From assembly GCA_023248495.1 (NCBI GenBank), contig JAHFEK010000001.1, positions 49,195 through 113,194 of the forward strand: a DNA stretch of 64,000 nt, read 5' to 3'. The notes beneath the pieces are model-generated. The model had not been told where the DNA came from. It did no database searches and worked only from the letters and a program-made list of their open reading frames with translations. The first letter of the stretch is position 1, and each line of letters starts with the position of its first letter. The translations under genes and the position numbers were made by a program. Positions 1-64,000 of the stretch are shown here, one piece after another. The stretch comes from Nitrospinales bacterium (GTDB lineage Bacteria; Nitrospinota_A; UBA7883; JACRGQ01).

Positions 1-1
1 G

Positions 2-985
2 GCCCCCAAGGCGGCACCGGCGCCGGCCGCCAAAACAGCCCCGGCCCCCGCGGCCACTCCCGCGCCGGCTAAAGAAGTGACCTATGACCCGAAGAAGCTT
101 CCTAAAGTGATCGCAACCGTCGGCAAGGTGGAAGTTAGCAGGGAAATTTTCGCGAAAGTGTTGGACAACCTGATTAAACAGATGAAATCGCACGGCCAGC
201 CCATTACCGAGGAGTGGTTGAAGAATGCCCAAAAACAGATAGCCGACCGGATGGTGACGGCCGAGGTGCTTTATCAAGATGCCCAAGCCAACAAAATAAA
301 GGTGGACGACAAGGAAATTCAGGAGCAGATGGACAAGATCGCCAAATCGTTCCCCTCGCCGGAAGAATACAAAAAAGGGCTGAAAGAGCAAGGGGTCACC
401 GATAAAGACCTGAAACGGGATATCGGCAAAAATCTCGCCATCCGCCGCCTGCTTGACGAAAAGGTCACTGCTTTGGTGAAAGTGGACGAAGCCGAAGCTA
501 AAAAATATTATGATGAACACACCAAGGAGTTTGACCGCCCCGAGATGGTAAGGGCGCGCCACATCATTCTGTTGGTGGACAAGAACGCCGACGAAGCCAA
601 GAAGGCCGAAGCGAAAAAGAAAATGGAAGGAATCCTTGCGGAAATAAAAGGCGGCGCGAAGTTTGAAGATGCCGCAAAAAAGAACTCGCAGGACGGCAGC
701 GCGGAGAATGGCGGCGACCTCGGCTTTTTCGCCAAGGGACAGATGGTGAAGGAATTTGAAGAAGCGGTTTGGAACATGAAGCCGGGCGAAGTGAGCGGCA
801 TCGTTACCACCCCGTTTGGCCTGCACCTCATCAAGTTTGAGGAGCGCAAAGCGGCCGGTTCCGTTTCATTCGCGGAAATGAAGAACGATCTGATTCGCGG
901 CCTTGAATCGCAGAAGAAGGGCGACGCGGTGAACAAGTACATCGCCGACCTGAAAGCAAAGGCCAAGATAACGGTCAATCTCTGA
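2..985 (+). CDS. Parvulin-type peptidyl-prolyl cis-trans isomerase (SurA/PpiD/PrsA-like), 5' end cut by the window edge
   Basis: The frame is open from nt 2 (APKAAPAPAAK... Ala/Pro-rich linker). The C-terminal rotamase domain reads 'RARHILL...GGDLGFFAKGQMVKEFEEAVWNMKPGEVSGIVTTPFGLHLIKFEE'. Confidence 0.8.
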   Translation, partial: APKAAPAPAAKTAPAPAATPAPAKEVTYDPKKLPKVIATVGKVEVSREIFAKVLDNLIKQMKSHGQPITEEWLKNAQKQIADRMVTAEVLYQDAQANKIKVDDKEIQEQMDKIAKSFPSPEEYKKGLKEQGVTDKDLKRDIGKNLAIRRLLDEKVTALVKVDEAEAKKYYDEHTKEFDRPEMVRARHIILLVDKNADEAKKAEAKKKMEGILAEIKGGAKFEDAAKKNSQDGSAENGGDLGFFAKGQMVKEFEEAVWNMKPGEVSGIVTTPFGLHLIKFEERKAAGSVSFAEMKNDLIRGLESQKKGDAVNKYIADLKAKAKITVNL

Positions 986-996
986 TACGGCAATAT

Positions 997-1035
997 GGCG
1001 GCGGGCTATCCGGCCCGCCGCCTTTCTTTTTTTCA
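997..1035 (+). terminator. Rho-independent terminator after the PPIase gene
   Basis: A 10-bp GC stem (ggcggcgggc 997-1006 with gcccgccgcc 1013-1022) has loop tatccg and is followed by tttcttttttt. Confidence 0.6.
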
Positions 1036-1058
1036 AAAATACCCGCTATGATTGTGTC

Positions 1059-1985
1059 ATGCGCCTAAGCGTTATCATCGTTAATTACAACAGCGGCCCC
1101 TATCTGGAAAAATGCATTGCGTCGATGGCCGATAAATTCGGCGGCCTCGAATACGAGGTCATCATCGTCGATAATGCCAGCACCGATGGCAGTGTCACCC
1201 CCGCCGCGCGAGCCGACCGTCACACCGCGTTTATTATGAGCGAAACCAACATGGGCTTCGCCGCCGGCTGCAATGCCGGGGCGGATATTGCCATCGGGGA
1301 TTTCCTGCTATTTCTCAATCCCGACACCCGCATCCTTTCGGATGGCATTGGCGCGTTGCTGGATGCTTTTAAGGGGGATGAAAAAATCGGCGCGCTCGGT
1401 TGCCAAAACCGCCGCCCGGATGGGAGCCTCCAGACATCCGCCTACGGGTTCCCCACGCTTTTTCTTGTATTCGCGTGGGCGTTCCGCTTGCGGGAACTGC
1501 TTCGTCTGCCGGGCATTAAAACGCTGCTCACTCCGTTCCTTAAAGGGCGTTTTGGGCAGTTCGATCCGCATTGCAGCCCAAAGCCGGTGGACTACGTCAC
1601 CGGCGCGTTCTTGCTGGTGAAGCGGTTGGCGTGGTATAAAACGGGGCCGTTTGACCGGCGGTTTTTTCTCTTTTGCGAGGAGATCGACTGGTGCCTGCGG
1701 TGCAAACGGGCCGGATTTAGCGTGGTGTTCGATCCGTCGTTTGAGATCGAGCATTTCGTCGGTTACAGCTCCCAAAAGGAAAAGCCGCGCGTGTTGCTGG
1801 AAAAGTTTCTGAGTTACCGGCTGTACTTTGAAAAACACCACCCCGGCCTGAAAAGCGCCACACTGAAGGCGATATTCGCCATGGCGGTTCGATTTTGGGC
1901 GCTGTATTACAAATTGATGGGAGACAGGGAGTACGCCAATGCCTATAAAGGAATTAAAAACCGCCTTGAGCTTGACGAAGGTTGA
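1059..1985 (+). CDS. Glycosyltransferase family 2
   Basis: The N-terminus 'LSVIIVNYNSGPYLEKCI...VIIVDNASTDGS' is the typical GT2 (GT-A) signature, and an 'EEIDWCLR' motif follows. Confidence 0.8.
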   Translation: MRLSVIIVNYNSGPYLEKCIASMADKFGGLEYEVIIVDNASTDGSVTPAARADRHTAFIMSETNMGFAAGCNAGADIAIGDFLLFLNPDTRILSDGIGALLDAFKGDEKIGALGCQNRRPDGSLQTSAYGFPTLFLVFAWAFRLRELLRLPGIKTLLTPFLKGRFGQFDPHCSPKPVDYVTGAFLLVKRLAWYKTGPFDRRFFLFCEEIDWCLRCKRAGFSVVFDPSFEIEHFVGYSSQKEKPRVLLEKFLSYRLYFEKHHPGLKSATLKAIFAMAVRFWALYYKLMGDREYANAYKGIKNRLELDEG

Positions 1986-2784
1986 GAAGTACGAAAAACT
2001 CCGCGCCATTTTCGCCGGTATGGAGAGCGTCGTTGTAGCCTATTCGGGCGGGGTGGACAGCTCGTTTCTAGCGGCCGCCGCGTGGGATTCGCTGAAAGAT
2101 AGCGGTGGCCGGGTGTTGGCCGTCACCGCCCGCAGCAGCACGTATCCGGAAAGCGAATTCCGGCAAGCGCTCGATATCATCAAGCGGATCGGCGCGCCGC
2201 ACCGGGTGATTGTCAGCGAAGAGCTGGACATTCCCGGCTATGCCGACAACCCGCCGGATCGCTGCTTTTACTGCAAAGGGGAATTGTTCGGCATCCTTTC
2301 CAAAATGGCAAAGGAAGAGGGATACGCCTTCGTCTGCGACGGCGCGAATATGGACGATCTCGGCGATTACCGGCCGGGGCGCAAGGCGGCGTTGGAACAG
2401 GGCGTCCGCTCGCCGCTCATTGAGGCGGGCTTTACCAAGGAGGATATTCGCCACCACGCGCAGCGGCTTGGCCTGCCAAATTGGGACAAGCCGGCGGCGG
2501 CTTGCCTCGCCAGCCGTTTTCCGTATGGAGTCAAGATCACCGCCGAGAAGCTGACGCGCGTGGAACAGGCCGAGGATGTTTTGAAGAAGGCAGGCTACCG
2601 GCAGCTCCGCGTGCGCGATCACGATGGTATCGCCCGCATCGAAATCGCCAAAAGCGAGCTGGCCGCGTTTATGGCCGACCCGCGTTACGGCGAGTGGGCG
2701 GCGGCGATAAAGGCGCTCGGATTCACTTATGTAACCCTCGATCTCGAAGGCTATCGCACCGGCTCGTTGAATTTGTTCAAGTAG
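1939..2784 (+). CDS. larE: PP-loop ATP-dependent sulfur transferase, LarE family
   Basis: It has the PP-loop 'AYSGGVDSSFL' and the LarE-type 'AACLASRFPYG' cysteine motif. It overlaps the upstream GT2 gene by 47 nt; an in-frame TTG at 1972 is an alternative start. Confidence 0.7.
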   Translation: MPIKELKTALSLTKVEKYEKLRAIFAGMESVVVAYSGGVDSSFLAAAAWDSLKDSGGRVLAVTARSSTYPESEFRQALDIIKRIGAPHRVIVSEELDIPGYADNPPDRCFYCKGELFGILSKMAKEEGYAFVCDGANMDDLGDYRPGRKAALEQGVRSPLIEAGFTKEDIRHHAQRLGLPNWDKPAAACLASRFPYGVKITAEKLTRVEQAEDVLKKAGYRQLRVRDHDGIARIEIAKSELAAFMADPRYGEWAAAIKALGFTYVTLDLEGYRTGSLNLFK

Positions 2785-2849
2785 GTGCGTTCAATCCTGT
2801 CGCACAATCGGACCGGCGGGCCGATGAGGGAAGTTTTGATAATATTACT

Positions 2850-2875
2850 GGGTGCCGGGTCAAGCCCGGCATGAC
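2850..2875. repeat. Hairpin repeat family A copy (GGGTGCCGGGTCAAGCCCGGCATGAC)
   Basis: The stem gccggg/cccggc has loop tcaag. The same unit recurs at 32579, 62038 (inverted), 62485 and 62529 (variant). Confidence 0.7.
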
Positions 2876-2893
2876 ATCATAAATAAATTTGGT

Positions 2894-3922
2894 TTAGAAA
2901 AACGGTTCGCTGGCGGTGCCGTGGGAAACTTCGGGCTGGTTCACCGCGCCGTGGGGGCGTTGCCCGGCGATGGCTTCCAGAATGTTTTGTGCGGCGTCAA
3001 GCGTGATGTTCCTTCGCACATCATCGACCGCGCTGCCGATATGCGGGGTAAAGACGGTGTGCAGGCTGTTTTTGACCAGCGAGGGATTAATGCTCTCCGG
3101 GTGATCTGAAAACATGTCATCTTCCATCGCGAATACATCCGCCGCGTATCCGGCCAACCGTCCTTCCGCCAAGGCTTTCACCACCGCTGTTTCTTCCACC
3201 ACGCTGCCGCGCGCCATGTTGATCAGGTAGGCGTGTTTTTTCAATTTTCCAACCGTTTCCGCATTGATGAGTCCGCGGGTGTTGGGCAGAAGGGGGAGCG
3301 AGAGGATGACGAAATCGGAAGATGCAAGCAGGTCATCCTGCGATTTGCGGGTAATTTTCAGGGCGTATTCGCGGTCTTTTGATAACGGATTCGGATCGGC
3401 GTAGAGAAGCTTCAGGTCAAAGCCCTCCAGCCGTTTGGCGATTGCCTGCCCCAATGCTCCCATACCGAGGAAGCCGAGGGTTTTTCCAGAAAGGCCGGTG
3501 CCGTAGTGGTCGGCGCGCCATCCGTTGAACTTGCCTGAACGGATGAATCGATCGCCTTCAGGGAGCATTCGCGTTACGCCGATTAATAGGCCTATGGCCA
3601 GTTCCGAGGCCGGGGTGTGCCGCATGTCCGGCACGATCGTGTACCAGATGCCGCGTTTGGTGCAGGCGTTCATGTCCACGTTTTTCGGCTGGGTGGTGGT
3701 CGATGCGGCGATGCGCAGCTTTGGCGCGGCGGCGATCATCTCGGCGTCCACCGTGTCTTTGCCGAAGACCATCACCGCTTCGGCGTCCGCGATTTCCTTC
3801 AGCAGCGTTTTGCGGGGCATGGATTCGCGGCTGTGGTTGCGGACTAACTCGCACTGCGAGCTTAAATAGTCGATAACCTCATCATGCACCCAATGAGTGA
3901 GAACCACGCGCGGTTTGATCAT
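2894..3922 (-). CDS. ptxD: NAD-dependent D-2-hydroxyacid dehydrogenase family, phosphonate (phosphite) dehydrogenase PtxD-like
   Basis: From memory it is collinear with P. stutzeri PtxD: 'VVLTHWVHDEVIDYLSSQCELVRN', 'GMGALGQAIAKRL' (NAD site), 'NMARGSVVEE', 'GYAADVFAMED' and 'FTPHIGSAVDDVRRNI...AAQNILEAIAGQRP'. Confidence 0.6.
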   Translation of the reverse strand: MIKPRVVLTHWVHDEVIDYLSSQCELVRNHSRESMPRKTLLKEIADAEAVMVFGKDTVDAEMIAAAPKLRIAASTTTQPKNVDMNACTKRGIWYTIVPDMRHTPASELAIGLLIGVTRMLPEGDRFIRSGKFNGWRADHYGTGLSGKTLGFLGMGALGQAIAKRLEGFDLKLLYADPNPLSKDREYALKITRKSQDDLLASSDFVILSLPLLPNTRGLINAETVGKLKKHAYLINMARGSVVEETAVVKALAEGRLAGYAADVFAMEDDMFSDHPESINPSLVKNSLHTVFTPHIGSAVDDVRRNITLDAAQNILEAIAGQRPHGAVNQPEVSHGTASEPFF

Positions 3923-4000
3923 GGAGCCGCTCCTGTTTGAAAATTATGATTAATTATAGTGAAAACCGCGGGGAAAGGGAAATCGCGCGTGTTGAAGATA

Positions 4001-4031
4001 TTGCAATGGAATCATTATGATGGCATATAAT
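4001..4031 (+). promoter_or_regulatory. Possible sigma70-type promoter for the REC-DHp gene
   Basis: TTGCAA (4001-4006) and a perfect TATAAT (4026-4031) lie in an AT-rich divergent intergenic region. The spacer is 19 nt, which is long. Confidence 0.3.
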
Positions 4032-4051
4032 AGCCCATATGAATCGGGAAT

Positions 4052-4738
4052 GTGGCAATGGCTAAAATTATGATCGTTGATGACGATCCTAATATTGGAT
4101 TGCTGGTTGAAATGACCCTGCGCAAAAAGGGCAACTTTGACATTGTTAACTGTTCCAGCGGCGATATGGCTCTGGAACGGCTTGACAAGGAGAAGCCGGA
4201 CTTAATGTTGCTCGACATCATGATGCCCGGCATTGATGGCTATGAAGTTTGCAGGACGATAAAAGGAAATCCCGAAACCAAGTTCATTTCCGTCATTATG
4301 CTTTCCGCCCGGCGCGAGATGGTGGATAAGATCAAGGGGATGGACTTGGGCGCTGATGACTACATCGTCAAGCCCTTCGATCCGGATGAGCTGTTGAGCA
4401 GGGTTAAGGCCCGGCTCCGCATTCGCGAGCTCGAAAAAGATCTGCTGGAGGCGAGACAGCTCCAGACCGTTCTTGCGATGACCGTGACCCTGCAACATGA
4501 AATCAACAATCCGCTTGCCGGCATCATGGGCAACGCCGAGATGCTTAAAGAGTGGAAAAAAATGGACGCGAAAGATGTATTCGAATGTATTCAAACGATA
4601 AATACCCAAGCCTGCCGAATTCGTGATCTGGTCGCGAAACTTAGTTCTATCACCAAGGTTGTGGAATCGACCTATATCGGTTCCACTAAAATGATAGATG
4701 TTGACCGCTCCAGTCCGCCGACCGGCAAGATAGGCTGA
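4052..4738 (+). CDS. Response-regulator receiver fused to a histidine-kinase DHp (HisKA-like) domain, no ATPase domain
   Basis: The REC domain reads 'IMIVDDDPN...LMLLDIMMPGIDG...DDYIVKPF'. An H-box 'LQHEINNPLAGIMGNAEML' follows, and the protein ends about 70 aa later with no N/G1/G2 boxes. ATG at 4058 is an alternative start. Confidence 0.8.
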   Translation: MAMAKIMIVDDDPNIGLLVEMTLRKKGNFDIVNCSSGDMALERLDKEKPDLMLLDIMMPGIDGYEVCRTIKGNPETKFISVIMLSARREMVDKIKGMDLGADDYIVKPFDPDELLSRVKARLRIRELEKDLLEARQLQTVLAMTVTLQHEINNPLAGIMGNAEMLKEWKKMDAKDVFECIQTINTQACRIRDLVAKLSSITKVVESTYIGSTKMIDVDRSSPPTGKIG

Positions 4739-4836
4739 TTTTTACCGAATTCCCCGCTTTCAATTACCAGACATATTTGATAAGGTATGGTGGCGTATTT
4801 TTACGGCTATGAATCATTATGGGCTAGGAGAATTGC

Positions 4837-5025
4837 ATGGGCGAGACATATCAAATTTGCGAATGCCGTCGCGTGACGAACACTCAAATTGAGGAAGCGG
4901 TAAAGGGTGGAGCCGATACCTTTGACAAGGTGCAGGCTATTACCCACGTGAGCACCGGTTGCGGCGGGTGCGTCATGGATGCCATCAAGGTGTTTAAGGA
5001 CGCGAGGGCAAAATATCTTGTCTGA
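4837..5025 (+). CDS. bfd: BFD-like [2Fe-2S]-binding protein (bacterioferritin-associated ferredoxin family)
   Basis: This 62-aa protein has the cysteine pattern 'ICECRRVT...STGCGGCV', and an AGGAGA RBS lies upstream. Confidence 0.75.
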   Translation: MGETYQICECRRVTNTQIEEAVKGGADTFDKVQAITHVSTGCGGCVMDAIKVFKDARAKYLV

Positions 5026-5575
5026 ACTATTTTTAGACGAGCCATCGATCCTGAAGGTAAACCTTTTGGGGCACCCGGTTTTGCGTAAACGGGCTGATCC
5101 GGTGACACCAAAAGAACTCAAAGACCCGCGTTTTAAGCTCTTTATCGAGTCGATGATCGAAACGATGCGGGAATATAACGGCGCGGGGCTTGCCGCTCCG
5201 CAAGTCGGCGTTTCGCGGCAGGTGGCGGTGGTTGAGACGCAGGAAAATCCGCGCTATCCTGGCAAAGAGTCGATCCCCCTCACCGTGCTGATCAATCCGG
5301 AAATCACCGCCTTCTCACCGGACGTGGAAGAGGGGTGGGAAGGGTGCTTGAGCGTGCGGGATCTTTGGGGCAAGGTAAAACGGGCCACCGGTATCACTCT
5401 GAAAGCGCTTTCGATGGACGGCAAGGAGGTTACTATTAAAGTGGATGGGTTTCAGGCCGTGGTGTTTCAGCATGAAATCGATCATCTTTACGGAAAGCTC
5501 TTTATCGACCGGATGGAAGGATTTCAGACTTTGAGTTTTACGCAGGAGTACCGCCGGTACTGGCAGGAGGATTGA
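4979..5575 (+). CDS. def: Peptide deformylase
   Basis: All three deformylase motifs are present: 'GAGLAAPQVG', 'EGCLSV' and 'QHEIDHL'. The true start may be TTG 5018, which overlaps the bfd stop by 8 nt. Confidence 0.9.
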   Translation: MPSRCLRTRGQNILSELFLDEPSILKVNLLGHPVLRKRADPVTPKELKDPRFKLFIESMIETMREYNGAGLAAPQVGVSRQVAVVETQENPRYPGKESIPLTVLINPEITAFSPDVEEGWEGCLSVRDLWGKVKRATGITLKALSMDGKEVTIKVDGFQAVVFQHEIDHLYGKLFIDRMEGFQTLSFTQEYRRYWQED

Positions 5576-5577
5576 TA

Positions 5578-5611
5578 CGCCGCCGTTTCTTTTGTGTGGC
5601 GGCGCGTTTTA
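5578..5611 (+). terminator. Weak candidate terminator after def
   Basis: A 7-bp stem (cgccgcc 5578-5584 with ggcggcg 5598-5604) has a 13-nt loop and is followed by cgtttt. Confidence 0.3.
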
Positions 5612-5749
5612 CCGCTTGTCAAATACGGCTTGTTTTGGGATTATGAAACTGGTTGGCTATGGGGTAAACCACAAGCGTGTTTCAGAACGCGGCCAATGTC
5701 TCCCTTTGTCTGGCGGAAGGGAAATTATGCATTATTATCGGAGGTCGGT

Positions 5750-10215
<4,466 letters not shown>

Positions 10216-10235
10216 TTGAACCGTTGTGTAAGATC

Positions 10236-10262
10236 GGCCATCCACCCGGATGGCCTTTTTTT
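10236..10262 (+). terminator. Rho-independent terminator after the ferredoxin gene
   Basis: The hairpin ggccatcc-accc-ggatggcc is followed by ttttttt. Confidence 0.7.
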
Positions 10263-10305
10263 CGGCTAAAGCCCCCGAGGCGTGATGCCGATATAGCGGG
10301 TACCT

Positions 10306-10575
10306 ATGGATTTATTTACGATACGCGACCTTGAAATGGTTTTTAAGGCGTTGTTCGCAATTCTTTTCGCCTTTATGGCGCTGAAAGGACTGATCATCGC
10401 CGTTGAAGCCGCCCGTTTGGATCTTGAGATCCGATTACGATATCGCCAACGCGCCGAATTTATAGAGAATTTCTATAACATCTACAACACCCAAAAGATG
10501 CGGATCGAAGAGGAGCGGCGTTTGGAGAAAGAGGCCCAAGAGGCCCGCTATCAAGCGAGCCTTGTTGGAGTCTAA
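10306..10575 (+). CDS. Hypothetical small single-pass membrane protein
   Basis: This 89-aa ORF has one hydrophobic helix ('ALFAILFAFMALKGLIIAV') and a charged coiled tail. I recognise no motif. Confidence 0.4.
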   Translation: MDLFTIRDLEMVFKALFAILFAFMALKGLIIAVEAARLDLEIRLRYRQRAEFIENFYNIYNTQKMRIEEERRLEKEAQEARYQASLVGV

Positions 10576-10623
10576 TTCGGAAATCGCGCGCCAGCTCGCG
10601 GTATTTCCCGTGAATAATGCGGT

Positions 10624-11160
10624 CTAGTGGTTTGCCGGTTCGGGCATTCCGCCGTTTTCGCCTTGCTCTTCCCCTGATTCCTCGCCCGCCTCGATCCCTG
10701 GTATTTCTTGTCCGGCCCCTTGGCTGAAAGGGCGGATTTCAGCATGACCGATCAGTCCCCCAAGGTAAGCTGTGCGTGCGATTGGCAGGGTGGCGATGAC
10801 GGATAGGATAACGATTCCCATCATGAGTTTGGGATTGAGCGGTTTCCCCTTTTTCTGATTCCACAGTTCAAAGGCCGAGAGCGCCGCGATTATGCATAAT
10901 AGGGCGCCCGCCGCCATTGCCGCCGTTTCGTGGGTTTCAATCATTGCTTTGAGCACCCCGGGTTTATGCTCCACCATCTCTTCGGCCGGTTCCCCGGTCA
11001 AATAGGCGAAAATGGCGGAGATGCCAACAAAGACATAAGCCCACAGGGCGGCGCGCTTTACATGGTTGTCTTTAACGTAAAAAGCGTATCCCGCCAGCGC
11101 GATGCTAAAAAAAAGCCCCATGACTGGGGCATGGTTGATGACAAGGTGGATGTGTCCCAA
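10624..11160 (-). CDS. Hypothetical polytopic membrane protein
   Basis: It has about four hydrophobic helices and an acidic C-terminal tail. No overlapping ORF makes better coding sense in this interval. Confidence 0.6.
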   Translation of the reverse strand: MGHIHLVINHAPVMGLFFSIALAGYAFYVKDNHVKRAALWAYVFVGISAIFAYLTGEPAEEMVEHKPGVLKAMIETHETAAMAAGALLCIIAALSAFELWNQKKGKPLNPKLMMGIVILSVIATLPIARTAYLGGLIGHAEIRPFSQGAGQEIPGIEAGEESGEEQGENGGMPEPANH

Positions 11161-11270
11161 TTCTTTCTCCTTACATTTTTTCTTTTAGGATTCAAGTAAT
11201 GATACAGGGATGCTCGCGGTATCTCAAAGAAAAATGGAGCGCGAAATAATGGAGGTATGCCGCGGCGGCG

Positions 11271-12407
11271 TCACCATGCAATGTTGCGGGCTTTGAGCAG
11301 CCGTTTCGCTTGACCATTGCCGCGCCGCGCCGCCGCCTGGTAGTCCTCCATCGCCGCGTTGGTATTGCCCAGTTTTTCGTTTGTTTTGGCTCGGTGAAGC
11401 CGCGCCTGGTGGAATTCCGGATTTATATTCACTGCCCGGTCGAAGTCTCTGAGGGCCTTCAAATAGTCGCCCGTTTGATAGGCGGCGTTACCGCGGTTGG
11501 CGTAGTTTTCAGCGGAAGGATCAAGGGCAATGGCGTTGGTCAGGTCGCCGATGCCACCCTCGATTTCGCCGACACGAACGCGCGCCACGCCGCGTTTTCC
11601 CCAAGCCCCGGCGTTCCGGGGGTCGAGCGTCAGCACACGGTTGAGGTCATCCACCGCCGCGCGGTCGCTCCCCGCCGCGATGAGCGCTTCGGCGCGAAGG
11701 CCCAGCGCTTCCGCGTCATTCGGGGTGTTTTCTATAACGTAATTCAGGTCGTCCAGCGCATTCGCGTAGCGGCCATTGGTGATGGATGCGTGTCCGCGAT
11801 TGTAGCGGGCGCTGGCGTTTTCGGGATTAATCGCGATAGCCGCATTGTAATCGGCGAACGCCGCGTCCCATTCGCCCCGTTCGCTGAAGGCGTTGCCGCG
11901 GTTGTTATAGGCGAAATCGTCCAGGGGATTAAGCGCGAGCGCCCGCGTGTAGTCGTTTACCGCCTCGCGGTATTTTCCCAAGGCGTAGAAGGCCAAGCCA
12001 CGGCCCACAAAAGCGTCTGCGAAAGCGGGATCGAGGATCAACACGCGGTCAAAATCGGCGATGGCGCCAGCGGGATTGCCTAGGTCGCGAAGCGTAACCC
12101 CGCGTTTATAAAGGTGTTGCTGGTCATGTGGGTTGATGGCGACGGCATGGTTGAGATCGTCAAGCGCGCGGTCGAATTTACCCAGACTGTAGTAGGCATC
12201 GGCGCGATCACCGTAAGCCTTGGAATTGGAAGGATCTAGGGCGATATCGCGGGTGGTTTCCTCGATGATGGCGTAGGGGTCCGAAACCGGCGGATCATCT
12301 TCCTCCATTTGTTTCATTTCAAACAAGTCCGCCGCATGCGCCAACGGCGTCAACGGCGCCAAAACCGCCAAAATCGCCAGCGCACCGCGCAAAAATGCAA
12401 AAACCAT
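11271..12407 (-). CDS. Secreted tetratricopeptide (TPR) repeat protein
   Basis: It has a signal peptide ('AILAVLAPLTPLAHA') followed by many 34-aa TPR units ('A..NRG.A......ERAL.DFN.AI.LNP'). Confidence 0.8.
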   Translation of the reverse strand: MVFAFLRGALAILAVLAPLTPLAHAADLFEMKQMEEDDPPVSDPYAIIEETTRDIALDPSNSKAYGDRADAYYSLGKFDRALDDLNHAVAINPHDQQHLYKRGVTLRDLGNPAGAIADFDRVLILDPAFADAFVGRGLAFYALGKYREAVNDYTRALALNPLDDFAYNNRGNAFSERGEWDAAFADYNAAIAINPENASARYNRGHASITNGRYANALDDLNYVIENTPNDAEALGLRAEALIAAGSDRAAVDDLNRVLTLDPRNAGAWGKRGVARVRVGEIEGGIGDLTNAIALDPSAENYANRGNAAYQTGDYLKALRDFDRAVNINPEFHQARLHRAKTNEKLGNTNAAMEDYQAAARRGNGQAKRLLKARNIAW

Positions 12408-12440
12408 GGTTGGTATTTTAGCGTATCGGAGGTGCGGAGG

Positions 12441-13508
12441 CTACTTGATGCCGCGCTCGATGGCGCGGAGAATTTCCAAAGCGATAAAAATCCCGATCGC
12501 CAGCAGGATAAGGACGACCATCGAAGTTTCCTTGGGGAAGAAGGCGAGCACCCCTGCGGTGATGGCGAGATAGGAACTGAAGAGGTAGAGCATCATGTCG
12601 ATTTGCGTATCGGAAAGGCCGAGCCGCCGCAGCCGGTGATGAAGGTGGCCGCTGTCGCCCCGCATCGGATTTTGTCCGCGCAGGACGCGCCGGAAAAAAG
12701 CGAGCGCGGCATCCAGCAGCGGTATGGTCAAAATCACCATCGGCACCAGAAGCGTAAGCGTAACCGAGCCCTTGCGCCGCTCGATGACCGACACGGCCGC
12801 GAGCGCGAATCCGAGGAAGAGGGAGCCGGTGTCCCCCAAGAAAAGTTTGGCGGGCGGGAGGTTCATTCTGATGAAACCGAATAAGCATCCCGTCAGCAGG
12901 ACGGCGAACGAGGCAAGCGTGTTCTCGGCGAAAATGTGGGAGATGGCGAAGAGGGTGATGGCCGAAATCAGGGCGATGCCCGCCGCGAGGCCGTCGATGC
13001 CGTCGATGAGATTCATGGCGTTGGTTATGGCGAGAATCCACAGGATGAGGGGCACGGCTCCCCATGCGCCGACGGCGATTGCGCTGTGGAACGGATTGGT
13101 GATGAAGCCGAGCGATTGTCCCCCGGCCATGAAGACCAACGCGGCCAGCGTCTGTACGGCGATTTTCAGCGCGGGCGACGCTCCTTTGCGGTCGTCGTAA
13201 AGGCCCAGCGCCGCGATAATCGAAAGAGCCGCGAAAAGAAATCCCAGTTGCCGCCGCTCCGCGTTGAAGGCGAGCGGGTTGAAAATGACCGCCGCTCCCA
13301 GTACGGCGAGGAAGGGAACAATAATGGCGATCCCTCCGGCGGTGAGCCGCCGTTGCGGCAGCGATTTTTGGTCGAAGAAGCCGTAGCGCTCCAGAAAAGC
13401 GGGGAGACGCCTCGCCAGAAATGACGCGCCTAAAATGCCCGCGCCAAACAGCAGGACGTAGGAAAGCCAGAACATCATTTGAAGCTGTTCCACCGGGAGG
13501 ATGTTCAT
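12441..13508 (-). CDS. Glycosyltransferase family 4 polyprenyl-phosphate sugar-1-phosphate transferase (WecA/MraY family)
   Basis: It is polytopic and carries 'YDDRKG', 'NAMNLIDGIDGLAAG' and 'FLGDTGSLFLGF'. It overlaps the upstream GT2 gene by 4 nt. Confidence 0.85.
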   Translation of the reverse strand: MNILPVEQLQMMFWLSYVLLFGAGILGASFLARRLPAFLERYGFFDQKSLPQRRLTAGGIAIIVPFLAVLGAAVIFNPLAFNAERRQLGFLFAALSIIAALGLYDDRKGASPALKIAVQTLAALVFMAGGQSLGFITNPFHSAIAVGAWGAVPLILWILAITNAMNLIDGIDGLAAGIALISAITLFAISHIFAENTLASFAVLLTGCLFGFIRMNLPPAKLFLGDTGSLFLGFALAAVSVIERRKGSVTLTLLVPMVILTIPLLDAALAFFRRVLRGQNPMRGDSGHLHHRLRRLGLSDTQIDMMLYLFSSYLAITAGVLAFFPKETSMVVLILLAIGIFIALEILRAIERGIK

Positions 13509-14440
13509 AACCGCCTCATCGCCTCAGTGGCTTTGCCGGAGCGGATGGCGGCGAACTCGCGCAGATGCGCGCTCAAGTGCCGGTTTCCGTTCAGCAACGA
13601 GACAAGGATGTAGCGCAGCGCGATGGGCCAGTAGACCAGCGTCGAAAGTGCGCCGTCCTTTCGGTAGAGCACCAGATGCGAGCGGGTCATGTGGTAGTGG
13701 TAAAAGGCGGCCCGCCGGGGCATTTTGGCCACGCAGCGGCCGTTGTGGTGGCGTATCCGCATGAGCGGCGCGTAGAGCGTCTCGTACCCCGCGGCGCGGA
13801 TGTTCCGGCAGAGGTCGACATCTTCAACATACATAAAGTACTCTTCGCAAAAATGGCCCGCTTTCTTGAGGGCTTCCCGGCGGGCCAGCATGAAACTGCC
13901 CGATACGGCGTCCACCGGCATCACGGCATCTTCCGGTTCGCCGCCGTAAAAATACCGGGCTATGCGGGGGTGGCGGGGGAAGAGATGAATGAGGCCGCTG
14001 GCCTTGTAAAAGGCGGAAATCGGGTCGGGATAACCGCGCCGGCATTGGCGCATGAAGGTGCCGTCGGGGTTTTCCACGCGGCAGCCGATGAGGCCCGCCG
14101 ACGGACGCGCCGCCATGAAGGCGATAAGTTTTTCGAGGCCCGGCTCGATGAACTCCATGTCGGGATTAAGCATCAGCACATATTCCCCCCGCGCCACCGC
14201 CAGCGCCCGGTTGTTCCCCGCGCCGAATCCCAGGTTCTCGCCGTTTTCGATCACCCGCACGGCGGGGAATTCCGCTTTTAGCATCGCCACCGAGCCATCG
14301 GTGGATGCGTTATCCGAAACGATGATCTCCATGTTCGCCGTTTTTTCATAACGGAAAAGACTTTCAAGGCAAACACGGAGCGGTTCGCGGCCGTTCCAGT
14401 TAACGATCACCGCGGAGAGGATGGGGGTTGCAGTATTCAT
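13505..14440 (-). CDS. Glycosyltransferase family 2
   Basis: It carries the GT2 signature 'LSAVIVNWNGREPL...IIVSDNASTDGS...NLGFGAGNN' and 'VEDVDLC'. Confidence 0.85.
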   Translation of the reverse strand: MNTATPILSAVIVNWNGREPLRVCLESLFRYEKTANMEIIVSDNASTDGSVAMLKAEFPAVRVIENGENLGFGAGNNRALAVARGEYVLMLNPDMEFIEPGLEKLIAFMAARPSAGLIGCRVENPDGTFMRQCRRGYPDPISAFYKASGLIHLFPRHPRIARYFYGGEPEDAVMPVDAVSGSFMLARREALKKAGHFCEEYFMYVEDVDLCRNIRAAGYETLYAPLMRIRHHNGRCVAKMPRRAAFYHYHMTRSHLVLYRKDGALSTLVYWPIALRYILVSLLNGNRHLSAHLREFAAIRSGKATEAMRRL

Positions 14441-14720
14441 GTGAAAAACATTCTATCGCATTTTACCGGGATAATTTATCGCCGTGAATCATTTGCCGGC
14501 GAGAGCTTGCATGTCTGGCGCTCCGCGCCGGCGACAGGGGTGCGCATCCTGTTTTGAATGCTTTCTGAAAAAATGCGCGGCGGCGGTAATAAAGCTATTT
14601 TTATTCTGATCCCCTTTAGACAGCCATAGCTGTTCTTTAAGGTGTTGTTATGCCGCAAGCTGCATACTCTTTGTACTCAAGTGCAGTGATAATAAATATA
14701 AAAATACCCCTTTCGGGTAA

Positions 14721-14748
14721 TTGACACACGGCATAACAGGTATATGGT
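14721..14748 (+). promoter_or_regulatory. Candidate sigma70-type promoter for the first hybrid kinase
   Basis: TTGACA (14721-14726), a 16-nt spacer and TATGGT (14743-14748) lie about 35 nt upstream of the GGAGG-preceded ATG at 14784. Confidence 0.4.
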
Positions 14749-14783
14749 AACAGCAGGCGGTGTTTTTTTCTGAGGAGGAAAAA

Positions 14784-16751
14784 ATGGCTCTCCATACGGA
14801 AATGATCAATGGTGAAATTGAGCATGTTGGTGAAGATGCGTTGCGCCTGCTGATTGCCTCCCTTCCCGCTTACTTCTACAGCGTTCATTTTCAGGATGGG
14901 GTTGCCGTCGATACGATGCATAGCCACCAGTGCGAAAAAGTCACCGGCTACAAATCAGCGGAGTATGCGCGCGATTCCGGCCTTTGGCTCACGATGGTTC
15001 ATCCGGCGGATCAAAGCGCCGTACGCGAATTTTTTTCCACATTCGCAAAAGTGAGACCGTCCGGCAAAAGCGCCGGTTTCCACCCCTGCGATTTAAGCGG
15101 TAAACGCAGCCCGATTTGTGCCTGCACCGACCATTATTATGCGCTGGAACACCGCATCATCCACAAAAAGGGGATGGAGCGCTGGATTGAAAACCGCTTT
15201 GTCCCCGCGTATGACGGCCAAGGGAATTTGTTGAGGCTTGACGGTCTTGTGACCAATATCACGGAGCGGAAGGCGACGGAAGGGAAGTTGCGCAAAAGCG
15301 AGGCTATGTATAGTTCCTTGGCTAAAGTTTCACCCGTGGGGATTTTCCGGACCGATACCAAGGGAAACTGTATTTATGTAAATAGCCGTTGGATTCAGGT
15401 TGCCGGAATACCGCTGGAGGATGCTTTAGGCACCGGTTGGGCGCGAACGATTCATCCCGCTGACCGCGACCGCGTGTTTGAAACGTGGAACGCCGCAACG
15501 CGTGCGCCAAAACCGTTCAAAATGGAATACCGGTTAATGCGCCCGGACGGGGCCGTTAGCTGGGTGGTGGGTCAGGCGGAAGCCGAGCGGGATGAAGCCG
15601 GCGAGGTGGTTGCCTATGTAGGCACAATAACCGACATTACCGATATCAAAGAGGCGGAGGAAAAGCTGTTCGTGGCAAAGGAGAGGGCCGAGGCCGCCAC
15701 GCTGATGAAAGATAAATTCATCTCGCTTGTGTCCCACGATATTCGCGCGCCCTTATCCACCATCATCATGTTTCAGAAGGTTACCATGTCGGTGCATATG
15801 GATGCCCAATGCGATGAATGCAAAACGGTGCTGGGAAAGTCGGTGGCTACCTGTGAAGGAATACTGGCAATGGCGGACAACCTGCTGGAGTCGGCCCGGC
15901 TGCATGGCGCCAATATGGCGCTGAACAGGAAGATGTGCAATGTGAAGGATATCTGCTATGCGGCGGTCGGCGATTTGGTGCACCTGGCGTCGAAAAAAGG
16001 GATCGTCTTGAAGATCGACGTCCCGGAAGACGCCAGGCTTTACGTGGATCGCGCTCTCTTTACGCGGGTTGTTCATAACCTCGCGGTGAACGCGGTAAAG
16101 TTCAGCCATCAAAACGGCGTCGTTTCCATATCGTTGTCAACTGACAGGGAAAACAGCATTTTGGCGGTGCGGGATACGGGAGTCGGTATTGACGAGGAGT
16201 TTATTTCCGATCTCTTCAAGTATGAAGTTAAGACCACCTCCACGGGAACTTTCGGCGAGCAGGGAACCGGGCTTGGGCTGCCGATCAGCATGGACATCAT
16301 GAAGGCGCACGGCGGCACGATTTCGGTAACCACCGAGAAGGGGAGAGGCACGGCGTTTTTTGCCGAGGTGCCGAATATAAAGCCGGTGGCGCTGATTGCG
16401 GATGATGATGAAGTGTTGGTGTTCACGATACGCCAATATCTTCAAAGCATGGGCATGGAGGTGGTGGCCGTCGAAAACGGCGCCGAGGCGCTGGAAATTA
16501 TTCATGACAAAAAACCCGTCCTTCTCATCGCCGACATAAAAATGCCGGTAATGGACGGATTGACGTTGCTTAAAACCCTGAAAAGCAACGGGCAGTATTC
16601 GCGTATCCCGGTGCTTATCATGACAGGAAACTACGCGGACGATATCGAGATGCGCCAGAAAGCCTTTGAGCTTGGCGCCGGCGATTTCATTATCAAGCCG
16701 CTCTCCAAAGCCGATTTCATGCCGCGTATTAACAGGTTTATCGCAGGATAG
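14784..16751 (+). CDS. PAS-domain hybrid sensor histidine kinase (PAS-PAS-HisKA-HATPase-REC)
   Basis: It has the H-box 'LVSHDIRAPLSTI', G-boxes 'DTGVGI...GTGLGLPIS', and a receiver 'ALIADDDE...LLIADIKMPVMDG...IIKPL'. The start is taken at ATG 14784, which follows a GAGGAGG RBS. Confidence 0.85.
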   Translation: MALHTEMINGEIEHVGEDALRLLIASLPAYFYSVHFQDGVAVDTMHSHQCEKVTGYKSAEYARDSGLWLTMVHPADQSAVREFFSTFAKVRPSGKSAGFHPCDLSGKRSPICACTDHYYALEHRIIHKKGMERWIENRFVPAYDGQGNLLRLDGLVTNITERKATEGKLRKSEAMYSSLAKVSPVGIFRTDTKGNCIYVNSRWIQVAGIPLEDALGTGWARTIHPADRDRVFETWNAATRAPKPFKMEYRLMRPDGAVSWVVGQAEAERDEAGEVVAYVGTITDITDIKEAEEKLFVAKERAEAATLMKDKFISLVSHDIRAPLSTIIMFQKVTMSVHMDAQCDECKTVLGKSVATCEGILAMADNLLESARLHGANMALNRKMCNVKDICYAAVGDLVHLASKKGIVLKIDVPEDARLYVDRALFTRVVHNLAVNAVKFSHQNGVVSISLSTDRENSILAVRDTGVGIDEEFISDLFKYEVKTTSTGTFGEQGTGLGLPISMDIMKAHGGTISVTTEKGRGTAFFAEVPNIKPVALIADDDEVLVFTIRQYLQSMGMEVVAVENGAEALEIIHDKKPVLLIADIKMPVMDGLTLLKTLKSNGQYSRIPVLIMTGNYADDIEMRQKAFELGAGDFIIKPLSKADFMPRINRFIAG

Positions 16752-16783
16752 GGCGGTCGAGGAACTGATGATGCCTTGTGAAG

Positions 16784-18529
16784 TTACCCGATGAATCTTC
16801 TGACGCGGGGGATGAAATCATCCGTGTTGATGTCCTTTGTGGCGAAATCATCCGCGCCCAATTTGAAGACCTCATCCCGGATTTCCATGCCGTATTCGCC
16901 GCTGACCACGATTACCGGTATATCCTTCGTGTAGGGCATTCCCTTCAAGGATTTTAGAAGGTTAAGTCCATCCATGACCGGCATTTTGATGTCGGTGATG
17001 ATCAGATGCGGGCGCGTGGCCGCTATCATGGTCAGCGCCTCTTCGCCATTTTCCGCTTCGATGATGTCGGCTTTCATCACTTTCAGGTTCAGTATTTGCA
17101 GGTACCGGAAATTCTTGTCGTCGTCCACCAGGAGAATTTTGGGGGTGACGTGGGGCAGCTTCAGGCTGAAGAGGCACCCTTTGCCGGGCGGGCAGTCCAT
17201 GCCCAATTCGCCTCCATGCAGTTCCACGATGTCTTTGACCAGCGGCAGGCCGAAACCGGTGCCTGTTTCACCCGCGGTTCCCCGCGTTGAAGTTTTTCTT
17301 TCGTAATCAAATAGATGTTTCAATAAACCGGGTTGAATGCCCGGGCCGGTATCGCGGACGCAGATGGTTGATGGTTCTTCATCGGCGAGGGCGATGGTTA
17401 TGCGGTCGCCGTCTTTGCAAAATTTTATGGCGTTGGTGACAAGGTTCTGGACCGCCTCGGTCAACAGCGTTTTATCGCCGTAGATGCGGCTGTTGTCCGG
17501 TATCGTGTTTTCCACCTCTATTCCCTTTTGGTTGGCGAGATGGGTGTAATGGGCGAGCATCTTTATGCCCAGATATTTTGCGTCAAAAAACTGCTTGTTG
17601 AGTTCCAACTGGCCTGTTTTAAATCTGCTGATGGTTAACAGGTCGTCAATGAGGCTGATCATCTGTTTGCCGGATTCGATACTCCTGTCTAAAATCAGTT
17701 TTGCGCCTTCGTTAAGCGGCTCGGTGTTGTCGTGGCGCACCAGTTTTAAAAACCCGATCATCGAGGTCAGCGGCGTTTTCAAATCGTGCGACACCAGCGA
17801 GACGAATTTGTCCTTGAGGCGGGTGGCTTCCTCCGCCTTTTCCTTCGCCACAAGCAACGACTGTTCGGCTTGCTTCCGTTCGGTCATGTCCTGGATAATG
17901 GCGACGACATACCGCAGCGTTCCATTCTCCAAACGCACCGATGAAACGGAGAGATCGCCCCAGACGATTTTGCCGTTTTTATGGAGGTATCTCTTTTCAA
18001 GATGGAAAAAATCAATTTCCCCGGCGCGCAGTTTATTCGACAGTCTTAAGTTGGCCTCCACATCGCCGGGGTGCGTAATCGCCTTGAAGTCGTGCGCCAG
18101 CAGTTCCCTTTCGGAATAGCCGATCATGTCGCAAAAGGCCCGGTTGACCTTCATGTATCTGTAATCGGAGCCCAGCACATTAACGCCCACCTTTGAATAA
18201 TCGAAGATGCCCCTGAACTGCTCTTCGCTCTCGCGCAAAGCCTCCTCGGCCTTTTTGTGTTCCTCAATATGGATTACGAGGGGACGATAAATAAAAAAAT
18301 ACAGCGCCGGCGTGACCAGCAGGGAAAGGGTGGCGGCATCCAGCACCGCCTCTTGAAATGGCGATAGAGAAAGAATATTATGCAGGAAAAGCATGTATCC
18401 TATTTCAACGGAAAAAATCGAGGCGGCGACCAGGAGCAAGAGCCTGAGGGGCGAAGGGTAAACGGTATCCGTGGATGCCGCGGTGCGCGTGATTTCCGCT
18501 GATTGCCGAGTGTCGTTTTTCTCCCCCAT
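16784..18529 (-). CDS. Membrane-anchored PAS hybrid sensor histidine kinase
   Basis: Two N-terminal TM helices and a PAS domain precede 'LVSHDLKTPLTSM', 'DTGPGI...GTGFGLPLV' and the receiver 'ILLVDDD...IITDIKMPVMDG'. Confidence 0.85.
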   Translation of the reverse strand: MGEKNDTRQSAEITRTAASTDTVYPSPLRLLLLVAASIFSVEIGYMLFLHNILSLSPFQEAVLDAATLSLLVTPALYFFIYRPLVIHIEEHKKAEEALRESEEQFRGIFDYSKVGVNVLGSDYRYMKVNRAFCDMIGYSERELLAHDFKAITHPGDVEANLRLSNKLRAGEIDFFHLEKRYLHKNGKIVWGDLSVSSVRLENGTLRYVVAIIQDMTERKQAEQSLLVAKEKAEEATRLKDKFVSLVSHDLKTPLTSMIGFLKLVRHDNTEPLNEGAKLILDRSIESGKQMISLIDDLLTISRFKTGQLELNKQFFDAKYLGIKMLAHYTHLANQKGIEVENTIPDNSRIYGDKTLLTEAVQNLVTNAIKFCKDGDRITIALADEEPSTICVRDTGPGIQPGLLKHLFDYERKTSTRGTAGETGTGFGLPLVKDIVELHGGELGMDCPPGKGCLFSLKLPHVTPKILLVDDDKNFRYLQILNLKVMKADIIEAENGEEALTMIAATRPHLIITDIKMPVMDGLNLLKSLKGMPYTKDIPVIVVSGEYGMEIRDEVFKLGADDFATKDINTDDFIPRVRRFIG

Positions 18530-18734
18530 GTCTGCATTTTACCCCATCTCTTCCTGAAGAAGGGAGGCTGTGAGGGATTTTTCCACAAAGTCACCTATCC
18601 CTTGGCGGAGTCACTCGAAGAGGACTCCGCCATATAATGCCTAAAACGGCGGAGTACCTAATGGCGGCGGCAATCTGAAGTTCCGGAAAGGGATGCTTCG
18701 CCGCGCCTGGAATGGCCGGAGCGGCGAGGCGCGG

Positions 18735-21700
18735 TCAGGCGGAGATGAATCGGCCGATGCGCGGTATGAAATCGGGTTCCGATAGGGGTTTCGTGATGAA
18801 ATCGTCGGCGTGGCATTCAAATGCCGTTTGGCGAATGCCAACACTGCGGTTTCCCGTGATGATGATTACGGGGATGTGGGAGTATTTCTTGTTGTTTTTC
18901 AGGTTTTGAAGGAGGGCGAGACCGTCTATCACCGGCATTGCGAGGTCGGCGATCACGAGAATCGGCTTTTTGCCATGAATGATCTCCATGGCTTCGGCGC
19001 CGTTTTTGGCCGTTAATACTTCAGCCCCCATATTCTGAAGAAAGGCACGGAGAATGTTTACGGCGTCTTCGTCGTCGTCCGCCACCAGAACGCTCGGTTT
19101 CACATCCGGCAGTTCGATGAAAAAAACGGATCCTTTGCCCACTTCGGATGTCGCCCAGATCGTTCCGCCATGCGCTTTTATTATGTCCATGCTCATCGGA
19201 AGTCCAAAGCCGGTTCCCCGTTCCCCGGATGTTCCCGTCGTGGTGGTTTTAATTTCATACTTGAAGAGGTCGGGCAGGAGGGATTCATGGATGCCGGTTC
19301 CCGTGTCTTCCACCGCGAGAATTTTATTTTGTTCATCCCGAAGGAACGTGGTGATTACGCCGCCATTCTCGGAGAATTTTATTGCGTTAACCACAAGGTT
19401 GTGGATTACCCTTTGGAAAAGAATTTTATCCAGGTACCATCTGGCGTTGCCCGGCACCCTGTTGTTGAGCGTGATGCCTTTTTTTTCAGCCAAATGGGAT
19501 AAATCGCCCATGACGGCGTCGCAGATGTTTTTTATGCCGCACATTCTTTTGGTTAACCGTATGTCACCGGATTGAAGTTTGGCCGCATCAAGCAGGTTGA
19601 CCGTCATTTCCATCATTGTTTCGCACATGATGTTCACTTTGCCGATCATCTCCCCGGATTCCTGGTACTTGGCGGTTTTGAGGTTCGCTAAGGCGACATT
19701 CAACATCATGCTGATAGTCGCCAGCGGCGACCGAAGGTCGTGCGCCACCAGCGAAACAAATTTATCTTTCAGCAGCGTGGCCGCCACCGCCGCTTCTTTG
19801 GCCGCTTCCAGTTCTTCCTCCGACGCTTTGCGTTCCAGCTCGTTGGCGGCGCGGACGGCGAAAATGTTCAACACGGCGATATGCCGGCTGGCGTCGAATA
19901 TCGGCTTGTCGTCCATGATGCCCATGTGCCCAAGGCATTTACCGGCGGCATTATGCAACGGTATGGCCATGTAGCTTTTTATGCCGCGATCTTTTAGCCA
20001 TACATCCTTGGGGAAGAGGCCGGCTGCATTTTCCGGGTATACACAGAGTTCTTTTCCCACCACGTTTTCACAGGGCGTATGCCGAATGTCGTAGGAAAAG
20101 TTATCGCCGAATTTTCCATTGGCCCAGAAGGCGATGGTTCTGGCGGTGGTTTCATCATCCATTTCGGCGATGAAAGCAAACTTCACGTACATCGCCTGCG
20201 CCAAGTGTTGAACGAGGGAGCGGAAAAACCGTTCTCCGATTACCGATGATGTTCCCTCCACGATCGCTTTGAACACATACTCCGCTTCTTTACGCTCGGT
20301 AATATCCATGATGTGGCCAACGACCCCGGTGATCCCGACGTTTCTTCCTTTGCCGAACACCGGATACCCGGCGGTGCGGATCCACATCCGGTGCCCTTTT
20401 GCCGAAGTGAAAGGAAACTCCATGTCGTAGGGAACCCCTTCCTTCGCGCACTTGTGAAAGGCGGCGAGAATCACCGGCCTATCCGCCGGGTCGTAGCATT
20501 CCACGCTCCGCTCAATATGGCCGGCCGATCCGCGCGCAAAATCTTCGCGCGCAATGTCGTGGATGCGGTACACCTCGTCCGTCCAGATCATCGATTGCTT
20601 TTTCACGTCGTATTCCCACCCGCCGATGTGGGCCATCTGCTGGGCGGTGGTCATCAAAAGTTCATTTTTGCGCAGTGCCGTTTGTGCCTGCTCGATATCG
20701 GTAATGTCCCGGAGAATGGCTATGATCGCCGTCGGTTTTCCATCGGTGTTGACAACTTTTAGCTTGGCCAGCCGGGTGACGTAGTGTCCGTCTTTGTTCC
20801 GCACCCTGTATTTCGTGGAAACCGATCCTTTGCTCAACAGCGTCACCTTATTTTCCATCATCAAGGTGATGTCCTCCGGGTGTACCCGTTCCCACAGGGA
20901 TTCTGATTTTTTCCATTCTTCCTTGGTATATCCAAGGCTGATCCAGGACGCTTCGTTTTCATAGAGGATGTTGAAATCCATGTCCGAAAGGAAGATAACG
21001 TCGTCCGCGGTCTCGACGAGCGTGCGGAATCGTCCTTCGCTTTCCCGCAACGCCGCTTCAGTCCGCTTGAACGCGGTTACATCGGTGATGACGCCGATAA
21101 GGCCGCCGCAGCGGCCGTCGGCCTTATTGAAAACCGCTTTGTTAAACTGTACATTCCTGCGTTCGCCGGAAGAGGATTGCACTTGTGTCTCGTATGTCTG
21201 AACGCCGGGATTGTCGAACAGGGCCTTGTCGGCCGCATAATAGATATCGGCCAATTCCTTGGGCGCAATTTCGTAAACTGTTTTTCCGGCAATTTCCCCG
21301 CGCGGTTTGCCGAGATAGTGTTCGAACGCCTTGTTGCATCCGAGATAGCGGCCTTGACTGTCTTTATAAAACACCGGAATTGGAATGGTGTTGACGAGCT
21401 GCTCGATAAAGTTTAACTGCTCCTTCACTTCCTGCTCGGCCTTAAGGCGATCGCTGATGTCGCGGCCGGTGCCGGCGAAGCCGGTGATGGTTCCATCGGC
21501 GTCTTTTATGAGGTACCCGTTGAACAGATACGGAACGAAGGCCCCATCCGCCCTTTTGAAACGCGCTTCAACCGTGCTGTGCCCTTTTTCGAATAGCTCC
21601 TTTATGTTTTGGGCTACTAGCGGCCAATCCTCTTCGTATATGCATTGTAACGCCGGCTTAAACAAAAGCTCTTGCGGTGGGAGGCCGGTGAGTTTCTCCA

Positions 21701-22160
21701 TCGCCCTGTTCCACTTAACCAATTTTCCTTCGAGGTTGTACTTATAGAAAATATCGGAGTTGGAATCCACGAGGTCACGGAGTTCGCGTAATTCGAAGGA
21801 GAAACTTTCTTCCTTCTGTTTTTGGCTGGTGATGTCGCGGGCGATGGCATACAGCAATCCCTCTTCGGCCGCCGCATGGGCATTCCACGCCAGCCATCTG
21901 ATGGATCCGTCCTTGTGCAGGTACCGGTTTTCGAAATAGAGGGTTGGCGAACCCCGCAACTGCGTTTCCACTTCTTTTATGGTGGATTCACGGTCATCCG
22001 GGTGTATGAACCGGATGAAAGGGGTTTCCAGAAGCTCTCGTTCCGTGTAACCCAGAACTTTGGTGAACGCCGGATTTATTTTTTTGAAGTAGCCATCCGT
22101 GCCGGCGATGCATATGAGGTCAAGCGAGAGCAAAAATAACTTGTCGATATCGCCAGTCAT
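18735..22160 (-). CDS. Multi-PAS/GAF hybrid sensor histidine kinase
   Basis: Five or more PAS-like modules and a GAF-like region precede 'LVAHDLRSPLATI', 'DTGTGI...GTGFGLPMS' and the receiver 'VLVADDDED...LVIADLAMPVIDG...ITKPL'. Confidence 0.85.
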   Translation of the reverse strand: MTGDIDKLFLLSLDLICIAGTDGYFKKINPAFTKVLGYTERELLETPFIRFIHPDDRESTIKEVETQLRGSPTLYFENRYLHKDGSIRWLAWNAHAAAEEGLLYAIARDITSQKQKEESFSFELRELRDLVDSNSDIFYKYNLEGKLVKWNRAMEKLTGLPPQELLFKPALQCIYEEDWPLVAQNIKELFEKGHSTVEARFKRADGAFVPYLFNGYLIKDADGTITGFAGTGRDISDRLKAEQEVKEQLNFIEQLVNTIPIPVFYKDSQGRYLGCNKAFEHYLGKPRGEIAGKTVYEIAPKELADIYYAADKALFDNPGVQTYETQVQSSSGERRNVQFNKAVFNKADGRCGGLIGVITDVTAFKRTEAALRESEGRFRTLVETADDVIFLSDMDFNILYENEASWISLGYTKEEWKKSESLWERVHPEDITLMMENKVTLLSKGSVSTKYRVRNKDGHYVTRLAKLKVVNTDGKPTAIIAILRDITDIEQAQTALRKNELLMTTAQQMAHIGGWEYDVKKQSMIWTDEVYRIHDIAREDFARGSAGHIERSVECYDPADRPVILAAFHKCAKEGVPYDMEFPFTSAKGHRMWIRTAGYPVFGKGRNVGITGVVGHIMDITERKEAEYVFKAIVEGTSSVIGERFFRSLVQHLAQAMYVKFAFIAEMDDETTARTIAFWANGKFGDNFSYDIRHTPCENVVGKELCVYPENAAGLFPKDVWLKDRGIKSYMAIPLHNAAGKCLGHMGIMDDKPIFDASRHIAVLNIFAVRAANELERKASEEELEAAKEAAVAATLLKDKFVSLVAHDLRSPLATISMMLNVALANLKTAKYQESGEMIGKVNIMCETMMEMTVNLLDAAKLQSGDIRLTKRMCGIKNICDAVMGDLSHLAEKKGITLNNRVPGNARWYLDKILFQRVIHNLVVNAIKFSENGGVITTFLRDEQNKILAVEDTGTGIHESLLPDLFKYEIKTTTTGTSGERGTGFGLPMSMDIIKAHGGTIWATSEVGKGSVFFIELPDVKPSVLVADDDEDAVNILRAFLQNMGAEVLTAKNGAEAMEIIHGKKPILVIADLAMPVIDGLALLQNLKNNKKYSHIPVIIITGNRSVGIRQTAFECHADDFITKPLSEPDFIPRIGRFISA

Positions 22161-22300
22161 AGGTATTTATACGCCGCCGTTTAATGTGGACATATGGAAT
22201 CACATTACTCCTTGCATTTTCAAATTGAATTATATCACGACATTTAAATGCAGGTTTGCAAATCACGGCGGCGGAACGTGCTTCCCGCACCGGTTATTCC

Positions 22301-22332
22301 GGGTGCAACAAAGAATCTTTTTCCGGAAAGGG
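22301..22332. repeat. Dispersed repeat family B copy (GGGTGCAACAAAGAATCTTTTTCCGGAAAGGG)
   Basis: It is about 85% identical to 31363-31397 (GGGTGCAACGAGGAATAATCTTTTTCCAGAAAAGG). Both copies are intergenic. Confidence 0.6.
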
Positions 22333-22369
22333 GCCGATTCACTTTGCCCGCAAGGGGGATGGGGCGGAC

Positions 22370-23689
22370 TCATGATGCCGTTCCCTTGTTATCCGGAGAA
22401 TTCGGTTGCATCAGTACCGCCGCCACCGCCGCCCAGAATATCGCGGTTACCGCAAGAGGCGCGATGTGGAATGGAAAACTGCCCGCACCGTTGAGCGCGA
22501 TCACCCAAAAACCGCCGATGGCCCCGAGAAGCAGCGGCGCGTTCGGATAGGGGAGGGGGATGCGTTCACGGCGTACAAGGGCCGCGCCATGGCGGCGCAT
22601 CCAGAAGAGCAGCAGAAGGAAAAAGGGGATCGCCGCTAACAGGCCCCCTTCGGCCAGAAGCTGGAGGTAGTCGTTATGCGCTTGGTGCGCCGGGCGGTCC
22701 GGCAGGCGCAACGGGGGGCCGTTGAACCAGACGGCCCGGCGGTATTCCTCGAAGTGCGCGTAAAAAAAGCCCGGCCCTTTGCCGACGAGCGGCGCGCCCT
22801 GGAACATCATCACGCAGGCTTCGTTCTGCATCCGCCGTTCGTCCATTGAATACCGTTTCATCAGCCTGATGGCGTCATCCTGCCGGGCATAGCCGGTTGC
22901 CGCCACGGCGATAACCAGCAGGGCCATCGTCCAGCTTGCCGCCAGCTTGAACGTGAATGTTTTGCCGCCATCCGGCGGCCGCCGCAGGGTGAAATACAAC
23001 AGCATCGCCCCCAGCACCGCGCCCAGGGCCAAAAGGGCGCCCAGGTTTTGCGCGAAGGCTATCGCCGTCATCAGGAAAACGCTCCGCAATGTCCACGCGA
23101 TATTTTTGCCCCTGGCCGTTTCGTGCATGAAAAAGGCGTAGGCCAGCGGCACGAACGAGGCGAGAAACGGGGCCAGCATGTTCGGGCTGTCCATAAAGCC
23201 GGCGACCAGATAGTGTCGATGGACATTGTGGAAGACGGGATCGAGGCTCTGGAAAAAAGGATCGTACCCGGTGTATTGGGCTATGCCCAGCAGGCCGTTG
23301 AATACCGCAGTGAAAATAAACAGCTTTGTCCACCCAAACGCGGTATCCGGCGCGATGGCGTTATAAAACGCGAGGAACAGCACGCCCCCCAGCGCCGTGT
23401 TAATGACGGCGGAAGGGCTGCCGCCATTCAGCGCAAACGACAGGAGCATGGCTCCCGCGCCGCAGGTGAAAAGGCTGAAGTCGGTTTTGAGGCCATGTGC
23501 GGAGAGGTATCCTCCTTTTTCGCCGGTGATGCGGCTATAGAGCCAAAGCAGAAGTACCCCCGCGCCCGCCAGTTGGAACAGCTCTTCACGGAAAAGACGG
23601 TATGGCTCGTCCGCCCACGGCACATAGGCGATGGGTATCAGGAGCAGCAGTCCTTTGAGAAGCCATTCGCGCAGCCGGGAAGCGGTCAT
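22370..23689 (-). CDS. O-antigen ligase (Wzy_C) family membrane protein
   Basis: It is polytopic and has the 'AHNDYLQLLAEGGLLA' motif typical of the O-antigen ligase/polymerase family. Confidence 0.75.
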   Translation of the reverse strand: MTASRLREWLLKGLLLLIPIAYVPWADEPYRLFREELFQLAGAGVLLLWLYSRITGEKGGYLSAHGLKTDFSLFTCGAGAMLLSFALNGGSPSAVINTALGGVLFLAFYNAIAPDTAFGWTKLFIFTAVFNGLLGIAQYTGYDPFFQSLDPVFHNVHRHYLVAGFMDSPNMLAPFLASFVPLAYAFFMHETARGKNIAWTLRSVFLMTAIAFAQNLGALLALGAVLGAMLLYFTLRRPPDGGKTFTFKLAASWTMALLVIAVAATGYARQDDAIRLMKRYSMDERRMQNEACVMMFQGAPLVGKGPGFFYAHFEEYRRAVWFNGPPLRLPDRPAHQAHNDYLQLLAEGGLLAAIPFFLLLLFWMRRHGAALVRRERIPLPYPNAPLLLGAIGGFWVIALNGAGSFPFHIAPLAVTAIFWAAVAAVLMQPNSPDNKGTAS

Positions 23690-24429
23690 GATCCCTCCAG
23701 GTAATCGGCCAGAAAACCGTAATTGTCCCGCCGCAGCGCATCGGTAATTTCGTGCCGAAGGCCGTCGCTCCGCGCGGCGAACAGCGTTTTCAGCGCCGGG
23801 CCATCCGTATCGGCGGCGGCCTTTGTCCAGCGTTCCGGCGGCACGGCCTTAAAAAATGATTCCAGCAATTCCATCACGGCGTTTTTCGGCGCGAACGGGG
23901 TGTAGCCGGAAAAATGGTTGTATAGCATGATGAGCGAGGTGCCGAGCGAACCCCGCGCGAAGGCGGCGCGCGCGGCATCGGACTGGTACCGGCGCAGATC
24001 GTTCCATTTTCCGGCATCGGATCCCCGTTGCGACAGAAAGAAGGAGGCATTGTAGGCCTCCAGCGCGCCATCGAACTTTCCATCCAGCGCCCGGTTTTGC
24101 CCCAACAGTTCCAAGACGGCCCCGCCAACGCGTATGGAAAGGGCACTTTGCAGCGCCGCTTCCCCTTCGATCAACCGAAGCCGCGCCCCGGAGCCGGAGG
24201 CAGCCATCGCCTCTTGTTGCAGGGCGGCGGCAAGGTAGTAATGCGCCGAGGGGTTGGCGCATGCGTACCATGAAGCCGGGCGCAAAAGCGCCGCCGCGCC
24301 GGGATGGCCCTTTTCGTGGAGGTGCCTGCCGCTCTTCAGGTACACCTCGCCCACCTGACGCTGGAACAGAACAAACGCTATGCCGCCAAAAGCGAGCATG
24401 AGCGCGGCGGCGGCAAATCGTTTTTTCAT
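23686..24429 (-). CDS. Hypothetical exported protein, translationally coupled to the ligase-like gene
   Basis: It has an N-terminal signal/anchor ('MKKRFAAAALMLAFGGIAFVLF') and an Ala-rich helical body. It overlaps the downstream gene by 4 nt. Confidence 0.55.
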   Translation of the reverse strand: MKKRFAAAALMLAFGGIAFVLFQRQVGEVYLKSGRHLHEKGHPGAAALLRPASWYACANPSAHYYLAAALQQEAMAASGSGARLRLIEGEAALQSALSIRVGGAVLELLGQNRALDGKFDGALEAYNASFFLSQRGSDAGKWNDLRRYQSDAARAAFARGSLGTSLIMLYNHFSGYTPFAPKNAVMELLESFFKAVPPERWTKAAADTDGPALKTLFAARSDGLRHEITDALRRDNYGFLADYLEGS

Positions 24430-24552
24430 CTTCCCTTTCGTTTCGGATTGGCCCCCATTCTACCTTAACCGCGGGCGCGTCCGCGCGGGCTTCTTGGCTT
24501 ACCGGCGGTGGCTATGCTATGGTGTAAAAAAGCCCGGCGGTTAGGGGGATCG

Positions 24553-25623
24553 ATGTCGTTAAACAGGAGTTATAAAAGTCCTTCGCGTTCGGCGGGATTG
24601 GCCCCCGGCGAGTTGGTGCATATCGGCGAGCGGCACAGCGCCGTCACCGAGATAACCATCTTCGATTTCGACGCCGAGAAATTTACCGAAACGAAAATCG
24701 CCTCGGTGGACGATTGCGCGCCGTTCCGCGACGTGCCGACCGTCACCTGGATCAACGTCGTCGGTATTCACGATGTCGCGGTGATTGAAAAGCTCTGTAC
24801 CGCCTTCGGCCTGCATCCCCTCGTTATCGAAGACATTCTTAATACCAGCCAGCGTCCCAAGGTGGAGGACTACGGCGATTACCTGTACATCGTGCTCAAG
24901 ACGTTCCAGTTCGACGAAGCGACGGCGGAACTGGGGGCGGAGCAGGTGTCGATCATCTTAGGGCACGATTTCGTGATCTCGTTTGAGGAGCGCAAAAGCG
25001 CGGTGCTGGAGCCGGTGCGCGACCGTATCCGCCGGGCCAAAGGGCGTGTACGGCGGCACGGCCCGGACTACCTGGCCTATACGTTGATGGATGCCATCGT
25101 GGACAGCTATCTGGTGCGTCTGGAGGAGTTGGAGGAGGACATGGATCTTCTTGAAGACTCGATAACCGAAGGGGATGCCGGAGACGTCATCCGCCCGTTG
25201 CACAGCCTCAAGCAGGCGCTTATCGAGATGCGGAAATCGGTGTGGCCCTTGCGCGACGCCGTGGGGATCGTCCAGCGCAGCGGGGGGCAGTTGTTCCACG
25301 AAGGGACGCGCGTCTATCTGCGCGACTTGTACGACCACACCAACCTTGTGATCGATACCATCGAAACGTTCCGCGATACCCTGTCGGGGCTGATGGACAT
25401 CCACCTCACCAGCATGAGCATCCGGACGAACGAAGTGATGAAGATACTCACCATCATCGCCACCATCTTCATCCCGCTCACTTTTTTGGCGGGCGTGTAC
25501 GGCATGAATTTCAAATATCTGCCCGAACTGGAATGGCACCACGGTTACGCCACGTTCTGGATCATCTGCTTCACCGTCACCGCGGTGATGCTCTACTATT
25601 TCCGCAAAAACCGCTGGCTGTAG
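24553..25623 (+). CDS. corA: Magnesium/cobalt transporter CorA
   Basis: The C-terminus reads 'FIPLTFLAGVYGMNF' followed by a second TM helix. The start is taken at ATG 24553, which follows GGGGGA. Confidence 0.85.
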   Translation: MSLNRSYKSPSRSAGLAPGELVHIGERHSAVTEITIFDFDAEKFTETKIASVDDCAPFRDVPTVTWINVVGIHDVAVIEKLCTAFGLHPLVIEDILNTSQRPKVEDYGDYLYIVLKTFQFDEATAELGAEQVSIILGHDFVISFEERKSAVLEPVRDRIRRAKGRVRRHGPDYLAYTLMDAIVDSYLVRLEELEEDMDLLEDSITEGDAGDVIRPLHSLKQALIEMRKSVWPLRDAVGIVQRSGGQLFHEGTRVYLRDLYDHTNLVIDTIETFRDTLSGLMDIHLTSMSIRTNEVMKILTIIATIFIPLTFLAGVYGMNFKYLPELEWHHGYATFWIICFTVTAVMLYYFRKNRWL

Positions 25624-25663
25624 CCGCCGCGTCGAATCTCTGGAAAAGAAGGCGCGCTTTGCG

Positions 25664-25758
25664 TTGGTACAACAGAATTCATTCTGTTGTTGGCCCGCAA
25701 GGGCCAAGAGGGCTTGCCCCCTTCGGGAACAACCGCAGGATGAATCCTGCGGTACCAA
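25664..25758. repeat. 95-nt inverted-duplicate, four-hairpin element in the corA-alaS intergenic region
   Basis: TTGGTAC (25664-25670) pairs with GTACCAA (25752-25758). Internal hairpins are aacagaat/attctgtt, ttggccc-gcaa-gggccaa and ccgcagga-tgaa-tcctgcgg. The two arms are diverged inverted copies of each other. Confidence 0.6.
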
Positions 25759-25802
25759 ATCCGGGTTTTATCGGCCCTCGGATTCTGGTATGGTAAGGGG
25801 CT

Positions 25803-28448
25803 ATGAAAAAGCAGATTAGCGGCAATGAACTGCGGAAGCTGTTCATCGATTACTTCGTCTCGAAACAGCACCGACTGGTGCGCAGCTCCAACCTTGTGCC
25901 GTCGGCCGATCCGACGCTGCTCTTCACCAATTCCGGCATGGTTCAGTTCAAAGACCTGTTTACGGGAAAGGAAACGCGCGACTACCGCCGCGCCGTGACC
26001 TCGCAAAAGTGCCTGCGCGTCTCCGGCAAGCACAACGACCTGGAAGAAGTGGGCCGCACCCGCCGCCACAACACCTTCTTCGAAATGCTGGGGAACTTCT
26101 CCTTTGGCGATTATTTCAAGGAAGACGCCATCGCCTTCGCGTGGGAGTTTTTCGTCGACGTGCTGAAGGTTCCGGCGGACAAGCTATGGATAACCGTATA
26201 CGAAAAAGACGACGAAGCGGGCAAAATCTGGCAAAAAATCGCCGGTGTGCCGCAAGACCGCATCATCGCGCTGGGGGAAAAAGACAACTTCTGGAGCATG
26301 GGGCCCACCGGCCCGTGCGGCCCGTGCAGCGAAATACACATTGATAACGGCCCCGCCAAAGGCTGCGGCCGCCCGGAGTGCAACGTGGCTTGCCACTGCG
26401 ACCGCTACGAGGAGATATGGAACCTCGTTTTCATGCAGTACAACCGCGCCGCCGACGGCACCATGACGCCGCTGGCGAAACCCTGCATCGACACCGGCAT
26501 GGGGTTGGAGCGGCTGGCGTCGGTTTTGCAAGACGTTGATTCCAACTTCGACACCGACCTCATCCGCCCGGTGATCGCCCGCGCCGAAGACGTGCTGGGC
26601 AAGCAATACGGCATCAACCGCGAGAGCGACATCTCGTTCCGCGTCATCGGCGATCACACGCGCGCCGCCGCGTTCCTCATTACCGAGGGCATTCTGCCCA
26701 GCAACGACGACCGCGGCTACGTGCTGCGCCGCCTCATGCGCCGCGCCATGCGCCACGGCAAGATGCTGGGGGCGGCAGAGCCGTTCCTCTATCAGGTCAT
26801 CGGCTCGGTGATAGACAATTTCAAGGAGACCTATCCCGAACTGCGTGAAGCGGAAGGGACGATGGCGAAAATCATCAAGAGCGAAGAGGAACGCTTTGGG
26901 CGGACGCTGGAGACCGGCCTGAAAATCCTCCACGACATCATCGATAACGCCCGCGCCAAAAAGAGCGCCTTTGTGGACGGCAAAGAAATTTTCAAGCTGT
27001 ACGACACCTACGGTTTTCCGTTGGATCTCGCGGGGGACGTGATACACGACGCCGGCCTCGGCTTCAACAAGGCGGAGTTCGACGCCGAGCTGGGAAGCCA
27101 GCGCGAACTGGCCCGCAAAGGGGCCAAGCACGCCGCCGGCGAAACGCCCGCCAAGTACAAGGGGCTTGATACCGAAAAGACCGTTTTTACCGGCTACGCC
27201 TCGGCGGATGAAGATGCCGTGGTGAAAGTTTTGATAAAAGGGGAGGCCCGCGCCGACCGCCTTGCGAAAGGCGACAAAGGGGAGATCATCCTCGACAAGA
27301 GCCCGTTCTACGCCGAATCGGGCGGCCAAATGGGGGATCGCGGCGTCATCGAGGCCGATAGCGGCTTGGCCCGCGTGATCGACACCAGAAAGGCGCTGGA
27401 TACGACCACCCATGTGGTGGAAGTGATGGATGGCGAATTCAAGGCCGGTCAGCGCGTCCACGCAAAACTGCACGGCGATGAGCGGGCCGCCACGCGGCGC
27501 AATCACAGCGCGACGCATATGCTGCAGGCCGCCTTGCGGCAGGTGCTGGGCGAGCACGTCAAGCAGTCCGGCTCGGCGGTGAATCACGAGCGGCTCCGTT
27601 TCGACTTCTCGCATTACACCGCCACCACGCATGAAGAGGTGCGCGAAGCCGAGAATATCGTGAACCGGATGATACGGGAAGACCTGCCGGTCACAACCAT
27701 TGAAATGGATGTGGAAAAGGCGATGGACGGCGGCGCGACCGCGCTGTTCGGCGAAAAGTACGGCGCGTCGGTCCGCGTGGTGGAAATGCCCGGCTTCTCG
27801 AAAGAGCTGTGCGGCGGCACCCATGCGTCCAGCACGGGGCAGATCGGCGTATTCAAAATCATTTCAGAAACCGGCGTCGCCGCCGGCATCCGCCGCATCG
27901 AAGCGGTCACCGGCGAAAAGGCGTTCGAGTATTTCACCGAACTGGAATCCAATCTGAAAGAAGTGTCCGGCATGGTGAAGTGCCGCCCCGAAGACGCGCC
28001 GGACCGGGTGCGGAAGCTGCTCGACAAAGACAAAGAACTCGAAAAGACCGTCAAGAAACTGCAAAACGAAAAAGCGCGCGGCGGAGGCGGGGGCGAAGCG
28101 GCGGGGGAAGAACGCGAGGTTAAAGGGGTGAAGGTGCGGTTCCGCAATTTTGGCGAGATGGACGGCGGCTCGCTGCGCGAACTGGTGGACGAGATGAAAG
28201 TGAAAATCGGCTCCGGCGTTATCGCCGCGGGTTGCGTGAGCGGCGGCAAGGCGGCGATCTGCATCGGCGTCACCAAAGACCTGGTGGGCAGGCTGCAGGC
28301 CGGGGCCATCGTGAAGGAAGCGGCCGCCATCACCGGCGGCGGCGGCGGGGGACGGCCCGACATGGCGCAGGCGGGCGGCCCGGACGGAGCCAAGCTGGAC
28401 GACGCGCTGAACGCCGTTTTCGGCATCGTGGAAAAAATGCTCGGCTAA
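25803..28448 (+). CDS. alaS: Alanine--tRNA ligase
   Basis: The 881-aa product carries 'FTNSGMVQFK', 'RHHTFFEMLGNFSFGDYFK', the editing-domain motif 'HSATHMLQAALR...CGGTH', and a C-terminal DHHA1 region with 'GGGGGRPDMAQAGG'. Confidence 0.95.
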   Translation: MKKQISGNELRKLFIDYFVSKQHRLVRSSNLVPSADPTLLFTNSGMVQFKDLFTGKETRDYRRAVTSQKCLRVSGKHNDLEEVGRTRRHNTFFEMLGNFSFGDYFKEDAIAFAWEFFVDVLKVPADKLWITVYEKDDEAGKIWQKIAGVPQDRIIALGEKDNFWSMGPTGPCGPCSEIHIDNGPAKGCGRPECNVACHCDRYEEIWNLVFMQYNRAADGTMTPLAKPCIDTGMGLERLASVLQDVDSNFDTDLIRPVIARAEDVLGKQYGINRESDISFRVIGDHTRAAAFLITEGILPSNDDRGYVLRRLMRRAMRHGKMLGAAEPFLYQVIGSVIDNFKETYPELREAEGTMAKIIKSEEERFGRTLETGLKILHDIIDNARAKKSAFVDGKEIFKLYDTYGFPLDLAGDVIHDAGLGFNKAEFDAELGSQRELARKGAKHAAGETPAKYKGLDTEKTVFTGYASADEDAVVKVLIKGEARADRLAKGDKGEIILDKSPFYAESGGQMGDRGVIEADSGLARVIDTRKALDTTTHVVEVMDGEFKAGQRVHAKLHGDERAATRRNHSATHMLQAALRQVLGEHVKQSGSAVNHERLRFDFSHYTATTHEEVREAENIVNRMIREDLPVTTIEMDVEKAMDGGATALFGEKYGASVRVVEMPGFSKELCGGTHASSTGQIGVFKIISETGVAAGIRRIEAVTGEKAFEYFTELESNLKEVSGMVKCRPEDAPDRVRKLLDKDKELEKTVKKLQNEKARGGGGGEAAGEEREVKGVKVRFRNFGEMDGGSLRELVDEMKVKIGSGVIAAGCVSGGKAAICIGVTKDLVGRLQAGAIVKEAAAITGGGGGGRPDMAQAGGPDGAKLDDALNAVFGIVEKMLG

Positions 28449-28449
28449 C

Positions 28450-29193
28450 ATGGAATGCCTCATCGTCTTCGCCAAGGCTCCGGTGGCGGGACAGGTGAAG
28501 ACGAGGCTGGCGGCAACCGTGCCGCTTTTGCCTGAAGAAGCTTGCGCGCTCTATGAAGCGTTCCTCAACGACGTCCTCCAATGCGCCGCCAACAGCCGCG
28601 CCGACAAAGTCTTTCTGCATTACACTCCCGCCTCCGCGGCGCAACAGATGGCCGGCATCGCGCAAAAATATTTCGCCGCCGGACGTCTCGTCATGATGCC
28701 GCAGGGGGAGGGGACTTTTGCCGAACGCATCGCCGCCTCCTTCGCCACGGCGGAAAAGATGGGGGCCACGCGGCTGGTGATGATCGGCAGCGACAGCCCC
28801 CACCTGCAAAGCGAAATATTGGATGCCGCTTTTATCACGCTGCACGGCAATGTCGCGGCGCTCGGCCCCTCCGGCGAAGGGGGTCTGTACCTCATCGGCT
28901 TGCGCGATGACATCCGGCCCGATTGGAAAAAGGTGTTTGGCGGCGGCGCGGAGCTGGTGAACCTCTGCCGCGAGATCGTGCGCCTTGGCGGCATCGTGAA
29001 TGTACTGGAAGAACTCACCGATGTGGATGTCGCAACCGATCTGGTCACGCTCGCCGCGCTGGTTGAAACAATGTCGTTGGCGGAGCGGCGGGGGGAGTTT
29101 CCCCACTGTACGGCGGACGCGTTGAAACGGCTGAAATTGACCATTGGCCGCAGCGGCGGCACCCGTGATAAAGTTTTAACACGAGATGGGTAA
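28450..29193 (+). CDS. DUF2064-family (TIGR04282-like) nucleotidyl/glycosyl-transferase-fold protein
   Basis: The N-terminus '[19 protein letters not shown]' and 'IGSDSPHL' are typical of DUF2064. The gene starts 2 nt after the alaS stop. Confidence 0.65.
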
Positions 29194-29878
29194 AAAAGCG
29201 GTGGTGCTCCTTTCCGGCGGCGCGGATAGCGCCACGGCGCTGGCCTGCGCCAAGCGGGACGGTTTCGAACCGTACGCGCTCACCATCGATTACGGGCAGC
29301 GCCACCGCGCCGAATTGGCGATGGCGCAAAAACAGGCGGCCCGCTTCGGCGCCAAACGGCTGCTGCTGAACGCCGACCTGCGGCCCATCGGCGGCTCGGC
29401 CCTCACCGCCGATATCGATGTTCCATCGGGGCGTTCGGCGGGGGAGATGGCGGACGGCATACCGGTCACCTACGTTCCCGCGCGCAACACGATTTTTCTC
29501 TCGCTCGCGCTCGGCTGGGCCGAAAGTCTTGGCGCGGGCGATATCTACATCGGTGTCAACGCGCTGGACTACAGCGGGTATCCCGACTGCCGCCCGGAGT
29601 ATATAGAGGCATTTGAGGCCATGGCGCGGCTGGCGACCAAGATGGGGGTGGAAGGGAAGACGGCGATAAAAATCCACACGCCGTTGATCGGCCTGACCAA
29701 GGCGGAAATATTCAGGCTGGGGCATTCGCTCGGCGTCGATTTCAGCCTGACGCACAGTTGCTATTCTCCCGCGCCGGACGGCAAAGCGTGCGGCCGTTGC
29801 GATAGCTGCCTGATACGCCTCAAAGGGTTCAAAGAGGCGGGCATTGATGACCCGCTCGATTACGCGGTGCGGAAATGA
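29186..29878 (+). CDS. queC: 7-cyano-7-deazaguanine synthase
   Basis: It has the PP-loop '[12 protein letters not shown]', 'YGQRH', 'VPARN' and the zinc site 'CGRCDSC'. Confidence 0.9.
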
Positions 29879-30669
29879 TAGGCGTCCTGCTCACCAGTAC
29901 CTGCTGGTATGAGGGGGTCACGAAAGAGGTTTTCGCCGCGCGCGTGGAAGAATTGGTGACTTGCATCGCCGGCGTCAAACAACATATCCGCCAGCCGTAT
30001 GAACTGATAATCGCCGACAACTCGCCGCCAGACAAAATTCCTACCGAGAAGATTATGGGGTTTTGCCCGGAGCGGACGCTCTTTTTGCGCTGTACCGTCA
30101 ATCCCGGCAAGAACGCGGGGGAGGCCGCGCTGGTGCGCGACGGGCTGCACCTTTCGCATGCGCGCGGGCACAGCCATTGTTTCAAGCTCACCGGGCGGTA
30201 TTTCATCGACGGCGATTTTATGATTGACGACGGCATTGCCGCGCTGGAAAAAAGCGGGCGGAAGATTTTGGCAAAGCTTTTGGGAAAACCGATGCGCGAG
30301 TCGAAAGATGCCGTTGGTCACCCGCTATATGCGCAAAATAAAGATAACGGCAACTACCTGATGGGGGTCGCCACGCAGTGCTTCATCACCGATCCCGCGT
30401 GGATCGTGCAAAGGGGGGCGTTCCAAAAAGAGTTTCTCTGCCGCGAGATACCCTGGGTGAATTACGAGCAGACGTTTTGGCATTGCCTCGATCACGCGCA
30501 GATACTCCACTGGCCACGCCTGCCCATCGGCGGCTTTGTGGGGAACCGGGAGATGGGGATACCGGTTCAACTGCTGCTGCAAGGCGCGGGGAACGCGCAG
30601 TTTGAAAGGTTCGCCTCGCCGGCGGACATTCCCGCCGTCGATATCTCATCGTTGTTGGAAGGGCGATAA
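29875..30669 (+). CDS. Hypothetical protein, possibly a divergent GT-A-fold enzyme
   Basis: It overlaps queC by 4 nt (ATGA). '[11 protein letters not shown]' and '[15 protein letters not shown]' weakly recall GT2 motifs. There is no confident family assignment. Confidence 0.5.
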
Positions 30670-31341
30670 ATGCCGACGCCGCCATGCCGGGTATGCAACG
30701 GGGCGGCGGCGGTTTTTTACAAGGATGTCCGCACGTTCCACCGCTGTGGCAACTGCTCGCTGATTTTTACCGGCGAGATCGCCCCGCCGCCGGAACAGGA
30801 GAAACACTACAAGGCGCAGTGGGGCAATCAGCAGGCGGAATTTTGGAAAGGACAGGCGGATGCGATATTACAAATCATCCGCCAATATCACGAGCCGCGC
30901 CGCATCCTCGATTTCGGCGCGGGCAGCGGCGCGCTTACCGACGAGCTTCGCAAGCGGGGACTGGACTGCACGCCGCTGGAACCGATGATTCACGGGTTCT
31001 TGAAAGATCAAAAGTATCCCCATAAGTTTGACGCGATTGTCGGCGTGGAGGTCATCGAGCACCTGCCGAATCTTTGGGAAGAACTGCGCGGGATGGAAAA
31101 AGTGCTCGCCCCCGGCGGCGTCATGCTTTTCACCACGCTCTTAACGGAGGCTTTTATCAACGCTCCCGATGCCGCCGCGCAATTCAAAGCGTGGTGGTAT
31201 AAGGACGACCAGACGCATGTTACGTTCTTCGGCTACCGCTCGCTGGAAGTGTTGGGCGATATCGCCAGCTACGATGTGGACGTCATTCTCGACAAGGTGA
31301 TCGTCTTCAGGAAAAAGGGCACACACCTGTTCGTGGCGTAG
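30670..31341 (+). CDS. Class I SAM-dependent methyltransferase with N-terminal zinc ribbon
   Basis: It has four cysteines ('CRVCNG...CGNCS'), the SAM motif I 'ILDFGAGSGALT', and 'VGVEVIEHL'. The ATG immediately follows the upstream stop. Confidence 0.75.
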   Translation: MPTPPCRVCNGAAAVFYKDVRTFHRCGNCSLIFTGEIAPPPEQEKHYKAQWGNQQAEFWKGQADAILQIIRQYHEPRRILDFGAGSGALTDELRKRGLDCTPLEPMIHGFLKDQKYPHKFDAIVGVEVIEHLPNLWEELRGMEKVLAPGGVMLFTTLLTEAFINAPDAAAQFKAWWYKDDQTHVTFFGYRSLEVLGDIASYDVDVILDKVIVFRKKGTHLFVA

Positions 31342-31362
31342 CGCCTCGGCTAAGTCATCCTT

Positions 31363-31397
31363 GGGTGCAACGAGGAATAATCTTTTTCCAGAAAAGG
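31363..31397. repeat. Dispersed repeat family B copy
   Basis: GGGTGCAACGAGGAATAATCTTTTTCCAGAAAAGG matches 22301-22332. It lies immediately 3' of the AT-rich cyclase cassette. Confidence 0.6.
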
Positions 31398-31411
31398 TTG
31401 CTTATGTCTTG

Positions 31412-32485
31412 CTAGCAGTTATCTAGATCGAATTCCTTCCAAATGTCAGGCCAGTCTTTTTTCAGTTTGGCCTTCCCTTGCTCGCTACAATAAAAATAGT
31501 TAGTTACATAATTGCTTTTCACAAAACAAAATGCAAATTGTGCAAGCTCAGCCTGTTGAATAAAGCTCACAAGCGTTTGGCAGAAAATAAAATCGGTTTT
31601 TTGAATACAGGCCAGAACTTGCTCAAAAGATGCACCTTTTGGGCCGGGCAATCTATTGTAGCGGTCAGAAGGGACAACGCACTCTTTGTCATCTATATAA
31701 TCTAAGGCATAAAAGTAAAACGCCATGATGCAATAGATTTCTAAGGAACTACCTCCCATGGATATTTTGATTGCATGGCGTTTTGGGAAACTTAAAGCGC
31801 AGGCCATAAAATAAGCCGCGAATTGGGTAAGTTTTACTTCTTCCTTCTTCTCGATGACTTTTGGGGCGAAAATGGCGGGTATTTTGTTATTCAAAAAAGG
31901 TGCTTCTTTGATCAATTGATGTACGGTAATTGTCTCATTGTGTTTTGCGACTCCCTGATATTCTTTGAAAAGCGCCATGTATGGTTCGCGTTGTTTTAGC
32001 TCGTCATGAGCCGATTCTGATAGAAGTATTTGGCCGCCATCCGCAAAATTCATTATTCTTTGGGCGGTATTGATTCCGGTGCCGGCAAGGTTATTATTGC
32101 CATTAATGTCGATGACCAAATTATCTTTATTTCGGGAAATTCCTATCCTGACATTAAATTTACGTTGGGTGTTTTCAGTTATAGAGTTATGTGCCATCTT
32201 TAATTCTAAAATATGCAAGGCAACTTTAACTGCTATATCGTAAGGGTGGTTAACGTTTAGGAGCGCGATGCAGATACCATCGCCGGTCGGGAAGAACAAC
32301 CGTTCAGTTTCTTTGATCTTGTTATCTTCGATGCTTTTTTTAACTATCTGATTAAGGGCGCTAATAATGTCCGTTTGAGCTTCAACGCTTCGATTATGGG
32401 TAAATCGAACAACATCCAAGAAAATGTATTCGACGTGTTCTGTTATATATTCAGTCATAAACGTAATAATATCCGCCTTATTCAT
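31412..32485 (-). CDS. Class III nucleotidyl (adenylate/guanylate-type) cyclase domain protein with an unrecognised ~150-aa C-terminal domain
   Basis: The cyclase motifs are in order: 'IFLDVVRFT' (metal Asp), 'FPTGDGICIAL' (second Asp), 'VRIGIS', 'GTGINTAQRIMNFADGGQILLSE' (Asn/Arg). The start is taken at Met40 (32485), where the AT-rich composition begins. The ORF extension to 32602 is read through a repeat. Confidence 0.7.
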   Translation of the reverse strand: MNKADIITFMTEYITEHVEYIFLDVVRFTHNRSVEAQTDIISALNQIVKKSIEDNKIKETERLFFPTGDGICIALLNVNHPYDIAVKVALHILELKMAHNSITENTQRKFNVRIGISRNKDNLVIDINGNNNLAGTGINTAQRIMNFADGGQILLSESAHDELKQREPYMALFKEYQGVAKHNETITVHQLIKEAPFLNNKIPAIFAPKVIEKKEEVKLTQFAAYFMACALSFPKRHAIKISMGGSSLEIYCIMAFYFYALDYIDDKECVVPSDRYNRLPGPKGASFEQVLACIQKTDFIFCQTLVSFIQQAELAQFAFCFVKSNYVTNYFYCSEQGKAKLKKDWPDIWKEFDLDNC

Positions 32486-32578
32486 TTTTCGCCAGTAATT
32501 TTGGTGGTGGGTGTTGGTGGCGGGCGGTGCTTGCATGAATGACGCCTCAAGATAGAAGAGAGTTTTGAAATTATTTCT

Positions 32579-32605
32579 GGGTGCCGGGTCTTGGCCCGGC
32601 ACGAC
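32579..32605. repeat. Hairpin repeat family A copy (GGGTGCCGGGTCTTGGCCCGGCACGAC)
   Basis: It has the same gccggg/cccggc stem and GGGTGC head as 2850-2875. It lies between the DUF2283 gene and the cyclase gene. Confidence 0.7.
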
Positions 32606-32623
32606 AGAAAAAGGGAATTGGCG

Positions 32624-32836
32624 TTAATCCACCACCAATTCGACGGGGAATGATTTATCAATGCCTATTGTTTTGCTGACGAACAGTTTTTCGATGCCGA
32701 TAACTTTGCCATCGCTCCGTTTTTTCAGGACGATCCCTTCGCCCGCCTCTTCGCAGGTGACTTCCAGCGCGGGGTCGCCGAACCATATGTCCATGCTGTC
32801 CGACTCCTTGTGGTAGTGCACTCTTACTTTTTCCAT
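32624..32836 (-). CDS. DUF2283-family small protein (putative antitoxin-like partner)
   Basis: This 70-aa protein reads 'VHYHKESDSMDIWFGD...GIVLKKRSDGKVIGIEKLF', which fits the DUF2283 pattern (YD.e.D.l.i.f...G.ivGiEil). Confidence 0.65.
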   Translation of the reverse strand: MEKVRVHYHKESDSMDIWFGDPALEVTCEEAGEGIVLKKRSDGKVIGIEKLFVSKTIGIDKSFPVELVVD

Positions 32837-33141
32837 ACCACATCACCTTCCTTTATCTTGTCCACGGGATAGGCCGTTATCACAAAACCGGTTATGCCCT
32901 GTTGTTTTACCACCACACAATATCGCTTGTCGAACTGCGCATAGTAAAGAAACACCTCATTGTCACTTCTGCTTTGCCTCACTTCCGTTGGGTTTGTCAG
33001 CGCCGCGCGGACAATTGCTTCCTTACCGTTCATTATAGGGTGTTTTGTTGTTATTAGGTATTGCCAATACTCCTCGGTGGTCCGAACGGTAATGCCTAAA
33101 GGGGTTTGTACAGCGAAGAGTTCATTTCCTTTTTGCATCAA
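32824..33141 (-). CDS. Hypothetical small protein, putative toxin partner (DUF4258-like context)
   Basis: This 105-aa ORF overlaps the DUF2283 gene by 13 nt. It ends in a beta-rich 'YCVVVKQQGITGFVITAYPV'. The family assignment is tentative. Confidence 0.5.
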   Translation of the reverse strand: MMQKGNELFAVQTPLGITVRTTEEYWQYLITTKHPIMNGKEAIVRAALTNPTEVRQSRSDNEVFLYYAQFDKRYCVVVKQQGITGFVITAYPVDKIKEGDVVWKK

Positions 33142-33148
33142 TGCTTCA

Positions 33149-34393
33149 TCACTCGTATCTCAACGCTTCGGCGGGGTCTTGGCGGCTGGCGTTCCACGCG
33201 GGGTAGACCGCCGAGAGGGCGCTGATGGCGAGGGCGCTGGCGGAGATCATCAGGAAGTCCATCGGATCCATCGTCACCGCCAGCGTTTTGGCGTTGTAGA
33301 TGTCCGACGGGATTTTGATGAACTGGTATTTTTGCAGCGCGATGCAAAGGCCGTAGCCGAAGATGTTGCCCGCCACGGTTCCCATCAGGCCGATTAAAAA
33401 CCCTTCGATGAAAAAGATGCGCATGATCATCCGGCGCGTGGCCCCCATCGATTTCAGGATGGCGATGTCGCGCCCTTTTTCCATCACCACCATTATCATG
33501 GTGCTAACGATGTTGAACGCGGCCACCAGGACGATGAGCACGAGGATGATGAATATGGCGATTTTTTCCATCTTCAGCGCATAGAAAAGGTTTTGGTTCA
33601 TCTCCATCCAGTCGCGCGCGTAATAGGGGAGGCCCAGGCTTTTTTCCAGTTGGCGGGCGATGTCGGCGGCGGCGTAGATGTCGTCCACTTTCACCTCCAC
33701 GCCCGATACGCGATCCGGCATGTTCATGAATTCCTGCGCGGCGGTCAGCGATACCACCACCATGCCGCTGTCGTACTGGTACATGCCGGAGTGGAACAGC
33801 CCCGCCACATGGAACTTTTCTATTCTCGGCACCATGCCCATCGGTGTCATATGTCCTTTGGGGCTGACGAGGTTCACCGCGTCGCCCGGCAAAACGCCGA
33901 GGGTGTGGGCCAGCGCGTCTCCCAGTATCACGCCGTTGCGGGTGAATTCGCCGTCCTTGTATTGGGTGATGAGCGCGGTTTTCATATCTCCGTCCCGCAT
34001 GTAACGGCGCAGGTCGGTCACTTCCGCCTCCGCCGCGGGATCGACGCCGCGCAGCACCGCCCCCGCCGACCGGGTGTCGGAAGAGACCAGCATCTCGCCG
34101 TAGATATACGGCGCGGCGGCTTTCACGCGGGGATTTTCCAACACCTTTTTGACCACCGATGCGTGATCCTTTACGTTCGATTCGAATGAGTTGAGGATGA
34201 CGATGTGGGAGTAGGTGCCGAGGATTTTATCGCGCAGTTCGTTCTGCATGCCGGTCATGACGGAGATGACGACGATGAGCGCCATCACACCCACGGCGAT
34301 GCCGCCGACCGATATCCAGGTGATGAGGGAGATAAAGGCCTGCCGCCGCTTCGCCTTGAGGTAGCGCAGGCTCATGAAAAGTTCAAACATCAT
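33149..34393 (-). CDS. lolE: Lipoprotein-releasing system permease (LolC/LolE, FtsX/MacB family)
   Basis: The N-terminus 'FELFMSLRYLKAKRRQAFISLITWISVGGIAVGVMALIVV' is followed by a periplasmic domain and a C-terminal FtsX 3-TM block. Confidence 0.85.
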   Translation of the reverse strand: MMFELFMSLRYLKAKRRQAFISLITWISVGGIAVGVMALIVVISVMTGMQNELRDKILGTYSHIVILNSFESNVKDHASVVKKVLENPRVKAAAPYIYGEMLVSSDTRSAGAVLRGVDPAAEAEVTDLRRYMRDGDMKTALITQYKDGEFTRNGVILGDALAHTLGVLPGDAVNLVSPKGHMTPMGMVPRIEKFHVAGLFHSGMYQYDSGMVVVSLTAAQEFMNMPDRVSGVEVKVDDIYAAADIARQLEKSLGLPYYARDWMEMNQNLFYALKMEKIAIFIILVLIVLVAAFNIVSTMIMVVMEKGRDIAILKSMGATRRMIMRIFFIEGFLIGLMGTVAGNIFGYGLCIALQKYQFIKIPSDIYNAKTLAVTMDPMDFLMISASALAISALSAVYPAWNASRQDPAEALRYE

Positions 34394-34473
34394 ATCGCGC
34401 CATCATACCGCAAGGGGGGGCGGGGGGGAAATGGGGGCAAGGGATTTTCCATCGCTCCGCGTCTCAGAATGAC

Positions 34474-34508
34474 AAAAAAGGCGGGCGCACCGGGAAGATG
34501 CGCCCGCC
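34474..34508 (-). terminator. Rho-independent terminator after argG
   Basis: On the minus strand, ggcgggcgc-atcttcccggt-gcgcccgcc is followed by TTTTTT. Confidence 0.6.
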
Positions 34509-34516
34509 GTGCCGGA

Positions 34517-35710
34517 TTACTTGCGGATGGCGTTGCGGATTTTTAGCCGCAGCGCGTTAAGCCGGATAAAGCCGGTGGCATCGGAGTGCTGGTAGGTGCC
34601 GCCCGCTTCGAAGGTGGCGACCTTTTCCGCGTAGAGCGAGTTGCGGCTCTTGCGCCCCATCACGGTGACGTTGCCTTTGTAGAGTTTCAGCCGCACGACC
34701 CCGTTGACCACGCTGGCCGCGTCGTCGAACAGGCGCTGGAGCATTTCGCGTTCCGGGCTGAACCAGAAGCCGAAGTAGATCATCCGCGCGTACCGCGGCA
34801 TCAGTTCGCGCCGTATGGCGCCGATTTCCGCGTCCTGCGTGATGGCGGCCAGCGCCACCCGCGCTTCATGGAGTATCGTGCCGCCCGGGGTTTCATACAC
34901 GCCGCGGCTTTTCATGCCGGTGACGCGGTTTTCCACCACGTCGGCGCGGCCCACGCCGTTCTTGCCGCCGATGGCGTTGAGCCGGTCGATGATCTGGTAG
35001 GGGGAATATTTTTCGCCGTCGATGCTCACCGGATTGCCGTTTTTAAAACCGATCTCGATATAGGTTGGCTTGTTAGGCGCTTTTTCGGGGCTTACCGTCA
35101 GCAGGAACATATCTTCTTTATAAGCGTTCCACGGGTCTTCCAGCACGCCCCCTTCGTAGGAGATGTGGAAGAGATTGCGGTCGCTGCTGTACGGTTTCTT
35201 CGCGGTGACCGGCACCGGGATGCCGTGTTTTTTGGCGTAGGCCAGCAGCTCGGTGCGCGAGCTCAAATTCCATTCGCGCCACGGGGCCACCACTTTCAGT
35301 TGCGGGGCCAGCGCGGCGTAGGTGAGCTCGAAGCGTACCTGATCGTTTCCCTTGCCGGTCGCGCCGTGGGCCACGGCGTCCGCTTTTTCCTTCAGGGCGA
35401 TGCGCACCTGTTCTTTGGCGATGAGCGGGCGGGCGATGGAGGTGCCGAGGAGATAGCGCTCTTCGTAAATCGCCCCGGCGCGCAGCATCGGGAAGATGAA
35501 GTCTTTGGCGAATTCCTCGCGCAGGTCGCTGATGAGGCACTTCAGCGCGCCGGTGCGCTTGGCCTTGGCGGGTACGCCCCCCAGCTCTTCTTTTTGGCCG
35601 ATGTCGGCGGCGAACGCCACCACATCGTAGCCGCGCTCTTCCTTGAGCCATTTCAGGATGACGGAGGTATCAAGCCCCCCGGAATAGGCGAGAACAACTT
35701 TTTCAGCCAT
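34517..35710 (-). CDS. argG: Argininosuccinate synthase
   Basis: It carries '[14 protein letters not shown]', '[15 protein letters not shown]' and '[15 protein letters not shown]'. Confidence 0.95.
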
Positions 35711-35713
35711 CGG

Positions 35714-36631
35714 TCATGTATCTCCCACAAATAGTTTGAGCACCGCTTTTTGGGCGTGCAGTTTGTATTCGGCCTGGTCGAACACCACCGATTGCGGTCC
35801 GTCGATCACGCCGGCGGCGATCTCTTCGCCCCGGTGGGCCGGCAGGCAGTGCATCACGATGCAGCCGGGCGCGGCCTTTTTGAGCAACGCCCCGTCGATG
35901 ATGTAGCCCGCGAAATCCTTGCGGCGTTTTTTTGTTTCGGCCTCCTGCCCCATGCTCACCCACACGTCGGTATAGAGGGCGTCGGCGTTTTTGGCCGCTT
36001 CGGCGGGCTTGCCGGTCAGCGTCAGTTTCGCGCCGGTTTTTTTTGCGATGGCCAGCGCGGTCTTCCAGACATCTTGCGCGGGGCGGTAATCTTCCGGCGT
36101 TGCCACCGTCACCGAAACGCCCAGCATCGCGCCGCCCATTATGAGCGAATGCGCCACGTTGTTGCCGTCGCCGATGTAGGCCATGGTCAGTCCCTTGAGC
36201 GTTTTTTTATGGCCCAGCAGCGTGGCGTAATCGGCGATGGCCTGGCAGGGATGGTACTTGTCGGTGAGCGCGTTGATGACCGGGATGCTGGCGTATTGGG
36301 CCAGCGCCTCCACGTCGTCTTGCGAGAAGGTGCGCACCACCAGCCCGTCGAGGTAGCGGCTCATCACCTTGGCGGTGTCGTGCAGCGTTTCGCCGCGGGT
36401 GAGCTGTATCTCATCCGGGCGGAGGTTCACCACTTGCCCGCCGAGCTGGTACATGCCCGCCTCAAAGGCGGTGCGGGTGCGGGTGGAGCTTTTGGTGAAA
36501 ATCAGCCCGATGGTTTTTCCCGCCAGCGGCTTTTTGCCGTCCGGCTTTTTTTTCATTTTCACCGCTTCGTTCACCAGATGGCGCACGGTTTCCGGGGTAT
36601 GGTCGGAAAGTTTCAGGAAGTCTTTGTGCAC
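35714..36631 (-). CDS. argF: Ornithine carbamoyltransferase
   Basis: It carries 'FTKSSTRTR', 'HPCQ', 'GDGNNVAHS' and 'HCLPA'. Confidence 0.9.
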   Translation of the reverse strand: MHKDFLKLSDHTPETVRHLVNEAVKMKKKPDGKKPLAGKTIGLIFTKSSTRTRTAFEAGMYQLGGQVVNLRPDEIQLTRGETLHDTAKVMSRYLDGLVVRTFSQDDVEALAQYASIPVINALTDKYHPCQAIADYATLLGHKKTLKGLTMAYIGDGNNVAHSLIMGGAMLGVSVTVATPEDYRPAQDVWKTALAIAKKTGAKLTLTGKPAEAAKNADALYTDVWVSMGQEAETKKRRKDFAGYIIDGALLKKAAPGCIVMHCLPAHRGEEIAAGVIDGPQSVVFDQAEYKLHAQKAVLKLFVGDT

Positions 36632-37803
36632 AGCGTTTCCCCCAAAATCCGGACGGCCTTGTCCATTTCCTTTTGCGTCACGTTCAGCGCGGGAACCATC
36701 CGCAGCACGTTGTCGCCCGCGCCTATGATGAGCAACCCTTTGGCCCGGCAGGCGGCAATGACGGGGGCGGCGGGTTGATCCAGCTCGATGCCGATCATCA
36801 GCCCCATGCCGCGCACTTCCCGTATTGCGGGGGCGATGGTTTTAAGCTGGTTCAGCCGCTTGAAGACGTGGCGGCTTGTTTTGGCGACGTGCGCGAGCAG
36901 CTTCTTTTCTTTGATGGAATCCAGCACCGCCAGCGCCGCCGTGCAGGCCAGCGGGTTGCCGCCGAAGGTGGATGCGTGCGTGCCGGGGCCGAAGTGGGCC
37001 ATGATATCCGGCTTGGCCAGCATCGCGCCGATGGGGAAGCCGCCGCCCAAGCCTTTGGCCAGCGTCATGATGTCCGGCGTTACGCCGAAGTGCTGGTAGC
37101 CGAACCACTTGCCGGTGCGGCCAAAACCGGTCTGCACTTCATCGAAAATGAGCAGGATGCCTTCTTTATCGCAAAGCTGCCGCACCTGTTTCACGAAGGT
37201 TGTGCCGGCCAGCCGCACGCCCCCTTCGCCTTGCAGCACTTCCATGATGATGGCGGCGGTCCGCGGTGTGACGGCTTTTTCAAGCGCGGCGAAATCGTTG
37301 TAGGGCACGTGGCTGAATCCCGGCACCAGCGGCGCAAAGCCGTTTTGGTATTTTGTTTGCCCGGTGGCGGAGAGCGCGCCGAACGTCCGGCCGTGGAACG
37401 AACCGAGCATCGAGATGAATTCGAACCGCCCGGTCTGCTTGTCGTGGTGGTATTTCCGCGCCAGCTTGAGGGCCGATTCCACCGCCTCCGCGCCGCTGTT
37501 CACGAAGAGCGCCTGCGACGGGAACGCCAGCTTCGTCAGTTCGCGCGCCAACAGGCCCTGCGGCAGCGTGTAGTAGAGGTTGCTGGTGTGCATCAGCTTG
37601 GCGGCCTGCTTCAGCGCCTTCACCACCGCCTGCGGCGCGTGGCCGATGGCGTTCACGGCGATGCCCGCCGCCATGTCGAGGTATTTTTTTCCTTCGGAGT
37701 CGATCACCTCGGAGCCTTTGCCCGAAAGTATCGCCAGCGGCACCCGCCCGTAGTTGGGGGCCACATGTTTTTTGTACAGCGCCAGTATCTCTTTTGTTTT
37801 CAC
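36613..37803 (-). CDS. argD: Acetylornithine aminotransferase (class III PLP aminotransferase)
   Basis: It carries 'NSGAEAVESALKLARKY', 'DEVQTGFGRTGKWF' and 'LAKGLGGGFPIGA'. It overlaps argF by 19 nt. Confidence 0.9.
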   Translation of the reverse strand: MKTKEILALYKKHVAPNYGRVPLAILSGKGSEVIDSEGKKYLDMAAGIAVNAIGHAPQAVVKALKQAAKLMHTSNLYYTLPQGLLARELTKLAFPSQALFVNSGAEAVESALKLARKYHHDKQTGRFEFISMLGSFHGRTFGALSATGQTKYQNGFAPLVPGFSHVPYNDFAALEKAVTPRTAAIIMEVLQGEGGVRLAGTTFVKQVRQLCDKEGILLIFDEVQTGFGRTGKWFGYQHFGVTPDIMTLAKGLGGGFPIGAMLAKPDIMAHFGPGTHASTFGGNPLACTAALAVLDSIKEKKLLAHVAKTSRHVFKRLNQLKTIAPAIREVRGMGLMIGIELDQPAAPVIAACRAKGLLIIGAGDNVLRMVPALNVTQKEMDKAVRILGETLCTKTS

Positions 37804-37884
37804 GCGTAAATCCTATACCAAAACCGTTGGCGGTGGTGGGTTAATTTCATTGTCGTTTTGAAAAAAGGGGATGCGCCCGGCTTA

Positions 37885-38325
37885 TTAGGCCAAGCGGGCG
37901 TGTTCTATTTTTATGCAGAGGTTCTGCACCACGTCGATGCCGGCGTCTTTTATCTTTCGCGCGGCCTCGTTGTTTACCACGCCCAGTTGGAACCAGACGG
38001 ATTTGGGGCGGAGTTTCAGTGCGGCGATCTCATCCGCCAGTCCCGGCAGGGCGGATGGATTGCGGAACACGTCCACCACGTCGACGGCGAAGGGGATGTC
38101 GGCCAGCGATGCGTAGCACTTCTCCCCCAGAATTTCGTCCGCTTGCGGATTCACCGGGATGATGGTGTAGCCGTTGTTTTTAAGGTACGCCGCCACGCGG
38201 TAACTGTCGCGGTCTTCTTTTTTGGAGATGCCCACCACCGCCACGGTTTTGTATTGCGTGATGATTTTCTTGACCAGCGCGGCGTCCGGGGGAAACGCGG
38301 GGCGTTCACAAGCGCCGTGTTCCAT
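37885..38325 (-). CDS. CoA-binding domain protein (YccU/YneT family)
   Basis: It carries 'TVAVVGISKKEDRDSYRVAAYLKNNGYTIIPVNP' and 'VWFQLG'. Confidence 0.8.
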   Translation of the reverse strand: MEHGACERPAFPPDAALVKKIITQYKTVAVVGISKKEDRDSYRVAAYLKNNGYTIIPVNPQADEILGEKCYASLADIPFAVDVVDVFRNPSALPGLADEIAALKLRPKSVWFQLGVVNNEAARKIKDAGIDVVQNLCIKIEHARLA

Positions 38326-38327
38326 GC

Positions 38328-38636
38328 TTACTTCCCTTTCTTTTCCAAGGCGGCGATTTCGTGTTTGATGCTTTGCCGCACTTTTTTGGCCATCGATTTG
38401 GGCATGCGGGGGGTGCTCACCCTGAAAATCTCGATGGTTTTTTTCAGGGTGTTCAGCACCGCCATGCAGGCTTTGCAGTTGGCGAGGTGACTCTCAAGGC
38501 TTTTTTTGCCGGTTCCTTTGAGATCGTTATCCACATACTCCGACATCCCGGTAAGGGTCTTTTTGCAGTTTTCCTTGTTCCCGTGATGGTGGTGCCCCCC
38601 GTTTTTGGCCATGTCCGTTCTTTCCCTGTATTTCAA
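38328..38636 (-). CDS. zf-HC2 domain protein (putative anti-sigma factor)
   Basis: 'C...LTGMSEYVDNDL......LESHLANCKACMAVL' fits the zf-HC2 pattern. No adjacent sigma factor gene is present. Confidence 0.55.
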   Translation of the reverse strand: MKYRERTDMAKNGGHHHHGNKENCKKTLTGMSEYVDNDLKGTGKKSLESHLANCKACMAVLNTLKKTIEIFRVSTPRMPKSMAKKVRQSIKHEIAALEKKGK

Positions 38637-38860
38637 CGCGGTATTTCGTCCAGCATCGATTCCAGCCGGTCTTTAATGTCGAGCTTCTGTTTTTTCAGAA
38701 TGTGCAGTTTGTTTTCCATTTCGGGGCCGAGGTAGATGGCCTTTTTCAGCTTCTCGACCTCGCGCTTGATTTCCTTGTGTTCATTCGTCAGTTGCCGGAA
38801 TGCGCTGTTGTGTTCGTACAGGTGCGCGAAGCGGGAGTCTTGTTCGAGAGAGCTCAGCAT
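38633..38860 (-). CDS. DUF465 (YdcH-like) small coiled-coil protein
   Basis: This 75-aa protein reads 'FAHLYEHNSAFRQLTNEHKEIKREVEKL...LKKQKLDIKDRL'. Confidence 0.6.
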   Translation of the reverse strand: MLSSLEQDSRFAHLYEHNSAFRQLTNEHKEIKREVEKLKKAIYLGPEMENKLHILKKQKLDIKDRLESMLDEIPR

Positions 38861-38863
38861 GAT

Positions 38864-39499
38864 TCATCCCTCCGGTAAAGAATTGAGGTTTTTTTCCGCG
38901 GCGCTTTGCTGGACGTAATTGGGCACGGCCCGCAATGTTTCCATCGCCGCGCCCGCCGTCAGCAATTCGCCGGCGCGCAACGCCGCGCCAGCGGCCACGG
39001 AAACGTTTAACGCCGTTGCATCGGGCCAGCCGTCGCCCACGCGCGGGCCGGTTTCGCGGGCGAGCGCCGCCCGCGGGGAAAATGCGTCCGGGGTAATGCG
39101 CGTGATGCCATCGCCGCCGGCGTCGAATAGCGCGTGATATACGTTGCCGCCGCTGGCGTCCAGCGCCACCGCGATCCGCCCCCGGGCTGGCGCGGCGCGG
39201 GCGGCGGCTTCCAGCGAACTGACGCCCGCCACCGGCACGCCGGTCGCCAGGGAAATGCCCCCCGCGGTGGCCAATCCGATACGGATGCCAGTGAAGGAGC
39301 CGGGCCCGGCGGCCACGGCGATGGCGTCGAGATTTTCCACGGCAAACCCATGCCGGGCCAGAAGGGTTTCAATCATGCCGAGCAGTTGGCGCGAGAATGA
39401 TGCGGCGGCATCGGATGCTATTTCCCCCACCACGGTTTTGCCGTCGACAATCGCCACGCTTCCCCCGCGCGAAGAGGTATCCACACCCAATATCCTCAT
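38864..39499 (-). CDS. tsaB: tRNA threonylcarbamoyladenosine biosynthesis protein TsaB
   Basis: It carries 'MRILGVDTSSRGGSVAIV' and 'IAVAAGPGSFTGIRIGLA'. The start is taken at Met15 of the ORF. Confidence 0.8.
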   Translation of the reverse strand: MRILGVDTSSRGGSVAIVDGKTVVGEIASDAAASFSRQLLGMIETLLARHGFAVENLDAIAVAAGPGSFTGIRIGLATAGGISLATGVPVAGVSSLEAAARAAPARGRIAVALDASGGNVYHALFDAGGDGITRITPDAFSPRAALARETGPRVGDGWPDATALNVSVAAGAALRAGELLTAGAAMETLRAVPNYVQQSAAEKNLNSLPEG

Positions 39500-39686
39500 C
39501 AGCCGGATTTTACCATACGAACGGCAAACTGTGTGGGGCAAGGTTTGGGCTGCAACGTATTATATACCCGCCCACTGTTTACCGTATTTGCGGAGATGGT
39601 AAGGGTGGCTCTAACGGGCCAGCAATAAGGCACCAACAACTCTGCAGTGCGGTCGTTCCCGTGACGTGTTTATTCGGAAGTTGCGC

Positions 39687-42218
39687 TTACTGCTTTTCAC
39701 CAGCGGAGTTATATTTTACCAGGAAAGCATCAGTATAATTCCCGATGACCAAATTGCCGTCCAATCCACCAGAGGTATACCCTGTAACAAACACGTTGCC
39801 GTTGCTATCGCAAACCGCACGTAGGCCCGCGGTACCATTCGCCGACACCCCCAATAGCCGCGTCCATTGCTTGACACCGGCGGCATTATATTTAACCACT
39901 ACAAGATCGCCGGTTCCCACAACCGTATTACCATCCAATCCAACCGTAGTAAGCCCAACAGCAAAAACATTACCATTGGCGTCTGTCGCGGCACCATTTG
40001 CCGCAGTGTATCCCTGCATCCCCCCCCCCAACTGCTTTATCCAAATTGGTACTCCCGCGGCGTTGTACTTGGCCACAAATAAGTCCCATCTTTCCGTAGG
40101 AGGAGGGGTGAGATCCACGCTGGGGTGCCCAATTTGTCCAACTGCAAATAGGTTGTCACCGGCGTCCGTGGCCACGCCATAGCTATAGGTACGCAATCCC
40201 GTCGTCCCAATCTGTCTCGTCCATAACGTGACACCGGCGGCATTGTATTTGGCGACAAACGCATCAACTGTTCCAATAAGCGTAAATCCATTAGTAGGGC
40301 CTATTGAATAGCTGCTCGCGAAAAAATTACCGCCGCTATCCCACGCCACGACAGGGTAGGCCGGCACCCCTCCAACATAGAAATATTGTTGAGGATTGGG
40401 TGATTGAAAGATTCCGGCGGCATTTTGCATTTCCGTCCATCGCATTATACCCATCACACTCGAAGTTAAGCCAGCCACAACAATATTTCCACTGGCATCC
40501 AAAGACATTCCGTTAACATTATGGCGTACAATTTCAGAATACATGGCGAAAGGAGCCCACCCCCCTTTCTCCACCGTCCATTGCTTAACGCCGGCGGCAT
40601 TGTATTTCGTTATAAAATATTCGTAATCCTTGCCAGTTCTGCTTAAATACGTATTGCCATCGAGTCCGTAGTTTGTATTGCCGCCCACATAAACATTGCC
40701 GCTGGCATCCGTGGTGATGGCGGTGGCGGAAACGGTCGCCCCGGCCACCCCCAGTTGCTTCGTCCATAGCCGGGCACCGGCGGCACTGTATTTGATAACA
40801 AAAGCGTCCTGCACCCCCGCAAGGGTGTTGCCGTCCAATCCGCCGGTTGTATCGCCCGCCACAAAGATGTTGTTATCGGCATCTTTCGCGATTGCCCAGC
40901 CCCAAGTTGCCGCCCCCGCCGCGCCGATCTGTTTTGTATACATCGGCCGGGCCGCCGCTTCGGCGGAGGACGCGCCTTCATCGGAGCCATACACCGCCCT
41001 GACGATGTAGTAATAGGCCGTCCCGTTGACAAGGCCGGTGTGCACGTATGCCGTGCCGGAGGCAATGGCGATCTTGGTGCCGCTGGCCGATGTCACCCCG
41101 GTGGCGGTGGACCAATAGATGTTGTAAGAGGCAGCCCCGGAGACCGCGCTCCACGTCAACGATACCTGCCCCCAGCCGGGCACCGCCGATACTTTCGCGG
41201 GGGACGAAATGAAGGTCGCCTTCACCGGGGTTGATCCGGCGCTTTCCCCCGCCGAATTTGAAGCGGTAACGGTGAAATAATACACCACGCCGTTGGTTAA
41301 CCCCGTCAGCGTGTAGGACGTCCCGGTTATCCCGTTTATCTTTATCCCGGCAACGCCGGCGACGGCCGAATAATACAGGTTGTATGATGTGGCGCCGGTC
41401 ACGGCGGTCCAACTCACCGTGACCTTTCCGTCACCCGCCACGGCGGTGACGCCCGTGGGGACGGCGGCAGCCCCCTGCTGACCGCTAATAACGATGGTGA
41501 TCGTTATGGTGATGGCAATCGTATTCGCGTCGCCATCGCCCGCAGCCGACACCACCCCCACCGTAACGGTGGTGGATGAGTAATTGGCGTTGGCGGCGAT
41601 ATCGTCATGGATCGCCTGCGCAACCGTTTTCAGCAGGCCGCTATTCTTTATCGCCACAATAATGGCCGAAATATCGGCGCCGGTGACCTGGGTTGATACA
41701 TCCGCGCCCACTTCGCCCAACTTGTCGTTGCCGATCTTCTTCGACAGCACTTTGACGATGGCGGAAGACGTGGGGTCGACCGCCACGGTCATGTTGGCAT
41801 CGGCTTTTTCCACAAATGATTTCAGGGCCACATTCCCCTTCGTGGCCCTGACCACATAATTAACGCCTTTATCCACCTCCAAGGTGTACGTGCCATCGGC
41901 GGCAATCTTGGCGGTGCCGAGGGCTTTCCCCGTTGAATCGATTACTTTCACCTCGCCGTCCGCCATTGGGGATTGCAGGACGCCAACGCCGTTGACCGGC
42001 TTTTGTGAGGGCTTCGCCAATGTGCCCGATACGGAACCTGAGAGGGTGGCTTTGGTGGTGACGATAGGCGCGACCGTAACCGGCGGATCGGTGGCGGGAG
42101 TTACGGCGGAGGGGCTTGTGTCGCTGTTGTTAAAAACATCGCCGCAGCCCGCAAGGGGAATCCACAAAAGAGTGGCGCAAAGAAATAACACCCCTGGGCG
42201 ATTTCCCACGATTCTCAT
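39687..42218 (-). CDS. Lipoprotein with carboxypeptidase-regulatory-like domain, two Fn3 domains and SBBP beta-propeller repeats
   Basis: It has the lipobox 'IPLAGC', the motif 'VIDSTGKALGTAKIAADGTYTLEV', two Fn3 domains ('VSWTAVTGATSYNLYY...GLTNGVVYYFTVTA'), and repeated 'DAFV.KYNAAG...W.KQLG'. Confidence 0.8.
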   Translation of the reverse strand: MRIVGNRPGVLFLCATLLWIPLAGCGDVFNNSDTSPSAVTPATDPPVTVAPIVTTKATLSGSVSGTLAKPSQKPVNGVGVLQSPMADGEVKVIDSTGKALGTAKIAADGTYTLEVDKGVNYVVRATKGNVALKSFVEKADANMTVAVDPTSSAIVKVLSKKIGNDKLGEVGADVSTQVTGADISAIIVAIKNSGLLKTVAQAIHDDIAANANYSSTTVTVGVVSAAGDGDANTIAITITITIVISGQQGAAAVPTGVTAVAGDGKVTVSWTAVTGATSYNLYYSAVAGVAGIKINGITGTSYTLTGLTNGVVYYFTVTASNSAGESAGSTPVKATFISSPAKVSAVPGWGQVSLTWSAVSGAASYNIYWSTATGVTSASGTKIAIASGTAYVHTGLVNGTAYYYIVRAVYGSDEGASSAEAAARPMYTKQIGAAGAATWGWAIAKDADNNIFVAGDTTGGLDGNTLAGVQDAFVIKYSAAGARLWTKQLGVAGATVSATAITTDASGNVYVGGNTNYGLDGNTYLSRTGKDYEYFITKYNAAGVKQWTVEKGGWAPFAMYSEIVRHNVNGMSLDASGNIVVAGLTSSVMGIMRWTEMQNAAGIFQSPNPQQYFYVGGVPAYPVVAWDSGGNFFASSYSIGPTNGFTLIGTVDAFVAKYNAAGVTLWTRQIGTTGLRTYSYGVATDAGDNLFAVGQIGHPSVDLTPPPTERWDLFVAKYNAAGVPIWIKQLGGGMQGYTAANGAATDANGNVFAVGLTTVGLDGNTVVGTGDLVVVKYNAAGVKQWTRLLGVSANGTAGLRAVCDSNGNVFVTGYTSGGLDGNLVIGNYTDAFLVKYNSAGEKQ

Positions 42219-42366
42219 CTTAATACCACCTTATCTATCTTTTATTATACGCCGAATATAAATTTATAACATGAAAAATGTTCTTGCATATACCCGCGAA
42301 GAACCGGCCCTTTGAACCCGGTTTCCGAAAAGTGGGTGCCACAGTTTGAATTATCTCGTTCTCTTT

Positions 42367-42420
42367 CCTCCCCCTTGTTTTGCAAGGGGAGGTGCAGGAG
42401 GGGTTAAACACCTCCCCTGC
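42367..42420. repeat. Two adjacent CCTCCCC/GGGGAGG palindromic hairpins (intergenic junk-repeat type)
   Basis: The hairpins are cctccccctt...aaggggagg and gcaggaggggt-taaac-acctcccctgc. A direct AGGATGACC x2 follows at 42428-42469. Confidence 0.5.
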
Positions 42421-42473
42421 TTGGCTCAGGATGACCGGAATGGGCAGGCAAGGATGACCCGCGAAAAGCGGGG

Positions 42474-43967
42474 TTACAATGATGCCTGGGCCGCGCCGAG
42501 CGTTTTGAGGTATTCGACGAAGGGGCAGCCGGAACAGGCGGCGGGGGCGGCGTGGCAGAAATCCTTATAGACCTGCAGGAGCGCCTGCTGGTGGCAGACC
42601 GACCGGGGGGCGAATGCGGCATCGCGTCCCAACACCGTTTTGCGCATGAAATCGAGAACCGCGCTGGAGGAGGGAATGGGGAGCGCGTGGTAAAAAAGCA
42701 CCAGCCGCTGTTCCATGTCGAGGTCGTTTCCGGCGCGGGATACGGCCAGCAGAAACGGGATGATGCAGTCGGCGGCGATGGAGACCGCTTTGTCGGCGCC
42801 AATCAGTTTTTTGGGGTTTTTCGTAGGTTTGGTGAAGGTGTAACGGCAATCCCAAAACGGGTCGGTGATATTTGTGAATATTTCCAGAACGCCGCGCGCG
42901 AATTTCCGCGTTTGCGCGGCCGTGGCATCGAGCGGCAGCGCGGCGAAACGGCGTTGCAAGGCATCGGCGCCGAAATCCGAAGCCACCAGCGCGGCCATGG
43001 CAGCAATGCGCCGCTGGGGAAAATTCGCGGGGCGGCAGCGGGCCAGCGGCCAATCGTCCGGGCCGAAAATTGGAGTTATTGGCGGCAGGGCCGTTGCCAT
43101 CATCAGCGTGGCCTGCGCGGCGGCTTCCGTGTCGGCCCCATCGTGCAAAAGCGGAAATCCCGCAACGCGGCAGAGCGCCGCGCGCGCCGATGCCGCCGGG
43201 GGGATGGCGGGATTATCGGCGATGATATCCCGCAGCCGGGCACGGGGCATCGCCCGCGCCACTGCCCCGAACTGGCGGTTGAACGCCGAATATCCCAGCG
43301 TTTCAAACAGCAGCTCGTAAAAAATCTGTTCCGGCTCCGCGCGGGCGAGGCGGGCGATGACGCGGTTGCTTTTAATCAGGGCGCGGCCGTCGCCGATAAT
43401 GTTGAAAAGCCCGGGTGCGGCGCGCGGCCCCAGCTTTAACAAATGACCGGCGCACGGGGGGTTGAATGGGCGGCCCGTGAGGGGGGCTTGCACCACCTCC
43501 AGTTCCCGGTGCAGGTCTTCCAGCGGGTGGCGCAGGTGCAGGCCGATTTCCAACTCGTGGATCGTTCTTCCCCGGCGGGTGGCCGCGGCCGGAGTGGCAA
43601 CGCCCCGTTCCACGAAAACGTGCAGCGCCGTATGGTTGTAGAGCGGTGAGAGGTGGTGCTTGTGCTCGAACCACTCGCGGGCGTGCTTGTGTATTTCCAC
43701 GTCGCCGTGAATGCGTTGGCCGTTTATCGTGATGTCGGCGTTTTTGAAATCGGGTCCCGCGCCCTTGTTGAAACGTCCGGCGGCATGCACGGTTACCGGC
43801 AGTCCCGCCACGGTTTTCAGGGCGCTGCCGTCATACAGGCTGTTGCGCCAGATGAGCTGGATCAGGTTTTCGGTGAATTTCCCCTGTGCGATGGCGTAGG
43901 CGGCCGGTGATTCGGCAACCATGCCGTCGTGGCCGAAGCGTTCGATGTATTCGCGGCTGAAGCGCAC
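42474..43967 (-). CDS. DUF2851 family protein
   Basis: The N-terminal pattern 'ENLIQLIWRN...LKTVAGLPVTVHAAGRFNKGAGPDFKNADITINGQRIHGDVEIHKHAREWFEHKHH...ALHVFV' matches DUF2851 as I recall it. Confidence 0.7.
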   Translation of the reverse strand: MRFSREYIERFGHDGMVAESPAAYAIAQGKFTENLIQLIWRNSLYDGSALKTVAGLPVTVHAAGRFNKGAGPDFKNADITINGQRIHGDVEIHKHAREWFEHKHHLSPLYNHTALHVFVERGVATPAAATRRGRTIHELEIGLHLRHPLEDLHRELEVVQAPLTGRPFNPPCAGHLLKLGPRAAPGLFNIIGDGRALIKSNRVIARLARAEPEQIFYELLFETLGYSAFNRQFGAVARAMPRARLRDIIADNPAIPPAASARAALCRVAGFPLLHDGADTEAAAQATLMMATALPPITPIFGPDDWPLARCRPANFPQRRIAAMAALVASDFGADALQRRFAALPLDATAAQTRKFARGVLEIFTNITDPFWDCRYTFTKPTKNPKKLIGADKAVSIAADCIIPFLLAVSRAGNDLDMEQRLVLFYHALPIPSSSAVLDFMRKTVLGRDAAFAPRSVCHQQALLQVYKDFCHAAPAACSGCPFVEYLKTLGAAQASL

Positions 43968-43970
43968 CGG

Positions 43971-44252
43971 TTATGCCGATGGCTCCGGCGGCGGCGCGGG
44001 CGGCTGGCCGTCTTTTTTTGGGCCGGTCTGCAACTGGGGATCGAATATCAGCAGTTGTTCGGGCGCGCAGCGGAAAAAACGGCAAAGCCGCTCCATGTTT
44101 TCCGTGGAGGTGTTGCACCCTTTGGGGGATGCGATGCGGGCCAGCGTTTGGCGCGAGATGCCGGTGTAGCGCGAGAGGAGATCGAAGGTGAGCTTGCGGC
44201 CGTACTCCACCTCAAGCTTCGCCATCATTTCCTTGAGCCTGAATTTGATCAT
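43971..44252 (-). CDS. XRE-family helix-turn-helix transcriptional regulator
   Basis: 'LTFDLLSRYTGISRQTLARI...NTSTENMERLCRFFRCAPEQLLIF' is a Cro/C1-type HTH. Confidence 0.7.
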   Translation of the reverse strand: MIKFRLKEMMAKLEVEYGRKLTFDLLSRYTGISRQTLARIASPKGCNTSTENMERLCRFFRCAPEQLLIFDPQLQTGPKKDGQPPAPPPEPSA

Positions 44253-44316
44253 TGGAAGGTGATGTTAGTCCAGCCGGGCGCGGGAATCAAGGGGCGTCCG
44301 AAAAGAAAAAGCAGGT

Positions 44317-44517
44317 TCAGGTATTTTTTTCGTTAACCGGACAAGTCTTCAAGCCGAGAATGGCGTAGAGCGGGCAATATCCGGCGAGGCCGGTGAGCAG
44401 CGGCCCGATGCCGATCCAGCCCCACGGGGTCTGCGGCCCCGCAAACACCATCGCAATGAGGCCAAGCCCCGCGATGACACGCATACCGCGGTCAACGCCG
44501 CCACAATTGCCTTTCAT
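44317..44517 (-). CDS. DUF2892 (YgaP-like) small membrane protein
   Basis: It reads 'GGVDRGMRVIAGLGLIAMVF...GWIGIGPLLTGLAGYCPLYAILG'. The start is taken at Met17. Confidence 0.6.
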   Translation of the reverse strand: MKGNCGGVDRGMRVIAGLGLIAMVFAGPQTPWGWIGIGPLLTGLAGYCPLYAILGLKTCPVNEKNT

Positions 44518-44585
44518 GCGGTAATCCCCTTTTAATAAATAATGCGGGTTATCTCTTTCAAACATTAATAGTATAATTCAAACAG

Positions 44586-45254
44586 ATGGAATCAATATAT
44601 AAAACATTAAACGCGGACGCGGCGAAAGAGAACGATTTTCGGGCCGTGACCCGCTTCAAGGCGGGCGACGCGAAGGCCTTCGACGAGCTGGTGGTGCGCT
44701 ACGAAGGCAGGATGTACGGCTTCCTTATGCGGATGTGCGGTTGCGCCGACAACGCCAAAGATGTCGTGCAGGAGACCTTCATGACCGCCTACCGCTACCT
44801 CAACGGTTTCCGCGGGGACGCTTCGTTCAAGACGTGGCTCTACCGGATCGCCAGCACCTCCTGCCTGAAGAACAAACGCCGCCGCAAGAACGAACCGGCG
44901 CGGCACGTTTCGCTGGATGATCTCGTCCCCGGCGAAGCCGAGGTGAAGGGGTTGGCGGAGAGTTCGTGGCCCACCACGCCGGCGGAAGAGCTGCTCAACC
45001 GCGAACTGGCCGATCATATCCAGAACTCGCTGTTGGATCTTCCCGAAAAGTACCGCATCGTTTTCGTGTTGCGCGACGTGGAAGGGTTCTCCGCCGAAGA
45101 GGCCGCCCGTACGCTTAAGATCAGCGTGCCGGCGGTGAAATCGCGTTTGCATCGCGCGCGCCTCTTTCTGCGCAAGGAGCTTTCCGCCTACTATCTGGGC
45201 GGGCAGGAAAAAAAAGGGCGCGTTGCCAAAAAAACCGCCTCTAACAAGAATTGA
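44586..45254 (+). CDS. ECF-type RNA polymerase sigma-70 family factor
   Basis: Region 2 reads 'AFDELVVRYEGRMYGFL...DVVQETFMTAYRYLNGFRGDASFKTWLYRIA'. Region 4 reads 'LPEKYRIVFVLRDVEGFSAEEAARTLKISVPAVKSRLHRAR'. Confidence 0.85.
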   Translation: MESIYKTLNADAAKENDFRAVTRFKAGDAKAFDELVVRYEGRMYGFLMRMCGCADNAKDVVQETFMTAYRYLNGFRGDASFKTWLYRIASTSCLKNKRRRKNEPARHVSLDDLVPGEAEVKGLAESSWPTTPAEELLNRELADHIQNSLLDLPEKYRIVFVLRDVEGFSAEEAARTLKISVPAVKSRLHRARLFLRKELSAYYLGGQEKKGRVAKKTASNKN

Positions 45255-45273
45255 CCCGGCGCCGATCATCAAC

Positions 45274-45999
45274 ATGGCGGACGTAACCGGGCATTATCAA
45301 GACCTCCTGGCCGGCGTATATACGTGGCTTTGCGGCGGGGCCGACGCGCGTATCGCGGATAACCGAAAATTCTTCGATGCCAACGGCATCGTCCCACGGG
45401 GTTGCGGCAATGCCGTTGACCTGGGATGCGGTCCGGGGTTTCAAAGCATTCCGCTAGCCGAGATCGGCTTCGCCGTGACCGCCATCGACCTCTCCGAAAT
45501 TCTGCTGGCGGAACTGGAAGCGCGACGCGCCGGATTGAACATCGCCACCGTGCGGGCCGACCTGTCTGATTTCGCCGGGCATATCCCCGAACGTCTGGAA
45601 TTGGCCGTTTGCATGGGAGACACCCTCACGCACCTTGCCGGTTTTGGCGAGGTTGAACGGTTGTTGCGCGGAATCCACGGGCGGCTGGAGAAAGGGGGGA
45701 AGATGGCGCTCACCTTCCGCAACTTCACGAACGAGATACCTCGCGGCGACCGCTTTATTCCGGTGCGCAGCGACGAGAATGCGCTATTCGGCTGTTTCCT
45801 CGAATACGAAGGTGATTTTGCGATAGTGCATGATCTTCTGTACACGCGCGGGGCGGCGGGATGGGAGTTGAAAAAAAGTTTTTATAAAAAGCTGCGGATA
45901 TCGCCGGCGTGGGCGATGTTGGTGATTGAAAGCGCCGGTTATCGGACCGCAGCCCTGCGCGAAGAGCGCGGCCTCGCCACCATTATCGCGGAGAAGTAG
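45274..45999 (+). CDS. Class I SAM-dependent methyltransferase
   Basis: It has motif I 'AVDLGCGPGFQS' and post-I 'VTAIDLS'. The start is taken at Met18 of the ORF. Confidence 0.7.
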   Translation: MADVTGHYQDLLAGVYTWLCGGADARIADNRKFFDANGIVPRGCGNAVDLGCGPGFQSIPLAEIGFAVTAIDLSEILLAELEARRAGLNIATVRADLSDFAGHIPERLELAVCMGDTLTHLAGFGEVERLLRGIHGRLEKGGKMALTFRNFTNEIPRGDRFIPVRSDENALFGCFLEYEGDFAIVHDLLYTRGAAGWELKKSFYKKLRISPAWAMLVIESAGYRTAALREERGLATIIAEK

Positions 46000-46089
46000 C
46001 GTCGATAGCGCGGGGCTGGTTTGCCGCCGCGATGTTATTGCGTTTATAATTGCTGGCGGAATTCAACTTAACTTCACTAAGGGGCGATT

Positions 46090-46491
46090 ATGTATGTGAA
46101 ATGGGACGATAGTTACAGCAACGGGATCGAGATATTTGATACGCAGCACAAGGGTCTTTTCAAGCTGATCAATGACTTGCACGATGGCATCCGGGAAAAA
46201 AAGAACCGCGAGGCGCTGGGAACGGCCTTGGGAGCATTGATGGAATATACCAACACCCATTTTGGCGATGAAGAAAACGCCATGCGGATCACCGGCTACC
46301 CCGGGTATGAAGATCACAAGACCCAGCATGTCGCTTTCATAACGCAGGTATCCGACATTAATGACCGTTTTCGCAGCGGTGAGCCGGTTATGACAATGGA
46401 ATTGGTCGGGTTGTTGGTGAATTGGCTGAAGAACCACATTCAGACGGTCGACCGCGCCTACGGCCCCCACCTGAAAGCCAAGGGCGCGTAG
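46090..46491 (+). CDS. Bacteriohemerythrin (hemerythrin-like metal-binding protein)
   Basis: It carries 'WDDSYSNGIEIFDTQHKGLFKLINDL', 'HFGDEE...H', and 'WLKNHIQTVDRAY'. Confidence 0.85.
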   Translation: MYVKWDDSYSNGIEIFDTQHKGLFKLINDLHDGIREKKNREALGTALGALMEYTNTHFGDEENAMRITGYPGYEDHKTQHVAFITQVSDINDRFRSGEPVMTMELVGLLVNWLKNHIQTVDRAYGPHLKAKGA

Positions 46492-46498
46492 CCGCGCA

Positions 46499-49400
46499 TT
46501 ATTCCTTGACGTTGAACAACCGCAGGCGGTTTCCCCAATTATCGCAGATGGCAAGAAGACCGTTTTCCCCGGCGGTTACCGCTCCCACGGCCACTGTCTT
46601 CATGGCGGGCAGACGGCGCACCGCTGAGAATGTTTCATCGGTGACGGCGGTTATGTTCCGCGCGTGGTCGATAAAATAGAGGCTGCCCGCGCCGTCCGCG
46701 CAGATGCTGTTGATGGCGCTGAATGAAAGCCCGGTTTCCCTGAAATGCAGCGGCGCGCCGGTGACGGCGTCAACCGCGGCCATCATGCCGTTTCTTCCGG
46801 TGTACAGTTTGCCGTTCACCAGCGCGAAGCCGAGTACGCTGCCTAATCGTTCGAAGGGAGACCCTTTCAGCGGAATGCTCCGCAAAAACGTTCCTTCGGA
46901 ATTATGGATATTGATTCCTTCCCCGTCGAAAAAGCTGGCGAAAATGGTTCCGTCAGCTCCGGTTTGAATCCGGTAAACCCGCCGTCCCTCCGTTTTTTCC
47001 AAGGTGATGTCGCGGTCAAACGAGCCGTCAGGACCGAAGCGCGCGATCATCGGCGAGAATATCCGGGTGACCAGGAGATGGCCATCAGGAGTAAACGCGA
47101 TGTCCATCGGGAAGTCGAGCTTGCCCGGTCCACGGCCGTATGCTCCCACTTCGCGGATCGGGCGCATGGCGTTGTCATATACGGACACGATGGAGCGCGC
47201 AACCACATAGAGGTTGCCGTCCGCGTCGAAAAGGGCGGCGGACGGGCCGGACAATGGGCGGAACCCGGCGGCGGTTTCAAAAATGCTTCCGGCGGCGCGC
47301 GGCTCATTTCCTGCGGCATCCCGCACCGCCGCGCGGGCCAGCGCCAGGTGCGCCCCCAGCAGCGACAGATAGCCGAGGGCGGCGCCTGCGGCGGAATGGC
47401 GGATTCTTAACTCCTGTTTTTCGCCGGTGGCGGCGGTTTTCAGTTTCTGGGATGTGTCAAACACGGCGTTGGATTCGCCGTTTCCCGCGATGGCCGCTTC
47501 GTCGATGAGCGCGTCGAGCGCGGCGGCCGTCCGTTCCGCCGCATCGGGGGGCAAGCAGGGGATTTTGGCGGCGAACAGCGCGTAGCGCGTGAGGTATTCA
47601 AGCATCAAGCCGCCGATGTAGCGCTCCTGAAACATCAAATGGTAATTCAGCAGCGATATTTTACGCAGAATCATCGCCGCCTGTTTTATGTCCGATTTTT
47701 CGGCCATCGGCAGCATCATGCTATTGCGCAGCAACTCCAGCCGCAGCGGGGCGTTTTCGCCCACGAATTTGGTGAACTCGGCGTGATAAAATGCGGTGAT
47801 TTTTTCCCATGTGGAGGGATCGGCGGTTTTTCCCTCTTCCATGCCGCTAGCCCAGAGGGCCGCCAGCAAGGCATAATCGGGCCGTTGCGCTTTTTCTTCA
47901 AGTCCCAGCGTTTCCCACGCCGCGCCGGACGAGTTGGCCCGCAGCCATCCCGCCACGGCTTCCGGGCCGGCCGCTTCCATCAACGCCTCGGCGCCGTTGA
48001 GGCACGTGAGCCGGGTGGCCGCGTCTTCGGGGGCATCGAGCAACATGCCGAGCGCCGGGCCGATATGTTCCGCCACGGCATCTTTTTCCAGCAGGCCCGC
48101 GGCGGCGAGCGAGGCGATTTCGAACTGCGCGTCGGTTAACATGCTCCAAAAGGAGCGAAACTCGAATGCCGTCTGCGAAAGCCTGCTTTCGTTGATGGCG
48201 AACGAGGCGCGTTCGGCGGGGGCGCTGTTGAAATTCAGCGCGGGCGCTTCTTTCGCCGCGCCGGCGAACCACGTCTCGCGCGTTTTTCCCATCGCGGCCA
48301 CCGCCGCCTGTCCCGCCGCGAGCGATGCCAGCCGCGCGGGAATTTCCTGGCCGGCACGCGCCAGCCGCCGCCGGAATTCCGCGATTTTGCGCAATGCCGC
48401 CATCGTCCGCTTGAAATCGGCGCTTAGGTTCAGCAGTGATTTGATGGAACGCCACCGGGCCACCATGAAGTCGTCGACTCCGGCGTTCCCCAGCAGCGAT
48501 GTTTTTTCTATTTGCAAGGCGGCGTTCGCGTTATCGTCCGCCGCCGCGGTTTTGCGAATCAGTATGGTTTCCAGCATTTTCCACCGCTCGGCGGCTGCGG
48601 CATCCAGCAGGCGGCAGAAGGCCGAGGCCCCGGCGTGGGGCGGCTGTTTTGGCGGGGGGAAGGGGGCGAAATCGCCTTCGGGCAGCGCGGCGGCCAGCTC
48701 CTCGGGCGAGGGAGCGGGGGAGGCGGCGGCATCGCCGAGGGCGTCAAATGCCGATGCCCATTCTCCCGCCGCCGTTGCCGCCAACGCTTCTTTCAGATTG
48801 AACGTGAACGGGGTTTCCAGCGCGCAACCGGCGTCGTGTCCCGCATCAATCGTGAAAGCGGACACGCGCGCAGCCATGCCGGCCGCCACATAGACGGCGT
48901 TTCCGGCACATGCCACCGCCACGGGCATCTCAAGCCCGGGCGTTAGATATTTGTATAGATATATTCCGCGCGGTGAAAAAACATGCACCCCCGCGCGGTT
49001 GAACTGGGTTATGTGAAGATTGCCCGCCACATCGCACGCGGTTCCCACCGGGTAACGCAGCCCCGGCGTGGTGTAGGCGCTGATATAACCGCCCGCCGGG
49101 GAGAGTTTTACCACCCGGTGGTTGTTGGTATCGGCCACATAGAAATTTCCGGCCGCGTCGGCCGCAAGAGCGGTGGGAAATTCAAAGACCGGCGGACAGA
49201 AGGTATCCGGCGGCACGGGCACCGCATAAAACCGGGCCTGCTCGTCCGCGCTTCCCCGCTTGCCGAACGACGCGGTGGAACGTCCATCGGGGGTGAATAG
49301 TTGAATCCGGTGGTTCGATTTTTCCAGCACCGCCAGCGCGCCATTCACGAATGCCACGCCGCACGGCTCGTCCAGCTGGCCCGCGCCGCTTCCCAGCGAT

Positions 49401-49816
49401 CCGAAGCTTCCCTTCACGGCAAGATCGGCGCCGATAACGGCGATCCGGTGGTTCCACGCGTCGGCGACATAGACCGTGCCATCGGGGGCGATGGCAATGC
49501 CGCGCGGATAGCGGAACTCGCCGATGCCGGCGCCATGCCCGCCAATGGCGGCGATAAGGCTGAAATCGGGCGCGTATACCAACACGCGGTGGTTAAATTC
49601 ATCGGTGACGAAAATGCGGCCGCGCGGGCAGACCGCGACGCCGGCGGCGGGTGAAAGTCCTTCGCCATGATGGAATGCGCCGCCAGGTTTCAAGGAAACA
49701 AGATTGCCCGAAGGAACCGCCGCCAACGCGGCTTGCCGGTTGCCCGCGGCGCCGGCGTCTTCAAGGAACGTGCGCACTCCCTTGGCGCCGTTGTAAGTAG
49801 CCCGTTGATACCCCAT
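46499..49816 (-). CDS. Large NHL-repeat protein (N- and C-terminal NHL beta-propellers flanking an Ala-rich helical region)
   Basis: NHL units are repeated ('VTDEFNHRVLVY', 'VADAWNHRIAVI', 'EKSNHRIQLF', 'VADTNNHRVVKL' and C-terminal equivalents). Confidence 0.8.
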   Translation of the reverse strand: MGYQRATYNGAKGVRTFLEDAGAAGNRQAALAAVPSGNLVSLKPGGAFHHGEGLSPAAGVAVCPRGRIFVTDEFNHRVLVYAPDFSLIAAIGGHGAGIGEFRYPRGIAIAPDGTVYVADAWNHRIAVIGADLAVKGSFGSLGSGAGQLDEPCGVAFVNGALAVLEKSNHRIQLFTPDGRSTASFGKRGSADEQARFYAVPVPPDTFCPPVFEFPTALAADAAGNFYVADTNNHRVVKLSPAGGYISAYTTPGLRYPVGTACDVAGNLHITQFNRAGVHVFSPRGIYLYKYLTPGLEMPVAVACAGNAVYVAAGMAARVSAFTIDAGHDAGCALETPFTFNLKEALAATAAGEWASAFDALGDAAASPAPSPEELAAALPEGDFAPFPPPKQPPHAGASAFCRLLDAAAAERWKMLETILIRKTAAADDNANAALQIEKTSLLGNAGVDDFMVARWRSIKSLLNLSADFKRTMAALRKIAEFRRRLARAGQEIPARLASLAAGQAAVAAMGKTRETWFAGAAKEAPALNFNSAPAERASFAINESRLSQTAFEFRSFWSMLTDAQFEIASLAAAGLLEKDAVAEHIGPALGMLLDAPEDAATRLTCLNGAEALMEAAGPEAVAGWLRANSSGAAWETLGLEEKAQRPDYALLAALWASGMEEGKTADPSTWEKITAFYHAEFTKFVGENAPLRLELLRNSMMLPMAEKSDIKQAAMILRKISLLNYHLMFQERYIGGLMLEYLTRYALFAAKIPCLPPDAAERTAAALDALIDEAAIAGNGESNAVFDTSQKLKTAATGEKQELRIRHSAAGAALGYLSLLGAHLALARAAVRDAAGNEPRAAGSIFETAAGFRPLSGPSAALFDADGNLYVVARSIVSVYDNAMRPIREVGAYGRGPGKLDFPMDIAFTPDGHLLVTRIFSPMIARFGPDGSFDRDITLEKTEGRRVYRIQTGADGTIFASFFDGEGINIHNSEGTFLRSIPLKGSPFERLGSVLGFALVNGKLYTGRNGMMAAVDAVTGAPLHFRETGLSFSAINSICADGAGSLYFIDHARNITAVTDETFSAVRRLPAMKTVAVGAVTAGENGLLAICDNWGNRLRLFNVKE

Positions 49817-49913
49817 TTACCGATTGATGTTAAAGGAAGGGGGGAGCAAAAACAATCCTTAATCGCATGACCGCGCGGGGAACGCCGCGAAAGGAAAAAC
49901 GAGTAACAAAAAA

Positions 49914-49990
49914 TGGTCGGGATGAGAGGATTTGAACCTCCGACCCCTCGCTCCCGAAGCGAGTGCTCTACCAGACTGAGCCACATCCCG
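49914..49990 (-). tRNA. tRNA-Pro (anticodon CGG), CCA encoded
   Basis: I folded it by hand: acceptor CGGGATG/CATCCCG, D arm GCTC/GAGC, anticodon stem CTCGC/GCGAG with loop TTCGGGA, T arm GGAGG-TTCAAAT-CCTCT, then A73-CCA. Confidence 0.9.
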
Positions 49991-50178
49991 ACTGTCAGTT
50001 TTGAAGGAGTGGATACTATCACAAGCCCGCCATATTTTGTAAGCTAAATTGTTTTCCCGCCGTCTGGCGCGCGCGGGGGTATTTCAGCGGGATATTTCAC
50101 CCCTTCCCAATCAGCCGTCCGGCTGGTAATATACCGCCCTTCACTTGAAGCGATTACAACCTTAAGGCGGATAATGTC

Positions 50179-51774
50179 ATGATACAAATAAGCAATCTCA
50201 CCAAGTCCTACGGCAAGCAGGTGCTGTACAACGATATTACCCTCAGCATCGCCCCGCGCGAAAAAGTCGGCTTTGTGGGCCGTAACGGCAGTGGCAAGTC
50301 GACCTTGTTCCGCCTCATACTGGGGGAAGAGCAACCCGACAGCGGCACTATCGGCATTCCGAAGGGATATAGAATCGGCACCCTGGAGCAGCACCTGAAG
50401 TTTACGGAAAAAACGGTGCTGGAAGAGGTGGCCACCGCGCTTTCGGAAGACGAGATGTACGATCACTGGAAAGCGGAAAAAATCCTTTTCGGCCTGGGGT
50501 TCACCGAGCCGGACATGGGGAAAGCGCCGGAAAGTTTTTCCGGCGGCTACCAGATACGGATGAACATGGCGAAACTGTTGGTGCAAAATCCCAACATGCT
50601 GCTGCTGGACGAACCGACCAACTATCTCGACATCGTCAGCCTCCGCTGGCTTAAAAGCTGGCTCCGCTCCTTCCAGGGCGAGGTCATTATTATTACGCAC
50701 GACCGCGGTTTCATGGACGAAGTGACCTCCCACACCATGGGGATCGTCCGCCGCCAGCTCCGCAAGTTGAAGGGGGATACCCTCACCTTTTTCGAGACCC
50801 TCGACCATGAGGATGAAATCCACGAGAAAACCCGCGTCAACCAGGAGAAGCGGATCAAGGAGATTGAAGAGTTCGTGGCGCGCAACAAGGCGCGCGCCAG
50901 CTCGGCCTCCCGCGCGCAGTCGCGCCTCAAGCTGCTGGACAAAATGGAACGGATCGAGAAGTTGGATCACGACGCGATGCTCGCGTTCCGGTTCAACTAC
51001 GACAAGTGCCCCGGCAAGGTGGTGATGGAGGCGCGCGACCTGTCGTTTTCCTACGACGGCAATCCGGATAACGCGCTGTTCAAGGATCTGACTTTCGCGG
51101 TGGGGGCGCGTGACCGCATCGCCATCATCGGAAAAAACGGCAAGGGGAAATCGACGCTGTTGAACATTTTGGGCGGCGAGTTGAAAACGCTCACCGGCGG
51201 GATCAGCACGCACCCCAGCATGAAAATCGGCCACTTCGGGCAGACGAATATCCAACGGCTCGATCTTGAAAGCAACGTGCTGGAGGAATTGAGCAAGGCA
51301 AACCCGTCGCTCAACAACCAGCATCTCCGCTGTCTTGCCGGCGCGATGATGTTTCCCGGCGACGCCGCGGAAAAGTTCATCAAGGTGCTTTCCGGCGGCG
51401 AGCGGAGCCGCGTGTTGCTGGGCAAGATATTGGCTAACCCGACGAACCTCCTGCTCCTCGACGAACCGACCAACCACCTCGATATGGAATCGATAGAAGA
51501 ACTAACCGAACAGCTCGACGAATATGAAGGGGCGGTTATCATCGTCACCCACAGCGAAATGATATTGCGCGATATCGCAACCAAGCTGATCGTTTTCAAT
51601 GAAGATAAGGCGCATCTCTTTTTGGGGAATTACGACGACTTCCTCGAGAAAATCGGCTGGGAAGACGAGCCGAAAGCCAAAAAGAAAGAGGACAAGGAGA
51701 AGAATAAGAAAATGGACGATCCTGTGGCCGCCGTGTCAAAGTCCAAAAAGGGGCGTGAACGCGGTTTTGCATAA
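50179..51774 (+). CDS. ABC-F family ATPase (two ABC cassettes, no TM domain)
   Basis: It has two Walker A motifs ('GRNGSGKST', 'GKNGKGKST'), two signature motifs ('FSGGYQIRM', 'LSGGERSRV'), and a Lys/Glu-rich tail. Confidence 0.9.
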   Translation: MIQISNLTKSYGKQVLYNDITLSIAPREKVGFVGRNGSGKSTLFRLILGEEQPDSGTIGIPKGYRIGTLEQHLKFTEKTVLEEVATALSEDEMYDHWKAEKILFGLGFTEPDMGKAPESFSGGYQIRMNMAKLLVQNPNMLLLDEPTNYLDIVSLRWLKSWLRSFQGEVIIITHDRGFMDEVTSHTMGIVRRQLRKLKGDTLTFFETLDHEDEIHEKTRVNQEKRIKEIEEFVARNKARASSASRAQSRLKLLDKMERIEKLDHDAMLAFRFNYDKCPGKVVMEARDLSFSYDGNPDNALFKDLTFAVGARDRIAIIGKNGKGKSTLLNILGGELKTLTGGISTHPSMKIGHFGQTNIQRLDLESNVLEELSKANPSLNNQHLRCLAGAMMFPGDAAEKFIKVLSGGERSRVLLGKILANPTNLLLLDEPTNHLDMESIEELTEQLDEYEGAVIIVTHSEMILRDIATKLIVFNEDKAHLFLGNYDDFLEKIGWEDEPKAKKKEDKEKNKKMDDPVAAVSKSKKGRERGFA

Positions 51775-51880
51775 AAAGGCCGATACCGGTAAACTACTTC
51801 CAGGCTTTCGGGCTGGCCGCCGGGCGCGGCGGAACCATCCGGAATGCCAGTAATTTAACCGTACCGCTATTCCACGGAGG

Positions 51881-53311
51881 ATGTTCATGGATGCATTGGC
51901 GATAGTGGGCCGCACCGTTGTTAACTCGGCCTTGACGGCGATTCTGGCCGTTGCCGTGCTGGCCGCCGGCTGTGTGCCGCCCAAAAACAAAACTCCCAAA
52001 GCCAGCGCTGTGACTTCCGCGCCCGCCGCTCCGGCCGTTGAGCCGGCCGATACTCCGCAAACCGATTCGCCTTCCGCGGCGCCCGCTGCCGCCGCCGCGC
52101 CGGAGGACAACCCATTGTCACACACATGGCAGCGCCTGTTGGCGCTTGAAGGCAAAAGCGGCATTGCCGGTTCCGTCACCATCGGCAATATTTCCGCTGG
52201 AATCGGCGAAGAGGTCTCCTCGGCAAAAAATGTCCGGCATATCGAGGCCGAGATGGAAGTTATGTGCCAGATCCGCAAGCCGTACACCGAAGCGGCGATA
52301 TACCTTGATGCGGTATCGGCGCGCATTGATAAGGTGGATGCTTCCAGCGTGCAGGGGATTAAAACCGAGGATGCGGTTGTTGCCTCGCAGGTGAACAAGG
52401 GGCGCTTTGAGTGGCGGATAAAGTTGGCCCAAAACCAGATTCCGCCGGTCAGTCAAAAGCTGCGGATGTATATTGAAGCGCCTAAAAACATGGACGCCAT
52501 TGAGATTCGCCTCCAGCGGTCGTTCAAAAAGGCCGATGGCGATGTTTTTAACAGCATTCCGCCCACGCCGGAAAGTCCCGAAGCGAAACGTCTTATCGAT
52601 TCAATTAAAAAAGAACTTGGCAGCCGCGTTAAAAGTGATGTTCCTTGGTTAGGGGTGGGGGATTGCGCGGCGGTAATGGGCGAGCAAAAAAACGGTCAAT
52701 GTTATCCCACGGACGCGTCATGGCGGTTGGCGAAAAAACGCGCGGCCGGACTGATGGCCACTCCCTGGATGGAGAAGATAGTGCTTCGGGTGAACGGTGG
52801 CGCGATAGCACGCAAGAAAGAAGAGCCTGCTAAGGTGAAGCCCGTCGAAACGCCGAAGCCGGTCGAAACGGTAAAACCACTGGAAGCGCCAAAGCCCGCC
52901 AAAGTGGCAAAGCCCGTGGAAGCGCCGAAACCAATTGAAGCGGCGCCGCCAGTGGAAGAGCCGAAACCAATTGAAGTGGCGCCGCCAGTGGAAGAGCCGA
53001 AACCAATTGAAGTGGCGCCGCTAGCGGAAGAGCCGAAACCGGTGGAGGCCCCGAAGCCCGCCGAAGTTGGGCAACCGGTGGAAATAACGAAACCGGCCAA
53101 AACGGCAAAACCGGTGGAGGCCCCGAAGCCCGCCGAAGTTGGGCAACCGGTGGAAATAACGAAACCGGCCAAAACGGCAAAACCGGCTGTAGCGCCGAAG
53201 GCTCAACAAGAGCCAGCTAAAAAGCCCGCCATAAAAAAAGATGCGGTTAAGCCGAAAGTTAACAAAGAAGGGCAGCCGATATTTGATTTAAGCGACGTAT
53301 TGGGTAAATAG
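51881..53311 (+). CDS. Lipoprotein with C-terminal Pro/Lys/Glu-rich 'KPVEAPKP' repeat region
   Basis: It has the lipobox 'VLAAGC'. The C-terminal ~150 aa consist of PKP(V/I/A)E units. Confidence 0.65.
   Translation: MFMDALAIVGRTVVNSALTAILAVAVLAAGCVPPKNKTPKASAVTSAPAAPAVEPADTPQTDSPSAAPAAAAAPEDNPLSHTWQRLLALEGKSGIAGSVTIGNISAGIGEEVSSAKNVRHIEAEMEVMCQIRKPYTEAAIYLDAVSARIDKVDASSVQGIKTEDAVVASQVNKGRFEWRIKLAQNQIPPVSQKLRMYIEAPKNMDAIEIRLQRSFKKADGDVFNSIPPTPESPEAKRLIDSIKKELGSRVKSDVPWLGVGDCAAVMGEQKNGQCYPTDASWRLAKKRAAGLMATPWMEKIVLRVNGGAIARKKEEPAKVKPVETPKPVETVKPLEAPKPAKVAKPVEAPKPIEAAPPVEEPKPIEVAPPVEEPKPIEVAPLAEEPKPVEAPKPAEVGQPVEITKPAKTAKPVEAPKPAEVGQPVEITKPAKTAKPAVAPKAQQEPAKKPAIKKDAVKPKVNKEGQPIFDLSDVLGK
53036..53179 (+). 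repeat. Exact 72-nt tandem duplication inside the Pro-rich lipoprotein gene
   Basis: 'aaaccggtggaggccccgaagcccgccgaagttgggcaaccggtggaaataacgaaaccggccaaaacggca' occurs at 53036 and again at 53108. Shorter 36-nt units occur at 52945-53020. Confidence 0.8.
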
Positions 53312-53582
53312 CGGTAATCCGGCTTCAATAGTCTGCCGTCACAAACGGCTGTTATTTTGAGCTGCGGGTGAAGTATTCCTTGCGAAGAAAGGGGATGCCT
53401 CACCCGCCAAAACATCGTGTCTTTGCCTCATCCTCCAATATTCACCAATGCCATTGACCGGCTTGGAAAGTAAAAGGCCTTAAGAAACAGGCACTTTATT
53501 ACGATAACAAGTATGGCAAGTGTTCGCCGTGTCCCGGTTGTGGGCCCGGAAAAAACCATGTACCGGTGAGGATCGTTAATAG

Positions 53583-54506
53583 ATGGGTTACGTTATTAAC
53601 CGCTGGCTTTGTGGCATGGTGCTTATTGTCCTCATTGCCGCGCCGCGCGCGGATGCGGCGGAAACGGCGATGGGAATGATGCTAAATTTTTCCCCCGTGT
53701 ACCGGTATGCTCATTTTAGGATCGAGACGGGGGATGAGCCGGTGCCGGATCCGGTAACGGGCGCTAAAAAACGTGAACCGCGCGACGGTTTTTTTATTAT
53801 AACCCCCCTCAACGAAAATGAAGAGCTGATCGAGGCCGCGCATCCCGACCAGCCGGCCCGCTGGTATCTGGGATGGTCCTTTGGCAGCGCAAGGGCCGCC
53901 GCACGTCCTTCGGGCGCGTTGGAGAGGGGGCTTTCGATGATTGATATTGGCGCCAATTACCAGGAATTCGTATTCTATCCCAACGGCGGAAATGATTTCC
54001 GGCGTAAAGCCGCTGTTTCGGTTTATCTTTCAATTTACGAAACGCTCTACGTCGTTTCGGCGGAACCGGGGAGCTTCATCTCCAGTCTGCGGGCCACCTA
54101 TTTGTACGAGCATCGCGCGGCGGGCAAGACCATCGTGGTGGTTCCCGGCGCCGTAGGTCAACCCGACACCGTTACCAATAGAGCGGTCTCTTTCCCCACG
54201 GCGTTAGGGGCGCTGATCATACATCCCGGGGTCATTTACGAGCCGTCCGAAACGGCGGCGTTCCGCTTGGCGTTTTCACCGCAATACACATTTTACAATA
54301 ATCTGAATCAGGCGGTTCCATGGTTTGATAAAGAGAGACTCCGCCTTGAGGTCTGGCTCCACCATTTCCCCGTGGCGGACCGCAACTTCCGGCTGCAGGC
54401 GGGCGTGTATTCCGACCGGATTGTACGGGGTGATACGGCTGACGGCGGAACCGAAATGGGGGTGATGTTACAGCTTCGGCGTGATATCCGGACATTTGAC
54501 TGGTAG
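53583..54506 (+). CDS. Hypothetical exported protein (possible outer-membrane beta-barrel)
   Basis: It has the signal peptide 'VLIVLIAAPRADAAE', alternating beta-like segments, and a C-terminal aromatic residue. I recognise no family. Confidence 0.5.
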   Translation: MGYVINRWLCGMVLIVLIAAPRADAAETAMGMMLNFSPVYRYAHFRIETGDEPVPDPVTGAKKREPRDGFFIITPLNENEELIEAAHPDQPARWYLGWSFGSARAAARPSGALERGLSMIDIGANYQEFVFYPNGGNDFRRKAAVSVYLSIYETLYVVSAEPGSFISSLRATYLYEHRAAGKTIVVVPGAVGQPDTVTNRAVSFPTALGALIIHPGVIYEPSETAAFRLAFSPQYTFYNNLNQAVPWFDKERLRLEVWLHHFPVADRNFRLQAGVYSDRIVRGDTADGGTEMGVMLQLRRDIRTFDW

Positions 54507-54597
54507 GCGGTAATTGCCCGGTTACGGATATAACCGCCGGTTTTGCATTGTGTTGCGTTTCAGTCCGTAAGGAGTTATTGTTATAGCCAACGAGATT

Positions 54598-54843
54598 GTG
54601 GAGAAGCAAATGGAAAGCAACAGAAGGGATAAAATCCTCACCGAAGTAAACCGGCTTTTGTTGGAAAACGAGCTGACAGCCGAAGACCGCGAAGCGATAC
54701 TTGAGAATATAGTCCGCATCCATCTGGACCAGATGGAGGATATTGAGGAAATCGACCTGTTTCAGGACCGCGTGAATGACATGATCGATGATTATGTCGA
54801 GCAGCATTTCGAGGACACGATGGAGGATAACAACTACAACTGA
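54598..54843 (+). CDS. Hypothetical small acidic protein
   Basis: This 81-aa ORF is very acidic and helical. It is the only sensible ORF in the gap. ATG 54610 is an alternative start. Confidence 0.4.
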   Translation: MEKQMESNRRDKILTEVNRLLLENELTAEDREAILENIVRIHLDQMEDIEEIDLFQDRVNDMIDDYVEQHFEDTMEDNNYN

Positions 54844-54924
54844 TTGCGGTTGACGCATGGCGTTTAATTCTGTTAGGCTTTTGTTAAATCAATCCGTAAA
54901 GAGGTTGGAGGAGTGGGAAGGGGT

Positions 54925-55236
54925 ATGACCAAATCCGATATGGCCGAGAAGCTTGCCGCGAAGCTGAACATCACGAAGCAGCAGGCGGAAGGTATCATCA
55001 ACATTTTCACCAATTCGATTATTGAATCCCTTTCCAAGGGGGACAAGGTGGAAATCCGGGGCTTTGGCAGCTTCCGCGTGCGGCACCGCTCCGCCAAAGA
55101 GGGGCGCAATCCCAAAACCGGCGAGAAGGTTTTCGTGCCTCCGAAAAAAGTGCCCTTCTTCAAGACCGGCAAGGAATTCCGCCTCATTGTCGACGGCAAA
55201 GAAGTCGCCGCCGACGGCTCGGACGCCGAAGAGTAA
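54925..55236 (+). CDS. HU/IHF-family DNA-binding protein (IHF-beta-like)
   Basis: It reads 'MTKSDMAEKLA...LSKGDKVEIRGFGSFRVRHRSAKEGRNPKTGEKVFVPPKKVPFFKTGKE'. Confidence 0.85.
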   Translation: MTKSDMAEKLAAKLNITKQQAEGIINIFTNSIIESLSKGDKVEIRGFGSFRVRHRSAKEGRNPKTGEKVFVPPKKVPFFKTGKEFRLIVDGKEVAADGSDAEE

Positions 55237-55386
55237 TCCCGGCGGCGTTGCGTAACGCCGCCGTTTCCCTGTCATCGCTTCCCCGCCGTCATTCATCCCG
55301 TAGTCATCTTGGACACATTCGCCGCGCTCGCAAGAATAACATTCGACCCGGTGGGTACAGCCTGTACGTCTGTTTATGGGCCGGGG

Positions 55387-58263
55387 TTATTTCAGGGTGA
55401 GTTCGGCGACGTTCACGCCGACGATCTTTTCCAGGTCGCCCCGCTTTTTAAAGCGGTCGAAGAGGTAGGCCATCAGCTTGTCCTTGGCGTAGCGGGTTTC
55501 TTCGTAGAACTTGTCCTTGAAGAATACTTCGATCTCGTTTTCAAGCGCCAGTTCGTAAATGAATTTTTTGGTCTCGGCGGTTTTGAATTCCGACGAGGTG
55601 GCGAATTGCAGTTCCACGTCGGCGGTCATCATTTTCACCTGCGATGAGTTGAAATCAACCGGCAGCATCACGCCTACCTTCATGATGGTGATTTGCGCCA
55701 AGGCCGGGGGAATCAGCTTTTCCGCCTCAAGCGCCGCCTTGCGGGCATCATCGTGGGCGGCCGCGGCGATCTCCTTCGCGTCCTTCGGCTTCGGCCCCTG
55801 CGCCGTGGCGGTTGGCGGAGGTTCGGCTTTTTTCTCCTCATGCGCGGGGGGCGGCGGGGCCGCCTTGGGCGCTTCGGGCTTTGCCTCTTCATGGGCGGGG
55901 GGCGCTGCCTTTTTCTGTTCCGCAACCGGCCCCGCCGGAGCGGCCGGCGCTTTTGCCGGGGCTGCGGCTTTTTGAGCCACTGCCACCGGATGGGATTTCA
56001 ACTTCATAAAATAGTACGAGCCCGCGCCGAGCATCAGCGCCACTCCCGCCGCCAGGGGGAGGGCGATTTTTCTGAATACGCCGGCTCTCTTCTTTTTCGG
56101 TTCCTCGCCGGGTTCCGCGGCAGTGGGGGATTCTTCCTCCACGGTGAAGTGTTCTTCTTTTGGCTTGCGCTTGGGAAGTTTGTCTTTAATGTAGTCGATA
56201 ATGCCGGCCAGCTTGCCCGGTTTACTTTCCGCTTCCACGGGATGTTCTTCCGTGGCGGCGGGAACCTCCGCCGTCACTTTATCCAATCCCTCGAACATCG
56301 AGGTGTCGATCCCTTCGTATTCCGCGGGCGGCGCCGCATGGGTTGCCGCCGCCTCCGCTTTTTTGTGTGCGGGAGCCTTCTTGGAGCCAACCGCCTCTTC
56401 GGCGAATAGCGATTCCAACTCGTCGTCTCCGCCTTCCAGTAGCTGACTAGCGGAGGTCGTTGCCGCTGCTTTTGGCGCTTCGCTTCCCCCAGTCATAAGG
56501 GCGTCCAGATCGCTTTGGCTGATTATATCGCCGCCGGAGGGTGCCGCAGCCGCAGCCTCGGGGAGAGGAGTTTTGGTTTCACCAAGCAGGGAGTCCAGGT
56601 CGCTTTGAGAAATGATATCTCCTTCGGATTCTTTGGCGGGTGCCGACGGCGCAGTGGCGGCCGCAAAGAGGGAGTCCAGATCGCTTTGCGAGATGATGTC
56701 TCCTTCTCCGGTCGGGGCCGGAGCGGGAGCGGGTGATTCTTTTTCGGTTTTTACGCTGGCCAGAATGGAATCAATATCGTTATTGGAGAGGGCCTGGGTA
56801 GTGCCGGAGGTCTCGTTTTCCAAAATGCTTTCCTGTGGCGCGGGAGCCGAAGCTGTCATCAAAATAGCGTCGATATCGTCCTGGCTATCCATTGTGCCCG
56901 CCGGAACCGCCGCATTGCTGCCAGCGAAAATCGCGTCAATATCGTCCGTTGTGGCCGTTTTCGGCTCTTCTTTCTTTGCCGGTGCCTGCTGCGCCTGAAC
57001 CGATGCGAAGATGTCGTCAATATCGCTTGATGATGCCATCTTCGGCTCTTCTTTCTTCGCCGGTGCCTGCAGTGCCTGCACGGATGCGAAGATGTCGTCA
57101 ATATCGCTTGATGACGCCATCTTCGGCTCTTCTTTCTTTGCCGGTGCCTGCTGCGCCTGCACGGATGCGAAGATGTCGTCAATATCGCTTGATGATGCCA
57201 TCTTCGGCTCTTCTTTCTTCGCCGGTGCCTGCTGTGCTTGAACCGATGCGAAGATGTCGTCAATATCGCTTGATGATGCCATCTTCGGCTCTTCTTTCTT
57301 CGCCGGTGCCTGCTGTGCTTGAACCGATGCGAAGATGTCGTCAATATCGCTTGATGACGCCATCTTCGGCTCTTCTTTCTTTGCCGGTGCCTGCTGCGCC
57401 TGAACCGATGCGAAGATGTCGTCAATATCGCTTGATGACGCCATCTTCGGCTCTTCTTTCTTCGCCGGTGCCTGCTGCGCCTGAACCGATGCGAAGATGT
57501 CGTCAATATCGCTTGATGACGCCATCTTCGGCTCTTCTTTCTTTGCCGGTGCCTGCTGTGCTTGAACCGATGCGAAGATGTCGTCAATATCGCTTGATGA
57601 TGCCATCTTCGGCTCTTCTTTCTTCGCCGGTGCCTGCTGTGCTTGAACGGATGCAAGGATGGCGGCGATGTCATCCGCGCCAACCGCTTCTTTTTTTACG
57701 GAGGGCGTCGGTTCCGGTTTGGGCGTTTCAGGGCGCTGGGCCTGAACGCTCGCCAATATATTCTCAATGTCGCTATCATTCATCGTCGGCATTTCCGCGG
57801 CGGGCAAGGGGAGTGGGGCGGTGATTATCTTTTCATGAATGTTATTGTGGACATCGCCCAAAATGGAATCGATCTGGCTTTGCGCCGTTAGATTGGTGGA
57901 ATCGTTTTTATCGTCTTTCGGTTTTCCTTCGTAGTCAAGCCCGCTCATAATTGCCGCCACTTGCTCTGGGGTGAGGCTTGGCTTTTCTTTACCTTTGACC
58001 GGCTCTTTAGCGGGCGCGCGCACCGCTGGCGGAGCGGTCTCCGCTGGCGTGGGTGTAGCGGAGACTTCAACCGGTTGTGTGGCAGGCTGCACACCCGTGG
58101 CAGGTATTGTGGTTTTTGCCACATCCTTAGGTGCGGCTTTCAATTTTTTCTTTACGAAAAAGATGTTTTCACAGGTGGCGCAATGGGCGTACGTTCCCTC
58201 TTGGGGGATGGATGAGCCATCCACTTCGTAGCGCGTGGCGCACTTGGGGCAGGTCAATAACAT
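55387..58263 (-). CDS. MJ0042-type zinc-ribbon membrane protein with ~18 acidic 'D-I/L-D-x-I/L-hydrophobic' motifs, one TM helix and a weakly FliL-like C-terminal domain
   Basis: The N-terminus reads 'MLLTCPKCATRYEV...HCATCENIFFV'. Repeats include 'SSSDIDDIFASVQAQQAPAKKEEPKMA' x8 and 'GDIISQSDLDSL' x3. The TM helix is 'IALPLAAGVALMLGAGSYYFM'. Confidence 0.8.
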   Translation of the reverse strand: MLLTCPKCATRYEVDGSSIPQEGTYAHCATCENIFFVKKKLKAAPKDVAKTTIPATGVQPATQPVEVSATPTPAETAPPAVRAPAKEPVKGKEKPSLTPEQVAAIMSGLDYEGKPKDDKNDSTNLTAQSQIDSILGDVHNNIHEKIITAPLPLPAAEMPTMNDSDIENILASVQAQRPETPKPEPTPSVKKEAVGADDIAAILASVQAQQAPAKKEEPKMASSSDIDDIFASVQAQQAPAKKEEPKMASSSDIDDIFASVQAQQAPAKKEEPKMASSSDIDDIFASVQAQQAPAKKEEPKMASSSDIDDIFASVQAQQAPAKKEEPKMASSSDIDDIFASVQAQQAPAKKEEPKMASSSDIDDIFASVQAQQAPAKKEEPKMASSSDIDDIFASVQALQAPAKKEEPKMASSSDIDDIFASVQAQQAPAKKEEPKTATTDDIDAIFAGSNAAVPAGTMDSQDDIDAILMTASAPAPQESILENETSGTTQALSNNDIDSILASVKTEKESPAPAPAPTGEGDIISQSDLDSLFAAATAPSAPAKESEGDIISQSDLDSLLGETKTPLPEAAAAAPSGGDIISQSDLDALMTGGSEAPKAAATTSASQLLEGGDDELESLFAEEAVGSKKAPAHKKAEAAATHAAPPAEYEGIDTSMFEGLDKVTAEVPAATEEHPVEAESKPGKLAGIIDYIKDKLPKRKPKEEHFTVEEESPTAAEPGEEPKKKRAGVFRKIALPLAAGVALMLGAGSYYFMKLKSHPVAVAQKAAAPAKAPAAPAGPVAEQKKAAPPAHEEAKPEAPKAAPPPPAHEEKKAEPPPTATAQGPKPKDAKEIAAAAHDDARKAALEAEKLIPPALAQITIMKVGVMLPVDFNSSQVKMMTADVELQFATSSEFKTAETKKFIYELALENEIEVFFKDKFYEETRYAKDKLMAYLFDRFKKRGDLEKIVGVNVAELTLK
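56924..57652 (-). repeat. 81-nt (27-codon) in-frame tandem repeat, 8 near-identical units plus 1 degenerate unit
   Basis: The unit start 'gcgaagatgtcgtcaatatcgcttgatga' recurs at 57005, 57086, 57167, 57248, 57329, 57410, 57491 and 57572. A degenerate unit lies at 56924. Confidence 0.9.
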
Positions 58264-58408
58264 AACGTTTGTGTCAACTCCTTGGCCCTAATCTATCGGA
58301 TATTTTGGCATCCGACTTTAGTTAAATAACTGTATTTCTTCACTTATTGCGTTTTTCCGTCTTTTTCCGGTTGACAAAAGCCGATGAGGCCTTCAAAATT
58401 CACCCATA

Positions 58409-58423
58409 AGTGTATTATACACT
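58409..58423. promoter_or_regulatory. Perfect 7-1-7 palindrome AGTGTAT-T-ATACACT in a divergent intergenic region (candidate operator)
   Basis: I read it directly. It sits about 25 nt downstream of a TTGACA-17-CAAAAT promoter-like pair (58371-58399). Confidence 0.25.
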
Positions 58424-58607
58424 CAACAATCATGCCGAAACATGATTGGGCGACCGCAAAAAGGATTAAAAAGTATCCGGGACGCCCACCTGCAACAGTC
58501 TCTTGACAGGTTTGTAAAATCCGCCCCCCTGGAATTGGATGGCGGCGGAACAAAATGACAGCGCCACCAACCGGTGGGTGCTAAGCGACCGAAAGGAAAA
58601 CGAAGAC

Positions 58608-59267
58608 ATGAGATCACTTTATCGTTACGGAGTGATGGCGGCAATGGTTATCGCCGCGGTGCTTATCCAGGTTTCCCAGCACCAAAAGGCGCAGATGGAG
58701 GATTTGCGGATTCGAGGCGCGGCGCGGGAAGCCGCAGTGCTCGGCCAGCATGACTGGAACATGCAAAACGGTAAAAAAATACAGGCGCGCGCCAGGATTT
58801 GCGCCATACTCGCGGAGTCGCAAGACTCGCTGCATCACGATCCCGTCCTGTTGGCCGATCTCATCATCACCAAGGCCGCCGAACACCGGCTTGATCCTTT
58901 TTTGGTGCTCGGCATTATAAAAACGGAAAGCGATTTTAACCGGTTCGCCGTTTCCCCCAAAGGGGCAATGGGCTTGATGCAGCTCCGGCCGAACACGGCG
59001 GAAACGCTTTTTGACGGCGAGCTGAAAGGCGTGGAAGCCGTCGCGCTCACCGACAATGAATTGAATATCAGCCTGGGCACCCGGTACCTGGAGCAGCTGA
59101 TCCGCCGCTTTGGCGACTTGCGCCTGGCGCTGGAAGCGTACAACCGCGGACCCACCCGCCTGCGCCGCGATATGAACGACGGCACGGGGTTGGATCGCGA
59201 GTACGCCGAGAAAGTCATGGCGAATTATCACCAGTTGCGCAAGTACCCGGCGGGCCGCACCCTCTAA
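58608..59267 (+). CDS. Lytic transglycosylase (SLT domain)
   Basis: It carries 'IIKTESDFNRFAVSPKGAMGLMQLRPNTA' and 'AYNRGP'. It has an N-terminal anchor. The start is taken at ATG 58608. Confidence 0.8.
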   Translation: MRSLYRYGVMAAMVIAAVLIQVSQHQKAQMEDLRIRGAAREAAVLGQHDWNMQNGKKIQARARICAILAESQDSLHHDPVLLADLIITKAAEHRLDPFLVLGIIKTESDFNRFAVSPKGAMGLMQLRPNTAETLFDGELKGVEAVALTDNELNISLGTRYLEQLIRRFGDLRLALEAYNRGPTRLRRDMNDGTGLDREYAEKVMANYHQLRKYPAGRTL

Positions 59268-59418
59268 CGCCCCCGCCGTTCCCCCTTTCCCGGTCCGCGG
59301 CCCCGCATTGCGGTTTTTATCGTTCAATGATATAAATTTGCCTGCGAGTGGGGCACATTACCGCATCTATGCAACGGCGGCATTTTTTCACGAAAACCGG
59401 ATTGGGGAAAATGGCGGG

Positions 59419-60039
59419 ATGAGGGTTATTATCGTTGATGACAATCCGTCGGAACTGAAGCGCCTTGCCGCTTTGTTGAAATCGGAGCCGTCGATAGAAC
59501 TGGCGGGTGTTTTCAGCGCGGCGTCCGAAGCCTTTAAAAATATCGAAACGCTGAAGCCGGATATTTTGCTGACGGATATCGAGATGCCCAACATAAGCGG
59601 CATCGGCCTGATCGCGCTGGCGAAAGACGGGTTTCCGGCCCTGCGTGTCCTTGCTTACACCGTCCACGAAGACGCCGAAACCGTTTTTGAGGCATTCAAG
59701 GCGGGGGCGGCGGGCTATATCACCAAGGACGCCGCGTCCAAGGATATTATCGATGCGGTGCTCAACCTTGAAAGCGGCGGCGCGCCGATGACCCCCAAAA
59801 TCGCCCGGCTGGTGGTGAGCGCGATGCGCGATGCGGCGGCGGGGGATGAATCTTTGGGCCAGCGGGAAAAGGAAATCCTGAAAAACATCGAGATGGGGCT
59901 TTCGTACAAGCAGATCGCGGAAAAATGCCACCTCAGCTTTCACACGGTTCATACGCATGTGCGGAACATTTACCAAAAGTTGCAGGCCGGCAACAAGCAG
60001 GAAGCCATTCGCAAGGCGAAGGAAAGAAAAATGTTCTGA
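59419..60039 (+). CDS. NarL/FixJ (LuxR-type HTH) response regulator
   Basis: The receiver reads 'MRVIIVDDNP...DILLTDIEMPNISG...GYITKD'. The C-terminus reads 'LGQREKEILKNIEMGLSYKQIAEKCHLSFHTVHTHVRNIYQKL'. Confidence 0.85.
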   Translation: MRVIIVDDNPSELKRLAALLKSEPSIELAGVFSAASEAFKNIETLKPDILLTDIEMPNISGIGLIALAKDGFPALRVLAYTVHEDAETVFEAFKAGAAGYITKDAASKDIIDAVLNLESGGAPMTPKIARLVVSAMRDAAAGDESLGQREKEILKNIEMGLSYKQIAEKCHLSFHTVHTHVRNIYQKLQAGNKQEAIRKAKERKMF

Positions 60040-60061
60040 TTTTCCGGTGAGGGGAGGGGCG

Positions 60062-62005
60062 ATGACCATCGAAGGGGTACAGGACGAAAGCGCGCGGCTG
60101 AGGGAACGGATCGGCTTCCTTGAAACCACGCTCGCCGAAAAAGAACGGGCCGAAGCGGCGCTGGGCAAAGAGCGGGATTTTTTACGCACCATCGTGGATA
60201 CGGTGGATGCGAAAATTACCGTGCTCGACCTGAAAAAGCAAAAGCTGGTTTTTTTCAACCGCGCCATCCGCGATTTCAGCGGCCATTCCGCGGAGAGTAT
60301 CGAGGCCATCAGCGAACTGGAAACAGCCAAGAAGACGATGGTGGATGAGGAAGGAAGCCGGGTTGCGGCAGAGCAGGCGCAAAGAGCCATCTCCACCAAA
60401 CAGCCCGTAACCGCCGAGTTGTGGAACATTAACAAGGACGGGGCGCGCCGCCGGTATTCATGGACCGCCACCGCGACGTTCGACGACGCCGGAAGCCCGG
60501 AATACGTCATCACCTCCGGCATAGACGTGACCGATCGATGGAACGCGGAAGAGGAATTACGGAAGGAAAAGGAGTTCCTGGACATCATACTCGATACCAC
60601 CGAGGCGATGATTACCGTCCTGGATATTCCGAACACCCGTATAAAGGCGTACAATCGCGCGACAAAGGAAAAATCGGGCTATTCCATGGACGAAGTAATT
60701 GACGGTTCGCATATTTCAGATTCCCCGACCATTCCCCCGGAAGAGAAGGAAATTTTTGAACAGGTGTTGATAGACGCCATTGCCACCGGCAAGCCGGTGA
60801 ACCATGAGATGTGGAGCGTCAGGAAAGACGGCGGAAAAAACCGCACTTTCTGGACAGTGCGGGCAACCTACGACCATCAAGGGAAACCCAAATACCTGGT
60901 ATCCTCCGGCATAGACGTGACCGAAAGGTGGAAAGCGGAAGAAGCCCTGCGCGCAACCAAAGAGAAAGTTGAAGAGGCGCTTCGCCTGAAACAGGCGTTC
61001 ATCACCCTCATATCGCACGACATCATTGCCCCCCTTTCGTTGAACCTCCGCGTCCTCCGGCAGTTCGGCGAGGAGTGTTCCGCCACGCTGGATGAAGAGC
61101 GGCGTAATGTGCTGGCCGCAATGATCGCGCGTGATGAAAAACTGCTGGAGAACGTGCGGCGGATGTTCGACATCGCCATGCTGCACACCGGCAAGCTGCT
61201 GCCCAACCCCGCGTTTTTGGACGCCCGCGCCCTGGTTAACGGCGCGTTTGGCGGCCTGCAGAAGGCGGCGGAGCTGAAGGGGATACGGCTGGTGAACGGC
61301 GTGCCGGAGGGGACGCGCCTGTACGCCGACATCGCGTTGCTGGGAAGCGTGATAAGCAACCTTGTCTATAACGCCATAAAGTTTTCAGGGCCGGGGAGCG
61401 AGGTCGCCCTGTTTGTGCCGCCGGGGGAGAACGCCACGCTCGCCGTGCGCGACCGCGGCATCGGCATAACCGCCGGAATGCTCCCCGATCTTTTCAATCA
61501 CGGAGTGCGCACCACTTCGCCGGGAACCGGCGGCGAGCGGGGGACGGGGCTGGGCCTTCCCTACGCGATGGACATAGTCAAGGCGCACAACGGCAGCATC
61601 GAGGTGGAGACGGAAGAGGGGCGCGGCAGCGTCTTTTATGTCCGGCTGCCGGATGTAACGCCGGTGGTTCTGGTGGCGGGGGGCGGCGGCGCGTGGCTGG
61701 AAAGCGCAAGGAACGTGTTGCGCGGATTGCGGATGGAAACCCTCGAGGCCAAAGACGCGGATGACGGTTTGGAGCTTGCGGCGAAAAACCGGGTCTCGCT
61801 TCTCCTGGCGTTGCTGGACGATTGCATATTCAACAGGGATTTTCTCGCCGCCTTCCAGAAGCGGTTCGCCGGTTCCATCCCCTTTGTGGCGGTGTCGCTT
61901 TCAACGGATATCGAAGAGTTGATCCAAATAGGGGCGGCGGAAGTATTCTCTTCGCCGCCAGATGCCGTGGCGCTGGCCGAAACCGTCATCCGCCTGCTGG
62001 TGTAA
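60062..62005 (+). CDS. PAS-PAS histidine kinase with a degenerate C-terminal receiver-like domain
   Basis: It has the H-box 'LISHDIIAPLS' and G-boxes 'DRGIGI...GTGLGLPYA'. In the C-terminus, 'VVLVAGGGG' replaces the acidic pocket and 'FSSPP' replaces the conserved K-P. Confidence 0.85.
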   Translation: MTIEGVQDESARLRERIGFLETTLAEKERAEAALGKERDFLRTIVDTVDAKITVLDLKKQKLVFFNRAIRDFSGHSAESIEAISELETAKKTMVDEEGSRVAAEQAQRAISTKQPVTAELWNINKDGARRRYSWTATATFDDAGSPEYVITSGIDVTDRWNAEEELRKEKEFLDIILDTTEAMITVLDIPNTRIKAYNRATKEKSGYSMDEVIDGSHISDSPTIPPEEKEIFEQVLIDAIATGKPVNHEMWSVRKDGGKNRTFWTVRATYDHQGKPKYLVSSGIDVTERWKAEEALRATKEKVEEALRLKQAFITLISHDIIAPLSLNLRVLRQFGEECSATLDEERRNVLAAMIARDEKLLENVRRMFDIAMLHTGKLLPNPAFLDARALVNGAFGGLQKAAELKGIRLVNGVPEGTRLYADIALLGSVISNLVYNAIKFSGPGSEVALFVPPGENATLAVRDRGIGITAGMLPDLFNHGVRTTSPGTGGERGTGLGLPYAMDIVKAHNGSIEVETEEGRGSVFYVRLPDVTPVVLVAGGGGAWLESARNVLRGLRMETLEAKDADDGLELAAKNRVSLLLALLDDCIFNRDFLAAFQKRFAGSIPFVAVSLSTDIEELIQIGAAEVFSSPPDAVALAETVIRLLV

Positions 62006-62037
62006 GGTAAACATTGTCATACCTGTTTCCCCGCTTT

Positions 62038-62060
62038 GTCATGCCGGGCTTGACTTGGGA
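62038..62060. repeat. Hairpin repeat family A copy, inverted orientation and half-degenerate
   Basis: GTCATGCCGGGCTTGACTTGGGA is the reverse complement of ...CAAGTCAAGCCCGGCATGAC. It lies inside the 3' tail of the GIY-YIG ORF. Confidence 0.6.
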
Positions 62061-62437
62061 GCGGCGGAATAAACATGCGGCGGCGAAGCCCGCGAAGCCA
62101 GCCGCGCACGAACCGCCGCGGAAGTACCCTTTAAGGGTGCGGTATCCACTCCCAGAATTTCCGGGTATAAATCCTTCCATGCCGGATTTGATTTGTGGAC
62201 AAGGTCGATTTTCCATTGCCTACGCCAATTCTTGAGTTGCTTTTCCCGCGCCATGGCCGAGCGGATATCGGTAGTCTGTTCATAATGAACCAACATATGC
62301 AACTGATACCTTTTTGTGAAGCCGGGTGACAGGTCATTCTTGTGCTCATATACCCGTCTTATAAGGTTGTTTGTGACGCCAACGTAAAGAGTGCCGTATT
62401 TTTTGTTAGTGAGGATGTAAACGCAATATTGCCTCAT
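62039..62437 (-). CDS. GIY-YIG nuclease family protein (small URI-domain type)
   Basis: It reads 'YCVYILTNKKYGTLYVGVTNNLIRRVYEHK...REKQLKNWRRQWK'. The last ~35 codons ('...SRASPPHVYSAAPKSSPA') run into the repeat, so the native C-terminus may be shorter or repeat-derived. Confidence 0.75.
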   Translation of the reverse strand: MRQYCVYILTNKKYGTLYVGVTNNLIRRVYEHKNDLSPGFTKRYQLHMLVHYEQTTDIRSAMAREKQLKNWRRQWKIDLVHKSNPAWKDLYPEILGVDTAPLKGTSAAVRARLASRASPPHVYSAAPKSSPA

Positions 62438-62484
62438 GGGTAAATTCTATATGATTGTTGTTGGAATTTTATGTAGGTGGAAAT

Positions 62485-62510
62485 GGATGCCGGGTCAAGC
62501 CCGGCACGAC
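62485..62510. repeat. Hairpin repeat family A copy (GGATGCCGGGTCAAGCCCGGCACGAC)
   Basis: It matches 2850-2875 almost exactly and lies immediately 5' of the GIY-YIG gene. Confidence 0.7.
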
Positions 62511-62528
62511 AACAACGGGGATATGTTT

Positions 62529-62574
62529 GGATCCCGGGTCACCCCGTGCCGCGGCACGGACGGGGCCGGCACGG
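62529..62574. repeat. Variant/expanded family A-like copy with palindrome CCGTGCC-GC-GGCACGG
   Basis: GGATCCCGGGTCACCCCGTGCCGCGGCACGGACGGGGCCGGCACGG has the same GGAT-CCGGGTCA head and GGCACG tail as the neighbouring copy. Confidence 0.5.
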
Positions 62575-62727
62575 CAAAATAAGAGTTTCCTCCCCCGCGA
62601 AATACCACGTTAATACCACGTTCGGGGTATTCAACACCCATCGTTTCTCCGCTAAACTTTTTCGTAAGCCGCCTTTCGTGCGGCGATTGCGTCTGAGGTA
62701 TGGAAAATTTATAAAGGGGATAAGGCA

Positions 62728-64000
62728 ATGGGTAGAGTGCTTCGGTCATCAGCTTCGCTGGTTTTGGCGTTTTTACTCTTCACGTTAGCCGGATGCGGTG
62801 GTGGCGGTGGAGGAGGAAGCGACACGCCTGCCGCTACAATTCCTCCCGCTACAACTCCCGTTACCAAGGTGGCGGTCACCGGCAGCCTTTCGGCTGCGGC
62901 GGCGAAACCGTCTTTGGGCAAATCCGCGCAGCTTTACGCCGTTAGCAGTTGGGCGGGGGCCACGCTTCAGGTTATCGATTCCACGGGGGCGGTGGTCGGC
63001 ACCGGCACGGTGAACGCCGACGGCACCTACTCCGTCTCGGTTCCAAAGGGCAGTAACTATTTTATTCGTGTTCAGATCGGCAACCTGGTGTTGAAAGCGT
63101 TTGTGCCCAGCGTGACGGCGGACGCAACGGTACCCGTGAATACCACCACCACGGCGGAGGTTTTGGTGTTGGCGTCCGTGCTGGGCGTGGCGAATGCCGG
63201 GGAGCCATCGGTGAGCACCGCCACGGCCATTGCGACTGTTAATGTGACCACGGTAATCACGCAGATAGAAGCGAATACATCCCTTTCCACGCTGGCGGCT
63301 TCGCTGGCCACGGAGATAGCGGGGAGTTATGATTCCACCGCCACGACGCCGGCGATAGGTTCGGCCAGCGTCACGGTGACCGGCACGGTATCCACAATAT
63401 CGGGAACCGTCGGCGGTTCCGTCGTTCCCGCCGCGCCTTCAGCGCCGGCGGGGGTTGGCATTACCGGCGGCAACGGACAGGCGACCATAAGCTGGACGGC
63501 GGTTACGGGGGCGGCTTCATACAACGTCTACTATCGCGCCTCCACCGCCGGGGTGACCAAATTGAACGGGACAAAGAAAACAGGCGCAACGTCGGGCGGC
63601 GCGGTCACCGGCCTTACCAACGGGACGGCATATTACTTTGTCGTGACGGCGGTGAATGCCGGCGGCGAGAGCGCGGTATCTTCCGAAGTTGGCGCCACGC
63701 CGCAGATACCGGTTACCGGTGCTCCGGCGGGGGTTGGCGTTACCGGTGGCAACGCGCAGGCGACCGTCAGTTGGACGGCGGTTACGGGGGCGACTTCATA
63801 CAACGTCTATCGCGGCACTTCCGCGGGCGTGACTAAATCGAACGGAACAAAAACAACAGGCGCAACGTCTGGCGGCGCCATCACCGGCCTTACCAAAGGG
63901 ACGGCATATTACTTTGTCGTGACGGCGGTGAACGCCGGTGGCGAGAGCGCGGTATCCAGCGAAGTATCCGCCACGCCGCTGATTGCCGCGCCAACGGGGG
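62728..64000 (+). CDS. Lipoprotein paralogue of the SBBP/Fn3 protein, 3' end cut by the window edge
   Basis: It is not in the ORF track because no stop occurs before the window end. I translated it by hand from ATG 62728: 'MGRVLRSSASLVLAFLLFTLAGCGGG...QVIDSTGAVVGTGTVNADGTYSVSV...ISWTAVTGAASYNVYY...GLTNGTAYYFVVTAVNAGGES' (two Fn3 domains). Confidence 0.8.
   Translation, partial: MGRVLRSSASLVLAFLLFTLAGCGGGGGGGSDTPAATIPPATTPVTKVAVTGSLSAAAAKPSLGKSAQLYAVSSWAGATLQVIDSTGAVVGTGTVNADGTYSVSVPKGSNYFIRVQIGNLVLKAFVPSVTADATVPVNTTTTAEVLVLASVLGVANAGEPSVSTATAIATVNVTTVITQIEANTSLSTLAASLATEIAGSYDSTATTPAIGSASVTVTGTVSTISGTVGGSVVPAAPSAPAGVGITGGNGQATISWTAVTGAASYNVYYRASTAGVTKLNGTKKTGATSGGAVTGLTNGTAYYFVVTAVNAGGESAVSSEVGATPQIPVTGAPAGVGVTGGNAQATVSWTAVTGATSYNVYRGTSAGVTKSNGTKTTGATSGGAITGLTKGTAYYFVVTAVNAGGESAVSSEVSATPLIAAPTG

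Follow-up and report, generated by a model that had tools for sequence, protein, structure and literature searches.

A horizontally exchanged class III nucleotidyl cyclase with a previously undescribed C-terminal domain: a candidate sensor-cyclase module with a possible role in biological conflict

What is the function of a single AT-rich gene that fuses a class III nucleotidyl cyclase to an unrecognised C-terminal domain (CTD), and does it represent, as an initial sequence-only reading proposed, a Pycsar-like or otherwise novel one-protein defence system? The gene is located within the window, by which we mean the whole 64-kb stretch of DNA that was analysed (56.9% G+C), and its features are listed in Table 1. 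The coding sequence has a G+C content of 39.2% and a GC3 of 0.41, compared with 57.5-63.3% G+C and a GC3 of 0.72-0.82 for the five flanking genes, and the low-G+C block extends from ~31,400 to ~32,490, which agrees with the compositional switch that had been placed at Met40 and at the stop codon. Hence the gene is sharply AT-rich, as first described, and its horizontal acquisition is upheld. The mechanical open reading frame of 396 aa (31412..32602, minus strand, from a GTG, with Met40 at 32485) also exists as described, but its codons 1-39 are noncoding and cross a REP-like hairpin element, and a 100% identical match to the window protein (P0001) has 357 aa. The true start is ambiguous between 32485 (357 aa), 32458 (348 aa), which gives the family N-terminus MxExxT and is also where the closest homologue begins, and 32535 (374 aa), which has the best Shine-Dalgarno sequence of the three (GAGG). 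The possibility of a pseudogene was rejected, as the frame is intact, all of the catalytic residues are kept and the deviations from the consensus are common to the closest homologue. Att-like repeats, direct or inverted, were sought around the islet with short, chance-like matches as the only result, and a scan for sigma-70 promoters and terminators performed no better than on shuffled sequence. The REP-like element recurs at positions 2832-2876 of the window and in a related contig.

Table 1. Positions of the cyclase gene, its domains and the adjacent upstream elements in the window
Feature	Coordinates	Strand	Description
Cyclase-CTD protein CDS	31412..32485	-	357 aa from ATG at 32485; stop codon 31412-31414
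Class III nucleotidyl cyclase domain	31910..32446	-	Residues ~14-192; indicated by PF00211, profile vs PDB, AlphaFold2, Foldseek and conservation
Conserved linker	31829..31909	-	Residues ~193-219, 'LNxxxPxxF'; P203 invariant, F206 94%
CTD, previously undescribed	31415..31828	-	Residues ~220-357 (~140 aa); high-confidence model
REP-like hairpin element	32561..32606	-	GTGCCGGG-N6-CCCGGCAC plus tail; upstream intergenic region, noncoding
Small-ORF pair	32624..33141	-	DUF2283 (32624-32836) and 105-aa ORF (32824-33141); 13-nt overlap

A sister genome (L093) has the same lolE-methyltransferase locus, with flanking proteins 86-93% identical to those of the window. The cyclase encoded there is 65% identical to that of the window (76% in the cyclase domain and 52% in the CTD) and the two alleles differ greatly in composition, with a GC3 of 0.77 in the sister and 0.41 in the window and G+C contents of 56 and 39%, respectively. 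The two alleles at this one locus provide a clean, naturally occurring case of a gene replaced in situ by a foreign homologue. An exact-sequence look-up of the LolE-like protein of the window returned nothing.

Sequence and structural model both indicate that the N-terminal domain is a catalytically competent class III nucleotidyl cyclase. Its match to PF00211 (residues 15-169, E=5.7e-9) passes the gathering score (36.3 vs 21.9 bits), the family profile matches cyclases in the PDB at E-values down to 4.6e-7, and the AlphaFold2 model (pLDDT 93.2) has the cyclase homology domain fold, for which Foldseek retrieves solved class III cyclases (3et6, 5oyh, 4wp8, 1wc1 and others) at E ~1e-10 with TM-scores of 0.68-0.83, normalised to the target. 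The metal-binding Asp pair corresponds to D24 and D69, the Asn/Arg pair to Asn139 and Arg143, and K181 and H182 also lie within the domain. Motif conservation was judged on a family alignment of 63 sequences, across which D24, D69 and R143 are invariant, while N139 is kept in the window protein and is a Ser in some family members. The sequence-only reading had claimed the full class III motif series in order with its catalytic residues intact, and all of the motifs that it quoted are present and map to invariant or nearly invariant columns, with D24 in FLDVV, P66-T67-G68-D69-G70, R113 in RIGI, and N139/R143 in NTAQR. The clade also has invariants of its own, namely RSVEAQ (32-37), PTGDG (66-70), D121, D126, N128 and N132. 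The canonical purine-specifying pair (Lys/Asp for ATP, Glu/Cys for GTP) is absent, with a hydrophobic residue and a conserved Asn in its place. Asn132 (at least 90% conserved) aligns with the Cys566/Asp position of RhGC, and the Lys/Glu position is hydrophobic in the cyclase family, an assignment that is less certain as the alignment is gapped there. Because the purine-selecting pair is replaced, the product of the cyclase is not predictable.

The CTD is a new helical domain that looks non-enzymatic and evolves faster than the cyclase to which it is attached. The confident model (pLDDT 92.2, pTM 0.85) consists of four helices (221-236, 245-268, 287-295 and 299-320), a beta hairpin (321-333) and two short helices. 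That the C-terminal region matched nothing recognisable in the initial reading is borne out by searches with both the single sequence and 41 homologues, which had no match in Pfam, NCBIfam or PADLOC, by a CTD profile that gave only a chance match among PDB sequences (E=0.64), and by Foldseek searches of the model against PDB and BFVD, where the best E-values were 2.2 and 1.3, respectively, with TM-scores below 0.35 normalised to the query. As neither PDB nor BFVD yielded a relative, the modelled structure may be a new fold. The AGS-C sensor domain of the Pycsar-2 type was likewise not found, no Pfam family matching the CTD or its 41 homologues at E<=1, a result that assumes that the AGS-C model is in the library. 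Since a word-indexed search with the CTD profile gave three proteins only, an exhaustive profile search was used, and this identified 369 homologues among 1.84e9 representatives. In all 369 the domain is at residues ~190-350 or the sequence is a fragment, and this cyclase is the sole fusion partner of the CTD. Pairwise identity averages 33% for the CTD and 55% for the cyclase, and the CTD value is the lower one in 99.9% of 1953 pairs. The conserved CTD columns are hydrophobic except for D262, S263 and Q290, with no catalytic-looking set. A transmembrane or pore-forming CTD was rejected, as the helices are amphipathic on reading the family consensus (AYYxAHAIKNR, LLxxLAxDS).

The same cyclase is not restricted to this one partner, as the linker that joins it to the variable C-terminal position also precedes TIR, HEAT and periplasmic-binding-protein domains in sister proteins. 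Members of the clade, which comprises ~950 loci, share RSVEAQ, PTGDG-C and NxDNLVxDING..N.AG.GIN.A.R.M followed by a 'GLNxxxP' linker, and the window protein fits this pattern (alignments A1 and A4). Those with other C-termini or none (A4) are 41-51% identical to the window cyclase domain and the TIR fusions are 49-53% identical. Besides TIR (P0265, P0280 and P0296), the modules in the CTD position are Peripla_BP_4, HEAT, unknown domains, or nothing at all, and we infer a modular clade in which the cyclase is constant, the linker is conserved and the C-terminal module can be exchanged. The genes that adjoin the TIR fusions encode pentapeptide-TIR proteins, a TIR-only protein, a STAND-like ATPase, DndB, and a Gp49/HTH pair. 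The alternative C-terminal domains of four sister proteins (L050, L059, L080 and L088) are unrelated to the CTD by hhalign and gave nothing against PDB sequences. In L088-L092 a C-terminal RxxxR...[D/N]xSxxG motif resembles PilZ by eye, and there is no Pfam match.

Relatives are found in 94 of 185,579 species genomes, scattered over more than 12 bacterial phyla and the DPANN archaea, and none was present in the viral contigs searched. Current annotations of the members are limited to 'adenylate/guanylate cyclase domain-containing' or 'hypothetical'. The gene is solo, with no neighbour conserved across 81 family loci and no canonical effector adjacent in the window, so the description as a single-gene unit holds. 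A Pfam census of the 149 ORFs nearest to 46 of the loci, for which there was no matched control, yielded mainly metabolic and housekeeping functions, together with two HicB proteins and about a dozen matches to PADLOC models, several of them generic, and the contexts on long contigs are also metabolic. No defence-island signal is evident from this census, as the nearest neighbours are mostly housekeeping genes. On some contigs the neighbour is a transposase, an integrase with RM and Rep genes, or a PIN gene. In Melioribacteraceae and Woesearchaeota the family gene is in conserved housekeeping synteny. Pycsar adjacency is seen at one of the 81 loci (L082), where a bona fide PycTM-PycC operon is followed after 18 nt, in the same orientation, by a fused family member that carries a 1-nt frameshift; a Crp-family regulator is located 2.8 kb upstream.

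We propose that the gene encodes a self-contained, horizontally exchanged sensor-cyclase module that is probably conflict-related, a tentative reading to which we assign a probability of about 0.4; a defence role is possible but unproven. Biological conflict, in the form of phage or mobile-element sensing, is the function that we consider most likely for the family because its TIR-fused members occur in immune-type gene arrays, an allele has been replaced at the same locus, and the distribution is rare and patchy. Class III cyclases need head-to-tail dimerisation to form their two active sites. The CTD would serve as the input, a sensor or regulator that binds some ligand or protein, and could control this dimerisation and so switch on cNMP synthesis. 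A sensor fits the CTD better than an effector because it is the fast-evolving part of the protein. An unlinked receptor might sense the resulting cNMP burst in trans, or the burst might itself be harmful through NTP drain. Since the gene has neither a dedicated effector nor a cNMP receptor to go with it, this output step is conjecture.

Several observations count against a role in conflict, including the lack of an evident defence-island signal among mostly metabolic and housekeeping neighbours, housekeeping synteny in Melioribacteraceae and Woesearchaeota, the absence of a copy from viral contigs, a Pycsar adjacency that amounts to a single locus with a frameshifted copy, and sister architectures (periplasmic-binding-protein domain, PilZ-like motif) that look like ordinary signal transduction. 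Nearly as likely as a conflict module is an ordinary signalling cyclase, a mobile accessory gene in which the CTD would be a novel regulatory or ligand-binding domain and the cNMP would be read by resident receptors of the CRP/CNB type. The mostly housekeeping and metabolic neighbours, the stable synteny in the two lineages, and the sensor domain and PilZ-like motifs of the sisters, which are typical of signal transduction, all favour such an enzyme, as do the far better fit of the Pfam class III profile than of the PycC profiles and the Crp-family regulator near the L082 copy. On the other hand, a housekeeping regulator would not usually have a 65%-identical allele of very different GC3 at the same locus of a sister genome, the family is extremely rare, with a patchy spread over phyla and domains, its TIR-fused siblings are in multi-TIR arrays, and one member directly follows a Pycsar operon. 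Moreover, most bacterial signalling cyclases have the reverse of the present order of N-terminal cyclase and C-terminal variable module.

A bolder form of the conflict reading, which we regard as unlikely, is that of a complete one-gene immune system. Here the CTD would recognise a product of a phage or mobile element and bring about dimerisation of the cyclase, the ensuing flood of an unusual cNMP or drain of NTP would be the antiviral effector with no need of a dedicated receptor, and the C-terminal modules of the clade would make up a repertoire of triggers for one constant output enzyme.

It is quite improbable that the protein is a one-protein variant of Pycsar, in which the cyclase would make cCMP or cUMP and the fused CTD would act as the effector, killing the cell or arresting its growth. 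Consistent with such a variant are the single-gene unit with no adjoining effector, the siblings that carry TIR, a known effector type, in the CTD position, and weak matches to PycC profiles at E ~2e-3. As judged by profile, however, the window cyclase is not a PycC, since its best PADLOC PycC score (E=2.1e-3, 15.7 bits, partial) compares with E=5.8e-53 and 177.6 bits for the true PycC of the operon at L082, and hhalign of the clade profile against true PycC gives a probability of 7.5%, so that 'Pycsar-like' is not supported. The CTD in turn does not resemble an effector, as nearly every conserved position in it is hydrophobic and there is no conserved polar or catalytic constellation, it is all-alpha with a hairpin and has neither transmembrane character nor a cNMP-binding fold, it is never joined to other partners as known effector modules are, and its position is held in sister proteins by HEAT or periplasmic-binding-protein domains as well as TIR; its rapid evolution, too, favours a sensor. 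That the DUF2283/105-aa pair serves the cyclase as effector or partner in a three-gene system is most improbable, for although the pair adjoins the cyclase on the same strand, has atypical G+C and includes a weak PADLOC PDC-M04B match (105-aa ORF, E=0.006), the idea is refuted because the closest homologue lacks the pair at the identical, syntenic locus and neither this pair nor any other neighbour is conserved across the 81 loci, and the pair is a separate insertion rather than a conserved partner, set apart by a terminator-like hairpin and the REP-like element and forming a second block of intermediate composition (45-50% G+C vs 39% for the cyclase) unlike the flanks. Hence, of the one-protein defence candidate as originally put forward, the intact cyclase, the unrecognised CTD and the solo, acquired gene survive, and PycC membership, the CTD as effector and the effector pair do not.

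Our analysis defines an uncharacterised family of about 370 clusters at 50% identity and reveals a modular cyclase clade in which TIR, HEAT repeats or a ligand-binding domain replace the new CTD at one position. If the family is immune, solo sensor-cyclases would join the two-gene Pycsar and Pucsar systems as a further form of cNMP-based defence, and if it is not, the CTD would add to cNMP signalling a new input domain, linked to an unpredicted nucleotide specificity. In either case, two alleles of such different composition at a locus with flanks ~90% identical offer a natural case of in-situ foreign-homologue replacement.

How does the window protein compare with known systems? Its best matches in sequence and structure are canonical signalling class III cyclases (RhGC 5oyh/6sir, Ma1120, CyaC, Cya2 and CyaB), with which it has in common the metal Asp pair, the Asn/Arg transition-state pair and the C-terminal Lys. 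It differs from them in the replaced purine-selecting positions (Lys/Asp or Glu/Cys), in the extra invariants RSVEAQ, D121, D126 and N128, and in a regulatory module that is C-terminal and new. With PycC of Pycsar it shares the class III fold, the two metal Asp residues, and the nature of a stand-alone, horizontally mobile gene. The specificity residues reported for PycC (F100/R142/Q144 in EaPycC and Y50/D94/R97 in BcPycC; PMC11224242) are, however, absent, and the residues at -4 and -2 from the second metal Asp of the window cyclase are hydrophobic and an invariant Thr, respectively. Pycsar also differs in its adjacent cNMP-responsive effector, PycTM or PycTIR, and no gene for such an effector, whether TM or CNBD-TIR, adjoins the cyclase in the window, whose family has instead a C-terminal domain of its own. 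Comparable in architecture are the immune-associated cNMP cyclases fused to STAND, TPR, EAD or TIR modules ('immune clade 1'; Pucsar preprint 10.64898/2026.08.12.744502) and the conflict systems of Kaur et al. (2020, PMC7159879), among them 'System 4', in which the N-terminal domain is constant and the C-terminal one has about 50 alternatives. As in these, the enzymatic domain of the window clade is N-terminal and constant and its C-terminal module can be exchanged, and its cyclase-TIR siblings are located among pentapeptide-TIR and STAND-like genes, but EACC1, VMAP, vWA and STAND partner genes are all lacking in the window family and its CTD is not among the modules described for the immune-associated systems. 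A further analogy, with no claim of homology, is to DSR2 and CapRel. The former consists of SIR2 with a HEAT-like sensor and the latter of a toxin with a C-terminal sensor. Their enzymes are unrelated to the cyclase, but they too are solo genes in which an N-terminal enzymatic output is joined to a fast-evolving C-terminal sensing module.

We propose that the C-terminal domain (CTD) of this protein would be an input module gating dimerization of the cyclase, in a family that may be conflict-related and whose output would act in trans or by nucleotide drain, a tentative reading to which we give a probability of about 0.4. Judged from its residues and fold, the N-terminal half is an intact class III cyclase. 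Residues 15–169 match Pfam PF00211 (36.3 bits against a gathering score of 21.9), solved class III cyclases are recovered with a profile built from 63 homologues (guanylyl cyclase RhGC, 5oyh, E = 4.6e-7), and the AlphaFold2 model (pLDDT 93.2) superposes on class III cyclases in Foldseek (E ∼1e-10, TM 0.68–0.83 normalized to the target). The cyclase motif series that had been read from the sequence alone is correct because D24, D69, R113, and R143 do not vary in the family alignment and the window protein carries N139. The mechanical ORF reported at 31412–32602 on the minus strand also exists, with Met40 at 32485, and its codons 1–39 are non-coding and run across a REP-like hairpin element; all three candidate ATGs are in frame (see table). 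This intergenic element (∼45 nt; TGTC(A/G)TGCCGGGC...GACCCGGCACCCAG.AATA.T.TCAAAAC) gives rise to spurious ORF extensions such as '...PGQDPAPR...'.

The CTD is new, non-catalytic-looking, fast-evolving, and exclusive to this cyclase. Modelled alone (residues ∼220–357; pLDDT 92.2, pTM 0.85), it forms four helices, a beta hairpin, and two short helices, and its description as unrecognised held up: the window sequence and 41 homologues gave no matches in Pfam, NCBIfam, or PADLOC, and none was found among PDB sequences, PDB structures (best E 2.2), or BFVD (best E 1.3). When 1.84 billion representatives were searched exhaustively with a profile, 369 CTD proteins were returned, all of them fragments or ∼345-aa proteins with the CTD at about residues 190–350, and hence the CTD exists only fused to the cyclase. 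Mean pairwise identity is 33% in the CTD versus 55% in the cyclase (lower in 99.9% of pairs), and its conserved columns are hydrophobic except D262, S263, and Q290, a pattern that speaks against an enzymatic effector and favours a probable binding or regulatory domain.

At least 502 full-length homologues (36–65% identity) were found, and 94 of 185,579 species genomes contain a relative of the cyclase, among them Acidobacteriota, Chloroflexota, Melioribacteraceae, Planctomycetota, Verrucomicrobiota, a Cyanobium, candidate phyla, and DPANN archaea; a search of viral contigs found none. Four genomic copies (L047, L048, L075, L079) have broken reading frames and are pseudogenes or MAG assembly errors. 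The cyclase-CTD gene is a solo gene: when ORFs within 6 kb were clustered all against all for 81 loci, no neighbour proved conserved save for synteny among close genomes. Some surroundings are plainly metabolic and others include a transposase, an integrase/Rep/Eco57I island, or a PIN gene. Housekeeping families predominate among the 149 ORFs that lie closest to the gene at 46 loci, which also include two HicB proteins and about a dozen PADLOC hits, some generic, and there is therefore no clear defence-island signal. The housekeeping surroundings and the sister proteins with signalling-type architectures make an ordinary signalling cyclase, equipped with a new regulatory domain, possible and almost as likely as the conflict reading. 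In two Woesearchaeota MAGs (L052, L060), stand-alone clade cyclases lie in conserved synteny directly downstream of a HerA/DUF87-type ATPase, which neighbour clustering places in three loci, and an HtpX-like protease gene, identified by eye, lies downstream on the opposite strand in L052 and L065.

The wider clade is modular, TIR fusions included, and all forms share the invariant RSVEAQ, PTGDG-C, and NxDNLVxDING motifs and a 'GLNxxxP' linker. The cyclase occurs alone (∼215–245 aa) or with a Peripla_BP_4 domain (L069), HEAT repeats (L084), a weak DUF7436-like region (L050), or unrecognised domains (L059; L080, L086, L087; L088–L092). The 570–605-aa proteins of Pyrinomonadaceae MAGs (L088, L089, L091, L092) have an unrecognised middle region of ∼250 aa and C-terminal RRxYxRQ and [D/N]xSRxG motifs; for L088–L092 together the pattern is RxxxR...[D/N]xSxxG, which resembles a PilZ c-di-GMP site by eye and is undetected by Pfam. 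In two genomes this type coexists with the CTD type. Among 946 proteins found with the cyclase-domain profile at E ≤ 1e-10 are cyclase-TIR fusions (P0265, P0280, P0296) with TIR exactly at the CTD position, which keep company with pentapeptide-TIR genes and a TIR-only gene as well as a STAND-like ATPase, DndB, and a Gp49/HTH pair. The genes arrayed on L094 and L095 have a C-terminal TIR in common and different N-termini (pentapeptide repeats, the cyclase, or nothing), and a STAND-like ATPase, DndB, and a Gp49/HTH_37 pair adjoin these arrays. The earlier suggestion of a fused effector, or one-protein Pycsar system, is improbable; its Pycsar-like identity is not supported, as by profile comparison the gene is not a PycC, the Pycsar cyclase.

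Horizontal exchange of the cyclase-CTD gene is evident at this locus. Its G+C content is 39.2% (GC3 0.41), compared with 57.5–63.3% (GC3 0.72–0.82) in the five neighbouring genes and 56.9% in the whole window. The closest homologue, P0002, lies on a sister-genome contig (L093) whose gene order (LolE-like, cyclase, methyltransferase, 263-aa ORF, QueC, DUF2064) matches the window. Flanking proteins are 86–93% and flanking DNA 86–91% identical, the whole cyclase proteins 65% (cyclase domain 76%, CTD 52%), and cyclase G+C is 39% in the window versus 56% in L093 (GC3 0.41 versus 0.77). The two proteins share subclade-specific peculiarities and are mutual nearest relatives (next homologue 44% identical), and the simplest reading would be that one allele was replaced in situ by a foreign homologue. 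A tightly packed, probably co-transcribed block next to the gene is kept in L093. The adjacent DUF2283/105-aa ORF pair (G+C 45–50%) is absent there and is therefore a separate insertion that the cyclase does not need; it looks like a toxin-antitoxin-like pair, the 70-aa DUF2283 ORF matching Pfam at E = 1.7e-8 and the 105-aa ORF matching nothing in Pfam and, weakly, PDC-M04B in PADLOC (E = 0.006). That this pair is the effector or partner of the cyclase is hardly credible, since L093 has the cyclase at the same locus without it.

Features of the cyclase-CTD locus and of related loci
Feature	Location	Strand	Remarks
Start candidate ATG	window 32485	-	chosen in public gene call P0001
Start candidate ATG	window 32458	-	yields family N-terminus MxExxT; closest homologue starts there
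Start candidate ATG	window 32535	-	best Shine-Dalgarno sequence
REP-like element	window 32561-32606
REP-like element	window 2832-2876
REP-like element	L093 1-47		start of related contig
DUF2283 ORF + 105-aa ORF	window 32624-33141	-	13-nt overlap
Packed block	window 28450-31341	+	DUF2064/TIGR04282-like glycosyltransferase (E = 1.8e-34, under NCBIfam cut-off), QueC, 264-aa ORF without family match, Zn-ribbon SAM methyltransferase
PycTM, PycC, cyclase-CTD member	L082 8646-10995	co-oriented	gaps 2 and 18 nt
TIR gene array	L094 2116-7254
TIR gene array	L095 1343-3854

In a Chloracidobacterium MAG (L082), a family member directly follows a bona fide pair of PycC (E = 5.8e-53) and the Pycsar transmembrane effector PycTM (E = 5.8e-26); it is fused to the CTD, with a 1-nt frameshift in the linker in the assembly. 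Further upstream is a Crp-family regulator, 1.5 kb from PycTM and 2.8 kb from the family member. The purine-selecting residues of the window cyclase are non-canonical, in that Asn132 (≥90% conserved) falls, in the alignment, on RhGC's Cys/Asp specificity position and the Lys/Glu position is hydrophobic, nor are the residues reported for PycC (PMC11224242) reproduced, and the product nucleotide cannot be predicted from its residues. Public records name these proteins merely 'adenylate/guanylate cyclase domain-containing' or 'hypothetical,' and PMC7159879 and a preprint (10.64898/2026.08.12.744502) already outline immune-type cNMP cyclases whose modules are exchangeable; the available portions of both describe neither the CTD nor the cyclase-CTD family.

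What the first reader, a model, noticed from the sequence alone, without database searches (positions are those of the whole stretch)
55387..58263. Zinc-ribbon membrane protein carrying ~18 copies of a motif resembling the CheY-binding 'LSQxEIDxLL' peptide of FliM/FliY
Seen in the sequence:
- After an MJ0042-type zinc ribbon, the predicted cytoplasmic ~640 aa contain an acidic amphipathic motif repeated about 18 times.
- Single copies: 'SQIDSIL', 'DSDIENIL', 'ADDIAAIL', 'TTDDIDAIF', 'SQDDIDAIL', 'SNNDIDSIL' and 'DDELESLF'.
- Multiple copies: 8 x 'SSSDIDDIF' and 3 x 'IISQSDLD(S/A)L(F/L/M)'.
- A single TM helix follows, then a Pro/Ala-rich linker, then a ~110-aa domain ending '...IVGVNVAELTLK'. 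The layout of this last domain weakly recalls FliL.

Established knowledge:
- The N-terminal FliM/FliY peptide 'LSQ(D/E)EID(A/S)LL' is the docking site for phosphorylated CheY.

Inference:
- The protein may be a membrane-tethered multivalent scaffold or sink for CheY-like single-domain receivers, or for the REC domains of the many hybrid kinases encoded here.
- I am not aware of a described protein with this architecture.
Basis: partly seen in the sequence, partly recalled or inferred. Interest (0 to 1): 0.7.

Follow-up and report, generated by a model that had tools for sequence, protein, structure and literature searches.

The report
Membrane scaffold with repeated docking peptides
This gene encodes an uncharacterised, Nitrospinota-only membrane protein that displays about 18 copies of a short acidic docking peptide inside the cell, probably to gather partner proteins at one site on the cell envelope; which partner it binds (CheY was the first guess) remains open.

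Summary
ORF 55387-58263 (-) encodes 958 aa: a PF13717/MJ0042 zinc ribbon, a ~690-aa acidic disordered region with 18 copies of a 'SQDDIDxL(L/F)'-type motif, one TM helix, a Pro/Ala-rich periplasmic spacer and a ~108-aa C-terminal domain.

- **Motif array.** Shuffles give 0.3 copies. Eight copies lie in an 81-bp tandem array under purifying selection.
- **C-terminal domain.** Its predicted fold best matches FliL periplasmic domains, but there is no sequence-level FliL signal.
- **FliM resemblance.** It is quantitatively real: E. coli FliM scores 12.8-16.9 bits against 11.6-19.8 for the protein's own copies.
- **Not specific to FliM.** The MglB C-terminal helix scores as well. A clade of genuine FimV/HubP polar-landmark proteins carries 5-13 copies of the same motif.
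- **Zinc ribbon.** It is homologous to the ZitP ribbon (PDB 2NB9) and shares its Pfam family with the GltJ ribbon. The GltJ ribbon binds that same MglB helix.
- **Distribution and context.** All eight genome-collection hits are Nitrospinota. A divergent lytic-transglycosylase gene adjoins it in all 10 motif-clade loci. No che/fli/mgl genes are nearby.

Best reading: an envelope-spanning multivalent hub or landmark scaffold, possibly gated by its own zinc ribbon. The client is unresolved, so the CheY-sink idea is one of several candidates. I rate it a new variant of a known kind.

The parts
55387..58263 (-). Complete gene (958 aa plus stop): ZnR, acidic disordered region with motif array, TM helix, periplasmic spacer, FliL-like domain
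   Evidence: ORF list. Full-length homologues at 59-75% identity and distant ones at 26-34% share the same architecture.
58153..58263 (-). N-terminal zinc ribbon, aa 1-37 (C5, C8, C28, C31; conserved 'CENIFF' followed by a basic tail KKK)
   Evidence: PF13717 E 3.2e-9 and TIGR02098. PDB 2NB9, the ZitP zinc finger: sequence E 4.5e-8 and best structural match to the AF2 model (ZnR blocks pLDDT 89-93; TM 0.70, 41% identity). F35 aligns with ZitP W35.
56404..57975 (-). Array of 18-19 acidic amphipathic docking motifs (aa 97-620) inside the disordered cytoplasmic region (aa 38-732, pI 4.4)
   Evidence: Regex and HMM counts compared with shuffles and other ORFs. Composition and pI. AF2 predicts helices for the first two motif sites (aa 99-106 and 127-143) in an otherwise disordered linker.
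56959..57606 (-). Eight tandem 81-bp (27-aa) units 'MASSSDIDDIFASVQAQQAPAKKEEPK' (aa 220-435)
   Evidence: TRF: period 81, 8.7 copies, 95% identical. Seven of eight variable nucleotide columns are at codon position 3; 94 synonymous against 7 non-synonymous pairwise codon differences.
56485..56703 (-). Three membrane-proximal 'GDIISQSDLD(S/A)L(F/L/M)' copies (aa 521-593): the most FliM-like subclass, conserved across the family
   Evidence: The subclass occurs in 1-5 copies in 23 of the 24 motif-bearing members scanned. Its HMM scores FliM/FliY 11.4-16.3 bits and MglB 9.1 bits.
56005..56067 (-). Single transmembrane helix (aa 733-753), with the N-terminus inside the cell
   Evidence: Hydropathy windows above 1.4. 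'KKKRAGVFRK' lies on the N-terminal side, and a zinc ribbon needs the cytoplasm (inference).
55714..56004 (-). Periplasmic Ala/Pro/Lys-rich spacer (aa 754-850, pI 9.2)
   Evidence: Composition A 31, P 18, K 15 of 98 residues. Variable in length and sequence among homologues.
55390..55713 (-). C-terminal periplasmic alpha/beta domain (aa 851-958), FliL/SPFH-like fold, with invariant 'FFxDKFYEETxYAxDKL'
   Evidence: Alignment A1. AF2 pLDDT 76, topology b-b-a-a-a-b. Foldseek top 11 hits are FliL (6AHQ, 7SGN, 9HMF; TM 0.54-0.73, probability 0.97-1.0), followed by stomatin, prohibitin and HflK. No sequence-level FliL signal.
58608..59267 (+). Divergently transcribed, membrane-anchored lytic transglycosylase (SLT domain); conserved partner gene. 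The ORF from the first ATG starts at 58539; the 219-aa form that matches the homologues starts at 58608.
   Evidence: PF01464 E 3e-24. Immediately upstream and divergent in all 10 distinct motif-clade loci. Best NCBIfam hit is the LT domain of the flagellar-assembly LT BB0259, below the curated cutoff.
58264..58607 (.). Shared divergent intergenic region between the two genes
   Evidence: Sequence. One sigma-70-like match at 58371-58399 (+) faces the SLT gene; this is a consensus match only.

Best explanation
The gene encodes a Nitrospinota-specific, inner-membrane-anchored, envelope-spanning scaffold of the 'hub' or 'landmark' kind.

Shown:
- The protein has an N-terminal ZitP/GltJ-class zinc ribbon.
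- It has a ~690-aa acidic disordered cytoplasmic region carrying about 18 selected copies of a short amphipathic-helix motif.
- It has one TM helix, a ~100-aa Pro/Ala-rich periplasmic spacer and a FliL/SPFH-like periplasmic domain.
- Its gene is invariably paired with a membrane-anchored lytic transglycosylase gene.

Inferred mechanism:
- The periplasmic domain, held away from the membrane by the spacer, oligomerises or contacts peptidoglycan or the co-encoded transglycosylase. This would fix the protein at a site of local wall remodelling, such as a pole or the insertion site of an envelope-spanning machine.
- In the cytoplasm the motif array acts as a multivalent docking platform that concentrates many copies of a client protein.
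- By analogy with GltJ, the protein's own zinc ribbon binds one of these helices. Binding in cis would give auto-inhibition that a client can relieve by competition. Binding in trans would cross-link the molecules into a matrix.

The client is not identified. In order of my preference, the candidates are the known partners of the FliM-type peptide (a CheY-like receiver or an FlhG/MinD-type ATPase), and then an MglA-like small GTPase.
For: - Architecture and motif enrichment.
- Purifying selection on the repeat peptide, 94 synonymous against 7 non-synonymous differences.
- Copy number varies from 2 to 17 among homologues while the motif is kept.
- The zinc ribbon is homologous to the ZitP ribbon (2NB9: sequence E 4.5e-8, top structural hit). 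It lies in the same Pfam family as the GltJ ribbon (PF13717; 2e-15 and 1e-14 for GltJ and ZitP).
- ZitP is a ZnR-TM-periplasmic-domain polar protein needed for pilus biogenesis (PMC5182065).
- The GltJ ribbon binds a linear motif in its own linker and the MglB C-terminal helix, and MglA-GTP competes for the linker motif (PMC11135422).
- That MglB helix is the best PDB-wide match to the repeat profile and scores 18.6-19.6 bits, like the protein's own copies.
- The same motif array (5-13 copies of 'KAS(D/A)DDIDAILAS') occurs in FimV/HubP polar-landmark orthologues. Their identity rests on TIGR03504 scoring above cutoff and on the asd-like/fimV/truA locus.
- The ribbon signature 'EGTYAxCxxCEN(I/V)FF' occurs in 18 of 20 motif-bearing members (the other two differ at one position). 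None of the 32 full-length members with at most one copy has it.
- The C-terminal fold is FliL/SPFH-like, and SPFH family members form membrane-proximal rings (the ring point is established knowledge).
- The SLT gene is adjacent and divergent in 10 of 10 motif-clade loci, across 26-75% protein identity.
Against: - No interaction has been tested.
- AF2 of aa 1-146 gave only pLDDT of about 60 for the motif helices, so ribbon-motif docking is unsupported either way.
- The GltJ linker motif itself scores 0.8 bits or less against the repeat HMM, so that part of the analogy is at pattern level only.
- The ribbon-signature correlation is confounded by phylogeny, because the motif-bearing members form one clade.
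- FimV/HubP proteins with the same array have no zinc ribbon, so the ribbon cannot be the universal ligand.
- About 30 of the 52 full-length family representatives have the ribbon and the C-terminal domain but no detectable motif.
- The FliL-like assignment rests on a medium-confidence model (pLDDT 76) and gets no profile-level support (hhalign probability 0.06%).
- Polar localisation is pure inference.
Confidence: 0.55

Rival explanations
1. The array is a membrane-tethered multivalent sink or scaffold for phosphorylated CheY-like receivers (or REC domains of hybrid kinases), mimicking the FliM/FliY N-terminal peptide. It may sit next to flagellar stators through the FliL-like domain.
For: - FliM/FliY N-termini score like genuine copies (12.8-19.2 bits).
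- The conserved 'hhSQxDLDxLh' subclass is closer to FliM/FliY than to MglB.
- The C-terminal fold is FliL-like.
- Nitrospinota do have flagellar genes: a FliN equivalog in L002, FlgV type 1 reported in the phylum (PMC11607428), and 97 COG-N genes in N. gracilis (PMC3578206).
- The window holds several REC domains.
Against: - No che, fli or stand-alone REC gene is linked in any of about 13 loci. The only conserved neighbour is a lytic transglycosylase.
- The motif is equally MglB-like and is shared with FimV/HubP repeats.
- CheZ, another CheY-binding peptide, scores poorly (4.4-8.6 bits, and -0.8 with the subclass profile).
- T. maritima FliM (sequence from memory) scores about 1 bit, so profile similarity does not track CheY binding.
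- There is no sequence-level FliL membership.
Confidence: 0.2
2. A HubP-like flagellar or pilus placement landmark. The motif copies mimic the FliM/FliY 'EIDAL' peptide so as to dock an FlhG/MinD/ParA-type ATPase, which controls the number and position of a polar machine.
For: - FlhG is reported to act through the N-terminus of FliM, and FliY carries an 'EIDAL' element (PMC12826062).
- HubP/FimV recruit FlhF and FlhG.
- Genuine FimV/HubP orthologues carry the same motif array.
- The co-conserved lytic transglycosylase fits insertion of an envelope-spanning machine.
- In L002 the module lies beside a pilT-pilC-pilS-like cluster.
Against: - No flhF, flhG, parA or minD gene is seen in the neighbourhoods.
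- I could not check whether the repeats of the characterised Vibrio and Shewanella HubP proteins contain this motif.
- The pil linkage is seen in one locus only.
Confidence: 0.15
3. A GltJ-type molecular switch for an MglA-like small GTPase. The motif copies are MglB-C-terminal-helix or GltJ-linker-like sites that bind the GTPase, and the zinc ribbon competes for them.
For: - The MglB C-terminal helix is the top PDB-wide match to the motif profile (E 0.024) and scores 18.6-19.6 bits.
- The zinc ribbon has the same Pfam family as the GltJ ribbon.
- Published ZnR/linker/MglA-GTP/MglB competition.
- GltJ shares the ZnR-linker-TM layout with a cytoplasmic N-terminus. From memory, it also has a Pro-rich periplasmic part followed by a domain.
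Against: - No GYF domain and no TonB-C domain.
- No mglA or mglB homologue in the window or in any held locus (the MglA query sequence came from memory).
- The GltJ linker motif does not match the repeat HMM (0.8 bits or less).
- The authors note that ZnR-GYF proteins outside the Myxococcales do not correlate with mglAB.
- The conserved subclass is more FliM-like than MglB-like.
Confidence: 0.08
4. The repeats have no specific protein partner. The region would be an acidic, low-complexity spacer, entropic bristle or cation-binding segment that expanded by replication slippage, and only the ribbon and the periplasmic domain would be functional.
For: - About 30 of 52 full-length family representatives lack the motif.
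- Copy number is highly variable.
- The 81-bp units are 95% identical, so expansion was recent.
Against: - There is a strong synonymous bias among units (94 against 7).
- The same 10-12-residue motif is conserved between clades with only 26-34% overall identity, while the spacers differ completely.
- It recurs in an unrelated protein family, FimV/HubP.
- The regular hydrophobic pattern I-x-x-(I/L)-(L/F) is typical of a binding helix.
Confidence: 0.05

Closest known systems
ZitP (Caulobacter crescentus; PDB 2NB9 zinc finger)
   Same: The N-terminal PF13717-type zinc ribbon is homologous (sequence E 4.5e-8; top structural match, TM 0.70, 41% identity). The topology is the same: cytoplasmic ZnR, linker, single TM helix, C-terminal periplasmic domain. 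An aromatic residue (F35) sits at the position of the PopZ-binding W35. ZitP is a polar protein needed for pilus biogenesis.
   Different: ZitP has a ~70-residue linker without a motif array. Its periplasmic domain is DUF3426, not a FliL-like fold, and there is no DUF3426 hit here. Its partner PopZ is alphaproteobacterial. The basic patch K18/R24/R27/R34 is not conserved here.
GltJ / AgmX (Myxococcus xanthus gliding-motility focal-adhesion protein; ZnR PDB 7ZOK)
   Same: Same Pfam ZnR family. It has a ZnR, a disordered linker carrying a helical docking motif, and a TM helix; from memory, also a Pro-rich periplasmic part and a C-terminal domain. It is the documented precedent for a ZnR binding an acidic helix (the MglB C-terminal helix) that matches the repeat here, with a client competing for the site.
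   Different: GltJ has one linker motif, a GYF domain and a TonB-C-like domain, none of which are found here. Its linker motif 'DDEIGAVFDQ' matches the repeat only at pattern level (0.8 bits or less). BLASTP between the two ribbons finds nothing.
FimV / HubP polar landmark proteins
   Same: A long acidic cytoplasmic region with an imperfect repeat array of variable number. One gammaproteobacterial FimV/HubP clade carries the same motif ('KAS(D/A)DDIDAILAS', 5-13 copies, up to 16 bits). Both are bitopic membrane proteins with a wall-facing periplasmic part.
   Different: The topology is opposite: FimV/HubP have a periplasmic N-terminus with LysM and a cytoplasmic C-terminus. There is no LysM, FimV_core or FimV C-terminal TPR domain here. 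The ribbon and the FliL-like domain are absent from FimV/HubP. The function of the HubP repeats is itself unknown.
FliL (flagellar stator-associated protein) and other SPFH-fold domains
   Same: The predicted fold of aa 851-958 (b-b-a-a-a-b) best matches FliL periplasmic domains from Vibrio, Helicobacter and Campylobacter (TM 0.54-0.73), followed by stomatin, prohibitin and HflK. It lies on the periplasmic side of a single TM helix.
   Different: There is no sequence similarity (no PF03748 hit; hhalign probability 0.06%). A ~100-aa spacer separates it from the membrane. A ~730-aa cytoplasmic N-terminus replaces FliL's short one. The gene is not in a flagellar operon.
FliM/FliY N-terminal 'LSQxEIDALL' (EIDAL) peptide
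   Same: Near-identical consensus over 11 positions for the 'hhSQxD(L/I)D(A/S)L(L/F)' subclass. FliM/FliY score within the range of genuine copies.
   Different: In FliM/FliY it is a single copy at the extreme N-terminus of a switch protein. Here there are about 18 internal copies in a membrane protein with no FliM or FliN domains. Binding to CheY-P or FlhG is untested.
MglB C-terminal helix (Myxococcus xanthus; PDB 6IZW, 6H5B, 6HJM)
   Same: 'MSDDDIDNLFSEGS' is the best PDB-wide match to the repeat profile. It is a short acidic helix that docks onto MglA and onto the GltJ zinc ribbon.
   Different: It is a single C-terminal copy attached to a Roadblock domain. No MglA or MglB was seen in the loci. 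The subclass profile prefers FliM.

Membership tests
Zn_ribbon_4 / MJ0042-type zinc ribbon (PF13717, TIGR02098) | CxxC-(19)-CxxC ribbon scoring above the curated thresholds | tested here: met
   PF13717 37 bits against a cutoff of 30.3; TIGR02098 27.3 bits against 20.9. The AF2 ribbon blocks have pLDDT 89-93, and 2NB9 is the top structural hit.
ZitP family | N-terminal ZnR homologous to the ZitP ZnR | tested here: met
   phmmer E 4.5e-8 to 2NB9; Foldseek TM 0.70, 41% identity.
ZitP family | C-terminal periplasmic DUF3426 domain | tested here: not met
   No DUF3426 hit at E <= 1. The C-terminal domain has a FliL/SPFH-like fold instead.
ZitP family | W35 plus a basic patch that binds PopZ | tested here: inconclusive
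   F35 aligns with W35, so the aromatic residue is kept, but K18/R24/R27/R34 are not conserved (alignment). PopZ is alphaproteobacterial, and binding cannot be tested here.
GltJ (AgmX) family | ZnR of the same family at the N-terminus | tested here: met
   The GltJ ZnR matches PF13717 at E 2.2e-15, and the protein here matches the same family at 3.2e-9. 7ZOK is only a weak structural hit (rank 19).
GltJ (AgmX) family | GYF domain and periplasmic TonB-C-like domain | tested here: not met
   No such Pfam hits.
GltJ (AgmX) family | Linker motif 'V(D/E)(D/E)DEIGAVFDQ' bound by the ZnR and by MglA-GTP | tested here: not met
   GltJ-homologue linkers score 0.8 bits or less with the repeat HMM. Only the pattern [DE][DE]-I-x-x-[ILV]-F is shared.
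FimV/HubP polar landmark family | Periplasmic LysM / FimV_core (TIGR03505) and C-terminal FimV TPR (TIGR03504) | tested here: not met
   The NCBIfam and Pfam scans of the protein return only the zinc ribbon and a weak Slr1339 repeat artefact. P0032, as a positive control, scores 41 bits on TIGR03504.
FimV/HubP polar landmark family | Long acidic cytoplasmic region with imperfect repeats of variable number | tested here: met
   pI 4.41, with 122 D+E in 686 aa. There are 2-17 motif copies among homologues, and the same motif occurs in the FimV/HubP clade.
FliL (PF03748) | Sequence match to the FliL family | tested here: not met
   No PF03748 hit at E <= 1. hhalign of A1 against E. coli FliL gives probability 0.06%. 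The profile search against PDB sequences finds no FliL.
FliL (PF03748) | FliL/SPFH-like periplasmic fold following a single TM helix | tested here: met
   The Foldseek top 11 hits are FliL structures (E 3e-3 to 0.13, TM 0.54-0.73), on a model with pLDDT 76. Confidence is moderate.
FliL (PF03748) | Encoded within flagellar gene clusters and associated with stators | tested here: not met
   None of the examined loci has flagellar neighbours, apart from an orphan FliN about 8 kb away in L002. Stator association cannot be tested here.
FliM/FliY N-terminal CheY-P-binding peptide | Sequence consensus LSQ(D/E)EID(A/S)LL | tested here: met
   E. coli FliM scores 12.8-16.9 bits. B. subtilis FliM and FliY (sequences from memory) score 13.2-19.2 bits. 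The protein's own copies score 11.6-19.8 bits.
FliM/FliY N-terminal CheY-P-binding peptide | Binds phosphorylated CheY (or FlhG) | not testable with these tools
   Needs AF-Multimer or biochemistry. No multimer prediction was available.
MglB C-terminal helix | Sequence similarity to 'DDDIDNLF', attached to a Roadblock domain, with MglA present | tested here: inconclusive
   The sequence similarity is met (top PDB hit, E 0.024; 18.6-19.6 bits). There is no Roadblock domain. No MglA was found in the held loci; the whole genome could not be searched.

The most novel reading that the evidence does not exclude
The 'SQDDIDALL' helix would be a general bacterial docking peptide shared by FliM/FliY, MglB and the so-far-unexplained acidic repeats of HubP/FimV. 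In this Nitrospinota protein, about 18 copies together with a ZitP/GltJ-type zinc ribbon that binds the same helix would form a self-gated, self-cross-linking platform. That platform would buffer or concentrate a signalling protein (CheY~P, an FlhG-type ATPase or a small GTPase) at an envelope-spanning FliL-like assembly built together with a dedicated lytic transglycosylase. This would be a new type of polar signalling hub, and it would also explain what HubP/FimV repeats do.
Probability: 0.15. Interest if true: 0.8.

Novelty: new variant of a known kind. Interest (0 to 1): 0.55.

Why it matters
Polar landmark and hub proteins (HubP/FimV, PopZ/ZitP, GltJ) organise motility, chemotaxis and chromosome segregation. 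They are known from only a few phyla, and the role of the HubP acidic repeats is still unexplained.

This protein combines three elements in one chain, in a phylum of globally important nitrite oxidisers where nothing is known about cell polarity:
- the ZitP/GltJ-type zinc ribbon;
- a HubP-type repeat array;
- a FliL-like periplasmic domain.

The array unit is essentially the FliM 'EIDAL' peptide and the MglB C-terminal helix. That turns an open question into a testable one: do HubP/FimV-type repeats dock the partners of that peptide (CheY-P, FlhG, MglA, zinc ribbons)?

The invariant pairing with a lytic transglycosylase also suggests a link between cytoplasmic scaffolding and local wall remodelling.

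Tried and rejected
- **PopZ helix as ZitP ligand.** From memory I thought ZitP's ribbon binds the PopZ N-terminal helix, which looks like the repeat. The paper says the interaction does not need PopZ's N-terminal segment, so I dropped this.
- **GltJ linker motif as the same motif.** By eye it is similar, but it scores 0.8 bits or less with the repeat HMM. I kept it only as a pattern-level analogy.
- **PDB-wide profile search for FliM.** FliM was not listed. This is probably due to HMMER's filters and the exclusion of chains under 20 residues, since FliM scores well when searched with --max. I did not take its absence as evidence.
- **BLASTP of the ribbon against the GltJ ribbon.** No alignment. 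The relationship rests on shared Pfam membership.
- **hhalign of the C-terminal profile against E. coli FliL.** No signal. A profile search against PDB sequences gave only a marginal NTF2-like hit, E 0.058.
- **AF2 of aa 1-146 to see ribbon-motif docking.** The helices formed but pLDDT was about 60, so the result is inconclusive.
- **Ribbon-signature and motif co-variation.** The association is near-perfect but confounded by clade.
- **Literature search for the motif strings.** Only noise. The searches on Nitrospinota motility gave indirect information only.
- **The look-up of encoding contigs for the identical protein P0001.** Not on record, so the source assembly of the window was not identified.
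- **Looking for che/fli/mgl genes.** None in the window or in the 12 loci held at that point, nor in the annotated neighbourhoods fetched afterwards, except one FliN. The whole genomes could not be searched.
- **Weak Pfam/NCBIfam hits (PNPase, Slr1339) in the repeat region.** Dismissed as low-complexity artefacts.

Full report
**Observation.**
- The minus-strand ORF 55387-58263 encodes a 958-aa protein.
- Residues 1-36 are a PF13717 (Zn_ribbon_4) / TIGR02098 (MJ0042) zinc ribbon, above both curated cut-offs.
A loose regular expression finds 19 sites between aa 97 and 620.
- Composition-preserving shuffles give 0.33 sites on average and at most 3.
- An HMM built from distinct repeat instances of several family members (A2) finds 17 copies at 11.6-19.8 bits. 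The best other ORF of the window reaches 2.8 bits.
- Eight copies lie in an 81-bp tandem array (TRF: 8.7 copies, 95% identity).
- Within that array, seven of the eight variable nucleotide columns are third codon positions. Pairwise there are 94 synonymous and 7 non-synonymous codon differences. The peptide is therefore selected and not merely recently duplicated.
- A single TM helix (aa 733-753, basic residues on the N-terminal side), an Ala/Pro/Lys-rich segment (aa 754-850, pI 9.2) and a 108-aa C-terminal domain follow. The cytoplasmic region is acidic (pI 4.4) and about 690 aa long.

**Family and distribution.**
- Word-indexed and exhaustive profile searches find a small family. There are 5 close homologues (59-75% identity) and about 10 distant ones (26-34%) with the same architecture.
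- The C-terminal domain yields 107 representatives at 50% clustering among 1.84 billion proteins.
- All eight hits in the species-representative genome collection are Nitrospinota or Nitrospinales MAGs. The only names given by sources are 'zinc-ribbon domain-containing protein [Nitrospinae/Nitrospinota bacterium]'.
- Of 52 full-length representatives with the ribbon and the C-terminal domain, 20 carry 2-17 motif copies at 8 bits or more. About 30 remote ones carry none.
- The motif is conserved between clades whose spacers are unrelated. Examples are 'ISQDDIEALLSANAPKP', 'GQDDIDALFGGSAKT' and 'SSSDIDDIFASVQAQ'.
- A membrane-proximal subclass 'G(D/E)hhSQxD(L/I)D(A/S)L(L/F)' is present in nearly every motif-bearing member, so it looks ancestral.

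**C-terminal domain.**
- An AF2 model from a 10-sequence alignment (pLDDT 76) has a b-b-a-a-a-b topology.
- Its best PDB matches are the periplasmic domains of FliL from Vibrio (6AHQ/6AHP), Helicobacter (7SGN) and Campylobacter (9HMF), with TM 0.54-0.73 and probability 0.97-1.0. Stomatin, prohibitin and HflK SPFH domains come next.
- There is no sequence-level signal. No PF03748 hit appears, a profile search of PDB sequences finds no FliL, and hhalign against E. coli FliL gives probability 0.06%.
- The domain is therefore FliL/SPFH-like in fold only.

**What the motif resembles.**
- I verified the E. coli FliM, CheZ, CheY and FliL sequences from NC_000913.3.
- Against the Nitrospinota-only HMM, the FliM N-terminus (MGDSILSQAEIDALLN) scores 12.8 bits in full-length context and 16.5-16.9 bits as a fragment. 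B. subtilis FliM and FliY (sequences from memory) score 16.5-19.2 bits.
- CheZ's C-terminus scores only 4.4-8.6 bits, and T. maritima FliM (from memory) about 1 bit.
- An unbiased search of all PDB sequences with the motif profile returned a different best hit: the C-terminal helix of Myxococcus MglB ('MSDDDIDNLFSEGS'; 6IZW, 6H5B, 6HJM). Paxillin LD motifs appeared lower in the list. The MglB helix scores 18.6-19.6 bits.
- The original homology search also pulled in P0032. This protein passes TIGR03504 (FimV/HubP C-terminal domain) and carries 13 copies of 'KASADDIDAILAS'.
- Its relatives carry 5-13 copies. One of them lies in a pdxB / asd-like / [gene] / truA locus, which from my own knowledge is the canonical fimV/hubP position.
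- The motif is therefore also the 'acidic repeat' of a clade of genuine FimV/HubP polar landmarks. The literature describes these repeats as variable and of unknown function, with the C-terminal TPR seen as the main client site (PMC12918733).
- With a profile of the conserved subclass only, FliM/FliY (11.4-16.3 bits) rank above the FimV unit (12.0) and MglB (9.1).

**The zinc ribbon.**
- The ribbon's closest solved relative is PDB 2NB9 (E 4.5e-8), named by the structure library as the 'ZitP zinc finger'. It is also the top structural match of the AF2 model (TM 0.70, 41% identity).
- ZitP is a bipolar Caulobacter membrane protein with a ZnR, a TM helix and a periplasmic DUF3426 domain. Its ribbon binds the polar matrix protein PopZ through W35 and a basic patch. 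Its periplasmic domain is needed for polar pilus biogenesis (PMC5182065). F35 occupies the W35 position here.
- The ribbon of GltJ/AgmX, whose sequence I took from that paper's construct list, and the ZitP ribbon both match PF13717 strongly.
- For GltJ it has been shown by NMR that the ribbon binds a linear motif in its own disordered linker. MglA-GTP competes for that motif, and the freed ribbon binds MglB through the MglB C-terminal helix; binding is lost when that helix is deleted (PMC11135422).
- That helix is the best PDB-wide match to the repeat studied here.
- Fragments of GltJ homologues show the linker motif to be 'V(D/E)(D/E)DEIGAVFDQ'. It shares the pattern [DE][DE]-I-x-x-[ILV]-F but scores 0.8 bits or less with the repeat HMM, so that part of the analogy is weak.
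- Within the family, the ribbon signature 'EGTYAxCxxCEN(I/V)FF' occurs in 18 of 20 motif-bearing members (the other two differ at one position) and in none of the 32 members with at most one copy. These groups are also clades, so the association is confounded.
- AF2 on aa 1-146 models the ribbon confidently (blocks at pLDDT 89-93), leaves the linker disordered and makes helices at the first two motif sites with pLDDT of about 60. This neither shows nor excludes docking.

**Genomic context.**
- The window is otherwise housekeeping and two-component genes. REC domains occur only in three hybrid PAS kinases, a REC-HisKA protein and a LuxR-type regulator. There is no che, fli, pil or mgl gene.
- Across 10 distinct loci of the motif-bearing clade, the one constant neighbour is a divergently transcribed, membrane-anchored SLT-domain lytic transglycosylase immediately upstream. 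These loci are the window, L001, L002/L007, L003, L004, L005, L006, L015, L016 and L017. Everything else differs between clades.
- The transglycosylase's best NCBIfam hit is the LT domain of the Borrelia flagellar-assembly enzyme, well below cutoff.
- In one MAG the pair adjoins a pilT / ZnR-REC-like / cNMP / pilC / pilS-like cluster and, 8 kb away, an orphan FliN equivalog.
- Flagellar genes do exist in the phylum: FlgV type 1 (PMC11607428) and 97 COG-N genes in N. gracilis (PMC3578206).
- The CheY idea therefore cannot be dismissed for lack of flagella. The specific host genomes could not be searched.

**Interpretation.**
- The best-supported reading is an envelope-spanning hub or landmark scaffold. 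It would be a ZitP/GltJ-type membrane protein whose linker has been expanded into a HubP-type multivalent array of a docking helix. Its periplasmic end (FliL/SPFH-like, on a long Pro/Ala spacer) would work with a dedicated lytic transglycosylase.
- The GltJ precedent makes it plausible that the protein's own ribbon binds the helices, giving cis gating or trans cross-linking, while a client competes.
- The sequence cannot decide which client. The peptide is equally FliM-like (partners CheY-P and FlhG) and MglB-like (partners MglA and the zinc ribbon).
- Membership in the ZitP, GltJ, FimV/HubP or FliL families fails on at least one defining feature each. The protein should be filed as a new variant of the landmark or hub-scaffold kind.
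- Interest is moderate to high. The architecture appears undescribed, the phylum is unexplored for cell polarity, and the shared motif gives a concrete, testable hypothesis for the long-unexplained HubP/FimV repeats.

Noticed in passing
L002:6521-7117 (-): In a Nitrospinota MAG, a 198-aa protein with an N-terminal Zn_ribbon_4 and a receiver-like domain ('YRLVLVTDDFD') sits inside a pilT-like / cNMP-binding / pilC / pilS-like cluster, right next to the SLT gene and the family member. It could be a ZnR-bearing client or regulator of type IV pili.
   Followed up: partly
L002:1570-1947 (-): An orphan FliN equivalog (TIGR02480, 90.3 bits against a cutoff of 84.05; E. coli FliN phmmer E 2.6e-24) lies between ksgA and DUF1844/rpoZ/dksA, outside any flagellar cluster.
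   Followed up: partly
window 56959-57606: The synonymous variants among the eight 81-bp units are shuffled in mosaic combinations between units. This suggests ongoing gene conversion or unequal recombination together with purifying selection. Close homologues differ in copy number (10-17 copies at 8 bits or more).
   Followed up: yes
window 51881-53311, 53583-54506, 54598-54843 (+): Three ORFs (476, 307 and 81 aa) have no significant Pfam or NCBIfam match (one weak cell-wall-binding EntB hit, E 7e-4, far below cutoff). Together with an HU/IHF-like gene (54913-55236), they are syntenic with the zinc-ribbon gene in L001 and L005. In L015 the HU gene and two unannotated genes of matching size occupy the same positions. 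They form a conserved block of unknowns in the close clade.
   Followed up: partly
window 4052-4738 (+): A 228-aa protein has a receiver domain followed by a HisKA dimerisation/phosphoacceptor domain but no HATPase_c catalytic domain.
   Followed up: no
window 5594-9952 (+): A 1452-aa fusion protein has two BcrAD_BadFG-type ATPase stretches and a DUF2229 domain (CoA-enzyme activase type).
   Followed up: no
window 14760-22160: Three consecutive hybrid histidine kinases with multiple PAS (and GAF) domains and C-terminal receivers: 14760-16751 (+), 16784-18529 (-) and 18735-22160 (-).
   Followed up: no
proteins P0017-P0031 (hits): Eukaryote-like Ser/Thr kinases of about 800 aa were pulled in by the repeat region. 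They carry arrays of 'EDDLFAAFSQPQ...KPKEEKKEE' units, an independent example of acidic-hydrophobic short-motif arrays separated by K/E/P-rich spacers.
   Followed up: partly
L018:6001-8859 and proteins P0032, P0172-P0184: A clade of FimV/HubP orthologues (pdxB / asd-like / fimV / truA locus) whose acidic repeats are 5-13 copies of 'KAS(D/A)DDIDAILAS(A/M)G', an EIDAL-like or MglB-helix-like peptide. The searches here turned up no description of this: a string search for the motif returned nothing relevant, and a 2026 FimV paper treats the repeats only as variable acidic repeats.
   Followed up: partly
L008, L009, L011 (remote family members): The remote, motif-free members are not next to an SLT gene. 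They are followed instead by a TIGR03960 B12-binding radical-SAM gene and a PgeF (peptidoglycan editing factor) gene. This is a different but again wall-related neighbourhood.
   Followed up: partly
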